From positions 73,594,001 to 73,658,000 of the forward strand of contig CM060731.1 in NCBI GenBank assembly GCA_030704615.1: DNA of 64,000 nt, read 5' to 3'. The stretch comes from Takakia lepidozioides. Lineage: Eukaryota > Plantae > Bryophyta. The notes beneath the pieces are model-generated. The model made no database searches. It was given only the letters and a program-made list of their open reading frames with translations, and had not been told where the DNA came from. This document shows positions 1 through 64,000 of the stretch, in pieces. How positions within the stretch are numbered: the stretch's first letter is position 1; every line of letters starts with the position of its first letter. The translations under genes were made by a program, and so were the position numbers.

Positions 1-61
1 TGAGCTTGGCCTCCCATGTCTTGTTAGCTGCCTCCAGTCATGTCCACTGCCACTATCCCAA

Positions 62-200
62 GCAGTGTGGACACAACCAATCTCCGTCAGGAACCTTATC
101 AAGAGTGGTGTCAAGCATTCCATTTGCCAACCCTTGAGCATCGATCACACACCCGCATGGTGGCTGCCCCTTTGGCAGACCCACAGAGCATGCACCTCAA
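62..200 (-). pseudogene. PHD finger at the C-terminus of the outer Gypsy pol/integrase
   Basis: Manual translation across two 1-nt frameshifts: CMLCGSAKGAATMRVCDRCSR(G)WQMECLTP(P)LDKVPDGDWLCPHC. This is C4-(H>Q)-C3 spacing with the WxCPxC end typical of PHD fingers. Confidence 0.8.
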
Positions 201-3200
201 ACCTGCAGGTACCAAACTACCAAGTTTGGGTCACTCTGCCATCGACATTGGAAGGTGACATGGCGCATAATTACGCACATGGTCCTTCCAAGTCATGCCA
301 TCCCGACCCTCCAAGATCAGGACCCCTGAGGGCAACACCTCTCGAACCCTCAGAATAACCCCCCTGCAGTAACATCCAGAGTCGTAGGAGTAGTCTGCTA
401 CAAATAAACATAGTCACCAGGGCTAAATCTCCGAACCCAGGACGATATCCTCCACCACGTATAGTGGCATACCTCAACGTATCACGGTGTTTGTGCAATG
501 GCAAGGTTCTCAAAGCCATGGGCATGACTTTCTTGAACAACTCTGCACGCTGATCACATGCACGTACCCACACTTCCGGATCGTCAAAGGTTAAGGACTT
601 GAGCAGTGTCCCTACTAATGGTTGCAGGCAAATCCGGCTCTCGGCCAAGAGAAGGAAATATGGTGAGAAGGAAGGAAGTGATGCTTGTTTGCTGAACCTG
701 TAGCCCATGGCTAACCAAGGAACCTGAAGATCTCAATCTCCTAGGTGTCCCTTCTGGCAAGCCATACTTGCGCAAACCCCTCTTCACCGTCTGAACAAGT
801 CTCTCTGCCAAGCCATCGGCCTCAGGATGATCCCGAGAATGGTGCGGTGGTCTATCAAGGCTTTATCACACAAAGCCTGAAACTACTCCCCCAAGAACTC
901 TCTCCCTTGGTCCGTGAGTACCCTCAGTTGGAGCACAAATCGGCTAAGCACACGATCCAAGAATGCATACGCAGCCCCCTCACTAGCTTTGTCAGGCAAT
1001 GGAACAACTCAATCCACTTGGAGAAGTGCTCCACCATCACCAACACATATCTGTGGTGGCGCATAGTCAGTGGCAACGGTCCTGCGAAGTCAGACTCCAC
1101 CTGTAACCCAATCCCATGATTGGTAAAGGATGCAACTGTGGTGTAGGGGCGTTGAATGAAGCACGCACCCTGTCACACATCATGCACCTAGCCACAAACT
1201 GTTGTACCTCTGTATACATACCACGCCACCAATACTGCCCCTGCAGTAAACTGTGAGTGCGTTGCACTCCAAAATGCCCCAACTCCTCATGGGCATGCCG
1301 CACTAACCGTGCACGCTGTGTGGGGTTGAGGCACAATCCGCACCCGACATCCTCCCATACTCGGAGCAGGTGTATCCCCTCCCACTTGAATCTCTTGGCT
1401 CGTTGCAGGATCCTACCCTCTCCTTGGTCAGTCACAGTGGCTGCCCTGTCTCCAGTACGGAGGTAGTCCAACACAGCCGAATCCTCATGTATATCTCTGG
1501 TATCACCTGGCTCATCACTAACCTCAGGGTCCTTAGACACTCCATCTACAGTCATCCCTGTTGTAGGTCCAACCTGACCTCCCGATGCCAAGATACACAA
1601 AAAGACAGATGCATGCCATCCCGACACTATCTCCTCGTCCGTCTCACCATGCCACCGAGCTCCAGTGTCATCCTGCTGGCTCGTGCATGGATTGCGACTC
1701 AATCATCCGCATCCCAATTGACCAAACCCGTCGATGCACAACCTGAAAGTCATACTCCTGGAGTATGAGTGCCCACCGTGCAAGCTTCCCCGTAAGCTTG
1801 TCTGACTCCATCAACCACTTGAGTGGCTGGTGATCCGTGACAAGGATGAAGAGATTGCCGTATAGATAGCACCTGAATTGTGCCACGGCCCACTCTGTAG
1901 CTAAGCACTCTCCCTCATATAAGCTGTACTTAGCCTCTACAGCGTTGTTTGAGCGGCTAGCATAAGCCACTACGAACTCTCTTCCCTCATCCACCTATGT
2001 GAGCACGCTCCAAGCCCCAGCAGCTCCAATCCATCCGTATCAGCTGAAAGGGACGCCCCCTGATAGGTCGTCTCAGATAGGCGCCGAGGCCAACCTCGCC
2101 TTGAGCTCTTGAAAAGCTCGTTCCTCTCATCTTCCACTGCCACTCCTAGTCCACCTTGGTCAGCTTGGTTAGAGCCTTTGCAATGGCACTAAATCCCTTG
2201 ACAAACCGTCTATAATAGTTTGCCAACCCCATAAAGCTCGAACTCGGCTCACATCCGTGGGGCGTGAATTTGTGCAATGGCCTCTACCTTAGTCTGTGTA
2301 CCCCCAATCCTCCAGGATATATCATGTACCCAAATACTCAATCTGGTTGTGGAAAAACTTGCACTTTCCCCCGGATGCAACTTCAATCCGTGCGCTCTCA
2401 AGCGCTCCATACCCCACCTGAGGTTTCTCTCATGCTCCTCCACCGTAGCACTAAAGATGATGATGTCATTTATGTAGCACCGGCAAAGTCCACCCCTGCT
2501 AGATTCCATCCATGACTCTCTGAAACTCTGTAGGAGCGTCTTAAGCCCAAATGGTAAGAACCGCCACTGATATAGTCAATCCTTGCCGTGCTCATTGATC
2601 CCCCAAATGTCGTCTTCTGTTGTCCGCCTCCTTGATCGGCAACTGGTGATATCCGGATCGTAAATCCAAAGTGCTAAAGACCTAGCATGCCCATGGCATC
2701 AAAGATCTCCTCTGTTTTGGCATGGCATACTTATCGGACTTGGTCTGCTGACGATTTACAGGCCGGTAATCAACCCGCACATACGTCTCTCCGTCCAATT
2801 GCCATAGACATCCTTCTTGGCTGGCATCAATGTGGCTTGAAGCATCCTCTCCACCAGAGAGCTCACCACCAAACCTACCCTCCCCAGAGATCTGAGTCCT
2901 CATCTGAATCAAAGACCTCTCCATGTCACTGTATACTATAGGGTCTCCGAAAGATTTGCGTTTCAGTGGCTATCTCAATACGAATCTCTGACCCTTCAGT
3001 GCTCCCAAGTCCTCAAACTGAAGGCAAAGCAATTCCTGTAAGCCTCAGGAACCGCTGTATACGTCTTTCTCTGTCCGTCTCGGTGACAATGGGTCCAATG
3101 TCAGGCTCCCAATTGTCCTCCGTAACTGCACAACCTTAAGTCCGTGGGCCTTAGAGGTAGAGGACACGTCCAGTGTTTCTATGTTGCAACCTCTTGAGTC

Positions 3201-6200
3201 AGTACTCCCTACCTGCTTATCATTGACAAGGCCTCATCTGCCCCATCATCTCATCTCTCAGGACTTCCTCAACCCGAGAAAATCCCCAACCTCATCCATC
3301 ACACCTCCCACCTCCATTGGCTGCCACTCCTCCTCTGACCTCGAGCACCTTCCCACGTGTGCCATGGATTGCCTGCACCCCGTGGTCCTCACATGCTCGC
3401 CCTCCACTCACTGCCTGTACATCTTCGGTAGGCAGAGAGACCATCGAGGGAAGTGTAACTCCCAACTCTGCGTTGCTCAGCCATAGCGCCAAGCTGATAA
3501 TCCACTCAAGCAATTGAGATCCATTGCTTGCCCCAACACCTGACGACATGATGCCTCAGAAAGATACGACACCGCCGTGGTACCAGTGGTAAAACCCATT
3601 GCCCCCGCTCACGCTCGTCAGCATTAGGCTCCACTAACTGCTTCAAAAAACTGAGCACCCACAGGAGGCCAGGTCCACTATCCTGGAAAGCATGCGATCC
3701 TGGGAAGCTGAGCATGTAGATAATGCTGCTCTTGGTTGAGCCACCTTGTTGACCACTGCCAAAAGCGAACGTCATCATGTTTCACAAGCTGAGACTGCCC
3801 TCACCTGTGTCAGAATGCTATCCACTGTGAGATGTGCTGGCCGCTGCAACCCCATCAAATGCACGCTTGAGCAGTGCGGATGGCATCAAGTTAGTCCACC
3901 ATAGCCGTAGGCGATGAGCCCCGACCCCACTGTAGCTGCATCTAGGCAACACTGCTGACCCAAGCCACTACCGACTTGATGCACACTGGCCTCACCCTGG
4001 CCAAGAATCGCCCATCAGTGGCACAATCTCCAAGATGTATGTTGGAGATACAGCTTGATGAGCTGCAAAGTGGCGCAAAACCCGCACTATCTCCCAAAAA
4101 ACAGACCCCAACCTCGATCTCGCAATCCATTGCCATGCCCGCTGATGAATGCCCTTGGCAGGGCCAACCTGCCCTACCAGATCAATGGTGCCAACCCGCT
4201 CCAATCCTGCGCCCCCACCACGAATTGTCTGCTGGCAAAAGGCCTGTTGATATCCCACGAACTGGCAGACACCGGACAACAACAATCAGGTACCGCTGCA
4301 CCAACTGAGCAACATGGCGAAGTGAAATGCGTCGTGCAGTCTCATCCCTCTCCACATACATGTAACGCCAACTCGTACACCCTGTCTGAGTACACAGCAG
4401 CCAATCCGGTGTTGATCCCTCCAAACAAGTCCAGAAGACAATGCTTCATCCGGATACTGCCACACAATAGGTATGTGTCCCATGGAACAACTGAGTGGTC
4501 CCTGGTGCAATCCCCAGCACTCTCCTCCCCTCATCTCCTGCTGTACAAAAGCCCCCACGACTGGTTGTGGTCACCCGTCCATCAGCAACCCGCTGCAATC
4601 CTTGCTCGTGCCCCACAATGGAGTCTGAGCAACCATGGCAGCAACTCCGCCATACCATACATGTCATCATGCTCTCCCGGAGGTTGCACATCCTCTGAAT
4701 GAGCGTTGCCCTCAAGCACTCTCCAGCCAATCACTGCCGCTGTGAATGCTGCTAGTGTCGGTAATCTTTCCATCGCTGGGCAACCGCAACTCCTCCTAGA
4801 ACGTCACAGGGAGCTGCCACGCCGGCCCTCCCCTGACTGCCATCCAGGCCTAATAGAAAGCCGACTCCTCCCAAAATCCAGGGTGAAGCCCTAGGGTACA
4901 ACACTGCCCCCCAATCAGGACATCGTATGAGACCGCGTCTATTACAATGGCCTTGGCTCGTATCACCGAGCCATCTGTAGGGTGATCTCGCCGTAGTCTG
5001 ATAGCCAACTCACGCCGTTGTCATGCCTCGAGCCTGCTCCGATCCTCCCAGAGACGTCTGTATCTGGAAAGGACAAGGCTCCATATCCGCCTCCGTGAGG
5101 CCCAAGCCTACAATAGCAGCTCTGCCCCAGCATCAATGGCTGAGCTCCCGAGTCCAACAAGACCCGTAGTGGCCGGTCATCTTGCCTGCCGGTCCACTCA
5201 AACAGAAAATGTCATCCTGGTTGTCTAACATGATAACTCCAGGTGTCACCATGGCGCGCTCAATGGCTGGCCTAGCTGCTGGCAAGCTCCATCAACCTGC
5301 AGCTGCAGCTTGCCATGGCGCTGCCCGCCAGTCTTGACCCTCAAATCCGAGGATCCTCCGGTACTACACCCTCCCCACTATCTCCGCAGAAGATGAAATA
5401 ACTTCCCCACTCTCACAGAGTGTAGCTGCCAGCCTGAACACCTCAGCTGGTCTTATTTCCCCGGCGTTGCAATCATTGGTAGCCGAGACAATGGAGCCTG
5501 GCACACAGATGTGGCCGCTCCCAGCCGCACACTAGCTGCCATCGCCTTGGCAACACTAGGTAGTGGTGCTACCCGTGTAGCTCTCTCCCCATGGCATAGT
5601 AACCTACACCTCCGCCTCGGTAACAGTCGGGCGAGAACTAGGTGCCATGGATGGCGTCAACATTGTCTCCGCCAATGTGAATGACTGAGGAAGCCTAGCC
5701 TGATGGCTTGCCTCCCCACGCTGTGGATCCAACTCCACCTCTGCACCTGGAACTCGTGCTGCTCTGCTCCTCGAGTCACGGCTGCAGCAGACTCCACCTG
5801 CACTAGTGGTAGTGCTGCCTCCGCACATGAATCCCATGCCTCCCATATCTCCTCCCTCAGGAGCAGGAGTGGACCATCCGGCCTTGGATCCGGTACCACC
5901 TGAGCTGTAGCCATGGCAGCGGCCTCTCCTCTAGCTGCTGAAGCCGGTTGGCCATGCCTTTGGCAACACCCTGACCTCCGCGTCCTTGGCCATGTTGAGC
6001 TTGCCCTTGGCCGCCCTCGTGCTGGCCACCTCGTCCTCTCTGGGCTGCTCCACCTCGCCCCCGGCCACCTTTGTTCCCTTGGAACTGGCCTGGGCGCAAC
6101 TCAGGATGCAAACCATAACACTGGGCCTCTCCATGCCCGTGCTTGCCACAATACCACACTGCCAACTGTGCAGGCTGTGTGCATGGTCCGCGCCCTTTGC

Positions 6201-8084
6201 CTCCCTCTGGGCATCCTTCTTAACATGGGGTCCTCCACATGTCCAGCACACCACATCCACCCGTTTGTTGGCCAGCAAATGAAGGGAGAGACCCCTGCAT
6301 CTGAGGTCCTGTCTGCCCTTCCCTGAGCTTCACCTGAGCCCCCTTGTTGCCTTGAGCATGTTGAGGTAGTGGTTGGCTAGGAGCACACCACTACCCCGTG
6401 GTGTCTCCTTAGCAAATCCCACCATGACCACACTCGCTCCTCCACCATGTTGATCTCTATCCGCTTTGCCAGCAAAAACTATTTGCTAAGGTGGGTTGGG
6501 GCCGCTCGTAGGAGAGTTGCAACCCGCACCCTTCTCCTCAGCTCCTTGTCCAATATCCCATACCAGAATTGGCTGCCTGAGCTTCCGTAACCCCTTGGTT
6601 TACATTTATCAAGCGCCTCATGCGAGTGAAAGCCTCCCTCAAGCTCTCAGTAGGCTTTCGTTGGAACTCTTGCAAGCTCCACAACTTCTCTGTCCTCACC
6701 CCTTGGTAGTTCCCTCTTAACTATTCGAAGAACTCCACAACAGGGTTGAAGGCAGGCACCCGCCACTGGTGCTGGTGCGGCAGTAGCTTGGGTGGACGTC
6801 GTCTACTGTACCACCATCCCACTAGTCCCACTGCTCTTTGCTGAAGCTGCCGTTGCAGCGGTAAGATGTAGCCCTACTGCCCTCGTGGCTCTAGTGCCCC
6901 TAGTGATGGAGACATAGTCGGGTGACCAGTACATCCTCCACTCCTCCTTGATCTCAACCTCATGCCCCCGCCTGAACTCATGGTAATCATCCATAGGCGG
7001 CCCCTCAAGGTGCTGAAACAGCCCCTTCCATGCCATGAAAGGCGTAAATAGTTGTGGATTGCGCATTTGCTGCAAATCACACCAACTATCAAACTCTTGG
7101 ATAAAATCATCCAACTCGATGGTGCCCACCGCCCCAGAGTACCTTTGTGGCCCCTTGGTAGCTCCATACATCTCCTCCCTTGTGTCCCACAACAATGGCA
7201 AGGAAACAACTTGCACCGCCGGTATGAGTCCTCCTGATTCACAATCTGAATCAGAACCTTCCGTAGAAGACACAGGAGGTGAAGATGGCCTAACCGCACA
7301 CCTCGTCTCGTGTACCCCTAGTATCGCTAGTGCTCGAACCGACACTGTCCCCCCGCACTAGTGGCACCTCTGTTTTGACACACTGTCATTCAACCGGTCA
7401 TGAACATGTCCCTAACCCCTTCTCCACAAGGTAACCGGGTAGAGAACCTGTTGCGGCTTATGGTTTGGAATACTAGGTTCCTACCATAGCCTACACCTGT
7501 ACCTGCATCCACCGCAAGTACTCCTATGGTTGGCTGGTCAATCACCTCCAACCTCACCACATGAGAAACAATGATGGTCTGGCTGGTCATCACCCCAGCC
7601 TCACCATCGACAACATGCTTTAGGACTGGCCGGTGATCAAATCCGGACCAATCACCTATAAAAACAGCGCCCACACAAAACTACATGGCGCACAGTCAAG
7701 CATGCAGGTATGGAGGGGATCCAAACACAAGACATCAGAATGACAACTCTCCCACAAAAAACAACTCCACTGTGTTGCTCCTGCAAGGACACCCCAGCCC
7801 AAACCCGGACTGACTCTTGCCTCCACCTATGGAAAGGTCTTGGCCTAATAGAGGGTGGAAACTATGAGGAAGAGAACTAAAGCAATGCCTACCCCAGCAT
7901 GCCCTCATCCCAACACTCTTCCTCTCCTCCTCTCTTCCCTCACTTGCATGACCATTGGGAATATCATGAAGATACTCTCAAACAAAACCGCCCTCCACGA
8001 GCTTCAAAATTCGGCCTCAAGACCACATGCCAGTCCTTAGGCAGTCCACCGTGCCTCCACGTCTCGTCAGCACAAGCCGTCCAC

Positions 8085-8815
8085 AGGTCAACACTGGTCC
8101 ACCACAGCCAGCACACAGCCCCACAGATCACTGGTCACAGCCGTCACACAAGCCCCACACACTGCCACAGCCTGTCACAACCCTACACAGGTCACTGGTC
8201 ACAGCCCCACAGGTCGCAGCCTGTCACAGCCCATCACAACCCCAAAGGCCACAGGCACAACCTGTCACACACGCCCTACAAAGGTCACAGGGTCATAGCC
8301 CCAAAGGCCACAGCCTATCACATTCCGTCACAGCCCCACAAGGCCACATCGCACAGCCTGTCACAGCCCCTACACAGTCACAGGGGTCACACCAGCCTCA
8401 AAGGCCACAGCTTGTCACAACCCCTCACAGCCCTCATAGCCCACAGGCCACAGGGCATAGCCTGTCACAAGCCCCTCACAAAGCCCATCCACAGCGTGTC
8501 ACAGCCCGTCAGAGCCCCACGGCCACAGGGCACCCCTGTCACACAGCCCCTCACAAGCCCACCACAGCCTGTCACACACGCCCATCACAGCCCCACAGGC
8601 CACAGGGCAACAAGCCTGTCATAGCTCGCCACAGCCCCTCACAGCCCACCGCCACTGGGCCATAGCCTGTCACAGCCCGCCCACAACCTATACACAGCCC
8701 CTCACAGCCCCATCACAGCATGTACTCCAGCCTCACAGCCCATCACAGCCCCACAGGCCACAGGGCACAGCCTATCACAGCCCGTCACAACAACGCCCCA
8801 CAGCCACTCATTGAC
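8085..8815. repeat. Low-complexity tandem array (cacagccc / gtcacag units) in the leader of the outer Gypsy
   Basis: Dozens of degenerate cacagcc(c/t) and gtcacag units; these create the spurious His/Ser/Pro/Thr/Gln-rich ORFs 7899-8624 and 8027-8665. Confidence 0.85.
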
Positions 8816-11800
8816 AGTTTAGCCATTTCTCCAGGGGTTTAGCCATGCCAAGCTAGGGTTTATGTGTCTCTTGGACCTAGGCTTCTTGCACCGAGCTATC
8901 TATGGCGGCTGTGAAAGAAATCAGCAAGATTTCTTGCTCTTTCGGCTCCCACAACACCACCATAGTAGCCCTATCCATAGGAAGATGGTTGCCACAAACC
9001 AAGCCTTCTTTCTCACTTAGACTCCCCAAACACGCCACTAAACTCAATGACAACAACCAAGCCTTGCTGTTTCCAGCCCTTGTGAGCACTCATTCAGGTG
9101 TTTTCCTTGGCCCTAGCATCTGTCTAGAGCCTATTCCAGCCCCCTACACTTGCCACTTCAAGAGCCATGCTCTATCTAGGCTTGAGGTTTTAAACCCCAC
9201 CTCACATATGCCCTACAAGTGCTTTTCTTTCACCCAATTGGGACCAGCCCTAGCCCTTCCATTCTAGCTCTCTAAAGCTTGAAAACAAAAGCCCATGGAC
9301 TGAAGGCATGCTCCACACATGCCCCACTCTCACCACAAGAGAATCAGCCCCTTTGCTTCATTTCTTGCACCCACCAACCTGAAAACACACGCTTCAGCGG
9401 GCTGGAAGCATGCTCCACACATGCCCTACAGGGAAAACCAGCCCCTTCCTTCCTTTCTTGCACTCCCAACCTGAAAGTACGAGCCTTCAACAGACTGAAG
9501 CATGCTCCACACATGCTTGCTCTCACATAAGGGAAGTCAGCCCTTCCCTCTTCCTTGCTTGCCCTCCAACTTGAAGATGGAAGCTTCAATGTCGCGCACC
9601 TCACTTCGGTAAGCTCCCCCCTCAAGTCATAGTTACTCGCTTGATGCGCGCGCCTAACTCCAACCCTGGCCGCCCGGGCCAACTTGGAGCTCCGACTGCT
9701 CACCGGGGCATAACGGTCCCCCTTTGATCTCCCAAAGAACCCTCCAATGATTTGGAACCAGCGGAATTCCCTTTGGTAGCTGGCAGTCCGGAATAGCTCC
9801 CCACACCTTCCTCGCTTGCCACTGCCCCCACCACAGGGGCAACCCCTCTTGTGTCCTGACCCCCCTGCCCTCAAGGCAAAGGGCCCGACACACACACCCC
9901 TACCAACAGGGAGTCGATGTCCTCATCGGCTTGTCCATTTTGTGGAAACGAACATCCAAGTTGTTGCGTCCCACATCTCCGTACCATGGCGTCCCATGGC
10001 AAAGAACCAAACCCACACTTGACTCTACTCTCCACTAGCTAGTTCGGGCCGACTTCCTCCAAGTCCCGGGCCAAGGGTGGAGCCTCTCAAGCTCCTCCCA
10101 GTGCACTCTTCTTGGCCTACTTCAAGGCCAATGAACGATCCTCCCCGAGGATCGAATCGCCTTACTGCAACAACATTGCTTGCGACCGCTCATGATGCCG
10201 CTTTTGGCATCACCTTGAGCAAGGGTTCACCTCGAACCCTCTTTGACTATGAAGATAACCTTGAACCAACCCGCGCGCCCCAATCATTACAATTGGGTCC
10301 GCCTTGGAATGCTGGCCTTAGGTACGGGAACACGCCGAAGCCGCACTACGACTTCGTCCCGAGGCTACACGATTATAGTACGTGAACGGAAGCACGTAGC
10401 TTCCGCGTTAGCCCGCACTACAAAGCAACCCCCTCGGTAGCGTAGTTATAGTATGCGCACGCGCCAGGTGCGCACTAGCACGTGAACTCCCAAAGAAGGC
10501 GCAAGTTTCCTTGCCCCTTGGATGGGAGTCACCCGATTTCCGGCACTGCGCAACACACACGATTTAACCCAATTTAACCTCTCCCACTTTTGTAAGCTTG
10601 CATGCATTCTACACACTAGCCAACCACACCATGCATCACCATTCCAAACAAAATAGGACGCACAACATTTGGAACCCATTTTCCTTTATAAATAACAAAT
10701 TTTTTGTACAATACAAGTTTTTGCAATCGGATTCCTAAGCTAGTTAAGCCGGGATAAGCATGCATTTCCTCCCCTACGCTCAAGGTTTGATGTCCCCATC
10801 ACGCTTCTTTCCGCTTTTGAGGTCGCCCTTCGAAAACTGCAAACCCGCCTCGGATGCGTTTCCCCATTTCTGAGGCACGCACCCAAGATGCCTCCACAAG
10901 ATGATAGCCCTTCCATTTTGACGAATACTCCGTTTCTCGGTTCTTGACCTCCTCGACTAAAAGTACTGCTCCACTCATACTCATGTTCATTTTCATGATC
11001 TAACAGCACAGGTGGCGGACGCAACACTTGATGCCGATTCGGACGCGCTTCATCTTTGAAGTAAGGCTTCAAAGGGAGACGTGGAATACTGGATGAACCT
11101 TGCTGTTTTGCCGGCAGCTCCAATTCATACACATCCTCATTCATAACCTTCCAGATGCGAAAGGGTCCCGCATACGGAGGTACGAACTTTGGACTCACTT
11201 CCGGAGGTAGTCGGAAATTCTTGATGTTCAACCAGACCTCCGTGCCTGCCTCAACTTCACTTCCCTCCGCTTCCGATTCACCTTGCCTTTCATACCGTTT
11301 CCTAGCTTTGGCAATGTTGTACTTTGCAAGCTTCAACAAACGCTCGCGTTCTTCCAGTACCACCCCGCCGTTACTGCTGGTTCCTCAACGTCCTGGGCGG
11401 CCCACTTGTCGGCACCAGAGGTGCTTTTCCATAGACCAATACGAAAGGGGAAACTCCCGTTGCGGAGTGTTCTGTGTTTTATAACAGAACTCTGCCGCGT
11501 CTAAGTGTTCCACCCAGTCTGTTTGGTCTGCACACGTAATTCCCGCAAGAATTGCTTCACTACGGAATTCACTCTTTCCGTTTGGCCGTCCGTCGTAGGT
11601 CGGAAGGCGGTGCTCATCTTTAGCCTTGTCCCCATCTTCTTCCAAAGTGCCCTCCAAAATTTACTCGTAAACTTTTGATCGCGGTCCGAGACAATATCCT
11701 TCGGACTCCATGATGCTTTAAGACGTGGGCGAAGTAAAGTCGCCCTGTTTCCTGCGCCGTTGCCGTCTCCTTGGTGTGGGATGAAATGGCCCATTTTACT

Positions 11801-12655
11801 GAACCTATCCACCACCACCATGATTGCATCGAATCCTTTTGACAGCGGCATAGCAGTCATGAAATCCATCGAGATGCTTTCCCAAGTCCCCTCTGGAACG
11901 GGCAAGGGTTATAACAGCCCTGCTTGCTTTTTGTACTCGCTCCGGTTTTGTTGGCATGTGGTGCATGTCTTGACATACTCCTCTGCCTCCTCCCTCAGTT
12001 TGGGCCAGAAATACTCTTTCTTCAAGAGTGTCGCAGTGCGCTTGGCTCCGCCGTGGCCCGCAAGCGGGCTATCATGACATTATCTCAAGAGGCTATCTCT
12101 GATCCCTCCCTTAGGCACGTAGAGACACTTTTGCTTATACCGGAGCAGTCCATTTTGCAAATGGAACTGTTATTTAAACCCCATCCTCAGGTCCTGCATC
12201 ACGGACTTCGCCAGCTCATCCTTTCGGCAAGCCTTCCGGATCTTCCTTTGGAGCGCCGTCTCGCCCCTGTACACCAACATAAGCTACTGCTTTCTACTTA
12301 AAGCATCGGCCCACCACGTTGTCATGTCCCGGTTTGTACTGGATATCCACGTCGAACACCGCCAAAGTATCTTGCCACCTAAGTTGTTTGGGGACAACTT
12401 GGGCTGCGTGGCAAAATACTTCACCGTGACATTGTCCGTGAACACCTTCACTGGGTTGGAACCAACATAGTGGCGCCAAAGCTCAAGACAGTGCACCACC
12501 GCCTTCATCTCTTTCTCGTGCGTCGGCCACCGTCGCTCCACTTCATTCAGTTTCTTACTTTCGTAAGCCACTAGACGTCCATCTTGCATCAGTACACCCC
12601 CAATTGCGAAGTCCGACGCATCTGTATGAATCTCGAACGGACGATCGAACTCCAG

Positions 12656-14591
12656 GCCGGCAAACAGTAGGTGCACCCAGTATTCCATGTCTCCCTTTTG
12701 AAGCCTTACTTCAAAGATGAAGCGCGTCCGAATCGGCATCAAATGTTGCGTCCGCCACCTATGCTGTTGGATCATGAAAATGAACCTGAGTACGAGGTGG
12801 AGGCAATACTTAAGTCGATGAGGTTTAGGAACCGAGAAACGGAGTATCTCGTGGAAAGGGCTATCATCATGTGGAGGCATCTTGGGTGCGTGCCTCAGAA
12901 ATGGGAAACGCATCCGAGGCGGTTGCAGCTTTCGAAGGGCGACCACAAAAGCGGAAGAACGTTGATGGGGACATCACCTTGGAGCGTGGGGGAGGAAATG
13001 CATGCTTAGCCCGGTTTAGCTAGCTCAAGAATCCGATTGCAAAAACTTGTATTGTACAAAATTTTGTTATAAAGGAATGGGTTCCAAATATTGTGCGTCC
13101 TATTTGTGTTTGGAATGGTGATGCATGGTGTGGTTGGCTAGTGTGTAGAATGCATGCTAACTTACAAAAGTGGGAGAGGTTAATTGGGTTAATCGTGTGT
13201 TTGCGCAGTGCCGAAATCGGGTGACTCCCATCCAAGGGCAAGGAAACTTGCGCCTTCTTGGGAGTTCACGTGCTAGTGCGTACCTGGCGCGTGCGCGTAC
13301 TATAACTTTGCTACCGAGGGGGTTGCCTGTAGTGCGGGCTACCGCGGAAGCTACGTGCTTCCGTTCACGTACTATAATCGTGTAGCCTCGGGACGAAGTC
13401 GTAGTGCGGCTTCGGTGTGTTCCCGTACTCAGGCCAGCATTCCAAGGCGGACCCAATTGTAGTGATTGGGCGCACGGTTGGTTCAAGGTTATCTTCCTAG
13501 TCAAAGAGGGTTCCAAGTGAACCCTTGCTCAAGGTGATGCCAAAGCGGCATCATGAGCGATCGCAAGCAATGTTGTTGCAGTAATGCGATTCGATCCTCG
13601 GGAGGATCGTTCCTTGGCCTTGAAGTAGGCCAAGAAGAGTGCACTGGGAGGAGCTGGAGAGGCTCCATCCTTGGCTGTGGACTTGGAGGAAGTCGGCCGA
13701 ACTAGCTAGTGGAGAGTAGAGTCAAGTGTGGGGTTTGGTTCTTTGCCATGGGACCCATGGTACGGAACCAAACTCCTTGATGTGGGACGCCACAACTTGG
13801 ATGTTCGTTTCTATAAAATGGACAAGTCGATGAGGACATCGACTCCCTGTTGGTAGGGGTGTGTGTCGCGGCCCTTTGCCTGTGGGCAGGGAGGTCCGGA
13901 CACGAGTGGGGCTGCCCCTGTGGTGGGGGCAGTAGCAGCGATAGGTACGGGGGCTGAAGCACCCTTGAGTGAGTGCCCAAGGCACTCAAGGAGACGGAGG
14001 CGCTCACTAGGTGGAGCCCCGCACACCGGGTTGCGGTGGGGGTGGCTCCACAAGGGGTGGTGGTAGCTTAGTGGGACTTAGTGGGGTGGCATAGGACTCA
14101 CCATGGGGGTGGAGACCTCGTGTGGGAGTCGTGGGGAGTCTTTGGGACTCATCACGGTCCATAAGGGCCGTGGTGAGCGGGGCCAAGACTCACCGCGACT
14201 CACCACCGGGAATCGAGGGTCTTCGTGGTTGTTCGCCATAAAATGGCTGGCTGGTTGTGAAACCCCGCGGACAGCTACAGAAAAGTATATGTAGGGAGTA
14301 GTAACCCCAGAAACGGTGCAAGCCCGTTGGTGACCAAAACTAGTGAGTAAGCTAGCTGGCCCGAAAGCGACCAAAAGAGTGGGGAGCTGTTCCGACTGCC
14401 ATCTACTCAAGGGAATTCTCCTAGTCCCAATTAGGTGAGGGTTTTAGAGGGAAGCGAAGGGGACCGTTATGTCCCGGTGAGCAGCCGAATCTCCAAGTTG
14501 GCCCGGCGGCCAGGTTGGGAGTCAGGCGCGCGCATCAAAGCGAGAGTAACTATGACTTGAAGGGGAGTTTACCGAAGTGAGGTGCGCGACA
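12656..14591 (+). mobile_element. Inverted 3' part of a related chromovirus (integrase end + chromodomain, 3' UTR, longer LTR 13864-14591)
   Basis: HPVFHVSLLKPY...EYEVEAILK..R.R..EYLV chromodomain on +; sequence mirrors 9590-11120; the LTR starts TGTCGCGG at 13864, ends GCGCGACA at 14591 and has an extra ~400 bp internal segment. Confidence 0.85.
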
Positions 14592-14660
14592 GCTTTTGCT
14601 TTGGCTTGCCCGACCCCATGATGAGGCCAATCCCAAGGACGATCGCGTACTGAACTCTAA

Positions 14661-14972
14661 GCTCTGATACCAAGTGTCGTGCACCTCACTTCGGTAAGCT
14701 CCCCCCTCAAGTCATAGTTACTCGCTTGATGCGTGCGCCTAACTCCCAACCTGGCCGCCCGGGCCAACTTGGAGCTCCGACTCGCTCACGGGGCATCAAC
14801 GGTCCCCTTTGATCTCCCAAAGAACCCTCCAACGATTTGGAACTAGCGAATTCCCTTTGGTAGTTGGCAGTCCGGAACAGCTCCCCACACCTATCGCTGC
14901 CACTGCCCCCACCACAGGGGCAGCCCCTCTTGTGTCCCGACCCCCCTGCCCTCAAGGCAAAGGGCCGCGACA
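14661..14972 (-). repeat. 5' LTR (14675-14972) plus tRNA-iMet primer-binding site (14661-14672) of the nested Gypsy
   Basis: gctctgatacca is the reverse complement of TGGTATCAGAGC and lies 2 nt from the LTR end; the LTR is a close copy of 9590-9890. Confidence 0.9.
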
Positions 14973-17900
14973 TTCAATGAGCTGAATACATGCTCCACAC
15001 ATGCAACCTCTTCACACAAGAGGTATCAGGCCCCTATCTTGGCTCCTTGGCTCATTGATGCTCTCTAAGACAAGACTAAGCACTCCACAGCCTTTGCCAA
15101 GCTCCTGAAACCCTAAGGCTTATAATTCCAGCCACAAGACACTCCTTTTGTGGTGCAAGAGCTCTTCTTCCAAGCTCTGAAACCCTAGGTGCACATTCCA
15201 TTGTCTTTCCGCACCTCTAGCTCCTGTTCCTGCCCTACTCTTGCCCATGACAAGAAGCCCTCTCAATGCTGAAGCTCGAGATTGAAAACCCAATCCAACA
15301 TACTCCACAAAGTGCACTGCAGCATGGTGCTTTCATCTCTGAGCTCAAGATCAAATGCCAAGGTCTACCACCTCGTAACCCACATCGCCTCCGCTTCTAA
15401 CAACCAAGAGCTCCACGGTGCTCCTTGCATAACAACCTGGTTTCTCTTATTCTCAAGCAAAAACCACAAGTGCTACAACTAACTCGTATCTGGCACTCAC
15501 AGATACGAGCTGATCTTTCTCGAGTGATAAAGAAGAAGAATACAAGCACAAGCTCATGCGAGCTCACAAAGCTGAAGCATAAACTCATGCATATATAAAC
15601 TCATCACTCCAATACAAGTCAAGCCAAGTGCACCCCACGCCGTGGGGAATCCACACTACGGCGCCATAGCTAGGCGCGGCGAGGCTCAACTCGAGAAAGA
15701 TGAGCCTCCCGCGCTTGCCATGAAGATAAACCACTCCAGGGCCTAAATCTACCTTGATGACCCCTGGATTGACACTTGGGCCAATCCCAAATGTCAATAT
15801 GTAAAAACTAGCTATTTCCTAGCTAGTTTCACACTAGTGGTAAAATAACTTGTCATCCTCCTTGTCTGGAGTAATGATGGTCTGATGGGATATATTTGAG
15901 GAGATGTTGTGACGTGAACCTAGCCCAGTCACAGTCAACTTGGGTGGGGGGTTTATGTGCGCCATTGAAGGTATGGCCAAGGAGTGCAATGTCCTATTGA
16001 AGTCTCCTGCTAATATGATATGATATTGTTGATGGTCGGGATTGGTAATTGTTTTGGATATGGTGTTTAGGATTTCAGGTATAAGCGGTAGGTCCTCTAC
16101 ATGGGATGGCATATACATGTGAATGAGAAGAATAGGTCGTAGAGCCGATGGGTGTAGATGAACGATCTGGAGGTGGATCAAAGATGAATGGGCCGAGTAA
16201 TTTTAGTGGTGGTGCTTGTTGAGTGATGTGAACGCAAGATGCCGAATGCCACACCCCCCCTGGTGGTGTTGTAGGGTGCGGAGCGTCTGAGGAGGCATTG
16301 TGGGGCGGTGAGGGGGTTACTGTATAAGAGGTAGTAGTCTGGGAGGAGTTTGCTTATATAGGAGCTGTTAGTGTTACTGGTGTGTAGCTTGGTTTCTTGT
16401 AACAGTATGATGTGAGGGGCGGAGTCCTTAAGGAGGTGGATGAGGCTCTGGATACTGGTAGCAAGAGAGCCGATATTCCAGGAGGTGATGATGAGTGAGT
16501 TGGTGCTAGTTGCGGATATAGGGACAAGAGCGGTTGTGTGCTAGGTTTTGTATGGGTGTAGGTGGTCTTTGGGGGGGGGGTGGGGTGGGGGGGGGGTATT
16601 GTAGTTATGGGTGTGGGGCGAATCCCGAGAGAGGGGAGAAATGGCCTTTAGTGTGGCAGCTAGATGTCTTTGGAGAGGAAGGGGAAATTTGTGAGTGGTT
16701 TCGATAAGGTCTAGGTCGGTAGTGGTTATGGTAGCAAGGTGGTTGCCTAGAATTTTATGTACGGCGTCGGATTGGGAGTGCAACAGATTGAGAGATGAGT
16801 GAAGTGTGGATAGATGGTGTGGTGGGGCCAAATAGTTGTGGGGGAGCGGTGGCAAGCTTTTCAATTGTTGGAAAAATGGGGCGTATTTGGGATTAGAGTG
16901 GGAGTGACGAATAACCGTACATGTATCCGACAGAGGTGAAATGATGATTATAAAGAGAAGATAAGGTGGGGTCTTCGGAAGGGCTTTGAGTTTTTGGCAA
17001 GGCTTTAGAAGTGCTGGGTGACGGCTAGGGGGGAGTCCAAATGTTGAAATATGGTGCGTGGGTGCATGTTTAGTAGGTGGGTCTTGCGGGAAGAAGGGTA
17101 TGAAGTGGTCGAAGATTTGGCGGTAGTTGGGCATCAGTGACATGGTGTCTGGCTGAAAGTAAAGTGTATATCTGTCTTGTGCATCTGTGGGAAGTTCCCG
17201 GATAATCTTGTTGATAAGAGGAGGACCGGGGTTTGGGTGTATGTCGCCACATCTTAATAATCAACAGGGATTAAGCAAGTGTTTAAAGTAGAAGGTATTG
17301 ATGCCGGGGGGGGGGGGGGAGGGGGGTGGGTGGTAGTGTTTAGATTTCCCTAATGTAGTTGATATCGGCCATTTGGGCTATGAGTGGTGAGGCGGGGATG
17401 GTGATATATATAGTGGAGTATCTTGAGGTGTTGAGGGCAGTCGTAGGGTGGCGTGGCCTTTTGTGCGAAGAAATGGTGGGGAAGATCAGAAGACGTAGTG
17501 GCAGCTTGTAACAAGTGAGTAGATAGGGGAGTTATATTTGGCAAAGCGTGTTTGGAGAATAATATAGTGCAGGTTATAAGATGGGGGAGGGGCCTGAAGT
17601 GGGTGATGAGCAGGTTCGGTTGGAGAGGATGAAGTCCGTTCATCCTGTGGTAATGGTGGGTAGGGTGGCGTGTAGGGGTTGTATTTGGATGTAGCGAACG
17701 GGATGAAACAGGATAAAAGTCCCTGTGGATGAATGAGGTGTCGGTTACATGATGATAACATACGTGATAGTGTGACATATGGGGGTATGCCATATGCCCA
17801 GATACTTAGGCCGGGCGAGTTGACCACTGTTGGATGAAGTATGCGCTGTGGATGATATACTGGAGGGTGGCAAATAATTATGTAGTGGGTATGGAGTGTG

Positions 17901-18224
17901 ATGGGGGTGTTTTGTGCATAGCGTATGGGTTGGGGGAAGTTGGCGTATTGTGGGTAGGGTATATTTCGCGGGTAGTTGCACCTGGTGAGTAAAAGCAGAT
18001 ATGCATGTCATACGTATTATGAGCTGGAGAAAAATTGCGTGGGTCGCTCTGTAAAATCATGACTTGGGGAGAGAAATATGGCCCGGTATGGATACGTACA
18101 TTCTGTGTAAAAAGCGTGAGTAGATCATTGTGTGAAAATATCTGAGCTGAGTAGTAGAGGTGTGGGAATACCCCCCCCCCCCAGAGAACGAGTAGTTCCG
18201 AATAGTTTGTGAAGACAGAGCTGC

Positions 18225-18350
18225 TTCCCAAGGATACATTTTTTCAAGGTAGCATTTTCCGAAGGTAGCATTTTTCCCAGGTAACAATTTGCCAGGGTAA
18301 CATTTTCCCAAGGTAGCATTTTCCCAAGGTAACTTTTTCCCAAGGTAGCC
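18225..18350. repeat. ~16-bp minisatellite (ccaaggtagcattttc-like, ~8 copies)
   Basis: Repeated aaggta(g/a)cattttccc units; explains the GKCY/GKML repeats in overlapping ORFs. Confidence 0.85.
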
Positions 18351-19224
18351 AGTATCTCAGAATATCTTGTAGTAAAAAAGAGCACGAGTTGGGAATCAGT
18401 GGTCTCATAGAGAACCAACGATTCTGAGTAGCTTGAGAAAGAGAAATAGAAAGTGGTAAGTGTTTTGTATTTGGGAGACAGCATGTGAAGGAGTATTGCA
18501 GGTTATAATGAGTAGACCACTGTACAAAAAAGATATTGGAATTGGAGTCAGAGTATGGTTGAGTGCCACAAACATAGTGAATTTGTACAAGAATTAGAGG
18601 ATGCATCGTACTCAGGTGGCTAGAAATGGAAGCCAGCGGATGTAATGTCATGTAGCAGGGAAGTGTGGTGACACGAAGACTATATGGGCATAAGTATTAT
18701 TTTGAGAAATAACTGAAGAAGCAAGGACAAGTATATCGGAGGTGGCTGCTGTAAGGTGGTGGGGGAGAACAGATATATTCTTTGAGGGGTGTCGGATAAT
18801 TGAAACCAGTAGACAGTACATTGCAGATAGGAGTATACAGTTATAGAGTGGAGGAAACCGTTCCTGAGGCTAAGCATCGTGTGAGTTAGCTGGAGTGGCC
18901 GCAGGTCTAATTGATCGATTGGGAGCTCAAGTTGACAAGTATCAGTGTGTTGGGAAGTCCAGTCTTTGTCCAGTGCATGTTCCTGGGGTTTAAGTAGCTG
19001 AGCCTGCATGGGTAGGATGCGCCAAAGGTAACAATTTGGTAAGCTCACTGCAATCAGCCATAGATCATTGAAAGGCAACATAGTAGCAAGCCAGTATGGT
19101 CTTGTTGCGAAATTACTAGAGAGAGCCAGACACAAATGAGGGGAAGGATAGGAGGGTTCCCTGTAGATCACAAATCTTAGGAGTGACAAGGGGTAAAGAT
19201 CCAGCGACGCCGGTTGGCAGTGCT

Positions 19225-19980
19225 CAGCATGTTCAGCTATCCTTGAACTCCATGAGACCACCACTCGATTAATCGATTCGACAAACAATTGGCTTGAATC
19301 ATTCAAGCTCCCGCATTTGGCAATCATGGCAGAAAGGGAACTCGGGGGCAGAACTAGGCAGAAGTGGTTCCCTGCAATCACACTGGCAGGGTTGGCATTG
19401 TGGAAAGAGTGCCACTCATGCGTCCTCTGAGAACTATATGTGCTGATTGCGGTAGTGGTAGTGAGGATGGGGAAGTCGAGTTGCCGGGGAAGTAGATGGC
19501 TGGTCGTTTTACTGCAATTTTGGTCATTTCATGAACTTCAGCTGTGACCCAAATGAACTGCTTGCAGCCCGTCCAGCATGTTGTCAATCCTGCCCTAACC
19601 AAGTACAGTTTATGCCTGTCTATAATAGTGACCAGCTGCTTACATACATCCTGAGCCCTATTCAACAACTGTGACTGCACAGAATTCTTAAAACACCATG
19701 GACCTGGGGAGTTGTTGGCTGGGAACAGGGTGCAGCCGGGCATACAGAGCATGTGGACAAGGGCGTTCTCCACAGCCATATCTGACTTAAATTCAGCTTT
19801 GATGGTGTCCAAATTGCTCCATTTACAATATTCCAGAGCTGCTGGACTGGCACATGCGCCGAGGGTACTAATAAGAGTGACCTTATCTGCCTTCATGCCT
19901 TCTCTTTGTATTTGCCAAAAGAGTTCGAAAGCACCATCATTATGAACATGCAGACCACATTCTGCAATCATCTTGATAAA
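19225..19980 (-). pseudogene. PLS-class pentatricopeptide repeat (PPR) gene fragment split in two pieces
   Basis: AFELFWQIQREGMKADKVTLISTLGACASPAALE..SDMAVENALVHM (~19980-19745) and MIAKCGSLNDSSQLF..NRVVVSWSSRIAEHAEH (~19330-19225) match consecutive plant PPR P/L/S motifs. Confidence 0.8.
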
Positions 19981-22783
19981 CAAGATAGAGATAGGGGGAG
20001 GCCTCTCTAGAGAGGGGCGGTGAGATTGATACCTATGTTGAAAATTATCCAGGTACCTCTGGAGAAAGAGCAGCAAAACTTGTCCGGGGAGGTCTGTGTT
20101 GATGCAATCAGCAGCAAGGTCGAACAGCGTTGGCGCGATCGCGTATAGTCGCTCCACAGAGTGATAAAGGGTCTGCTTGTGGTGCTTAAGAGAAAGCATG
20201 GTGCATACACAGCTTGAAGCACTGTCAGCTCTTACCTTGTAAGAGAGCTGGAAGCTTTTAATCGGTGGGTGGTTTCTCAGGAGCAGGAACAGCTGAGGGG
20301 TCGAGCAGCCGGGGCACCTGTGCACCAGGAGCCTGTCAGCAATCTCGAGAAGACAATTGCTGCCTTGACGTCGTCCGATCTGTTGAGGGCCCGACATGGT
20401 GGGACTCGCAGTTCTTGTTGAGGTGCGTCCATGGGGGTAAGGTGCCTTGCCAAAGTGCCAGAGGTCCGAGTAGCATGTAGCGCACTTAGGGGGGGAACCC
20501 AGGTGTGCGGAATTGCTTCCAAAGGGGTTGAGCACCACGCGGCTGCTTCTTTTGCAAGGTATGAGGGGTGTATTTGGTGCGGATCTTCATTTTCCTGTAA
20601 AGGGGGAGGTTGTTGAAGAATTGCCAAAATCGCCGGCAGCAGCGATTCAGCGATTCAGCTTCTTCGGCAGACCAAGGTCTGTGCATGCTGATCTTCCGCG
20701 CAGCCCAGTAATCAGCTCCTGGAGCAGACAACAGTGGTCTAGTGTTCGATTGTACCCATGCAGCAACTCCGAATACTCCAGCGAGTTTGCGCAGCTGGTT
20801 CCCAGCTTGGGGCAGAGAGAGGTTTGAGAGGTCCAAGGTTCGGCCATCGCGGTTGGGATATACTGCAGGTACACATCAGGGCCTTTGAAATGATGCGTTG
20901 ATGGAGCAAGCTCGACCATCGGTTGTTTTAGTTGCCTAAAGTTGTCTTGCGAGTTGTTCAGAGCAGACAGAACAAACTTATTAGCCATTTTGCGACTCGC
21001 CATAAGTGAGGCATTGTACCTGTAGAGCGAAGCAGCTGCGAGATACGCCATGGAGACGGTTGTGTATGAAGAAGAACTCCAGAAAGACATGGCGTTTCCT
21101 TTTGCGAGAGAGAGAGCCTACTGACATTGTACCGGTCCAATCTTGGAGCCAAAAAGAGCGAGAGGGGCGTTGGAAGAAGCGTATTGTCATGACGCTGGTG
21201 AGCAGGGTGTTGGGAAAGGAGGGGAGGTGGCCAGGGCGGGCGAGGTGGCCGGGCCAAGGGCGCATATGAGAGACTAGGAGCAGGAGCAGTTGGGGCATAA
21301 GCGTGCGCCGCCGGCGCGATAACTGTAGCCAAAGTAGCGGAAATGCTAAATATAATATTAAGAAAGACACTAAAAGTAAACATATAGCGGAATCCTAAGG
21401 ATTTAGTCATAGATAAAGACTTAGTAGAGAAAACTGTGGGAGAGCGGAGCTCCGGCCCCCAAGAAGTCTACAATGGTGGTTGTGTAGTGTATTAGGGCCT
21501 CTGACCATTTAGCATTAGGATTAGCACATGTTGGTTCATCTATTACCAAAGTGTGGTCCTATGAGGTTCAGAAAATATCCAATCTTTTTAGGTGTCTCAC
21601 CATGAGCTTTACGACATCCATGAAAGGTCCCTATGAGTCATGAGAATAGTTAGGTCATCGTTTGATTTGTCTATTACCATAGTGTGGTCCTCTAAAGTTT
21701 AGAAAGTATCCAATTTTTTCTGTTGACGTGGGAGCCACTGTTTAGTACTCCTAGAAGCTTCATGTTTAGGCCCGTCCGAGCTTGAGTCGAGACCCTAGCA
21801 TTTTACAATGAGCTGTGCAAATCCATGAGAGGTGCCTACAAGCCATGTCAGAAGTAGTATAGAATCAAAGTTCTTCCAAGGCTGTAATAGAGTAGGATCA
21901 TCAAATTGCACCGCGCTTCTCGCTCTTGCATCGTCTAGGGGATTCAAACCCAGTCCGGTGGGGAAGAATGGTGGTTTTGAAGTATTTTTTATCTGGGAAT
22001 TCCAACTCTCTCCGAAGAGGGTGAGTCGGGTGGTTTTGAAGTATTTTTTGGCTTTTTGCTTTTATTTTTTCCCTCTCTCCCGGAAGACTTGAAGTGACTC
22101 TCCGAAGAAGGAGAGCCGAAGGGAAATTACTGATCTTCATCTTTTTCATGTCATTTAAGAAAGTCGTTGACTCCAAGGGATATCAGTGATACCCTAGTAG
22201 GGAGAATGTGTGAACCAGAGATTCTAAGTTCTTTTACACTCGGGGTGAGTGTTCCCCATTGGTCGTCATATATGTAGATGCATGTATTGGTACAAAATTC
22301 TTTTCAGATCGTTTTTTATCTTAAGGCAGACAGTTTAGGTATTATACCGCCAAAGCAGGGCAGTTTGCGAGTTATCTGGGAACCGCTGGTAAAGCACGTA
22401 GGAACTTAGATCATGTCTGAGACGACCATGGAGAAGCTCTGGCGTCAAAATGACTGTAGGGCGCTGCATCGACAGCGAATTAGGCTGCCAATTTGGTACC
22501 TGTAACGACAACATGCATCTGTTCGAAACAATACATGACCACTGTTCCAGTCCCGGATTGCGATCTCTCTATTCTCCTGCCTTTCAAGTCCAGTAGGAGC
22601 ACACGGCGAGGAGTCTTGGCAATTGGAGGAAACAATCTGTATAGCGATGAAATATCGCGACAAAGCAAGTGCTGCATCGGAGCAAACGACGGATGAAGTA
22701 GCTTCCCGACGAAGTTTTTGAACTGCTCAGCGATCCAAAGTGTGTAGGAGGGAACTCCAAAATATCTGTGACCTAGTGGCAGG

Positions 22784-23602
22784 CACTACAACAGATCGCG
22801 ATATTTATGACTGTATATATGACTATTCTGCAGTCATAAACGGTACATATGACTTCTATGACTATAAGTCGTGCAAACCAAATGAATACAATGAGTACAG
22901 GATGGTATGGTTCGGATGACTACAGTCAGATAAACCAAGTGATATCTCTCACTGCAGTCATATATACCATACTGCAGTCGCCGCTGCCGTGCCACCTAGC
23001 AGGCGCAATTGATTAATTTTTTTCTTCAAAAACAATTTAAAAAAAAAACGCCGCGTCGTACCGCGTTGTGCCACGTGGCATAATGCATTTTATAATAATG
23101 AAAAAAACCATGTGACAGCCCATCTAAGGTGCCACGTGCTATCCCTAGCTCGTCTACTAAACCTAGGGCCATCTTATCTATTTGATTGTACTTAGAGAAG
23201 TTTGAACCTACAACCTCTTTATTATAAGAATTATAGTTCACTACCTGCTAACCAATATTATACCCATTAGTCATTCATGTAATCATATGGTATTTTAATT
23301 ATATTATACACACCAAATTACAAAATCCCCAGTAGTCATCATGACTATATAACCTCATCTATCTACACTGTAGTCATGGAAATGACTATTAGTGATCAGC
23401 TAAATTTGGTCTATTGCCGTTGACCAGCCTTCCGCCCATTCCGGAGCCATGTAGTCATACAGACGACTACATATGACTACAGTCGTATGAACGACTGCGG
23501 GAGGTCAATTTCATATAAAAACATGGTGCAGTCATGGTCAAAGTCAAGAAAACCATGACTACCACGGTTTGACAGTCATAATTACCGTGATCTATTGTAG
23601 TG
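22784..23602. mobile_element. Non-autonomous CACTA (En/Spm) element, 819 bp
   Basis: Starts CACTACAACAGATCGCG and ends CGTGATCTATTGTAGTG; 3-bp TSD AGG at 22781-22783 and 23603-23605; many subterminal (t)gacta / cagtcat repeats in both orientations. Confidence 0.9.
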
Positions 23603-26600
23603 AGGGCCAAAGACCCATTGGGGCACCACCAGTATTTTTACTGTCAGAAAGCGACAGACTACCTATATGGTGAAACCATTGAAACCAACAAAAGGTTTGG
23701 CTTTTCTTTCCCGATTCCCCTAAGAAAAGAGATGACTCCGGCTGAAGCCGGGTAACTTATAGTCACTTGACCTCGCGGCTACTGCCCCCTTTCGGGAGTG
23801 GGCCCTATTCCCCTGAGAATTTACAGGCAGCTACGGAGCATCTTATTAGAATTTGTCACCAAGTTTGGTGATTTTTGGAGGTGATGAAATACAACATCAA
23901 ATTATCAAGCCGGAGGCAGTTGCGAAGGACAATTAAATGGAATTCTAGCTCATCCAATGGATGAAAAATGGAAATTCGACCTGCAAACTGGATGGATGAA
24001 AAGACAACCTAGCGCTAACTGGTCATCCATTGGATGGAAGAAGAAACCACATTTATAAATATCTCCAAGGTTTCCATCCATGGTTATTATTTTATTATGA
24101 TCTATCGTTTTTAAATTATAGACTCATGTAGGAAATAAGAGTTTAAGACTATCCTTCACTAGTTTAAGAGGCCCCAAAAACACAATAAAAGAAGAGCAAA
24201 CTCCTCTTGTTCTTCATCTAGACTCATTTCTTTACTTTGGCCTCTTGCTTTTGTAGTTAGTTTTGAGCTTGATGGAGCTAGATCCTAGAGGGTTGAGCTT
24301 GTGGTTCTCTAGTAGTAGAAGCAAACATAGTAAGAGCGGGATAGTCCTAGCTCAAGGCCTTGTGGCCATGTGAGGCAAGAAGTAGAGGACGAGTAGGAGG
24401 CCAGAGGAGGACCAGATTTGAGAACCATTCTACCGAGCGATTTAGTGCATCCCGAGCACCACTTGTTTCAGAGGGTGACTTACCATATATCTTGACCTTT
24501 GAATTCAATTGTTCCATTTGTTGTTTAAGCTTGTCCCAAGAAGGGACCTTATAACATTGATTATTAGAAATTTATAAAAACTAACCCCATTGATTATTAA
24601 AAATTTATAAAAACTAACCATATTTTAAAGAGGATGTGTGTACATCTTTATGTGCATGTGTGATGAACACAGGTGTAAAGCCCAAAGAGACAGGGCCTTT
24701 AGGAATCTAACCCAATGACGTCAGGGAAGTGAGGGTAGATGTCCATTATTAAGTTTAAAGAGATGACAAGCTTGCATGAAGTGACGAAGCTCATGTCAAA
24801 TTTCCATTTCTAGCTTAGTGGTAACGGCCATATTGCATGAAACGGCGAAGCTATCGCCAAAATTTTCATATTATTAAGTCCATTTACATGTTCATAAGCC
24901 CCCTGGCCATGGAGGACCATGGGAGATATTGTTAACTAGCTTTATAAGTGATTAAGCTATTTTGTAGAGAGCTGCAAAAAAAAGCAGAGCCCAGCACTAA
25001 AGTGTCGCGCGCCTTAGGCGCATTTAGGCTGGAGGTCAACCAAGGAGGTTGCCTAGAATCGCCATGGAAAGGCGCATCTAACACTGGTGGCGCGGCCTTC
25101 CCCCATGGGAGGAATTGACCCCTAGAGCAAAGTACGGGTTGCTGGTACACTGTGTGGCAGCACCAGGCGCCATAGTTGGGCCTGCACAAGTACGACACGA
25201 GCGGCAGAGACGACGGAGCCTGCTATTACCCATGCCGGCGGCGGGCCAATAACGTCACGCCACGTGGCGCTAGCCGCAGGGTATCGGTTTTAACCGCTGG
25301 ATATTGCGACGGACCCCGCCAGGGACTGCTGGTCCCTGGTACGGGTATTTTAAGAAGGGTTTTCTCCCTATCATCTTTGATTTCTTATGCACTATTCATG
25401 ATGTTATTTTTGCATGGGAATGAAGACGTGTTTTAGCAAAGGATAAGAAATGGTTGGTACCATTGGATAGGTCCGATTGAAGCCATCAGTTTGATATCTA
25501 TCCCGGGGTTTGTGAAAGCACGACTCGCGGGTGGATGCCATAGGCAGATAGAGAGAGCCCAGAGACAGGGATGAGAGAATCCCTGGTAGGGGTTCCATAA
25601 GGTAGAAGATGACCTGTTCCTAGGCTGGGTGCTTGCATAAATTAATCAGATTATATTGGAAGTAGGTGGAAGAGGCATAGGGAATGGACCCTGGGACCCA
25701 CTGAATATTTAATTATTGTTTATACATTAGGTGGCAATTTTATTCATCATGGCCCGGTGATTGTTTAAGTTGCTAATACATTATTGATTGGTTTGGTATA
25801 GGAATTTAAGGGCGCTCCCAAAGTGGAAAGCGGTTCCCCAACGCTCCCGACATAAAGGTCGTTCCCAGGGCATTCCCCTGGTACCTTGAGGGTAATTTGG
25901 TTAGTTCCAGGATCCTACAAGGGTTCTTTATTTCTACGAATTTCATGCATTTGTAGGAAGGTTTTAATTATTTGTTTTTTTTATTATTCAGCAGGGTAAT
26001 TCGTCTTTAATAAGGGATTTTATCCGGACCCGCTTAACTTAAAAACGGAAGTTTTAAGGGACGTATCGCCCCCTTCCGCCGAGGATATTTGAAGGCAAAT
26101 ACCCGGCCGCTGGGCCATTGGTTTTATTAAATCTCGGGAATTACCTAGATATTCAAATTGCTATCATTCACCCGATGGACTGACCATTGAGGTTGAAACT
26201 TTGGATCGCTCCAAGCAGGGGAGACTGACTTGGGAAAGTGGATCCGGTCTCTTCCTCGGAGGTAGGAAACTAATCCACCTCGGGATTTAGGGGGGGCATT
26301 GGGCGGGAGATAGATGATTCCCGTCTCCCTGGGCTCGGGATTCGTTTTGTGAAGTCTTGAGCGACTTCATTGTTTTACTTTCTTTTGTTATGACGTTTCC
26401 TTGCATTTCGTATGTAGCACGTGAGATATCACATTCTACACCATATGTTTTCTGAAATTGTATTTTAGTGCTGATTGTAGAATAGATTCTGGTGATTGCA
26501 AATTCTAATTTGCAGTCCTTAAGATGACAAAGGTTCTTCTTTTCCTCTAGTTTCAATATTAATATTTGTAAAAATATTATTTAATATTTCTACCAATTTC

Positions 26601-28112
26601 AAGGCGTGACTCATGACTGTGGTTTTTAAGCAATCCTTGAAAATTCAAAATTTTCATGTTGAATTTATTGTTAATACTGCATATAATATAATCATCAATA
26701 TATTATTTCCATATTTATTAATCATTTAATATTATTGATCAAATGTCCAGATTTCATGTTTATGTCCATATTTACTTAAAACTGAGTTATATGTTTCTAT
26801 GTCTCCATGCTAGATATTTTTAAAGTGTTGGGTGGTTAACCAGACTCGCCCCATTTAACCACCGGTTCTGGCTCCCTAGGATCTTTTTTTAGCCTCTAAG
26901 GGGATTATAACTGGCCTTCTTCCAAATGCCAATGCTTGGTGGAACAAGACCACCGAGGATTCCCAAGGTGCAAGTTGTCCTTTTGTCTTCTTTTTGTCTT
27001 AAGTGTTTCATACTTAGCACCAAGGTAAGCTGCAACGTGCAATTGCATCTTTTATCATGGATATTGTTTGTTGATAACGACCAAACAAACTAAGCGCCTC
27101 TGTTACATAGTTCACTACTTTCTTATGCAAGTTAAGTCAGTCTACATATTTGACCTATATGGGAGTCTGTGTACGCTATGTACAAACAAATGTCAACAAA
27201 TGTCAATTGAATATGTCTTATGCAATGGAAACTGCTTTCAAATATATCACTAGTTAAGAAAATGATTGAGGATGAGGACAAATGTTTTAAATAATTTCTT
27301 ACAATATATAAGGACTTTGTCAAAGTGGCTCTAATTAGTTATGCCAACCTCGGCTTGGGTCTTTTCTCTCTTTTCTCTCTATATAACCTGGATCCATTTT
27401 GAAAAAATATGTATGTTCTTTATTACTCAGTGATTGCATCACAACCTCAGGTATTATTAACTAAGCTGCTCTTCTTCTCCCAATACTAGTCTCGCATGTA
27501 GTGTAAGATTGTACAACTCATCATATTTCACGATGTTGACATGCATTTTGATTTTGGACCGTCATCTTGTTACAATAACTAGAAGAATTTAAGTTTGGTT
27601 GTTTATATGCTTTTGTCTGTTCAACCTTTTTATGTTATTTGTCTCATCATTTGTTTTCTCAATGAAGGTGTTTTTCCTCATTCTTTGTAGACTATGCTAT
27701 GTTAGCTACCTCTGCCGATTATGTTATTGGGTACCTAGTTATGTATGCATATTTTTCACGCGGTACGTTGTTGTACCCATTGCTAGGGAATGGCTCTTGA
27801 CTACCTTGACGTTGTCTAAACTCATGGTCCCCAAAATACACAGTCGTGTTTTTCTCCTCGCTCTAAGGATATCTTAGAGCGGCTCTGAGATATTCACATT
27901 TGTTCAATCTAGGCTCCCTAGGGCCTTGCAACAACAACTAGGGCTTGTCCCTATGATTCAGTCCTTAGCACATGCACATGTCTTGAAGACGCAAATATAT
28001 ACATCAACAACTAGATGTAGCTCTTGTAGTCTGATTTTTCACCTATGTTGTTGGATACATGCAGTTCAATCGGAGTACTTGTTTTTTCATGTCAAATCAC
28101 CTTGGAGTTGCT

Positions 28113-31100
28113 ATGATGAACATTATATTGTCTCGACACTACATTGAAGCTTATTTTTTTGCATTACTAGTACTAAATGGGTTGTGTATTACAAGTAAGG
28201 TATATGGGGCCCATATTGATTTACGAGCTGAAGATGTTTTGCACATCAAAGTGAAGACCCTACATGATGCAGGAGTTAAAGGGGGTTTAACAGTGGTAAC
28301 CCGTCTGAATTCATCATTATTGGACACACCAACACCATCATATTTTTGGGGTGCTATACCAGCACATGCTGTAAATGTGATTTGCAAGAGGATCAACGGC
28401 GGGAATGATATCATCCCTATATCCATCACTGCCTATGGTGCAACAAAGAGACATACTCTTCAGGTACAGTTCAACTAATGTCAATATTAAATAATAACCA
28501 AGTAGCCAATATGGTATAATATCAGTTGTGGGTTCAAAACCACATAAGTGTGTTGGATGTCGTAAAAGTGTCCACCTTCCCATTGGAATTTGAAGGCAGT
28601 ATAAGGGCCGCTTTACACTAGGGCCCAAGCCCAAGACCAAGTGAGAATGGAGCATTCCCATTGGCAGAGGCCTGAAAATTGGGCCCAACGGCTTTACACT
28701 ACGGTCCGAGCCCAAGAAAATGGAAGTGGGTCATTTGCCTACATGGCACAAGTTTTGGCACCAACTTCTTGGGCTGGACCAAGAAAAAAAAACCCTCCTA
28801 CAATGGAGACCCAACTCTCAGCTCTTGGGCCCAAGAAGTTTGGTATTAAAATAGACTATTTTTGTGCGATCATGACTGTTTGATCATGACCGTTGAAGTT
28901 GGCCCAAGACCAGCCCAAGAGTTGTAGAAATTGGGCCCAGGATTTCTTGGGCTTGGGCTCTAGTGTAAAGCGGCCCTAAGTCATTTGGGTGAAGTAAGAC
29001 CATAAGTTATATTTGCCAACAAAGAGTCATTTTTTATTTTATTTTTCAACTATATTTAAATGGCCATATCCATATATGAGGGATAACCTCATATGATTAC
29101 ATCTTTGGATTTTGGATATCCTCATTTGTATCATTTTTGTTAATGGAATAAACAATTCAAATCTAGATAAGTCAATCAAGAGCAAAATAATAAATTATTT
29201 ACATATGTAATTAACGCACTCTTTTTAGTTTCAAGCCTTGTGATCTTCGATGGGCTTGTTTTGTGAAGCCTAGCATGAACATGAACATTGTCAAGATATA
29301 ATAAGGAGGATTTTGAGTATCCCACATATGTATGTACATGTAGGTATTATCTTCAAAAGGATGTGATTCATCTAGTAAACCACCAGAGGGAGTGGAGGCC
29401 GTCTTCTCTGATGAAGCAGGACATAAGAGCGTTGTGAGTCATTTTTTCCCAACCAACATATACGCTTACATCTAATTTATTAACATTATTGTATCCTCTT
29501 ATAATATATAGCTTTGTCATTAATATTGTTGATCGTCCACTATTTGTTGATCACATTTTATCAATCTATTTACAGAACTGGTAATGCACCCAAAAAGGTG
29601 AATGTCATTTTCGTCAATGAAACAAAATATGATGGACCTCTTGTTGTGCGTTGTTTCCAAACCCAACAATATCATTCATTTGACATCGTCTTTTTTTTAT
29701 ATCTCTATATTTTTAGTTTTTTTTTGTTTCGGCTTTCTCACATGAATTATTTTAAACTATAATTTCCTGTAATTACTAAACAATGTCTTTGTCTCAATGT
29801 TCTTTATGCAACTTTGTGTACTAGTTTGTAAATAAGATGAATGTATGGACATTTTGTCCAATTTTTATGTCGAAACCCTACATGTTACGCTCATGAATAT
29901 TTTGACAAATTTTCATTGTATTTAGTGGCATAAAAGTTGAGCAATTCATATTGTGTGTGTGTGTGTGTGTGTGTAGATATTACAATGATATACTTGAGCT
30001 CGTCTACTTGAGATATATGTGCTAGACGTTCATTTGTATACAAAAGTAATGCGTGAAGTACTAATGATTTTGTGTTTTTACACAGCTACTATGTCACAAA
30101 TCAAATCATACACACACATGCGGGTGTGCCATGCATATGATAGGCAAGAAAGCAAATGCCATCGTTAGTCAATATGAGGGTGGCAACTATATTCATGGTG
30201 TTAATCCTATGCACTCCATGACTGCGTCTATTGGAAATCGTAGGCTACTTGATGTACCAACATGTGTAACCACTGGAGCAACTGCGGGTACTATTTTCAC
30301 TAAGTTCATTGTAACTTGATAGGATAAAATATCAGTTAGCAAAATTTCCCACTTCCTTTCAAGGATTTTAAAATCCAAACAAGTCTCTTTGCAAAACACT
30401 ACAGCCTAGTATATTTAGTATGACCTTTGAACTAGAGTGGATAGCCTTGTGGTTGGGTCTTACCATATTTGTGCTTTGCTTGTACATAACCTAGGTGATC
30501 TAGGGTTCAAAGTGTCCATCTTTCATGCAGTAGTATTCCTTTGGGTTGAAAAGACAAGTGTTAAACTTATGCTTCATTAGGGAGGAGTCAGCCTGGTTAC
30601 TCCTACTAGATATATATATATATACACATGAACACAAACATATGTTGTTTTTGTAGGTTAGCACAATATCCTTCAAAGTTCACAATATATAAAGTCTCGT
30701 CAAACATGAAGTTGTTGGGGCATTTTACTCCAATATGCTTTTGAGAAGCAACTATCATCATGAAATATTAATATTGCGTAAGTTATATACTTTGGATCGT
30801 ACAATTCGGTGGGTTCTTGTAATTAGAGAGGTTTGGCCAACCACGTTGCTCCGGTTGCAGCCGTTGGAAGGTTTTTACCTCCCAATACAAAAGTAGTAGC
30901 ACTTCAGGGAGAAGTGACATCATACATGAGGAGAGAGAGAGAGAGGACTCTGGCCAAAGCTAGCTTAACTAAGAGCCCTTTCACCTTGCTTTTATTACCT
31001 CCTATAATAAAAGGCTCTATGAGATAAATGATAGTACCAAGCAACACTATAAATTAGACCTACTTCAGTATAAGTCTTCCTCTTAATAACAATATTGTCT

Positions 31101-32895
31101 TGTAGGTTATATTATAGTTTTAATATTTCTAGTACAGCTCTCAAACTCTATTCTAACATATTTATTTAATTTGTTTGTACTGTGAACAGCTGGGATAGCA
31201 GCTGGTGCAATAGTGATTTATAACATAGCTGCTTTCACGGCCTCTTGTATGATGCTTGGACCAATAGCCTTTCCAATATGTCTGGTGGCTGTCTTTGCTG
31301 CGTCTGGAATTGCATTTGCAGGACCGTTTATTATTGCAGCTTGCGCTGCTAGTTGCTTCCCAGGTATATTTGATGTTTTTTATTCCTTTGCATCCATCAA
31401 TATATATTCAACATCACTTTTCTATTGGAAATAGTGGAAAAAAAAAGAATTAACGAGATCGAATATTCACATGATGCATAGTAACAATATTAAAAATAAA
31501 ATAAGACTCTTGTGGTCGAAGCAGCGTAACTTATATGTCCCTCGAGCCTAAATGGCTGTTGAATTTTATAGTAGCTCTTCGAAGCACCATAATTTATGTC
31601 TGTTTTGGCAGTCCAGTCCAGTCTTCTTCCTCCTCCTCGCTAGGCCTCATCTTTCGCATTGCTTATCCTCAATGTGGTCAAGCTTTCATATCTAGAGCAT
31701 TTTCTTTCTAAGGATATTGTAATCAGGATGCATTATTTCTGCAGGTGACGCATTAGTTACATTGCCAACAGGATTGCAGAAGCCCATGTGGGAACTCACT
31801 GTTGGAGACCAAGTATGTCATCTACCCAAACACATGCAATTAATGTAACATGTAATTTATTGTATATATATATATTCTGAATCCAAACATGAAAATGTAT
31901 AGGTATAACATGGAAGTGTAAAACTTGTATCATCGGACTTGGAATTATTGCTGTTTTATTTGACTTGTAAGAAATATTTTGCTTTCAGGTAGCGGTGATG
32001 AAAGTAGATGGGCGCATGACATTTGATGAAGTCTACGCCTTTGGTCATAATGATGCTCACACTATGGCGTTCTTTGTGAAGCTCACTCTACAACCCGTTG
32101 GCGTCAGTGGTGATGACTATGTTGTGAAAACGCTTGAGCTTAGTGCTCGTCATTTTGCTCCCGTCTCTCCAGGTATTGATCACAAGAGTAGGTTGTCCAA
32201 GCTCATTGAAATTGTCTTTAAGATATTTAATCTTTGGTTTCAATGCTTGATGTTCCCATTCAAGCTTATTTCAATTGACATTATATTCCCAATTCCACAA
32301 ATTTGTCAAGATTGTTGAAGACTTTATGTCTTCTTCCAAATGCGCAAACTCCAATTACATTGAGAATGGCAAATCAGTGGGCTTTCTGCAATCAATCCCA
32401 TTTTTTTTTCATTGGCTTGTTGAATATGCTTCTTACTTTTTTAGTTTATTTTCCAGAGTAATTTTCTGCCCCCCAAGTTTTTCGAATGTAGCTCCACTTG
32501 AAAGACTATATGAATGATCACATGACTATATTAAGTCTAAGGGCAAGTAATCTTCCGTAAATTTTTGATAAAGATTAAGCATCCAATAGATGACCCAATT
32601 GTTAGGGTACAAGGCTGCCTCACAAATGGTCATGGGTTCGAAGCCACATAGGTATATGTTGGACGTCACCTATTACAGCCAACCCATCTATAAAATGGGG
32701 GTCGTTGGGTCAACTGGACACCTGATATGTAGATACTTAGGAACTGTCGAGTCAAGTTGGGGAGGTTTGAGTAACCATGTTGCCCTAATAGTTACGGCCA
32801 TTATAAGGTTTCTATCTTCCAAATGGAAGGCAGTAGCCCTTTGGGTTGACGGTGATATCATGTAGGTTTTGTTCAAGTTTTGGAAAGACCCCCCC

Positions 32896-32932
<37 letters not shown>

Positions 32933-34182
32933 GGCCACAACCATGAATTGACTTAGGCATGCATCTTCTTGATCAGCTCCTTATCTTGTCTTTAGTAAGT
33001 TATCTAGATCTATGCAGGTTCTTTCTTATTATTAAACTTGTTCACTAACTCATTAGTACGCACATTACTTGCACATTACAAACAAACATAGAATGTGTCA
33101 ATTATAATTAGTAACAATCATTATGTTATTTGTTTTTACCCAGGGATGAATGGCAAGAAGGTATACAAACGAGCTAAGGACATTCACATAGGCGACTACA
33201 TGTGGGTCAACTTAAATGGCGACAACACTGATCTTGAGCAGCTCATTGTGATAGGTTTGATTACAATCTCACATTAATTTTACCTTTAAATGCCTCAAGT
33301 ATGTGTTGTTGACAAATTTGGGCCACAAGAGGGCTACAAAATTTTATGTAATTACCTGCACCAAGACTTGAGGGTCACTTCTTCAAATATATCTGATATA
33401 TATATTAGGATGCTCACATATCTCTATATACAAAACCAAAAAAGTCTAGTCATTTTTCAAACAAGAATACTAAAATTGAGAGAGAAAATAACGGAACATT
33501 AATACGTGACAGATTCGGTGGTGACGGTCAAGGCGGGGTTGTACAACCCCTTCACATTGAATGGCAACATAGTTGTGGGCGATGTGGTGGCATCCGTGCA
33601 TAGCGATTGGTTCCTTGATGACATGTTTGACACTATTGCAATCACCCATTGGCTTCCTGCAACTTATCAGGTATATTGGTTTTAAGCTTTAATGTGTTCA
33701 TTGTGGATCAGAGAAGCATCTAGATCGTAAATTGATTTTCTTTTTCTTTTTCCATGGTTACACCTATCAAGAAATTCCCTAATTGTCCTAATTGTCTAGT
33801 GTGACCTCCCAAAATAAGCAAAATTATGGTATCTCTTGACCCCAAAGGGCTATGACCTTCCAATAGAAAGGTGAACAGCTTCAGCCCAGTATTGTCCAGT
33901 ACTTTAAACGTTCGGGCTTCATAAATCTTATTTTTGACTTTGGTTGTTTTGTTACATGAACAATGGCAGATGGTGTTGGCTCCAGTGCGGATGCTCTACC
34001 GTGTACTATCAAGAGATGCATACATCAAACTTTACCACTTTTTGGATATCCATTTGGATTTTCCCCAATTGGGCACTCTCTATGGTGGGAAGGTTGTGGC
34101 TACCATGGCTGCTTCAACACTATCCGCATTATTTGTTCGAAGCTTCTTCATTTTGAAAAAATATTCTTTAACGTTTAAATAG
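28113..34182 (+). CDS. Secreted Hedgehog-type Hint (Hog) domain precursor, 9 exons, ~516 aa (524 aa if ATG 28089 is used)
   Basis: Manual exons, all GT-AG and phase-compatible with no internal stop: 28113-28463, 29344-29433, 30086-30287, 31190-31363, 31745-31812, 31989-32172, 33144-33254, 33513-33670, 33970-34182. Hint motifs: S|CFPGDALVTLPTGLQKPMWELTVGDQV, FDEVYAFGH, LELSARHF, AKDIHIGDYMW, GLYNPFTLNGNIVVGDVVASVHS. SRR-like LAPVRMLY. N-terminal hydrophobic signal (YFFALLVLNGLCITSKVYG). Exons 4-9 are strongly supported; exons 1-3 are moderately supported. Confidence 0.85.
28605..28976. mobile_element. PIF/Harbinger (Tourist-like) MITE in intron 1 of the Hog gene
   Basis: ~32-bp TIR GGGCCGCTTTACACTAGGGCCCAAGCCCAAGA ... 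TCTTGGGCTTGGGCTCTAGTGTAAAGCGGCCC; TAA TSD on both sides. Confidence 0.9.
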
Positions 34183-34851
34183 TAAAAATCTTAGGGTCTG
34201 TTTACAGTGAAGACTTATGATATGACACATGAATTAATTGATTAGGGTCAAATGAAAATTTAAGGCAAAGAGCAATTGTAGGAAACATCTTCATCTTGTG
34301 TATTGATCAGTGCGCACTAGAGGAATATTATTAGGCGGAGTGAATGTGACAAATATGTTTGTTATACTATTGCTATGGATTTGTGAAGGAGCTCATTATT
34401 CTGTGAATAAAATTGGTGCATAATCATGATGGTGCACTGGAATGAGTGAAAATTAGTTTAATATAAGTAGAATAAGGGGTATATCAACATCGGAAAATTT
34501 CGGAAATTAATCTCAACACTATCATGTTAAGATATGGAGATAGAAGTTGTAGATAGATATTTGTCTAATCTAGCATTGGGACTAATTACTAATATAATTA
34601 CCTTAAGAATAGTGACATCTTGCAAAATAATATTACAAATGGTATATGAGAGAGATGCGCCAGTTCACATTCATATATAAAGGAATCAGTCAGGCAATGT
34701 AAGGGCCTACACTTGTCACATTTGGTTATATACACAACCAATGAAATATAATTAGTGAAGGAAGCAGACATAATCATGAACTCATACTTGTAGTTTGTAC
34801 CCTTATTATTGAATTAGAAAACTTATAATGATAGTTGTTTTACTCTGTTAA

Positions 34852-35870
34852 CCCCTAAGCGACGAGCCGATCGGGTCGGACCGATTTTTCATCCATCCAT
34901 AGCATGCACGGATGAAGTCCGATGAACGAGTGGCTTGAATGAAAAATGTAGCGCGGAAGGAGCTGCACACGCAAGTCTTTATGGCGCCCCCAACAGAGAA
35001 AAACTCCGCCGTCAGGAAGTTTTTGAAGTTTGGAAATTGCAGGATTTTGGGTGGAGGGGGGGGGGGCACGGCAGTTGACCGTCGACGTGGCAGGTGGCAG
35101 CGGCCACGCGGGTGGGATTTTGCGGCGGGGGCAACCTGCAGGGGTTGGAGTTGGGGGCTTGTGAGGCCCTCCCCAAAACGATGACGAACAGGGGACGGCT
35201 CGAATGAGCTGGCCCTGGCAAATAATGGGAAACCTCGACGTGGCCCGGAAAACGTCACCGGATTCAGGCGAAATTCCGGCCACCGATTGCCTGACCTAGG
35301 GGAGGCCGGAAATTTCACAAAATCCCACATCCCAAATGCAATTTAGGGAATTTTTGGGAAATTCTTGGGCAGGCTTGTGTAGTTCTTGGCCAATGAGGGA
35401 CTGACCGTTGGAATTTCCAAATGAAGGAGAATTTGGGGTCCCAATGGGGCCTATACCATTTCCTTTGCAAATTCTCTTTTTGGACCCCCATTCCAATCAC
35501 ATACAAAGCACCCCCCCTTTCATTTTGGCAGATTGGGGTGAAATTTGGTGTGAGGGTTTGGGATTGTGCACTTCACAGGTATATAGCACTTTTTCTCCCA
35601 GGAAAATTTGGGATCATGGATAATTTGCTTGGTCAAACATGAATTTTTGCTTTGTTTTTTCCATTTTCAAAAAAATGCATCGTCTTCAAATGTTATAATC
35701 TCCCAAACTACACGGTGGAATCTCCCTAAATTTGGGGGGCTTGTGAATTAAGAAGCAGTTTGTACGGTTCATCCAGGTGGATGAACGTTGGTGGACAGGT
35801 AGCCGCTGACGTGTGAGGGTGGGTCCCGGAATTGTCCAAAAACCCACAAACACCTCTAGTCCTTTAGGGG
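34852..35870. mobile_element. Non-autonomous piggyBac-like element (~1.0 kb)
   Basis: TTAA at 34848-34851 and 35871-35874; termini CCCCTAAGCGACGAG ... CTAGTCCTTTAGGGG (imperfect 15-bp TIR, 12/15 match); GC-rich left half; no transposase. Confidence 0.7.
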
Positions 35871-36356
35871 TTAATATAGGATCCCAAGATGAATAAGAAT
35901 AATATCTGAATGCTCATTCCCATGGAAACTTCAATTATATCCTTTAATAATGCATGTATATTCTCCCGTGTGGACTGCTGAACTCACGCAATGGGAGAGT
36001 GCCGCCCTCCCTAGTTCCTCTCGGCTAACCTCGCCGCCACTCACTAATTTAGGAAACCCGCTTATGTAATCCCTCCTTATTCCAGTCGCCATACCAATTT
36101 GTTTTAGCGGGCCCTCTACCCTAGTCAAGACACCGCTGTTAGTGAGGCTTGCCGCCATAGCTCTCCAGCCCCTGTGTTATTGCTCTACACCTCTCATCCC
36201 CCCCCTCCCTTGGTTCTTTCTCTCTTTCATAGCAGTTTGAGCTATCTCACGGCGGTTTCTAGCTTCTGCCGAGCTAATGATGCTCATCTCGAGTTCACAC
36301 ATGAATGCCCCCCCCCCCCCCCCCCCCCCCGCCCCCCCCTCGGCTAACGCATACAA

Positions 36357-37200
36357 CACTACAAGAGAAACTGGCTTTTTTACACCTTTTTTTACACCTG
36401 TAGGTGTAAAAAAAGCCACCTGTTCACACCCCCCAGGGTGTGAGGTAAACCGTGTTGATTCCGCCACCCTGTAGAAAAGGCCAATAGTGTCGAAAAACCC
36501 ATCTTACACCCGTTTACACCCGGACGTGGCGCCCGGCCTGGCTGGCCGCCTTTTTCACATGGCTTTTTTTACACCCGTTTTGGCTGGCAGGTAGCCTTGT
36601 GGTTGGGTGTTTGTGCCTTGCCTGTACATAACCTAGGTAATCCTAGGTTCAATCCTTCAACATGTGCCTTCAGACCATCCATTGGGCCCTCGATGGCATG
36701 TGTGTTAAGCATTAGGCTCTGTAAATTCACTGGACGTTAAAAAAAATTTATCTTATCTTACACCCGTTTCGACTGAAGTTTTTGACGGCTTATCTTACAC
36801 CCTGGTTGACAACGTGGCAGACACATGGTAGTCGACGATTATGCTGCGTAGGTTGAGAAAAATTAAGTGAAATTAATTTTTATTTTTAATATATTGACAA
36901 TTGGATGATGTGAAGCCACCTACATGTAAGTTATAATACACTTGTGTGCAATAATCTACACCAAATTCACACCTTGCTGGACAACGTGGCAGTCGACAAT
37001 TATGCCACGTAGGTTCAGAAAAATTAAATGAAATCAATTTCTATTTTTTTAATATATTGACAACTGGATGATGTCATGCCACCTTCATGTAAGTATTTAT
37101 GACAGGTGTCATGTGTGACGTTACTTGCATGTGGGTTATTGTACACTTGTGTGGAATAATTTACACATGTGATAGTTCACATTGGTGTAAAAAAGTATTC
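36357..37200. mobile_element. Left end of a CACTA element (right end not found)
   Basis: CACTACAAGAGAAA at 36357 followed by multiple TTACACC/GGTGTAA subterminal repeats and a ~170-bp internal duplication (~36808-37170). Confidence 0.65.
36591..36656 (+). repeat. tRNA-derived SINE-like head, related copy at ~30442-30510
   Basis: TAGCCTTGTGGTT (A-box-like) ... GGTTCAATCC (B-box-like); two similar copies in the window; no cloverleaf. Confidence 0.4.
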
Positions 37201-38589
37201 ATTGGCAAATATACCCATTTAATCAAATTAAAACGAGGAAAATTGTTCTCAAAATGAGCCTGATAGGCATACAGAAAAGGGACATCGCCCAAATGCCTCA
37301 CCATGCTAGAAAGTACCAAGGAAGTACCAAGGAAGTACCATTGCCTTGCTCCTAGCAGTTGAAAATGAAAGCCTAGATCTGTTCTGGGAAACACCCAACT
37401 CAACTTATCACACTAGTTCTTCAAGCATCTCAGCTCATATGCCTGTGCGTAGGCTCCTCTCATTAACATGGAAACTTAGGGCTGATTTTGATAAGAAGAA
37501 AAAACAGGGTGAAATGTGTTGAAGAAGGTGCCTTGAGTAGCAATGCCTGATTTAGTATCAATTCCGCCGCTGCTGCTGCAGCTTCCAATTAACCATCTAC
37601 CTTGGGGGGGTCACTCCCCGTATTTTCAAAACATCGTGAGAACAAATATTGGGTGTAGTTTATATTTTTGAGATAAATTTTAGAAATTTTTTGTTAGAAA
37701 ATATGGTAGGACAATATCTTTTCACCCAGTTTTTTAAAAAAAAATGTCACAAAAAATCCAGAGTTTTACTTAAAAAGTTAATGTAATAAAGGGTTTTATC
37801 TATAGTATAATATATCCATCATTGTGAAGTTTCTCATATTTCATCCAACTCTAATCTATCATGATGAAATCTTCTCAAAACTTCATTCATTCATTAGGCT
37901 TATTTGATGAATAAGCCCGCTCTACCCAAATCTGGGGGTCCTTCGATTATGATGTTTTTGAATTGGTTCTCTAAAGGTAGAGGTCACCTGAAGTTCAAAT
38001 ATGATTCCAGTGATACATAGTGGATTGATGTTGAGACCATAATCTCAACAGTGACTATGACATTTGAACTAACTCAGAACTTGTACTCTTTAGATCCAAG
38101 TGATGTTGCGGTTGTGAATGAGTTTGTGGCTAATGAAAATTAAACTTTTCTTTGGGTCCAGCATTTTACTTATGTATGAGATGTTGTTTGTGTACATGCT
38201 TTGAAATTTCATAATTATTTAAAAAGACAATTTAAAATAGGGTCTAATTAATTGTTGTAAAAACAATTATAAAGAAAAATAGGGTATTATGAAACAAAGG
38301 GTTTTATAATATTACCTAAAGATAGGGTGGAAAAAAATGCAAAGTTTTAAAAATATAGCCTAGTATAAATATACATTTGTACGCACGTGAGAAATAACGT
38401 ATAGTGACCCCCTGTACCATCTACCCATGCAGGTTGCTAGTAGCTATTGATCCACATGGTATCATAGGTAATCTAGAGCTTGAAGTCCGGCCCTCTTCGC
38501 TGAATCTGGACCCACACTCTATCCCTGCTCCTTCAGTTATCCATGTCTCCGCACAAATCATACACTCACCCTTGTCTTGCTGCTAGCAA

Positions 38590-39250
38590 TATGGATGGAT
38601 ACGAACTAAGGGATTTGAACTCTTTTGCCATAAAAAAAGAGTTTCTCAACACGAAACTTTTGTGACAGTGTTATGGTTTAAGAATCTGCATGCTTTAGAA
38701 CCAATATGGAGGGATATGAACTCAGAGATAGAGAGAGAAGACTCCAGCCGAAGCCGGCATAACTAAGAGCCACTTCACCTTTTGGCTACTGCCCCCTTTC
38801 GGGGGTGAACTCAGAGATATGAACTGCTAGTTCGGCGTAGCAAAAGAGTTTCTCAACATGAAACTTTTCTCTAACAGTGTTTTTGTTCTAAAACCTACAT
38901 GTTTTGAACCAATATGGAGGGACGTGGACTGAGAGATTTAAATTGCTTCGCCATAACAAAAGAGTTTCTCAACACGAACTCTTCTCTGACAGTGTTTTTG
39001 TTCAAAAACCTGCATGATTTTGAACCAATATGGAGGGGAATGGACTGAGAGATTTAAATTGCTTCGCCATAACAAAAGAGTTTCTCAACACGAAACTCTT
39101 TTCCGACAGTGTTTTTGTTCAAAAACCTGCATGATTTTGAACCAATATGGAGGGGAATGGACTGAGGGATTTGAATTGTTTCGTCATAACAAAAGAGTTT
39201 CTCAACACAAAACTCTTCTCTGATAATGTTTTTGTTAAAAAACCTGCGGA
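38590..39250. repeat. Tandem repeat, ~117-118 bp unit, about 5 copies
   Basis: Recurring gagtttctcaaca at ~38640, 38846, 38962, 39078, 39196, with gaaccaatatggaggg between them. Confidence 0.9.
38731..38805 (-). mobile_element. Short retroposed element (75 bp) with (TC)n tail and 14-bp TSD
   Basis: TGAACTCAGAGATA at 38717-38730 and 38806-38819 flanks the insert; related copies at ~23729-23800, ~27325-27370 (opposite strand) and ~30932-30987. Confidence 0.75.
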
Positions 39251-40779
39251 GTTGGGGGTCTTTGTGTACACTGGTGATCGTGTGAGGAACTCTGTGCATG
39301 TCAGGAATCCAATCAGTTGTACAGTCTGCCCTCCATATCTGCGACCTCCATAGCGTTAAAAAACTATATGTGTTAGCATAATTCTTACTCCCTACTTGGG
39401 TGAACTAAGTAAGTGTTAAGTGTTTAACCGTTAAACACTGGGTTAAACATTGGTTACTCCCCTCTTTGTATAATGACCATGTGTATGTGTTAAAGTGAAG
39501 TTATGTCAGATTCACATCAAACCCTCGTAGAATCTTTCTTCCAATCTTCACTGCTGTAGATCGTGAGCCATGATGGCGATTTTTCCCTTATCGTAGTTCT
39601 ATCAACGTGAACTTTTTTTAGGGCTACCCGTGTAAGAGTGAACTTTAGTCAGTAGCTCAGTTGGTTAAGTGCCACCCAAACTATTTTTGGGTCAAAACCT
39701 GCTACTTGAGGGGTGTGGTGTACTCTTCTCCCCCTCCCCTAGGGTGTCCCATTTCTTAGCCTCCATGGCGCGGTTACTATGAAAGAGGTTATTTTCTCCT
39801 CTCACTATCAAGGGGCCTGATTTGTGAGCTGTCGCTCCAAGGTGTTTCTCTTTAAAAAAATAAAATAAAATAAAAACTTTATAAATATTACTTTTCATTG
39901 ATCCTAAAATTGTATATGGTAAAGTGTTACAATCCTTTAAGAGTGTTACAGTTCTTCTTACTCCCAAAGATTAACACATATGGAGGGCCGACTCTAAATT
40001 GGTGATCGTATGTGTAAAGGTGTGAGGACCTCTGTGCATGTCAGGAATCCTGTCAATTCTTTGCTTCGCCACTGGTGTTCTTTAACTCATTTGAGACGAT
40101 AGGAGCATATGCTCTCGAGTTCTTTTTGAGGCTTCACATCCCGTCCTGCCCACCGATATAAACTCTCTTTCTCTTTCTCGATTCTGCTCACGTTTATGTT
40201 TTGCTCACGCTTACTCTAAATCTGCTCACGAAGCTGTATGGCCCCATTGCTGGTAGAGAATGTAGAAGATGAGGGCGAGTAGGAACGAGTACGAAAGGGC
40301 TGGAACAACTTGCTATGAGCTGTAGAGGCTTGGAAATGGAGAAGAGGGAGAAGTGAGGCGGTCAATAGAAAAGTTGGGGGCAATGGTCGACCGACCAAGT
40401 AGCAGGAGTGTAGTTATAGGACATAATTAAAACGGAGGCAGCTGGGGAATGGGGAGTCAGATAAAGGTTGAGAGCGCCGTCATACAGGAAACGAGTAAGA
40501 GGTGGTGGAAGGATGAAGGAAACTTCAGAACTTCCCTGAAGTCAGTTAGGAGTATCAGTTGTGAGCCTAAATCGGGGTCTGTGGTATCGAAAGAAAGGAA
40601 ATCAGGATATCAGTGCATCTGCATCAAGATGATGATGCAGCTTAATGAGCGACTGAAGGGTGAGGGGATCGTTCGACCACCAAGTTAGGCAGGGATCGGG
40701 AGAGATGAAGAGACCACCAAGTTAGGCAGGGAGCTGAGAGAGATGAAGAGACCGTTTGAACGTCTCTCTCTCACAGCCA

Positions 40780-41270
40780 ACTGTGGGACGTGAGAAAGAG
40801 TCTTAGCCCCAACAATCCTGACATACTGGACCCCGACTATAATTGATGCAGAGCTTGTCTTCTACAACGAGAACAAGAACCTGGTCCTTCTTAGGATTTC
40901 CGACAGTTTCGATTCAAGAGCTCTGGGCTATGAGTGTACGAAGAAGTGGTTAGTTCCTGGAAGTCACCCAATCCGCAGCGCCAGCTGGCTGTGCTGTCCC
41001 CAGTGGTGATAGCTGATAAAGCCAAGTCTGTCCCATTGGCTCCCACCATTGAGACTGTCCTTGGTTCCTCTCCATTCACTTGCTGCGTGCCAAGACCCTG
41101 GAAGAATATATCCAACTCGGACGTTAGGATCCAAGAGGAGATTCTGGTCGTCGAAGGCGTGTAGACCGACTGGACGATATCAGCACAATTGATGTGTTCC
41201 TCTTTACCTTCAATGCGCGACTAAGGTAACGTTGAGCGCCAACTCGCAGGGATACCTGGTCTCCTTCAGC
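40780..41270 (+). pseudogene. Polyphenol oxidase pseudogene fragment (post-CuB, DWL and KFDV-domain region)
   Basis: LWDVRKSL..DILDPDY/DAELVFYNENKNLVLLRISDSFDSRALGYE/YEEVVSSW...VPRP...EEILVVEGV* with frameshifts and a stop; collinear with the C-terminal half of the neighbouring PPO. Confidence 0.8.
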
Positions 41271-42116
41271 TTTGTAACTTCCAGCGTGAAAACAGACAGG
41301 ATCGGCATGTCATGCAGGAGAATAAAGAAAATGGAGCGGCTTGATTGACCTCCCTACTCAGCGATTGTGTAGCGGTCACAGTTGCAGGCAGAACAAATGG
41401 GGCACTGATCTCCTTCACTGGGAAAGAATTGAGATGGAAAACTGAATTAGTCAGTGGACGTCTGAGTGCATCATGGACGGGTGACTTCGTTCTTATAAGA
41501 ACTTTACATCTCTCCAAGTCGGAATGTTCACAGAATGAGAAGTTTTCAAGGCTTGTAGTGCACCAGCAAGCCTCAGGTATGGCACCAATGACTGCATGCG
41601 TGAGGAAAGTATACGTCACAATTTAATCTTCGTCTTTAAAACTATCAGAAGATCGAGTTGCACAAGGCTGGCTCTAAAATGAGACTATGTTCAGATCCAA
41701 AACTGCAAACTTGAAGAGAATCACTGCGTAAAATCGTGGCTAGAGGTTACAAAGACGCGTACCGGACTCATCTCTAGAAGGGTCGCCCGAACCGAAGCCG
41801 GATTTACATTAACTTTACTCGAGATCTTGTCGCTTTCCTCATGATATATGTATCATGGTTCACAGACAACTTTAGAACAGGAAAACATACAACGACTACC
41901 TTGTAACTAGTATTCATGATCAATCTGGATATTATTTCCAGCTCTGATCTCGTTGAGCTGTCTCTAAGTTGTCCCCGGCGATTTACGTGCTTTATTGACG
42001 TTACTAATCTGCATGACACCGAGCTGAGATTCCTTCCGCGCACTGTCTTGCCAGGCGCTTGTGAAGCATTATTCAACAACTTCTAAGGTTCTAACTGGGT
42101 CATCACACGTCGGTTG

Positions 42117-43983
42117 TCATGACTCATACTGAATCCGAGCTGTGGTGAATCGAATCGAGACAGGTGATCCCCTTGGCACAAGAGTGACAACGACATTAGA
42201 ATAAGAGGTCTTTCCCAAGTTGTGCAATTTCATCCCCAGCGCCGCCCGCCATGTTTTGGCAGCACTAGCCTTCATGCCGGAATGTGGGACGTTACTGAAG
42301 GAACCAATAAACTCAGGGCAGCTAATGGAGGTCGATACGGTGGCTTGGTTGAAAAACACAAAGCCGTCAAAACGAGCCGGTTTGGTCCAATTCACCTGGA
42401 GTCCTTCGAGGATCAAAACTTCCTCTCCTGTTTTGTTGGCTGGGGGTCTGGGTACTCGAAAACTGAATGGTTCGCTTGAAAATGTATTGACAGTGGTTGA
42501 ATTGTTGCTGAGAGAGGGAGTAGCTGCTATCATGGCATCCACTTGATTAGGGGAAGTGGTCTTGGAGCATTGCTTGGCCGTGGCCACGGTGGATGTTTGG
42601 ACGGTGCCGCTAGTATTTCCATAATTGACCCAGGAATTACTGACATTCTGGTATGTGTACCTGGCATCAGAGATTGGTTAGTCATGACATAATGTAGAAG
42701 AATTGGAAGCTCTAGACAATCTATAAGGCTCTTTACGTCTAGGGAATTGGGAGATGCTACTGTAGGTGAGCTTTGTATCGTGGAGTTCATGAGAAGAGAT
42801 CATTCTCTAGTGCACATGTATGTGCCTCTGTTTGATCCGTTTATCAGATTTTAGATAGATTTCAAATGTCCAGAACTTACATCAAGTCATGTGTGCTGAG
42901 AGCTTGGGAAATATTCACAACAACCAAACTGGCATTCTCGTCGTAGAACAGGAACTGCGTGTTGAGGTAATCTGGATCCCGAATGTCCGAGCGGTTGCCT
43001 CCTGGAAGTGTTTTCCACACAGTCCACAAACGATCGATATTTGCATGGTGTGAAAAGAAAAGAGGATCTTGGGCGGCCGTGTTCAGCAGTCCCATATCTG
43101 CATATGGATTTATTCCATTTTCGTCAGTGCCGGCCCACATGTGTACTGGGCCATGGGGAGCAGATTCCAGGGTGCCCCCGCCAGTGCCTCCCGGATCCCC
43201 TAGCCTGTATGGCTGCCCGAAAAAGAGAGATGGAGTGGTGGAGCCGGTAACCAGTTGCGTATACATTAGATTGTTGTTTTGGGCCCTAAGCGTTGCAGGA
43301 TTTGAAGTGTTATCACATCCACCGCTGTAGTCGAGATCTAAGAGGTTGGGCGGCTGGCTGCACTGATTACGGTTTGGATCATACAGCGATGAAGCTGTGT
43401 TGTTGACTCCGTAGGTGGCATTGGCGTAGATATAAGGTAAGATGTTTCCATATGGTGGGTATGCTGACTGGTTGTCCCAGTTCCAGAATGGGAGCGCAAA
43501 GGTGTCGTCACCCAAGAGCTTTGCGAGGATTCGTTCATGGAAGTAAAGATAGAAACGGTGCCAGGGAAAGAAAATCCAGCTGTAGTGAACCTCCAGGGGA
43601 TAGTCAGAGTTGGAGAGACCAAATGCATCATCACAATAAGCACAGTGGAGGTTGGCTTGGTTAATCCATGACCTGGGGTCTGAGTCGGGTAGAGCTCTGA
43701 GGAGGGCATAGGCCTTTCTGTACTGAGCAACGTACGCATCGTCCACTAGATGAGCTGCCTTCCGCGTCCTCATTGGCAAACTGCTGCTGAAGTTGAACAC
43801 CTTGATGGTACCATTGTATGGAGGTGGGCAACATCCCTCCCAATTATCACAGTTAGTGAAATTTGGGGCTGGGATGGGAAGTCCATCCACTCTAGTTAGC
43901 AGAAGCAATGTGACAATGACAATAACTGCAAGAATGATGCTGCCAGGAACTGTGGGATGTGAACAGTGTCTGAGGTGCGCCAT
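42117..43983 (-). CDS. PPO: Polyphenol oxidase (tyrosinase family), secretory type, 2 exons, ~548 aa
   Basis: Exons 43983-42881 and 42660-42117 (GTAAGT...CAG, phase 2). CuA HCAYC...VHYSWIFFPWHR; CuB HGPVHMW...HANIDRLW; DWL-like LMYTYQNVSNSW; C-terminal EEVLILEG..RFDGF..EFIGSFSNVPH..VVVTLVPR; N-terminal hydrophobic signal rather than a transit peptide. Confidence 0.95.
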
Positions 43984-45114
43984 GCCTAACACAATTTCTA
44001 TGTTCTCTCACGTGCAGCTCCTGGAGAGCCTTTTGAGTTCGGGACGTGACCACTCTGTTCCCGCAGATGGGCGTGCTTGTCTCTCTCTCTCTCCAAAGCT
44101 CCCCTCTCAAAACTGCTGAACGCAAGTTTGAGGGCACTCTTTGACTGGATGATGGATACGTGACCGTCCCTGGGGGATCTCAATCTCAACCCGATCTGTG
44201 CCAATAGGGAAACTATTCATCGTGAAAAGTGTCGCTGCGAGTTCCGATGGCAAACGATTTCCTTCCCTGACGAGTATTAAGACCGTACATAATCCTCGTG
44301 TACTCGACAGATTGTTGGAGGCAAACGTTTAACCTATGTGAACTCTCGTGTGGAGTGTAAATAAACTGCTCTTTGCCATGATCTACAAGCCACAATCGTG
44401 AAGGCACGATGGAAATAGGAGAAACTTCTTATATGCACGATCAAAAGCTCAGTTTGACAGGTCTGCGACATTGATGACCAGCAACTAAGAAGACCTCGCA
44501 TCTGACTCTCACTTCAAATCCGAGGACGGAAATATAATTTAAATAACCCATTCTGAGTGTGCACTGTGCACTTGCAAGGCTGACTCTCCATGTAGACCTT
44601 CAATTTTGTTAATGGAATGTCAATGTGAATTATGGCTCGCCACCCTTCTTTATTACTTCAAATAGCGAAAATTTCGTATGTCCATACGTCGATTCTAATA
44701 GTTACTGCGTCTAGACTCTATAAGCGGCCGCCAAGCAACTTAATGAGAGCCGCCAAGCAGCAAACATTGCACTAGAGTACGTACTAGGTGAGGCAGTCAA
44801 TGCAAGAATGTCAATGCGAATCTGGGCTTTGATTACGTGCATCGGCACGTTATAACTTGTTCTACACAGACCAATGGGGAGAAGACCGGTAGGTGATCGA
44901 AGATCCTCGAGGCTTAAGTTGATTCTTGAAAGCATCTAGCAAACATATCTCGGGGTACTCCAATGAATGGGCAATCCCAACCCCGAGAGGGCTCACTAGC
45001 TACAAAGGACGAGACAGTTCTATATAGCAAGAGTCATCTCTCTCTACACATGGCTGTCAGTGAGGTCCCTTAGAAGGGAGGCACCAATTTCGTTTGCAAG
45101 TTCTACCTAGGGAC

Positions 45115-45405
45115 TGTTGAGAATGAACGGTCCACTTCAAAGAACATAAAAACCAAATATTTTATCAATTGACTAGGCTTTAGCACAGATCATGCTCTCT
45201 CACAGAGGAGCAGACGGCTCTCCATCCCTCTAAATCTCACTCTGTGCCTCTCTTGTCTCTCCCATACATGTAGTTCCAGAGCAACCTCAGTCGTCTCTTG
45301 GCCAACAAGACGTTTCTCTGAATTTCTCTGAGTTGACTGTTCCCCTTCACTTATTTCAAGGAGGGTTACCGGAATAAATAAATGTTTAGTATATCACATT
45401 GAACA
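45115..45405. mobile_element. Probable solo LTR (~290 bp)
   Basis: TGTTGA...TGAACA termini; near-perfect 5-bp TSD GGGAC/AGGAC. Confidence 0.5.
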
Positions 45406-45609
45406 AGGACTCTCCCGGTCGAAAAGAGCTCGGAAATATCTGTATACAAACTGCTGCAGATCGGACGTTCAACCACAATCATAACCTGGTTGAGTTATAT
45501 GTTGAACTAAATGCAAGTCATCCTGCGGCAACAACAAAGCTTCATTCATACAAATGGGCAGGCAACCTTTGGTGTGCCACAACATGCAATGGTTTTGCTC
45601 TGGGAGCTG

Positions 45610-47210
45610 TTAGTCGGAATTCCTCTGACATCTCCAAAGCCCAGGTGCCCATTTGGAAGAGACCAGTAAAAGCTCTGAAGAAGGCGAGCAAGCATTATCT
45701 TCAGAACCGTGATAAGTGCCATCGGCATTCTCGGGCCCCCTTCTCCCGGTTCCAAATGGCAAAAGCTGGAAGTCCTGGCCTTTAAGGATGCACCATGAAT
45801 CTTTCTGGATCAAACTCAAGAGGTCCTTCCCAGGTAGAAGGATCCCGGCCTATTGCCCATTGATTGATGATCAGCTGGGGTTTGGCTGGCAGATTATAAC
45901 GAGCAGCTTCGCATGTCTCACGAGACAAGTGGGGAAGCAGTAATGGACCCGCGGGGTGAAGGCGGAAGTTCTCTTTTATTATAGCTTGTAGGTACTTCTC
46001 AGGTACTTGAGATTTGGGAGGTCTGATTCCTGGACAAGCCGAGTTTTCCAACGACAGCATCTATTTCAGCTTGTTACATACGCGTTTCATCATAGGAGCG
46101 TTGCGAAAAAGCTCGACCATTGCCCATTCTGTTGTGACCGCTGATGCATCCGTTTCAGCAGCCAACATGCCCTGCATCACTGTGAACAGAAGACTTTTGA
46201 CCTCAAAGCTAGCTCGATAACTGAAGCCAGATTTTTAGGAATCTTGGATTTAACTAGACTTCACTGCACTACAACTTATTCCGAGCTGTCGATGACGACA
46301 GCTCAAGTGACCATTAGCAATTTAGTGGATTAAATTAATAAAAATGAAAACTTACCAAGATCACAGCTTGTATGGTTTCATGAATCGGAGAGATGACCAG
46401 TTCCATCTTCTGTGGGCATGATGAGCAACACATCAGCAAAGTCTTTTGGTGTATCCCCATTCCCTTTTTCCACTGATGCAGCCTTTCTGTGCTCGTCAAT
46501 CCACCGCCGAAGAATAATGTAGAGTGCGACCTGCGTCTCCCTCATACGCGCCTCATACCTTGCAGCTGCGACAGCCACGATAAATATGGAACGTAGTCAG
46601 CAATAATGAACATCCCAAGAAAGCACGAAACTGTTTGTCGATCATAAGTCCTTTAATAAACTGTTGCGCTTCTTTGGACTGGCTTTCCGCATCAACTCCA
46701 CAGTAACCTAGGCGAAGATGGCAAACTGACTACTAAGTGTCGATGAAAGTCCTGAAGGATATGGTCTTATTCAAGTTGCCTAAGTTGCCAGTCTATCATA
46801 GCTTATACGTACCAGCTTTCCATGGATTTCAAAACTTGTGCTTGTACAACAAAGAACTGTATCTGTTCTCTCATATCTCCCTTCAGCAGAAAATCAACCG
46901 GCTTAGCTCATACGCCACCTTTTGTTGATCAGCATGCGGATCGTGATGTTAGTAGCCATCGACGACAACTTGAGGTTGAGGTCTACCACCTTTTCCTTCT
47001 GTAGCTTCTCAAGGATGGCCTTCAATATGGCATTTACCTCCTCTGTCATTGCAGATCTTAACGATTCCAGGCGTTTCTGACTGAAGAGCTCGACCAGGCA
47101 GATCTTGCGTAAATGACGCCAATAAGCACCAGTAGAATGCCCAATGCTTTTGTGATTTAAAGAAAACATAGTCGAAGCCAAGGTCTTTGGACGTATGCCA
47201 CAGGACATGC
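45610..47210 (-). pseudogene. Cytochrome P450 (A-type, CYP71 clan) pseudogene
   Basis: GAYWRHLRKICLVELFSQKRLES, DFADVLL, I-helix AAETDAS..TEWAM, KENFRLHPAGPLLLPH, WAIGRDP..FDPERF, PFGTGRRG with a frameshift at the haem Cys; stops and frameshifts throughout; intron remnants; N-terminus missing. Confidence 0.9.
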
Positions 47211-48849
47211 ACTCAACAGTACATCATGGTCACTACTCTCAGGAAATGGTGGATGAACCAATTGGGTGAGCTGTGATGGTTACAATTCGTATGACTATCA
47301 AACAGCAGCAGTGAGTCATGGAAAACCTTATTACTGCAATTGTGACAAGCACGCCTTTCGATAGAGGTAAGTAGCCCAAGTTTTTCCTGAGCCCAGCAAA
47401 CAATTCCTTTGCAGGCCTGGTGTTTCCCTATTTTCGATCATCCTCAAGTTTCAAGTTTGCTTCCACATGCTGGCTCCATATTCCCTTCGACTGAGTGCCG
47501 ATCCAGAAAGTGAGAACACTCTTCTGTGGGGCCTTTTAGCTACCTTGCACCCGACCTCTGTATTGAATGTGCTTCTGCCTGCCTCTGCCTCATCATTTCT
47601 CTATTGGCATATCCATGGATTTATCAGTATATATACAAATTCTCATGCACCCTATAATAATAATTAATAATTAATAATTAATTAAAATCATTATTTGGAT
47701 TCAAGTAAACAAAGATTTCAGTAGCTTAGTAGCTGCATTGGGGAGTTGTGTAGCCAAGGCGGCAGTAACTATACGATATGAGCCACAATTTAATTCTTCC
47801 TCTCACAAGCATGTAAGCACAGTACTGATTTACGTCGAGCTCTACTCGGTTTAACCACATGAAGAGGCCCAAATTATGTATCTGCTATGTGCAGTACTTG
47901 GAGGCCCCCAGTTTCTGTTACTAATGCACTAGACAGATCTAACCAAAAGGTAGCCCAATGGTTAAGGAATAATATTGAATTACAATGACCATGAAGACTA
48001 AGCTTATGTTAGGTTTATGTCAATTGTAGGGAAGTTTGTAAATTGGCACATGCTAGTTTTGCTTCAATTCTAGTGAGGACTGAAGGTCGGATTGGGGCTA
48101 AACTGGGTGGTCATCCTCATTCACCTGCATGGACTAGAAATGCACGACAAGTTTGCGGGTATGAAAAAACAAGGTTAGTAAATATTGGAACTCCTCTACT
48201 TTCTCCATTTTTACATTCAATTCGTGACTTGCTCTAAGTGCTAAAGACAAGTGAACTTTGAGGATATATGGAATTCTGATTTTTGTTATTGTTTGGCACT
48301 ATCAATAGTTGAAAGGTGTTGGCCCTTTGGGATTTATATTTTTCCCTCAATCAATAAAATGAAGGGGCTTCATTCCCTTTCCAAAAAACAATAAAAATCA
48401 TCCCAACATTGAATTGGCCATTTCAATACTTCAAATGGTCCATTCCAATATTAAATGACCATTTCAATTCTTCAAATGGGCCAGTCCAATATTCAACTTT
48501 GAAGATATATGGAATTGGGATCGTAATCACCATTCTTTATAATTTATTTGGCAAGAGCCAAGCTATTTCAGTCTTACAACTTTTTGAAATGGCCATTTCA
48601 ATAGTTCAACTAGACCATTCTAATATATAACTGTGAAGATATATGAAATTTGAATCTGTAATCACCATTGATTTGTAATCGTCATTTCCATTCTATTCAT
48701 TAGTATACTTTCATTCATTCTATGAACTTATCCGGCAAGAACCAAGCATCGTGTATTTTTTTTTTGAATCCATGTCAATTTTTGGTATTCAAGCAGTGCA
48801 GTCCAACATTATACATTTCTATATTTTGTTGTGGATTTTGTTTTCAAGT

Positions 48850-49330
48850 GTTGATAGTTGGGCCCTACTTCACATAAAGTTGGTTGTAGTCTGCCTCCGA
48901 TTTTGATCGTAGTAGTGATGCGTGTAGGAAGAAGTGGAAAAAACTCTACGACGATTACAAGGCTGATTACACTGCCAATGGAATTAGTGGGAATGACAAG
49001 TCCTCAAAATGTAAGTTGTACATGCTTGTTGACAATTGGATACGTGAAAGAGCAAATGTGTTTAATCATCATCATGATAGTGCGACACATGCAAATCCAG
49101 ATTCCAAACAGTGGAAATGAAGAAGAAGAAGTGGAAAATTTGGGTGACAAAATTGATGTACCAGTACAATCAAATATTGGTGCATCTCGACCATCATCTA
49201 CAACTCCCCAAACCCATGTTGGATGAAAAAAAAAAAAAACAGCAACACAAGAAACAATTAAAAAGCTTTCTCAGCAGTCAAAGTCACTCCTGGACAACAT
49301 ACAGACTCAACCGAGAATGCAAAACTTTTA
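48850..49330 (+). pseudogene. Myb/SANT-like trihelix fragment, probably from a PIF/Harbinger-type element
   Basis: Frame not in the ORF track: DFDRSSDACRKKWKKLYDDYKADYTANGISGNDKSSKCKLYMLVDNW matches the R(S/T)xxxCxxKWxxLxxxYK trihelix pattern; an acidic stretch follows; frameshifted. Confidence 0.6.
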
Positions 49331-50291
49331 GTTACTACATCAATGTTTAGTACAATGACCCAATTTATAAACAAGTTCTAGGTGACGGTTGTCAGTTAAC
49401 AAATAAATTGTTATTCGCTCGACAATCCTACGTAATGGTTTGGGCATGCCCTTCCCATCAATCTCTCTCATTCTCTTACAATTGAATAAAGACTTCGCAA
49501 TGACATTTCGTCTTTAAGTCATGTACATTTCCTCAATGTCTATTGTGTCTCCTAGCCTGTATTCCAACCTGGAAGTGGATCCTTACCATTGAGTTGTGGT
49601 CGTTGTGCGAGTCACAACTGATGTGTAAGCTTCACACCATTCATTTCCCATATTATATCATGTGCTGTAGTTAATTCTTCATATGTCTGCCTTTATGCCT
49701 GTCCTGCACAACCTCTCAAAAAACAACTTGCTTGAAGATTCGTTTGAGCATACATGCAGGGTGATAAGTATGCTTACAGGATGCCACCACCAAACGGACG
49801 TGGGTCTTGCGGTTTAAAGCGCCTGAGAGATGTCTTTTCAGGACTAGAAGCATTTGCTTTTGGTTCCACATTATCTTCATCAACACGCCAGTGAAACAAA
49901 GAGTCGCTTCCTTTAAAGAAAGAATTAAATTGCGCACCAGCTAACAGTAATTTGATTACTGAACCATCCGTAGTGTGATTTTGATTCATTGCTGTCTCCA
50001 TCCATGACCCTAGCGTTGCTTGCTTCGTGGATGAAGCCTTCAAGACAGTCCTTGCAATACCCTCTACTACATAATACCACTCTTCCACTTCATTCTTGGT
50101 CAAGTGTTTTGAGAACTCTTGAATGTCATTTCTGCATTTTTCCAACTTGTCAAGGCTAAACAAGGATTTGCATCTAAAATGGGTTGGCAATCAGTTTATC
50201 CTCAAATTGCGACTGCCTCACAATGAAATGTGGATTCATCCATTCCAAAAGGCTACATTTTGGACTCTTCGTGATTTATAAATCTTTGTAA

Positions 50292-50905
50292 GTGAAAGGG
50301 CGCAAGAAGAAGAAGGTGCACAAACCGACTCCACACACACACTAGCACAACCACCCCCACGTGCCATTGCCTAAACGCGTCGTGGCCATCGACTCGGGCC
50401 GAAATTACATGTACACGGGAGTGGTGTACTCGCCCAAAGGAGAGGTCGCGCGAACGAGCCGTGGGTGGACAAAGTGGACCGGTCCCAAGTAATCCGTTGC
50501 AGCAAGTTGCGGTTCTACACCATGTGCGAGTACCGACGGCAGGCCAAATTGACGAAGAGATGGATGGTCAAGAACCAAGCCGTGACGTAGTTCAATTCGA
50601 AGGATAACGTCGTCTACGCTGAGGTGGCGACTTTAGCGGGGTATAACCTGTACGCGGCGTCGGTGCGGACACATCTCCGGGCACTGAACGAGTTCTACGT
50701 GGTGAATAAGAGGATGAGGGAGTTAAGGTGGGCGACGTGGATAAAGACGGAACGGGCCTACGCGACGCTTGCGAGGGAGGTGATCACGGCGAATGACCTT
50801 ACGACGGTGGTGCACTTCGGGGACGTCTTTTTCACACAACAACCTCGGGACGGAAACCACGCCAACCTCCAAGCTGCAGAAGAAGATAGGACATGAGGGC
50901 ATAGG
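50292..50905 (+). pseudogene. Fanzor1 / TnpB-like RNA-guided nuclease fragment (RuvC-I to just before RuvC-II)
   Basis: KGRKKKK...RVVAIDSGRNYMYTGV / VIRCSKLRFYTMCEY...KRW...LRALNEFY..KRMRELRWATWIKTERAYATL...VVHFGD / FSHNNLGTETTPTSKLQKKI; two frameshifts and two stops; GC- and CpG-rich compared with the flanks. Confidence 0.7.
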
Positions 50906-53900
50906 ATAGATGGCCAACATTTGTCAACGCATCAATCTGCTTTATGATTTTTGACTTCTCATTCTTGGAAATATGAACGATATCTTGTGAAAATATAATT
51001 TCTCTATCAGATTGCTGCTCCACTGCATCACACAATGCGTTGTATTTTTTTTCAGTCTTGTCAACATTTAGCCTAAACTCCACTTCAATGGACTTTTTTT
51101 GCTGTGCTTTCACCCAAGGAGGGTTCGACCAACTTCCAATCCAAAGGACCTCCTTTGTGTGCTCACATCTGAAGTCTGGTGAGCTTGAGCTTTTCTGTCA
51201 CAACCACAATTGGCCAGCTGAGCACTCAGAGCTTCAACCACTGCATCACATAGACCACCTTCATATACTAAGGAACAACATTCTCCCCTGGCCTCTAACT
51301 AGGAAGACCACCTACTCAAAGGAACAGTATTAACTGATTTTGCTTTTTTTAAGCAACTAATAGAAACCATTCCACAAGCCATCATCATGCCCGCATGAGT
51401 CTCTCAGCCCTCCTTGACTCCGTAGTCTCAACTTCTCATTGTCCCACCACACTGAAGGATCTATTGAGAACTCCTGCCAGCGCTTTTCGAAGGTTATTGT
51501 TCGGCCTGCAAGCAAATCCCACTGAAACACGGATCTTCAGCAGCTTCTAATTGCTTGATTTATTGAGGAATGGTAGTGTAGGCTTATCTCCCCCCCTCTC
51601 TCTCACACATGACATATCAAGCGAATTTCAGAGATAGATGAGAACTTTCAGATATCTGAGGAGATACCGCCAATGGAAGGATGACAAAGGTGTCGATTGT
51701 TGTCATGTTCCTCTATAACCCTTGTACAACAAGAATGTAAAATGAGTGTAGTTTCTACTGGCACGGGTGAAGGACAATATGGACCCTGGATTGCTCCGAG
51801 ACGACCCCAAAAACAATGAACAGGCTCTACCTTTTTCGGTTTTTCGGGGGGGAGTCATATCCATCACTTGCAGGTATGTAGAGCTCGGAATTACTAAGCT
51901 GGATGACCCTAGCAGCTCCCAATGTAGGCTAGTTGATCTTCTACATCCCGCAAATAACAGAGTAGTCAGGCCACCCTGCGCGTTCAGGAGACCACCGGAG
52001 CACGCTGCCATTCCTGTGCTTGTGTGAGAAGGGAAAACGGAGGCGGAACTCCAGCATCTAGGGAAACATTCAAAAGAGCACAATCCTAAGATCTGCAGGT
52101 TTAACTATCTCCTTGCTCGTTCATTACATATGCTAACAAAATGACGATAATCGTCAGCAACTAGCTAAAACTAATAAGCCTGAACTTCCTGGCCCCAACA
52201 ATGTCTTCTTCAACACAATTTTCTGGTAGAGCAAGTGGATCCGATGCTTTTCTGGGCTGTTGCTTACCTACAAGAAGTGCCTACCCCTTGCACAGTTCAC
52301 CAAAATACGCAATGTCAATAATAGATTGTATTTTGTTCTCTTCAAAAGCTCGAATTGTGGAAACCTCGTGACAGAGTTTGGCCTCCAAATCTGTGCTTTT
52401 GTTTTGATACTCCTCAAGACACCACTGCCTATCTTCCATATGAACCCAGACAGTTATGATATTCTCGGTTAAGTCCAACTTAATATCTTTCTTCAATCTA
52501 TGTAGGTTTTCCTTTGCCCCACTCACCTCCTCATGCTTCTTCAATCCATGAGGTGTTCTATGTATCAATGTGGGTGATGGTTACATTGTGCAAAATCAAA
52601 CAAGTTGCGACGTGAATGGGTCCTTGTAAATTGCAATCAATGCGTTTTAGTAAAATCCTCCATCTTCTTTTGAGTATGCCAAAAACTCACTTTATACATA
52701 TTCTCGAGCTTGATTGTGCAAAATTCTAGTTTGCCCGATCCAAGCCACCACCATGACATATCTTACCAATGTGAGATTTCCCAAACAGGTCCCAATCAAT
52801 ATTACCACACCACCCTACATCATAGTCCCAAAAGCAACATAATTTGTAAACAACACCTTGTTACAAGATAGAATGGAAGCCTTTTATGTTATGATAATCG
52901 GGTGCATACTCACAAGGAGTGATCATCGGAATATGGGTGTCATATTGAAAGTAGTGCCAGTGGCTAGCCTTGCTATAGAGATATCTACTCTAGTCTCAAC
53001 ATGAATAAATCCCGCTCGACATGAAATATCTTGTTTCTTCAACAATGAGCTACTTCTACACACAAATATGAAAAAGTTTCTTCACCGCATTCTATCTTAG
53101 CGCTGTAAGATCCCATGAGAAAAATATCTGAAAAACCTATTGGTTTATCAAATGCTTATGTCTTTCCCTTCTTCGATCATCATCTTTTGTCTTGCAACAT
53201 CCAATTGTGAAATACAATCAATACTATCTAAAGGTTTGTTAATTGCTATAGAATGTGCACTTGACATAGATTCCAAAACAATGCACAAAGAGAACTGAAA
53301 AGCAAGTGTTGCAAGGAGAGCTCTTTCCGAGGGCTCCATGGCTGTATGTGATAGAAAGAAACCATAACCAAAAGAGAGGCATACACATGGTTTGATTTTG
53401 TCCACTTAACCATTCTTGTCCACTTCTTGGTTTGAAAAGGGGGCTAGCTTGACCACTGGCTCCTAGTGGTTCTTAATGGCATGCCATCTATGAAATGGAC
53501 GAACACTCGCGGGATGAAAGCCACACTAGCATTCCGTCCGGTGGTTGGTCTGGAACCACCCTTTGTGTAGCAAGACTAGGGTGCCATAGTGCCACGCCAT
53601 GGTTGCCACATCATCACCGTCATTTGTTTAAAGCTGGCCGTACTACCCAAGAAATTTTAATAATAAAAAAGGCGTCATCTTTGCCACATCATTATCGCCA
53701 CGTTTTGGAGGCCATGTCATCAACGTACATTTGAAATTGCCAAATAAAATTATGAAAATAAAATTTATTAAATCTGCTCTAATATTTCTTTCTTTCTTTC
53801 TTTTGTTTCTTCATATATTTAATATAAATATTATAGCACTTCCAAAAATTACTTTGATTTCGCGAAAAGCACGTTTCAATGGACTAATATTTTACGATAA

Positions 53901-54099
53901 TACATGTAAATATGATAATGGTAATAGCTAATGAAATGTCAAAAATCTTAATATTGAATTTTATCTTTTGTCTATTTTTTGGACAGCTTTGAAAATGTAT
54001 TATTACACATCAATAAAATCAAATAAATTCATATTGAAAATGGGCTGAGAGGTATGGTTCCCGGCCTCACTGAATGCGGTGTGTGTGCCTTATGTGTAG

Positions 54100-54210
54100 G
54101 GTAAAGAACCGGGGCAAGGGGGTTCACCAGTTTAAGCCCCCTAAAGAGACGAGGGCGGAGCCCGAGTCTTAGGGGGCGAAAACTGGGACCCCGCGCCCTG
54201 GTTCTTTACC
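54100..54210. repeat. 111-bp imperfect palindrome / long hairpin
   Basis: GGTAAAGAACCGGGGC..GGGGTTCACCAGTTT..GCCCCCTAA..GAC..GGGC-GGA-GCCC..GTC.TTAGGGGGC..AAACTGGGACCCC..GCCCTGGTTCTTTACC. Confidence 0.85.
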
Positions 54211-55768
54211 GAGCATGAACAACGCTGACCCTGCGCCCTGTAACACACCCGCCAGCCTGGCACGGGCGTTCCGCGCTGCAACGCACTCCAGGTCCCAACG
54301 AGTTAGGGTTCACCAATATAAGCCCACGCAAACAACAAGGGAAATATTTGAAGCGTTCTTTATGGTGTAATCAGGGGTTTTAATTTTTTTCCCCCAATAA
54401 TTTGTTAATAAATTAACCAGGGCTACAATCCCCCTGTTCACTAAGCTTATTGTGAATTTGTTTTAAAAAAAAGAGATGAATATCAACACCATTAATACAC
54501 CTAAGAGTATTAATACTGTCATAAGGCAAAACAACGCATAAATTAAAAAATCCTAGGAATAATTTATGAAATCAATGCTGCATGTGAGATGGTAGGCTGG
54601 TCTTCAGCATATTGAATTTTCCCCACCCTCTCTTGAAGGGAACTGAAGGGAGTGTAACTTGACAGTTGGTTCCAGATAAGGAGTGTAAACTCCAATCGGG
54701 TTACACAGTGTGGGTGTAACCCCACTTGGGGTTACATAGTAGAAAGTGTAACTCCACTCATTGTAACTCACATTTAGCAATGAAATTTGACTAAATCCGA
54801 ATTTGGCCAAGTTCAAACCTTCCACCATATGGCCTCCATTACCATCACCTTACTAATAGGCTCCTCATTCCAAAGTATATAATAACAAATTAGATAGAAT
54901 GGCAAATGGCCTTGCCTATCATTGCAGGGAAGGCTCCGAGAAAGCTATGGGAAAGCGCACAAAACTTGAGAAAAAAATTTCAGTAATTGTGTCTTGAGTG
55001 TTGTTATCTTGGCTCCTCTTTGTAAATGACCTTCCTTCAACATGGCCCAGCCCATACTGTGAACTGACATTTGGAAGACTCTAGGCCCACCATCGTGTGA
55101 CACCTGTACATGGGAAGAACTTAGCATGCCAAATGCCAATCATACTAGCTGCACCTCTGTTCACCGACTTTCAAAATCTCAAACCTAATCCTAAAGCCCC
55201 GGCCACGATCATGGGGTTGGAATGTTCCCCAATCCAACCGATTATACCTGCAGTGAATGTTGCAAAACCTTCCGTAATCAACCAAAGCCAACAATCATTC
55301 TAAGCAATCTAGGGCCCTCACCACTCATCAGTTTACTGATGAAACAGAAAACCATTTAAATCATGAAGTCACCACGAGCCATGAACCTCCGGCAGCGGTC
55401 TGATAGACTGTTGGGAGCTGCAGAAATTTGTGGCAAAGTTGATTTCGTGCATTTGCCTCTTCATTTTCCATCATCTCTGCCACTGATCTGATATTCAGCT
55501 ATCTTCTGCAGTTTTGGTAGTAGAGACCACCCGACCTCAAAGTTAGAATAGCTCCAGTCGTTGATCTACATGCATTTCAAGATCCCTCAAAATGCACAAG
55601 TACAAGATAGCCGAACCTCCATCAGAAAACCATAAAATTGCTCGTAGAAAAATCCAAAAGACATCGACTGCGTTCATAATATACACGGGCTTCTCTTTAT
55701 TCATTAGGTAGAACCCACCACCGAACAAGAAAATCAAGTCGCTGGCAGAGAAAAAATTGCTGGTAGCA

Positions 55769-58700
55769 CTAGGATTGCACTGCCAGCCTTTGAAGATGCT
55801 CCACAAACACTTGCAAGCTGACGTCATCAGTGAAAATGATGTCCCCTCCTGGGGCAGGCACATTGGCTGAGTTGTAGGTTGCTGAAGGGTTCAATCTTGC
55901 AAGCAAGAAACGTGCCTGTGAACCATGCTGGTCACAAACAACTAATCTAGGCACTGGAAAACGTTCCATAATGATCCCTTGAGCATCAGTCTGTGGCACC
56001 TTCAGCAGCTGAGCAAAAGCCTCGTGTTCTGGTTGGTTTTGATAGCCTGCCATCCGCCACTGGGCAATTGTCATGCCATGGAAAATGACCACGCTGAAGT
56101 AAGCATCCAGCAATAAGATCCGGTCAGCTGCAATCGATGCCACATCCAGCAGTGCCGGCTCAGGAGGGGCATTGAAAGAATATGAGAGAAGGGATGGTTG
56201 AAGCATAACAAGTGAATTTGTTACATTTTCTCGATACAAGACCATGCGAAAGTATGCCGTTTCATCAGGGCTGTTGTTGAACACTTGTACAAACTGTGAG
56301 CGCCGGAGATTGAACATAAACTGCGGATAGATAGCAAAATTTGGAGCAAAACTGAATGAACTCATGTCGTCTTTTCGGTAGTCCCCAAATCTTGATGCCA
56401 GACGAATAAGCGATCGATCCAGCCAGCGTGTTGCATCAAACTCTTCCTCTGTCTCCATCTTGTGTGAAGCTAGACGGGCCATTGTCACAGCAGCAGCTTC
56501 TTGGTCGAACCCAGCAACAAGCTCCTCGGTGCTCGAGGCCCCATCCACCCACCTCCGTGTGACAGTTGTTGCACGCATCCGTGTCTGGCCACCACTGTGT
56601 TGATACAGAGTCAGGAACTGGAGGAAAAATTGCTGCCCTATTGCTGCAGGAGGGCCAGCTTGAGCAGTAGGATTAACTTCATAAAACACAGTCAACGTCG
56701 TACTCCTGTCCAACCCACTCAGTTTCCAAGCACTAGTGCCTCCTTGACCAATAACTGTATCTGAACAGGAAGACCCTTTCTTGTCTAGGGACGCACAAGG
56801 GCCAATTGCTCCCTGAATTTTGACCTCCTTTGAGCAATTTACTTCAAAGATGCCATTGAAAGAAAGATCCAGGGCATGGTTTCCTGATTCAAATACACGC
56901 TTGAACGAGTCCTTGAACACTGAATGCCCAAAACTCTCAGCCAGCACAATTAGACCACCTGTTTTCTCAATCGCCACCTTCATTTCTGCAATTCCAACCT
57001 GCAACAAATTTCTGTCTATTAGCGTCTTTGTAACTGAAGATAAGCACTGAAAAACAAACGGTCTCAGAATGGTCTATGCGGCCACCTCCATCCAATTCTC
57101 TCTCTGTCTGCCCCCATCCAAAGCACTCTCTTTCAACATGATTGCAGGCCTCCCATCTCTGCCCTTGCCTGGAAAAGTGGTGGACTATCAGTCAAGCATT
57201 ACTCTATCACATACTCTGCTTGCTGGAGATTCTCATCTCGGGTGTTGGTAAGGGCAACAAGTAACAGCAAGTCCACATTAATTGTCCCTGACAAGCAAGA
57301 TGATAAAGCAAACACAACATTGCTTACAGCCAACTGCTGAGCTGCTAAGTTAGTGATTAACTGCACGCCTGGATGTCCTGTGTACAGCCTACCAACTCTA
57401 TGGCAAAAGGCCTGCCTAACTTTGGCTTTGGAAAACTCAAGCCATGTCTGCCTGACTCTCCATAATATCACCTAGCTCAGACGACATCACCATCTCTAAC
57501 ACGTTTCACAAAAGCGTAATAATTCGACCATTCTTCATTCCAACACATGACTGTACGTACACTTTGCAACCACAGAAGGACCTCACTTCTTGACCAAAAA
57601 ACAAAGTTGCCTGAAACTTTCAAATGTTTACCCATATCTCCAACACCTTGTATCCCAGAATGACCCCCCAACCGGCTGGAAAGGAACAAGCCACACAACA
57701 TCCTTTCCACACGCAGAAAAAACGCCTGAGGGGAACCAAATTCCTTTCTCTATGCTCTTTCCCCTCTTCAATGAAAGAAAATCATTCGAGTCTCTTACAG
57801 CAGGACGCAAACCTGATCTAGTGAGCACGCAAAGAGATCCAGCACATGTCCCTGGTTCACCAACTGTTTCGCAAGCCCTTCGTAGAACTTGACTGCCTTA
57901 TGGTAGTGAGGGACAGCATCTTTGGCAAGATCTTTGTGTGACCGAATCGGGTCAGACAGATCTTTAGACACAATCGTCCCCGATCCTTCTGTACAGGGAC
58001 CTCCTACGAATGCCATGATCCGAGCTCCAGTTCCAGGCACACATGCCCCCAACAATCCTGCCGCCACAGTGAGGGCCGTCCCCGTACACCGAGCTGCTCT
58101 TTGGTCAGGAGGAAAGGGCCAAGCATCTCTCTGCAGCTCGTCCAACAAAGATGTGAGGGTAAATTCGCAACTCGACGCTGGCAGTAAAAATCGATTGACA
58201 CTGCTGGCAGGGATCCCCTCACCATGGCCCGCAACCACCCCAGCATTTTGGGGAACCCCTCTTTGTACTACTCCTCCCACAACACGATTCACGAGTCCTA
58301 ACTGCTCAAGAATCTGTTCTTTAGTTACATCTTTAGATCCCCGAAACACATATGATTTCGGGCACTCCGAAAACCCTAATTCATGCACATGGACCTGGGC
58401 CCCGTAGGTGATCAATCCAACCATCGCATTCTCTGGCACCAAACTGATCGCCTGCGTCAGAGACGCCTTCAAATACCCTAGCTCCTCCTCTATGAGACAT
58501 GTGTCCAGCACGAACAGGAACACTGGAGGTGACCCCGGCTCCCCCGCAAGAGTATACTCCACAGTCGTACACTGCGGAAAAAGCTCGCCTGGCTGATTGT
58601 CCTGCGATATGGAGGCGTAGCTCGCCGGGAAATGGTTGCGCTGGTAACAAAAAGGACAGGTCCAGATCTTGGCTTGAAAATCAACACGACAGAAGGGGTT

Positions 58701-58892
58701 GAGCAGGGAGCGGCAAGACTTGCACCGTAGAGGTGAGTAGGGCAGCACAGACACCCCAGGCGCTGGATGCAGAGGGGTAACTATAGCTGCCAACGGCACA
58801 ACGCACTTGCTCGCTTCCACTCGCGTGCTTGGCCATACATTCCACGGCATGCGCACTCCATTCACCGCCTCTACTTCTGCAAATTCCGCCAT
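55769..58892 (-). CDS. SEC23: COPII coat protein SEC23, 2 exons, 769 aa
   Basis: Exons 58892-57813 and 56998-55769 (GT-AG, phase 0, ..SLDQ|VGIAEMK..). [10 protein letters not shown], Zn finger [73 protein letters not shown]. Confidence 0.97.
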
Positions 58893-58962
58893 TGCCAGGC
58901 CCTCTTCAGGGTCCCGGGAGAGATCCCCCCTCTCTGTCTCTCTCGCCCCTCTCTCCCCCTCC

Positions 58963-58998
<36 letters not shown>

Positions 58999-59828
58999 TC
59001 CTCGCGAAGAGAACGCGCAGGCCACGCTGCATGGAAGAAGCAGCCTTTGACAATCGCGGGCCGGGCCGGGTCGGGCCTTCCCATTTCAGCCCGGCCCGCA
59101 GTAGCACCGGTCAACGTCGATGCTCGGAAGCACCGACCGGCCCAGCTGTGTAAACAGATGAATGTCGTCTACTCAAACGTCTTGGATGAACGATAACCTA
59201 GATTTGGACGGCCGGCAATTGTATGGATGCAAAAGAATGGGTGGATGAATGAAGGCGGTGGGTAATTAGGCTGCAGACTGTGTCAGTGCAATAACTGAAA
59301 AGTGTAACTCATGCACAGCACTGACTTGAGGCTTGACCTCTACTTACACCGTTCATTCCTTCAACTTGCTCATTGCCTTCATTTTCCCTGGCTCAGTATG
59401 AATGTAAGCCTGACAGTGGAACCCTAAGTTTGAGTCCCTCGTAGTGACAAAAAAGAAATAAAAAGGTGGGGTGGGTTCTGAAGGAGAAATGGTGGTTTTC
59501 CCTTTTTTAATTTCTTTATTTTCCATTAGAAGGGGGATGGAAGCCCCTGAACTTTATATCAGAGGGACAAAAGTCCCCGGGGGGGTACATAGAGGAAATA
59601 ATAACCTCTGCAACAGTGCCATGGAGGCTGATTTGGGAATCGAAATTAAATGAAGAGAGATCAAGGAAACGTGTAAGGGACGAAGGAGGAAGTAGGAAGA
59701 ACTAAAAGTTGCCCCTCTTCATTCTGTAGGGATGGGCTTTTTATTTTTTATTTTTTTAAAGGGAAACACCTGGGAGCGTTTGATTTCCTTTTCTGAAAAA
59801 CCTACGGTGTCTCCAATTTACCAGTTTA

Positions 59829-60291
59829 CCATAGTGGGATTGCCGGTTAGGCAGAAATTGATTCAAAAAAAAAGTGCCTAACCAAAATAAATTATTTTTG
59901 ACAAGAGTGCCCAATTTTAAAAAATATATCTTCAAAGAGTGCCTAATTTGCAAAAACATTTCTAAAAGTGCCAGTGTGTATAAAAGCTTGAATTTAAATT
60001 TTAAAAAAATATATAAAATAGAAAACAAATCTAAAAATAACATCCAATTATAGTGATATTCATTTAAAACGTCATCCATGGACTCAGTTTTCAATTTGCA
60101 TCCATGGCAGCGGCTGTATTTTTATATTTTTGTGTTTTCATTTTGTGATTATTTTTAGTTGCCTAATTTAAAAAAAATACACATCCAAGATGCCTAATTT
60201 TTTTTTAAAAATCTCAAAAGTGCCTAATTGCCAAATGGCCTCAAAAATAATTATTAGGCAGGCAAGTGCCTAACCGGCTATCCCACTACGG
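59829..60291. mobile_element. Tc1/mariner-type (TA TSD) MITE
   Basis: TIR CCATAGTGGGATTGCCGGTTAGGCA ... TGCCTAACCGGCTATCCCACTACGG flanked by TA; internal (g)tgcctaa repeats; AT-rich. Confidence 0.85.
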
Positions 60292-60599
60292 TATTTTGGG
60301 CTCAGTCACCATCCAAGGGGAGTGGCGAGGAGCCAATGAACCATAAAAGGCATCTATATGAGGTAGTCAATTGCAACTGTCAATTATATCGTACATTTTA
60401 ATCTACACAATTCTCTCAACCCATAATTCGTAGAACGGCTGGGGATGGGGTCCCTACATAGCCACTTGGAGCTGTCAATTACATCATACCCTTCATCAGC
60501 ATTCACGTGAAGCAGGCTTTTTGAGAGGTTGTTTTTTACTCTTATTTTCAATTGATTTTTTTTATTTTTTATTTTTTCCGAACAGGGACTGTGACCCTA

Positions 60600-61717
60600 A
60601 TAGAAACTTTATTGATAAAAGCAGGGAAAATGGAGCAGAGAGGAGGAAAAAATAACCTCCTAGAAGGGCCATAAAGGTGTATCACATGGGGCACAACCTA
60701 GGACAAACAGCGAGTAGGGGGGAAGAGCATGATGAGGCATGACATAGGCAAAGTTGGGCTAAGAAGAATAATCAATTGGGGAGAGCGTTGATACAGCGAA
60801 CAAGATATCAACCTAAGCCTGGCAAAGGGAGCACTGTCTGAGCGAAAATTATTGTGAACGGCTCCTAAACAAGAGTGCAGGCATGAAGCAGTCCTGCATC
60901 TGTAGGGAGCACAGTGCCCATCAAGCCCCAAAGTGTACTTGTGCCTCAGACTTGGAGGGCCCCTGCTTCTGATGGCGCCAGTTGATGTCTGGTGCCTCGG
61001 AGTCAGCAGGCAATTTTCCAGGGCCCGGGGATGTCGTCGTGCCAAACAATTGTGGATTCATTGAGCCTGGAGCAGATGAGGTTGCCCTTTGCCCAGGTGA
61101 GATCGAACTCCACGAACAACAGTTGGCGTTTCCTTTCACTGCACCTGCTAGAAGCTGAAAGCAAAGACACCCACACCTTACGCCCCTCAGTCATCAAATC
61201 AGCATATAACATGCCAATGAGCGATCTGATGTTGAGGCGCTTACCCTGGTAGACTAAGGAGCATCTAGCTTTCCAAACTGACCATAGAGCATGACCTTTA
61301 AGGGTAGCCCAAATCGGGCATCTGTCTCAGGCAGTCCCATTGTGCAAATTGAGCAGCAGCAAAGGGGCAGACAGAGGGGGTAGTACTTTCCAATTGGAAT
61401 AACAAGTCCCCACATATCCCCACATTCTGGAGGAAAGATTACAATGGATTAGATAATGCTCCAGTGTTTCCCTCACCCCACAGTTGCAGAGTAAACAGTT
61501 AGGGTCCTCATCTGTGAAACAGTCTGCTACAGGTAAAATACGGTTAGCTATTTTCCACAAGAAAGCACTGACTTTCGTCGAGCGGTGCTTGGCCCAGATA
61601 TCTCGATTCTCTCCACACACTGTTCCAGCTAGGGCCTGATAGATTAAAGGACCATTTGTTGTTCCATTTTATTTTGAAATCAGCTTTTCCCAACAACATC
61701 ATGTAACCTGCCTTTAC
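60600..61717 (-). mobile_element. L1-type LINE 3' end (zf-RVT region), interrupted by the Gypsy LTR at 61718
   Basis: W..VW...KVSAFLWKIANRILPV...CLLCNCGVRETLEHYLIHC..S..MW; ALWSVWKARC; AATAAA near 60610 on minus. Confidence 0.8.
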
Positions 61718-64000
61718 TGTCACGGACATAGCCCAGAGGAACTTACCAGGAATAAATACCAAAAGTTACCAAGCTACCATGTTACCGGAAGTTATCATGA
61801 CTTACCATGATTTATCATGATTTACCATGATCTACCATGATTTATCATTACTTACCAAGTTATCAAGAATTTATCAAATTACCAAGAGTAACTTGGGAAA
61901 CTGCTCAGGAAGCTTCTTTTGGAGGAAACTTCTCCATCAAGATACCTCATTTGTTTAAGGAAGCTTCTCCATCAAGAAACCTTTGTTTAATCTTAGAAAC
62001 TTCTCGAGCAAGCAACCTCCATAAGGGAAGCTTCTTAGGGAAGCTTCTTAGTAGCCAGTATATATAGGAGGCGAGACTGGACACTCTTCAGTCTCGCCAA
62101 CACCAGTTCAAGCTACTCTTGTTTCCCAGTTCCCAGTACCCTGTTTTCAGTATCTGGTAATCCAGTCCAGTTTCCAGCATTCCAATATTCAAGTCGTGTT
62201 CCAATATCTTGTACCCTTGTTCATTGTTATAAAGATCGTCTTGATTCATATTTACTCATCGTGCATACGGCCACGCCGACCTTGACTTCTTGCCTAGTTT
62301 TATATCTCTAGTCTGATCTCTTGTTTGTGTTCAGTCATGTTTTCGTCATTGACAGTTTGGCGAGACTAAAGTTTGTTCCTTAGTTAGTTAAGATGGAAGG
62401 CACATTTGCGGAAATGGTCGCCACATTGCAGAGTCTTCAGCTCCAGATGCAAGAACTTCATGCCTCTACTGCCCAACTACAAGTTGATCAGTCTCAAGAT
62501 CTTGGCAACGCTCTCAACAATTTGCAACAACAAATTTCAGAGTTGAAGGAGACGAACAATGGATCTTCAACCTTACGAGTCCCTACTACAATAAATCCTA
62601 CTGCAACGGTTCCTCCAAATCTTCAACAGATTACAAGGGAACCAAACGTCAGCATGCCCGAAAAATTTGATAGGACGAGATCAAGATTTCGTGGTTTTGT
62701 TCAACAAGTACGATTGTTCCTACGACTACATCCACAACGTTACCCTGATGAAGGTATTCAAGTAGGATTTGTGGGCATCATTCTATCCGGCACTACCCTA
62801 TCTTGATTTGCACCGCTATTAGAGAAAAATTTGCATTTACTATACAATTTTGAAGCGTTCATGTCCGAGTGCACTGCAACGTTTGGAGGGAATGATAAAG
62901 AGAGAGTTGCAGAGACAAAGATGCGAAATCCTCGACAAGGAGCACGTCCAGCTTCCGTTTATGCTGCCGAATTTCGACAACTTGCGTGCGACCTCGATTG
63001 GAATGAGAAGAGTCTCATTAGTCAGTTTCGATGTGGCCTAAAAGAGGATGTAAAATATTTGTTGCTGACAATGTCAAACGTGAGTACATTGAGCGAATTC
63101 ATCACCCAAGTCATTGCATGCGATAATCGTTTGTTTGAACGACGTCAAGAGAAGCGATATGGATGGTCGACGACGCACCATGCCGCTGCTACTACGGCAT
63201 CAAATACAACGATCCATCAGACATCCGGTAATGATCATATGCAGATTGATGCTGTCCGATTCAAGCCATTGACGCCACAAGAAAAACAAATACGGCGCTC
63301 GAATGGATTATGTCTTTATTGCGGAGAAGATGATCACATAGCATTAAACTGTCCCAACAAGAGAAGATTCAAAGCTCGGGGCACAACTCAAGTGTTCGAT
63401 ACGAGGAGGTCGGAAAACGAAGATGTCCAGTCGTAGTAGGGACCATGCGGCTGGACATCCCAAATTCCTCACCAAAAAAAGGTCTTTTTCTATCTCCAGA
63501 CCCTGTACCTTGTTTCACAGTTCCAGTAAAGATCAGGATGCAAAATCAAGATATCTCCGTAGAAGCACTTTTGGACTCGGGCACTTCAGCGTGTTTTCTT
63601 GACAAAGACTTTGCGATTGATGCAGCTTTTTTCATCATCTTGAAACCAGCAAATCTCCAAGTGAATATGCTATCCATGTCCACCTATGACGATGTAGAGA
63701 TCATAAAAGAGATTTAGGAAGCACTGAAGAGCGACCAATTTGCTACGACACTACGAAGTCAACTAAATTGACCCCGAGACAACCCACATATTACAAACGA
63801 CTTCGAATTCAAAGATGACTTACTTTATTTCAAGTGACTTCTCTATGTACCTCCAGGACCTACACGACTTCAAATTCTTCAAACATGTCATGATCTTCCG
63901 GCTGCGGGACATTTCGGCTTCAACAAAATAATGGAATTGATATCCAGGGACTATTGGTGGCCGCAGATGTGGAAACTCGTGAAAGAATTTATAAAATCTT
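61718..64000 (+). mobile_element. Ty3/Gypsy element (Tcn1-like gag), 5' LTR 61718-62354, internally deleted, runs off the right edge
   Basis: LTR TGTCA...TGACA containing ttaccatga repeats and TATATA; gag 62393-63436 (PEKFD..RFRGF, RQGARPASVYAAEFRQL, MQID, CLYCGEDDHIALNC; one stop); protease ALLDSGT; then directly the integrase Zn finger (CHDLPAAGHFGFNK..YWWPQM), so RT/RNase H are missing. Confidence 0.9.

What the first reader, a model, noticed from the sequence alone, without database searches (positions are those of the whole stretch)
28113..34182. Hidden 9-exon plant gene encoding a secreted Hedgehog-like autoprocessing (Hog) precursor
Seen: nine GT-AG exons splice in frame into ~516 aa comprising signal peptide, Cys-containing pro-region, RRLL, hydrophobic peptide, a complete Hint domain beginning CFPGDALV, an SRR-like helix and a hydrophobic tail. 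Established: Hog (Hint + sterol-recognition region) domains cleave themselves at the N-terminal Cys and, in Hedgehog, attach cholesterol to the released N-terminal part. Hog genes have been noted in some non-seed plants and protists, but I do not know them from flowering plants and their products are largely uncharacterised. Inference: an intact, domesticated self-processing secreted-protein system whose N-terminal cargo is unrelated to the Hedge domain.
Basis: partly seen in the sequence, partly recalled or inferred. Interest (0 to 1): 0.92.

Follow-up and report, generated by a model that had tools for sequence, protein, structure and literature searches.

The report
Plant self-cutting Hog peptide precursor
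This is a real, spliced plant gene for a secreted protein that probably cuts itself like animal Hedgehog and fixes a lipid to a small greasy peptide; the family was noted in mosses in 2008 but never tested, and bacterial relatives hint that the lipid may be a sphingolipid base rather than a sterol.

Summary
Observation confirmed. Nine GT-AG exons give 516 aa; six of eight junctions are in a probable RNA run, and all eight intron positions recur in clubmoss and fern homologs. The C-terminal half is a Hedgehog-type Hint fold with Cys1, His72 and a natural His at the Asp46 position. It lacks Cys143, which Hedgehog needs, and parts of the sterol-recognition motifs. The gene belongs to the moss/Selaginella non-Hh Hog family of Burglin 2008 (same N-terminal domain), so it is neither a new family nor shown to be domesticated; the family's function is unknown. 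This scan noted two similar genes elsewhere in this genome. Added here: a conserved layout of signal peptide, 135-aa pro-domain with no matching fold, RRLL site, and a 67-aa four-cysteine hydrophobic peptide that varies fast between paralogs. Also, the same Hog subtype occurs in Geminicoccaceae bacteria, where in 9 of 10 genomes it is directly followed by SPT-like and/or KDSR-like genes. Best reading: self-cleavage with C-terminal lipid anchoring of the peptide; lipid unknown (sterol about 0.3, sphingoid base about 0.2). No step of the chemistry is shown. The joined protein was not searched.

The parts
28113..28463 (+). Exon 1: signal peptide (about aa 1-32, 28113-28208) and first half of the conserved pro-domain
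   Evidence: family profile E 2e-19
29344..29433 (+). Exon 2: pro-domain, conserved GC motif
30086..30287 (+). Exon 3: end of pro-domain, linker, RRLL (30239-30250), start of the cargo peptide (30251-30287)
31190..31363 (+). Exon 4: rest of the 67-aa four-Cys hydrophobic cargo (to 31353), Ser-1 and Hint Cys1 (31354-31356)
31745..31812 (+). Exon 5: Hint motif A region
31989..32172 (+). Exon 6: His46 (32046-32048, at the Hedgehog Asp46 position) and the S-x-x-H72 motif (32142-32153)
33144..33254 (+). Exon 7: Hint core
33513..33670 (+). Exon 8: Hint end with Ser142, Val143 (33596-33598, Cys in Hedgehog), His144, Ser145, then the start of the SRR-like segment
33970..34182 (+). Exon 9: amphipathic helix with PxR (33976-33990), hydrophobic tail (about 34093-34155), basic residues, stop

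Best explanation
The gene encodes a secretory precursor that is cut twice. (1) The signal peptide takes it into the ER and the C-terminal helices hold the Hog module at the membrane (inferred). (2) Hint Cys270 (Cys1), helped by Ser69/His72, turns the Ser269-Cys270 bond into a thioester (inferred from fold and conserved residues). (3) His46 activates a membrane lipid held by the SRR-like helices; the lipid attacks the thioester, releases the Hog module and stays on the C-terminus of the N-terminal part (inferred; lipid unknown, sterol or sphingoid base). (4) A site-1-type subtilase cuts after RRLL and removes the 135-aa pro-domain, probably a chaperone or mask (inferred from the motif). The product is a 67-aa, two-disulfide, hydrophobic helical hairpin with a lipid anchor, acting in or on a membrane outside the cell. 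Its fast divergence points to defence or recognition. Shown: gene structure, splicing, Hint fold (on a homolog), residue conservation, layout. Not shown: any chemistry.
For: Homolog model matches Hedgehog Hint best (6TYY E 1.6e-13, target TM 0.93; 1AT0 0.94; inteins lower). His aligns on Asp46 and D46H Hedgehog is active with a wider sterol range (PMC9163320). Among hits Cys1 is 52/52, His46 74/78, Ser/Thr69 87/89, His72 87/89, His144 148/159, Ser145 158/159. The same Hog type carries unrelated extracellular cargos in other hits: chitin-binding, B-lectin, Cys-rich and Pro-rich, as an anchoring device would. RRxL is the SBT6.1/S1P site (PMC13082318), and an RRLL-like motif lies 50-74 aa before Cys1 in most homologs. 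Diphasiastrum paralogs are 79-85% identical in the pro-domain half tested, 81-88% in Hint, but 24-34% in the cargo, with Cys spacing kept.
Against: Cys143 is required for Hedgehog autoprocessing, even for DTT cleavage (PMC12054796), and is Val here. The SRR HPR histidine is Gln and HWY is missing (PMC7906309). Residue -1 is Ser, not Gly. No non-Hh plant Hog has been assayed (PMC13353863). Volvox homologs lack RRLL. The cargo region was poorly modelled (pLDDT about 50), so the disulfide pairing is inferred from spacing only.
Confidence: 0.5

Rival explanations
1. Self-cleavage only: the thioester is resolved by water, and Hint plus RRLL simply release an unmodified 67-aa hydrophobic peptide.
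For: Cys143, the SRR His and HWY, all needed for cholesterol transfer in Hedgehog, are missing. The cargo is hydrophobic enough (GRAVY 1.6) to need no anchor.
Against: His46 (the nucleophile-activating position) and the Q-x4-P-x-R helix are conserved from bacteria to plants; these are not needed for simple hydrolysis. Soluble lectin cargos also carry the module.
Confidence: 0.2
2. The Hint is catalytically silent in this copy, and the protein stays an intact membrane-tethered precursor trimmed only at RRLL.
For: C143A is dead in Hedgehog and position 143 is non-nucleophilic (Val, Ala) in 89 of 159 family hits.
Against: Cys1, His46 and His72 are near-invariant across plants, algae and bacteria; conserved His144/Ser145 may replace Cys143.
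Confidence: 0.15
3. Head-to-tail cyclisation: after the RRLL cut the new N-terminal amine attacks the thioester and gives a cyclic, disulfide-braced hydrophobic peptide.
For: With nested disulfides the two ends lie together: 4 residues before the first Cys and 3 after the last; similar short ends in many homologs.
Against: It needs the thioester to wait for a Golgi protease. Lectin cargos and bacterial cargos have no such cut site next to the cargo. No bacteriocin family match.
Confidence: 0.1
4. The model is an artefact or the gene a pseudogene.
For: Two junctions were not seen in reads and the RNA label of run X5 is a guess.
Against: Open frame, six spliced junctions, eight conserved intron positions; 4 of 8 listed differences to X5 are silent and the rest conservative.
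Confidence: 0.03

Closest known systems
Moss/Selaginella non-Hh Hog proteins (pPp_Hog, pSl_Hog; Burglin 2008, PMC2362128)
   Same: Signal peptide, the same conserved Cys-containing N-terminal domain, RRLL-like motif, Cys-bearing hydrophobic segment, Hog with altered motif J.
   Different: Only sequence (27-63% identity per exon to Ceratodon) and a longer cargo. The paper did not separate pro-domain, protease site and variable cargo, and tested nothing.
Diphasiastrum complanatum KAJ7545086, KAJ7298589 and O6H91_02G101000 (hypothetical proteins)
   Same: Closest sequences found: 53-77% identity per conserved exon, all 8 introns (two genes mapped), cargo Cys spacing 26/10-14/20.
   Different: Cargo only about 30% identical; position 143 is Thr there, Val here.
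Hedgehog HhC (Drosophila 1AT0, D46H mutant 6TYY; human SHH)
   Same: Hint fold, Cys1, T/S-x-x-H, general base at 46, PxR helix, secretory precursor.
   Different: No Hedge domain; Asp46 is His; Cys143 is Val; His-Ser added at 144-145; SRR His is Gln; no HWY; C-terminal hydrophobic tail; internal RRLL site.
Geminicoccaceae Hog proteins (L008-L019; no description found)
   Same: Pfam Hint E about 1e-30, His46, S-x-H-S-D-W-F-L-D, Q..PxR, hydrophobic tail with basic end, Cys-rich cargo just before Cys1.
   Different: Unrelated helical pro-domain, polar 6-8 Cys cargo, separate clade in the tree, followed by SPT-like and KDSR-like genes.
Inteins and bacterial intein-like domains
   Same: Hint fold and Cys1.
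   Different: No terminal His-Asn or +1 nucleophile, no C-extein, weaker structural match; no splicing expected.
RALF/PROSCOOP-type plant peptide precursors
   Same: Signal peptide, pro-region, RRxL site before a Cys-containing peptide (PMC13082318).
   Different: Folded pro-domain, very hydrophobic peptide, C-terminus made by a Hint domain; no sequence relation tested.

Membership tests
Non-Hh Hog proteins, moss type (Burglin 2008) | Hint domain closer to Hedgehog than to inteins | tested here: met
   Pfam PF01079 on exons 8 and 5; homolog fold and profile rank Hedgehog first
Non-Hh Hog proteins, moss type (Burglin 2008) | Motif J with Cys replaced and motif K (PxR helix) | tested here: met
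   Val at 143; LAPVR at 33976
Non-Hh Hog proteins, moss type (Burglin 2008) | Conserved upstream region shared with pPp_Hog and pSl_Hog | tested here: met
   Family profile hits exon 1 (E 2e-19) and exon 2; the paper's sequences show the same domain as P0008 and P0030
Non-Hh Hog proteins, moss type (Burglin 2008) | N-terminal signal peptide | tested here: inconclusive
   Hydrophobic stretch aa 9-33 by hydropathy only; no predictor run
Hedgehog (bona fide) | Hedge signalling domain | tested here: not met
   No Pfam hit and no fold match for the N-terminal part
Hedgehog (bona fide) | Catalytic Cys1 and T-x-x-H | tested here: met
   Cys1 and S-A-R-H
Hedgehog (bona fide) | Asp46 general base | tested here: inconclusive
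   His at 46; D46H is functional in Hedgehog
Hedgehog (bona fide) | Cys143 (SCYA) | tested here: not met
   Val at 33596-33598
Hedgehog (bona fide) | SRR HPR and HWY motifs | tested here: not met
   Q-P-R only; no HWY in exon 9
Hedgehog (bona fide) | Sterol transfer to the released N-terminal part | not testable with these tools
   needs biochemistry
Inteins | Terminal His-Asn plus +1 nucleophile, insertion in a host protein | tested here: not met
   The Hint ends S-V-H-S and is followed by membrane helices
Bacteriocin-like or other named peptide families | Profile match of the cargo | tested here: not met
   No relevant NCBIfam or Pfam hit; Atlas gave only generic helical hairpins

The most novel reading that the evidence does not exclude
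The His46/His144-Ser145 Hog subtype, shared by non-seed plants, algae and Geminicoccaceae bacteria, ligates its cargo to a sphingoid long-chain base (amide through the free amine, a 'peptide ceramide') instead of a sterol. This would be a new protein lipidation. Basis: in 9 of 10 bacterial genomes a Hog gene is directly followed by an alpha-oxoamine synthase (best PDB hit SPT, nearly tied with KBL) and/or an SDR whose best or near-best PDB hit is 3-ketodihydrosphingosine reductase. An amine nucleophile might not need Cys143. Weakness: one bacterial family, so perhaps one linkage event; enzyme substrates untested; plants may differ from bacteria.
Probability: 0.2. Interest if true: 0.9.

Novelty: new member of a known kind. 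Interest (0 to 1): 0.6.

Why it matters
Cholesterol ligation by Hedgehog is the only tested chemistry for Hog domains of this kind that I found in the literature searched; non-Hh Hog proteins are still called 'of unknown function' in 2026 (PMC13353863). This gene gives a confirmed, expressed plant example with a defined 67-aa product of predictable mass, so the question of what ancestral Hog domains attach can be asked directly. The family naturally carries the D46H swap and lacks the Cys143 recently shown essential in Hedgehog, so it also tests that mechanism. The bacterial gene neighbours name a concrete alternative substrate. The variable cargo may be an unrecognised class of membrane-active or signalling peptides in non-seed plants.

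Tried and rejected
The joined spliced protein was not searched, folded or placed in a tree, per the operators' note; exons were searched by reference and homologs (P0013, P0001, P0195) stood in for the whole protein. Word-based homolog searches were weak, so absence from seed plants was not tested; no named hit was a seed plant. Exon 8 alone found no PDB sequence. The pro-domain (model pLDDT 84) had no fold match: best Z 4.2, Foldseek E above 0.09, Atlas TM at most 0.46; this does not prove a new fold. No BRICHOS or lectin structure stood out. The cargo matched no peptide family. An extra coding-looking stretch in intron 2 (about 29576-29680) is skipped by the RNA contig and has no counterpart in homolog intron maps: rejected as an exon. 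No second Hog copy in the window. The pro-domain is absent from the bacterial loci. A metagenome scan with the N-terminal alignment failed for lack of conserved blocks. Literature searches found no functional study of plant Hog and no Hog-sphingolipid link. The Hog tree has no outgroup, so no direction of transfer is claimed.
Full report
Gene model. I located nine exons (28113-28463, 29344-29433, 30086-30287, 31190-31363, 31745-31812, 31989-32172, 33144-33254, 33513-33670, 33970-34182). They total 1551 nt, 516 codons plus stop, with eight GT-AG introns in consistent phase. Contigs of run X5 (same species label, RNA by guess, about 2% different) skip introns 1, 2, 4, 6, 7 and 8 exactly and cover exons rather than unique intron sequence; the DNA run is colinear. 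Junctions 3 and 5 lie between contigs, but all eight positions and phases recur in two Diphasiastrum genes and an Adiantum gene, and five in Ceratodon. The gene is real, spliced and old.

The Hog module. Pfam Hint hits exon 8 and weakly exon 5. Exon 8 finds 312 relatives among 1.84 billion representatives; full-length ones pass the Hint cut-off. A model of homolog P0013 matches Hedgehog Hint best (6TYY, 1AT0; target TM 0.93-0.94), inteins less. From Cys1 (aa 270, 31354-31356) the window sequence runs 46 residues to a His that aligns on Hedgehog Asp46; S-A-R-H supplies the T-x-x-H motif. D46H Hedgehog is active and accepts more sterols (PMC9163320). But the SCYA motif reads S-V-H-S, so Cys143 is Val, and Cys143 is required in Hedgehog, where it forms a branched thioester (PMC12054796). 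Across hits Cys1, His46, His72, Ser142, His144 and Ser145 are near-invariant, while 143 is Val, Ala, Ser, Cys or Thr. After the Hint come an amphipathic helix with PxR (His of the HPR motif replaced by Gln, no HWY; PMC7906309) and a hydrophobic tail. This is a conserved active site that differs from Hedgehog at the second step.

The N-terminal half. Homologs from Diphasiastrum, Adiantum, Selaginella, Ceratodon, Marchantia paleacea, Coccomyxa, Volvox and unnamed aquatic eukaryotes share a four-Cys domain of about 135 aa after the signal peptide. Its model is confident (pLDDT 84) but matches no solved or Atlas fold. Then comes RRLL (aa 199-202), the plant site-1 protease motif (PMC13082318), and a 67-aa segment ending at Ser269. 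It has one charged residue, GRAVY 1.6 and Cys spacing 26/10/20. Homolog segments are 50-74 aa with four Cys spaced 17-26, 7-14 and 16-20 and are modelled as two helices at low confidence, which fits a hairpin with nested disulfides (inference). Between Diphasiastrum paralogs this segment is 24-34% identical while its flanks are 79-88%: a fixed carrier with a fast-changing cargo. Other hits put chitin-binding, B-lectin, Cys-rich or Pro-rich domains on the same Hog.

What is known. Burglin 2008 (PMC2362128) reported Hog genes in Physcomitrella and Selaginella with a signal peptide, a conserved upstream region and a changed motif J, and proposed sterol-like modification. Its supplement shows the same N-terminal domain and RRLL. 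The gene is therefore a new member of that family. [quoted passage not shown] I found no functional study. 'Domesticated' is unsupported, given shared introns and algal relatives. The scan noted two similar genes elsewhere in this genome and the cargo itself; I did not check the former.

A lead on the nucleophile. Scanning prokaryotic genomes with the family alignment returned 12 loci in 10 genomes, mostly Geminicoccaceae. They encode signal peptide, a different helical pro-domain, a Cys-rich cargo, and a Hog with His46, the same S-x-H-S-D-W-F-L-D motif and a membrane tail. They form their own clade, not nested among plants; the tree has no outgroup. In nine of the ten genomes a Hog gene is followed, overlapping or within about 40 bases, by an alpha-oxoamine synthase and/or an SDR (one case frameshifted, one weak). 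The synthase's best PDB hit is Sphingobacterium serine palmitoyltransferase, nearly tied with KBL, and it is below every NCBIfam cut-off. The SDR's best hit is 3-ketodihydrosphingosine reductase for L012 (107 against 94 bits) and third for L010. These two enzyme types together make long-chain amino alcohols (established pathway knowledge). Most bacteria make no sterols (my knowledge; not checked for these genomes). So the subtype may attach a sphingoid base. The linkage comes from one bacterial family and may be a single event, so it is a lead only.

Mechanism and verdict. Most likely (0.5): Cys1-dependent self-cleavage with lipid transfer to the cargo C-terminus (sterol about 0.3, sphingoid or other amino lipid about 0.2), plus subtilase removal of the pro-domain, giving a lipid-anchored hydrophobic hairpin peptide. 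Rivals: hydrolysis only (0.2), silent Hint (0.15), cyclisation (0.1), artefact (0.03). It works like Hedgehog HhC in the first step by inference; it is not a Hedgehog, failing the Hedge, Cys143 and SRR tests; it is a member of the moss-type non-Hh Hog family. Novelty: new member of a known but untested kind. Interest 0.6.

Host. The organism is not given. The gene is much closer to Diphasiastrum (64-66% amino-acid identity; four-fold sites 51-53% identical, not saturated) than to Ceratodon, Marchantia or Adiantum (45-52%; four-fold sites 25-35%). If so, this closeness needs slow evolution, hidden paralogy or transfer between plants; I had no control gene to decide.

Noticed in passing
window 28605-28976: MITE in intron 1: 33-nt terminal inverted repeats starting GGGCC, flanked by TAA on both sides, very high copy depth in the DNA run; looks Tourist/PIF-Harbinger-like.
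   Followed up: partly
L008-L019, L039, L050: Geminicoccaceae bacteria carry Hedgehog-type Hog precursors with Cys-rich cargos, sometimes tandem or in two copies, next to SPT-like and KDSR-like genes; I found no description. Worth a study of its own.
   Followed up: partly
window exons versus L003, L007: Synonymous sites are unsaturated against clubmoss Diphasiastrum but saturated against the moss Ceratodon. If the host is a moss, possible plant-to-plant transfer or hidden paralogy.
   Followed up: partly
P0035, P0045, P0024, P0033: The same Hog subtype is fused to chitin-binding, B-lectin, Stig1/CPL1-like and Pro-rich cargos, in moss, Selaginella and unnamed sources.
   Followed up: partly
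P0200, P0201 (Volvox), P0083: Volvox tandem copies lack RRLL and have a small Cys-rich insert before the cargo; P0083 has the pro-domain and an RRxL-like site but a polar 19-aa four-Cys cargo.
   Followed up: no
L001, L002, L020-L025: Intronless copies with the same pro-domain in unidentified aquatic eukaryotes (40% GC, next to a RING gene in L001 and L002); they group with the green-plant Hog sequences in the tree.
   Followed up: partly
L003:9827-10000: The Diphasiastrum model KAJ7298589 seems to start too late; an in-frame upstream ATG gives a signal peptide matching exon 1.
   Followed up: partly
window 42877-43992 (-), 55769-59114 (-), 12284-12946 (-), 62831-63436 (+): Neighbours: polyphenol oxidase, Sec23/Sec24-family gene in two long ORFs, retrotransposon RNase H and gag pieces. 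The first 22 kb is GC-rich with strong skews, probably retroelements.
   Followed up: no
window 29576-29680: Coding-looking open stretch in intron 2 behind an AG, skipped by the RNA contig.
   Followed up: partly
same genome, other pieces (s1-474107, s1-449689): Earlier notes report Patched-type genes in this genome; a link to the Hog product is conceivable but untested.
   Followed up: no

What the first reader, a model, noticed from the sequence alone, without database searches (positions are those of the whole stretch)
30239..31356. 67-aa almost uncharged 4-Cys peptide bracketed by an RRLL protease site and the Hint cleavage site
Seen: RRLL (30239-30250) is followed by DVPTCVTTGATAAGIAAGAIVIYNIAAFTASCMMLGPIAFPICLVAVFAASGIAFAGPFIIAACAAS and then CFP. 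The peptide has one charged residue, is very Ala/Gly/Ile-rich, has Cys at 5, 32, 43 and 64, and a GPIAFP turn between two hydrophobic stretches. Established: RRxL/RRLL is the subtilase (site-1 protease/SBT6.1-type) site in plant RALF and pectin methylesterase pro-proteins. Inference: two-step maturation would release a helical hairpin with nested disulfides (5-64, 32-43), C-terminally linked to a sterol or other nucleophile. It resembles a membrane-inserting antimicrobial/pore-forming or signalling peptide, with the pro-domain as a solubility chaperone. This would be a ribosomal lipopeptide pathway that I do not know to have been described in plants.
Basis: partly seen in the sequence, partly recalled or inferred. 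Interest (0 to 1): 0.9.

Follow-up and report, generated by a model that had tools for sequence, protein, structure and literature searches.

The report
Cysteine-stapled hydrophobic hairpin before plant Hint
An expressed plant gene of the Hedgehog-like (Hog) self-cleaving family carries, just before its self-cleavage site, a very hydrophobic four-cysteine segment preceded by a protease motif; both features are conserved from green algae to ferns, so the plant may make a small lipid-tagged peptide, but no cleavage has been shown.

Summary
RRLL (30239-30250) is followed by a 67-aa segment with one charged residue, 19 Ala, and Cys at 5/32/43/64. It ends directly at the CFPG start of a Hedgehog-type Hint domain. 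The segment lies in exons 3-4 of a clean 9-exon, 516-aa gene (28113-34182, +).

Transcript contigs bridge five of the eight introns, including peptide exon to Hint exon. The exon 3-4 joint is not bridged. It is supported by an intron at the same position and phase in an annotated Diphasiastrum paralogue.

Across 12 family members (lycophytes, ferns, moss, Coccomyxa, Volvox):
- All keep the four-Cys frame right before the Hint Cys.
- Ten have an S1P/SBT6.1-type motif 6-25 residues upstream of Cys1 (0.11 expected by chance).
- The segment is the fastest-evolving part, and its small residues recur every 4 positions (glycine-zipper-like).
- Hint C1, SxxH and His46 are conserved, but the position of Hedgehog C143 is Val here.

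Two-step maturation is plausible but unproven. The structure prediction of the segment is weak. The pore-forming or antimicrobial role is pure speculation.

Plant Hog proteins were reported in 2008, but this cargo layout was not described in the papers I found. The scan had already noted this gene and another Hog module elsewhere in the genome.

The parts
28113..28463 (+). Exon 1: start codon, a probable signal peptide (about 28113-28208, judged by eye) and the first part of the conserved N-terminal cargo domain
   Evidence: ORF and gene model. An X1 transcript contig covers 28063-28461 and joins it to exon 2. phmmer with this exon found the family.
29344..29433 (+). Exon 2: N-domain, with the conserved motif GC-D-SSS-PPEGVEAV
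   Evidence: Transcript joints 28461/3 to 29342/4 and 29433 to 30086; family alignment.
30086..30287 (+). Exon 3: end of the N-domain, the variable linker, RRLL and the first 12 residues of the peptide including Cys1 (30263-30265)
   Evidence: A transcript contig covers 30086-30184. The donor GT is at 30288. The intron has the same position and phase in paralogue locus L001.
30239..30250 (+). RRLL, a candidate S1P/SBT6.1-type subtilase site 8 residues before Cys1
   Evidence: The motif class is present in 10 of 12 family members at -6 to -25 from Cys1, where 0.11 are expected by chance. It is almost absent elsewhere in these proteins. Motif definition from PMC7162652.
30288..31189 (+). Intron 3 (902 nt, GT..AG), which carries dispersed-repeat fragments
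   Evidence: No listed contig bridges it.
31190..31363 (+). Exon 4: the rest of the hydrophobic peptide (Cys2 31246-31248, GPIAFP turn 31258-31275, Cys3 31279-31281, Cys4 31342-31344), then the Hint catalytic Cys 31354-31356 (CFP)
   Evidence: X1 contig 31197-31363 joined to 31745. Alignments A3 and A5.
31745..31812 (+). Exon 5: start of the Hint domain (G-DALVTLPTGLQKPMWELTVGDQ)
   Evidence: Transcript joint; weak Pfam Hint match for this exon alone; alignment to Hedgehog 1AT0 through paralogue P0007.
31989..32172 (+). Exon 6: Hint domain, with His at the Hedgehog D46 position (32046-32048) and the S-A-R-H motif that corresponds to TxxH (32142-32153)
33144..33254 (+). Exon 7: Hint domain
   Evidence: Transcript joints 32172 to 33144 and 33254 to 33513.
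33513..33670 (+). Exon 8: Hint motif GLYNPFTL..VASVHSDWFLD (Val at the Hedgehog C143 position, 33596-33598) and the start of the adduct/sterol-recognition-like region
   Evidence: Pfam Hint E=3.3e-05 for this exon alone.
33970..34182 (+). Exon 9: helical C-terminal region (equivalent to SRR/ARR), a hydrophobic tail (about 34096-34164) and the stop codon
   Evidence: Gene model; family alignment; helices predicted in the paralogue model. Not covered by a listed transcript contig.

Best explanation
The segment is the last module of the cargo of a green-lineage Hog protein. The precursor reads: signal peptide, a conserved N-terminal domain of about 130 aa of unknown fold, a variable linker ending in an S1P-type site (RRLL), a 63-67-aa uncharged module, a Hedgehog-type Hint domain, a helical adduct-recognition region and a hydrophobic tail. 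The module is rich in small residues and consists of two glycine-zipper-like helices joined by a Pro turn, with a Cys at each helix end. Most likely mechanism (inferred): in the ER the Hint Cys270 attacks the Ser269-Cys270 bond and forms a thioester. A nucleophile activated by His315 (the Hedgehog D46 position), plausibly a sterol or other lipid alcohol, or else water, releases the cargo with a modified C-terminus. In the Golgi an S1P/SBT6.1-like subtilase then cuts after RRLL. This separates the N-domain from a roughly 67-aa, probably disulfide-stapled (C1-C4, C2-C3), membrane-seeking hairpin. Shown here: the gene, its expression, the architecture, and conservation of the motif, the Cys frame and most Hint catalytic residues. 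Not shown: either cleavage, the adduct, the disulfides, and which fragment is the active product.
For: Gene and expression: 9 exons, all GT..AG, 516 aa, with spliced contigs across 5 introns, including peptide exon to Hint exon. Family: phmmer and word-index searches gave relatives in Diphasiastrum, Adiantum (two species), Ceratodon, Coccomyxa, Volvox and two unnamed transcripts. Cys frame: C1-x18..27-C2-x7..15-C3-x16..21-C4-x4..10-Hint Cys in 12 of 12. S1P-type motif: 10 of 12 have it just upstream of C1, where 0.11 are expected by chance. It sits at exactly -8 in all four lycophyte copies, and two moss-like sequences carry it twice. Motif definition is from PMC7162652. Accessibility: the linker containing KRRL has pLDDT below 50 in the paralogue model. 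Helix packing: small residues recur at lag 4 (z=4.2) and lag 8 (z=2.0) within the two inter-Cys stretches. Turn: LGPxAPxC is shared with Volvox, Coccomyxa and moss. Hint: the best PDB matches are Hedgehog 1AT0 and 6TYY (TM 0.94-0.95, rmsd 1.6 A). C1, His46 and S/TxxH are invariant across the family, and D46H Hedgehog is active with broadened sterol tolerance (PMC8529194).
Against: No cleavage product has been observed. The exon 3-4 joint is not bridged by a transcript contig. The Hedgehog C143 position is Val here (Thr in most relatives, Cys only in Volvox), whereas C143 is required for animal Hedgehog processing (PMC12054796). Processing may therefore be different, slower or absent. AF2 gives the module only pLDDT 50-66 (P0007) or below 40 (P0009). 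No coordinates were available, so Cys-Cys distances were not checked. The two Volvox proteins lack the motif. Only 12 sequences were available and they are related by descent, so the counts are not independent. The N-domain is better conserved than the peptide, so the peptide need not be the main product.
Confidence: 0.5

Rival explanations
1. Tether-and-shed: both cuts occur, but the conserved N-domain is the functional, secreted product. The lipidated hydrophobic hairpin is only a membrane tether left behind when S1P cuts at RRLL, much as S1P cuts luminal sites next to membrane anchors in bZIP17/28.
For: The N-domain is more conserved than the hairpin: 42-55% against 22-27% identity among lycophyte copies, and it is alignable from Volvox to ferns. 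AtSBT6.1 cleaves membrane-anchored bZIP factors in the Golgi (PMC7162652). The hairpin of this copy is hydrophobic enough to sit in or on a membrane.
Against: A strictly kept four-Cys frame and lag-4 small-residue periodicity are more than a simple tether needs. The N-domain has no recognisable fold or family, so no function can be assigned to it.
Confidence: 0.2
2. A single Hint cut only: RRLL is conserved for another reason (folding, sorting or an interaction). The cargo stays in one piece, and the hairpin acts as a membrane-proximal stalk, an oligomerisation module or a lipid-presenting module next to the scissile bond.
For: There is no evidence of subtilase cleavage. The Volvox members lack the motif but keep the hairpin. 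Glycine-zipper-type periodicity fits helix-helix packing or oligomerisation.
Against: The motif sits in an otherwise unconserved, Gly-rich, low-confidence linker. It is duplicated in two sequences. Both features are typical of processing sites rather than structural elements.
Confidence: 0.2
3. An ordinary transmembrane hairpin of an unprocessed membrane protein: the two hydrophobic stretches span the ER membrane and the Hint domain is catalytically dead.
For: The 19-residue Kyte-Doolittle means reach 2.2. The summed insertion free energy of the second stretch is about +0.4 kcal/mol, which is borderline for insertion (the scale was recalled from memory). Val replaces the Hedgehog C143.
Against: The same module in the paralogues carries 6-11 charged residues and scores +4 to +5.7, so it is not a membrane span there. 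The first stretch here scores +2.1. The Cys near the turn would face the reducing cytosol, yet all four Cys are conserved. C1, SxxH and His46 are invariant.
Confidence: 0.08
4. A decaying or non-functional gene copy whose odd composition has no meaning.
For: The gene seems to be unannotated ('hidden' in scan note s1-479275), and introns 1 and 3 contain repeat fragments.
Against: The frame is intact over 9 exons, all splice sites are canonical, spliced transcripts exist, and all conserved family positions are retained.
Confidence: 0.02

Closest known systems
Plant and moss Hog proteins of Burglin 2008 (Physcomitrella, Selaginella; PMC2362128)
   Same: Same kind of protein: signal peptide, a plant-specific conserved upstream region, and a Hog domain with motifs J and K in which the motif-J Cys is replaced. 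The relatives found here come from the same lineages (lycophytes, mosses, ferns, green algae).
   Different: That paper only states that a conserved upstream region exists. It does not describe the RRxL site, the four-Cys glycine-zipper hairpin or any maturation scheme. I did not align the 2008 sequences themselves.
Animal Hedgehog precursor (HhN-HhC; structures 1AT0 and 6TYY)
   Same: A secreted precursor cleaved at a small residue before Cys-Phe by a Hint domain that is followed by a helical sterol-recognition-like region. Fold match TM 0.94-0.95 and 28% identity for paralogue P0007.
   Different: The cargo is unrelated to the Hedge domain. His replaces the general-base Asp46, as in the engineered active D46H variant. 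Val replaces C143. There is an extra C-terminal hydrophobic tail. The adduct is unknown.
S1P/SBT6.1-processed plant pro-proteins (RALF23, CLEL6/GLV1, pectin methylesterases, bZIP17/28)
   Same: An R-(R/K)-X-L or R-(R/K)-L-X motif in a variable region upstream of the mature part of a secretory-pathway protein (PMC7162652).
   Different: None of those substrates carries a Hint domain. Cleavage is only inferred here from motif conservation.
Helix-loop-helix peptides with two nested disulfides (plant alpha-hairpinins; bacterial glycocins such as sublancin). This comparison is from my own knowledge.
   Same: Two antiparallel helices that could be stapled C1-C4 and C2-C3; small secreted or membrane-active peptides cut from larger precursors.
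   Different: Alpha-hairpinins have a CX3C...CX3C pattern, whereas here there is one Cys at each helix end (27/11/21 spacing). This module is far more hydrophobic and rich in Gly and Ala. No sequence relation was found.
Oleosin hydrophobic hairpin with proline knot
   Same: About 60 uncharged residues with a Pro-containing turn in the middle.
   Different: The Pfam Oleosin match is insignificant (E=0.28, 11.4 bits against a cut-off of 25). This is a lumenal or secretory context with conserved Cys, and the homologues' modules are not uniformly hydrophobic.

Membership tests
Hog / Hedgehog-type Hint autoprocessing proteins (Pfam PF01079) | Hint fold that begins with the nucleophilic Cys directly after the cargo | tested here: met
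   CFPG at aa 270. The exon-wise Pfam Hint match has E=3.3e-05 (24.0 bits, under Pfam's 29.7-bit cut-off). Paralogue P0007 scores E=2.4e-23. Its model matches 1AT0 and 6TYY at TM 0.94-0.95. The window's Hint exons are 66-71% identical to the Hint of the Diphasiastrum paralogues.
Hog / Hedgehog-type Hint autoprocessing proteins (Pfam PF01079) | TxxH motif (Hedgehog T69/H72) | tested here: met
   S-A-R-H at 32142-32153. S/TxxH is present in all 11 aligned members and aligns with TPAH of Hedgehog. The Ser for Thr change is conservative.
Hog / Hedgehog-type Hint autoprocessing proteins (Pfam PF01079) | General-base Asp46 that activates the sterol hydroxyl | tested here: inconclusive
   The position holds His in all family members. 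The D46H variant of Drosophila and Sonic Hedgehog still processes and accepts more sterols (PMC8529194, PMC12054796).
Hog / Hedgehog-type Hint autoprocessing proteins (Pfam PF01079) | Second catalytic Cys (Hedgehog C143, branched intermediate) | tested here: not met
   Val in the window (33596-33598), Thr in most relatives, Cys only in Volvox. Burglin 2008 already noted this replacement in moss and red-algal Hog domains.
Hog / Hedgehog-type Hint autoprocessing proteins (Pfam PF01079) | Helical sterol/adduct-recognition region after the Hint module | tested here: met
   The conserved stretch HWLP..YQ..L.P.R.LY is followed by helices in the P0007 model. Its ligand is unknown.
Hog / Hedgehog-type Hint autoprocessing proteins (Pfam PF01079) | Autocleavage with transfer of the cargo to a sterol or other nucleophile | not testable with these tools
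   Needs biochemistry.
Substrates of S1P/SBT6.1 subtilase | R-(R/K)-X-L or R-(R/K)-L-X motif | tested here: met
   RRLL at aa 199-202. The motif class is present in 10 of 12 relatives at the same place. Definition from PMC7162652.
Substrates of S1P/SBT6.1 subtilase | The site is exposed in the lumen of the secretory pathway | tested here: inconclusive
   The N-terminal hydrophobic stretch looks like a signal peptide, but no signal-peptide predictor was available. In the paralogue model the linker has pLDDT below 50.
Substrates of S1P/SBT6.1 subtilase | Actual cleavage by the protease | not testable with these tools
   Needs a mutant or an inhibitor, together with immunoblot or mass spectrometry.
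Alpha-hairpinin peptides | CX3C-Xn-CX3C cysteine pattern | tested here: not met
   The Cys spacings are 27/11/21, with one Cys at each helix end.
Oleosin (PF01277) | Pfam model above the gathering score | tested here: not met
   11.4 bits against a cut-off of 25, E=0.28. There were no hits for the homologues' modules.
Transmembrane helical hairpin | Two segments hydrophobic enough for membrane insertion, conserved across the family | tested here: not met
   Window copy: +2.1 and +0.4 kcal/mol (borderline). Paralogues: +4 to +5.7, with 6-11 charged residues. The scale values were recalled from memory.
Glycine-zipper (small-xxx-small) helix-packing motif | Small residues recurring every fourth position | tested here: met
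   Lag-4 excess z=4.2 and lag-8 excess z=2.0 against shuffles, over 24 inter-Cys stretches. The sequences are related, so z is inflated.

The most novel reading that the evidence does not exclude
Non-seed plants and green algae make a class of ribosomal lipopeptides. A Hog domain esterifies the C-terminus of a disulfide-stapled, glycine-zipper helical hairpin to a sterol or another lipid alcohol. An S1P-type subtilase then frees the hairpin from a conserved N-domain. The product would be a diversifying membrane-active or signalling peptide, and the first Hedgehog-style lipid-modified ligand outside animals.
Probability: 0.22. Interest if true: 0.85.

Novelty: new variant of a known kind. Interest (0 to 1): 0.62.

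Why it matters
Hedgehog is so far the only well-characterised protein that is covalently cholesterol-modified by its own Hint domain. [quoted passage not shown] This gene gives a concrete, testable cargo for the green lineage. It is a small, cysteine-framed, glycine-zipper hairpin bracketed by two conserved cleavage sites, with a naturally occurring His at the general-base position, a change that is known to broaden sterol tolerance in Hedgehog. If the two cuts and a lipid adduct were confirmed, plant peptide biology would gain a new maturation route. Hedgehog-type lipidation would also be placed in the common ancestor of green plants.

Tried and rejected
- **Pfam.** Scans of every exon and of the cargo and module pieces of six homologues found no family for the N-domain or the module. 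The only matches were insignificant Oleosin, Lipocalin_7 and ShK hits.
- **ESM Atlas.** Searches with the P0007 cargo and with the window's exon 4 gave no usable hit.
- **Fold searches of the N-domain model.** Best Z was 4.1 (VIA wide) and best TM was at most 0.41 (Atlas), so there was no convincing match.
- **AF2 of the fern cargo (P0009).** The module came out below pLDDT 40, so it says nothing about the hairpin.
- **Complex prediction, N-domain against module of P0007.** The verdict was 'no answer' (score 0.00, alignments not used). This is not evidence either way for the 'pro-domain chaperone' idea.
- **The search for homologous proteins.** With P0003 it returned only the query.
- **Literature.** Searches for later work on plant or algal Hog proteins found nothing beyond Burglin 2008.
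- **Short ORF at 29577-29598.** I first took it for an exon. Transcripts skip it, going from 29433 to 30086.
- **Joined protein model.** The joined 516-aa model was built only inside local scripts from window.fa, for coordinates, hydropathy and local MAFFT. It was never handed to a database search, fold tool or complex tool. Those tools received exon references or homologue ids, so no structure prediction of the window's own full protein or whole peptide was made.
Full report
**What is in the sequence**

The window around the finding holds a + strand gene of nine exons: 28113-28463, 29344-29433, 30086-30287, 31190-31363, 31745-31812, 31989-32172, 33144-33254, 33513-33670 and 33970-34182. Every intron has GT..AG ends. 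The joined frame is open for 516 codons.

In this model RRLL is aa 199-202 (30239-30250). The composition is A19, I9, G6, V5, T5, F5, P4 and C4, with one charged residue. Nineteen-residue Kyte-Doolittle means reach 1.6-2.2 across the segment.

I built the joined protein only inside local scripts. The joined step was left out of those tools.

**Is the gene real and spliced as proposed?**

One public run (X1; its kind is a guess, but its contigs are spliced) holds contigs that lie on the exons only and skip the introns at GT..AG ends. The joints seen are:
- exon 1 to 2
- exon 2 to 3
- exon 4 to 5 (31363 to 31745, which is the peptide exon joined to the first Hint exon)
- exon 6 to 7
- exon 7 to 8

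A short ORF at 29577-29598 that I had first counted as an exon is skipped.

One contig ends at 30184 and the next begins at 31197. I could not lay reads a second time.

Indirect support for this joint is good. In the annotated Diphasiastrum complanatum paralogue P0007 (locus L001), the intron lies at the same place and phase, eight codons after Cys1 in phase 1. The Cys1-Cys2 spacing is 27 in both proteins.

**The family**

Exon 1 alone, searched against 1.8 billion representatives, found three relatives. Word-index searches added more. Together with the window's protein this gives twelve sequences:
- three Diphasiastrum complanatum proteins (about 52% identical to the window's protein)
- two Adiantum ferns
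- the moss Ceratodon
- two unnamed transcript-derived proteins
- Coccomyxa
- two Volvox africanus proteins

All share the same layout:
- a hydrophobic N-terminus
- a conserved N-domain of about 130 aa
- a variable linker
- a four-Cys module
- Cys-Phe-Pro and a Hint domain
- a conserved helical region
- usually a hydrophobic tail

Pfam recognises only the Hint part. The AF2 model of P0007 superposes on the Drosophila Hedgehog autoprocessing domain (1AT0 and 6TYY; TM 0.94-0.95, rmsd 1.6 A, 28% identity).

Burglin (2008, PMC2362128) already reported Hog proteins in Physcomitrella and Selaginella. [quoted passage not shown] I found no later paper on them.

1. *Cys frame.* All twelve sequences have four Cys immediately before the Hint Cys. 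The spacings are 18-27, 7-15, 16-21 and 4-10. The four lycophyte copies share 27/11-15/21.

2. *RRLL.* AtSBT6.1/S1P prefers R-(R/K)-X-L or R-(R/K)-L-X (PMC7162652).
   - Such a motif lies 6-25 residues upstream of Cys1 in ten of twelve sequences. It is at exactly -8 in all four lycophyte copies, and it occurs twice in the two moss-like sequences.
   - Shuffling each protein predicts 0.11 such cases in twelve.
   - The motif is almost absent from the rest of these proteins.
   - The two Volvox proteins lack it and have a ShK-like Cys-rich insert there.
   - The surrounding linker is unconserved, often Gly-rich, and has pLDDT below 50 in the P0007 model.

3. *Diversification.* The table shows identity of the window's protein to the three Diphasiastrum copies by region.

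   | Region | Identity |
   |---|---|
   | Module | 22-27% |
   | N-domain | 42-55% |
   | Hint | 66-71% |

4. *Hydrophobicity.* It is not uniformly conserved.
   - The module has no charged residue in the window's copy, in Volvox or in Coccomyxa.
   - It has one charged residue in one fern.
   - It has 6-11 in the annotated Diphasiastrum copies.
   - The window's copy also keeps the algal-type turn LGPxAPxC, which those copies have lost. It therefore looks like the ancestral, uncharged form.

5. *Helix packing.* Within the two inter-Cys stretches, small residues (G/A/S) recur at lag 4 (z=4.2) and lag 8 (z=2.0) relative to shuffles. This is a glycine-zipper-type pattern that fits two tightly packed helices. 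The sequences are related, so these z values are inflated.

**Structure**

AF2 on P0007 with a 20-row alignment predicts helices 202-214, 218-232 and 241-270. Cys 203, 230, 244 and 265 lie at the helix ends, but pLDDT is only 50-66.

AF2 on the fern cargo models the N-domain well (pLDDT 70-89) and the module not at all (below 40).

No coordinates were available to me, so the nested pairing C1-C4 and C2-C3 remains an inference from helix lengths. The N-domain has no convincing structural neighbour. A complex prediction of N-domain with module returned 'no answer'.

**Is the Hint likely to work?**

- C1 is invariant.
- S/TxxH is invariant (S-A-R-H here).
- The Hedgehog general-base position 46 is His in every member. 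The engineered D46H Hedgehog still processes and accepts a wider range of sterols (PMC8529194; PMC12054796). A lipid-alcohol nucleophile is therefore plausible.
- Against this, the position of Hedgehog C143, which forms a required branched thioester in animal Hedgehog (PMC12054796), is Val in the window's protein, Thr in most relatives and Cys only in Volvox.

The plant enzymes must therefore either skip that intermediate or be less active. This is the main caveat on the C-terminal adduct.

**Membrane hairpin or lumenal hairpin?**

I used the Hessa biological hydrophobicity scale, with values recalled from memory. The best 19-residue windows score +2.1 kcal/mol for the first half and +0.4 kcal/mol for the second half in the window's copy. 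The second value is borderline for insertion. The Diphasiastrum paralogues score +4 to +5.7.

A true transmembrane hairpin would place Cys2 and Cys3 on the reducing cytosolic side, yet they are invariant. I therefore think a lumenal, disulfide-stapled, membrane-seeking hairpin is more likely than a classical two-span anchor. For this particular copy the question remains open.

**Reading**

The best-supported account is a Hog precursor whose cargo ends in a cysteine-framed glycine-zipper hairpin bracketed by two conserved cleavage sites.

Estimated likelihoods:

| Step | Estimate |
|---|---|
| Architecture as described | About 0.85-0.9 |
| Hint cut | About 0.65 |
| Cut at RRLL | About 0.5-0.55 |
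| Sterol or lipid adduct | About 0.3 |

Which fragment is the active one is unknown. A 'tether and shed' reading is a serious rival. The antimicrobial or pore-forming activity is speculation. The glycine-zipper pattern is compatible with it but proves nothing.

**Novelty**

The family is known. I found no published description of the bracketed four-Cys hairpin, its conserved S1P-type site or the invariant His46. I rate the finding a new variant of a known kind, of above-average interest, resting entirely on comparative evidence.

The source organism was not disclosed. The nearest proteins are from the lycophyte Diphasiastrum complanatum (exon DNA 68-81% identical). Scan notes s1-479275 (this gene) and s1-459543 (another Hog module elsewhere in the same genome) show that the scan had seen the family before.

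Noticed in passing
window 31255: The transcript contig of run X1 reads T where the window has C. This changes Leu to Phe in the peptide (..MML.. to ..MMF..), a conservative hydrophobic change. The same run differs at 8 of 399 positions in exon 1 but at none in exons 3, 6 and 7, so it comes from another allele or accession, or from a close relative.
   Followed up: partly
window 28525-28983, 30328-30521, 30910-31103, 32656-32849: Pieces inside introns 1, 3 and 6 are matched at 90-95% identity, on both strands, by unrelated contigs of both runs that run on into unlike sequence. They are probably dispersed repeat or transposon fragments transcribed elsewhere.
   Followed up: no
window 1-20000: This region has a higher GC content (0.47-0.55) and strong strand asymmetry: GC skew is -0.21 to -0.28 over 1-12000 and +0.39 over 16001-20000. 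It also has C/A-rich tandem repeats with units of 75-94 nt at 8166-8611 and 9345-9516. It is quite unlike the AT-rich gene region.
   Followed up: no
window 29953-29975, 30606-30622, 30925-30940: Short microsatellites (GT, TA and GA runs) lie in introns 2 and 3.
   Followed up: no
P0014 and P0016 (Volvox africanus), about residues 195-225: The Volvox family members carry a Cys-rich insert between the N-domain and the four-Cys module, at the place where the other members have the RRxL motif. Its match to the ShK domain is weak (Pfam E=0.11).
   Followed up: partly
window 34096-34164 (exon 9) and the C-termini of the homologues: Most family members end in a hydrophobic tail followed by basic residues (strongest in P0007, P0008 and P0009). 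After self-cleavage the Hog part may therefore stay anchored in the membrane. In the window's copy and in the Volvox proteins the tail is weaker.
   Followed up: partly
X1 contig record 1 (707 nt), its first 117 nt: The 5' end of the transcript contig does not lie on 28000-33800. There may be an upstream 5' UTR exon before 28000, or the 5' ends may have diverged.
   Followed up: no
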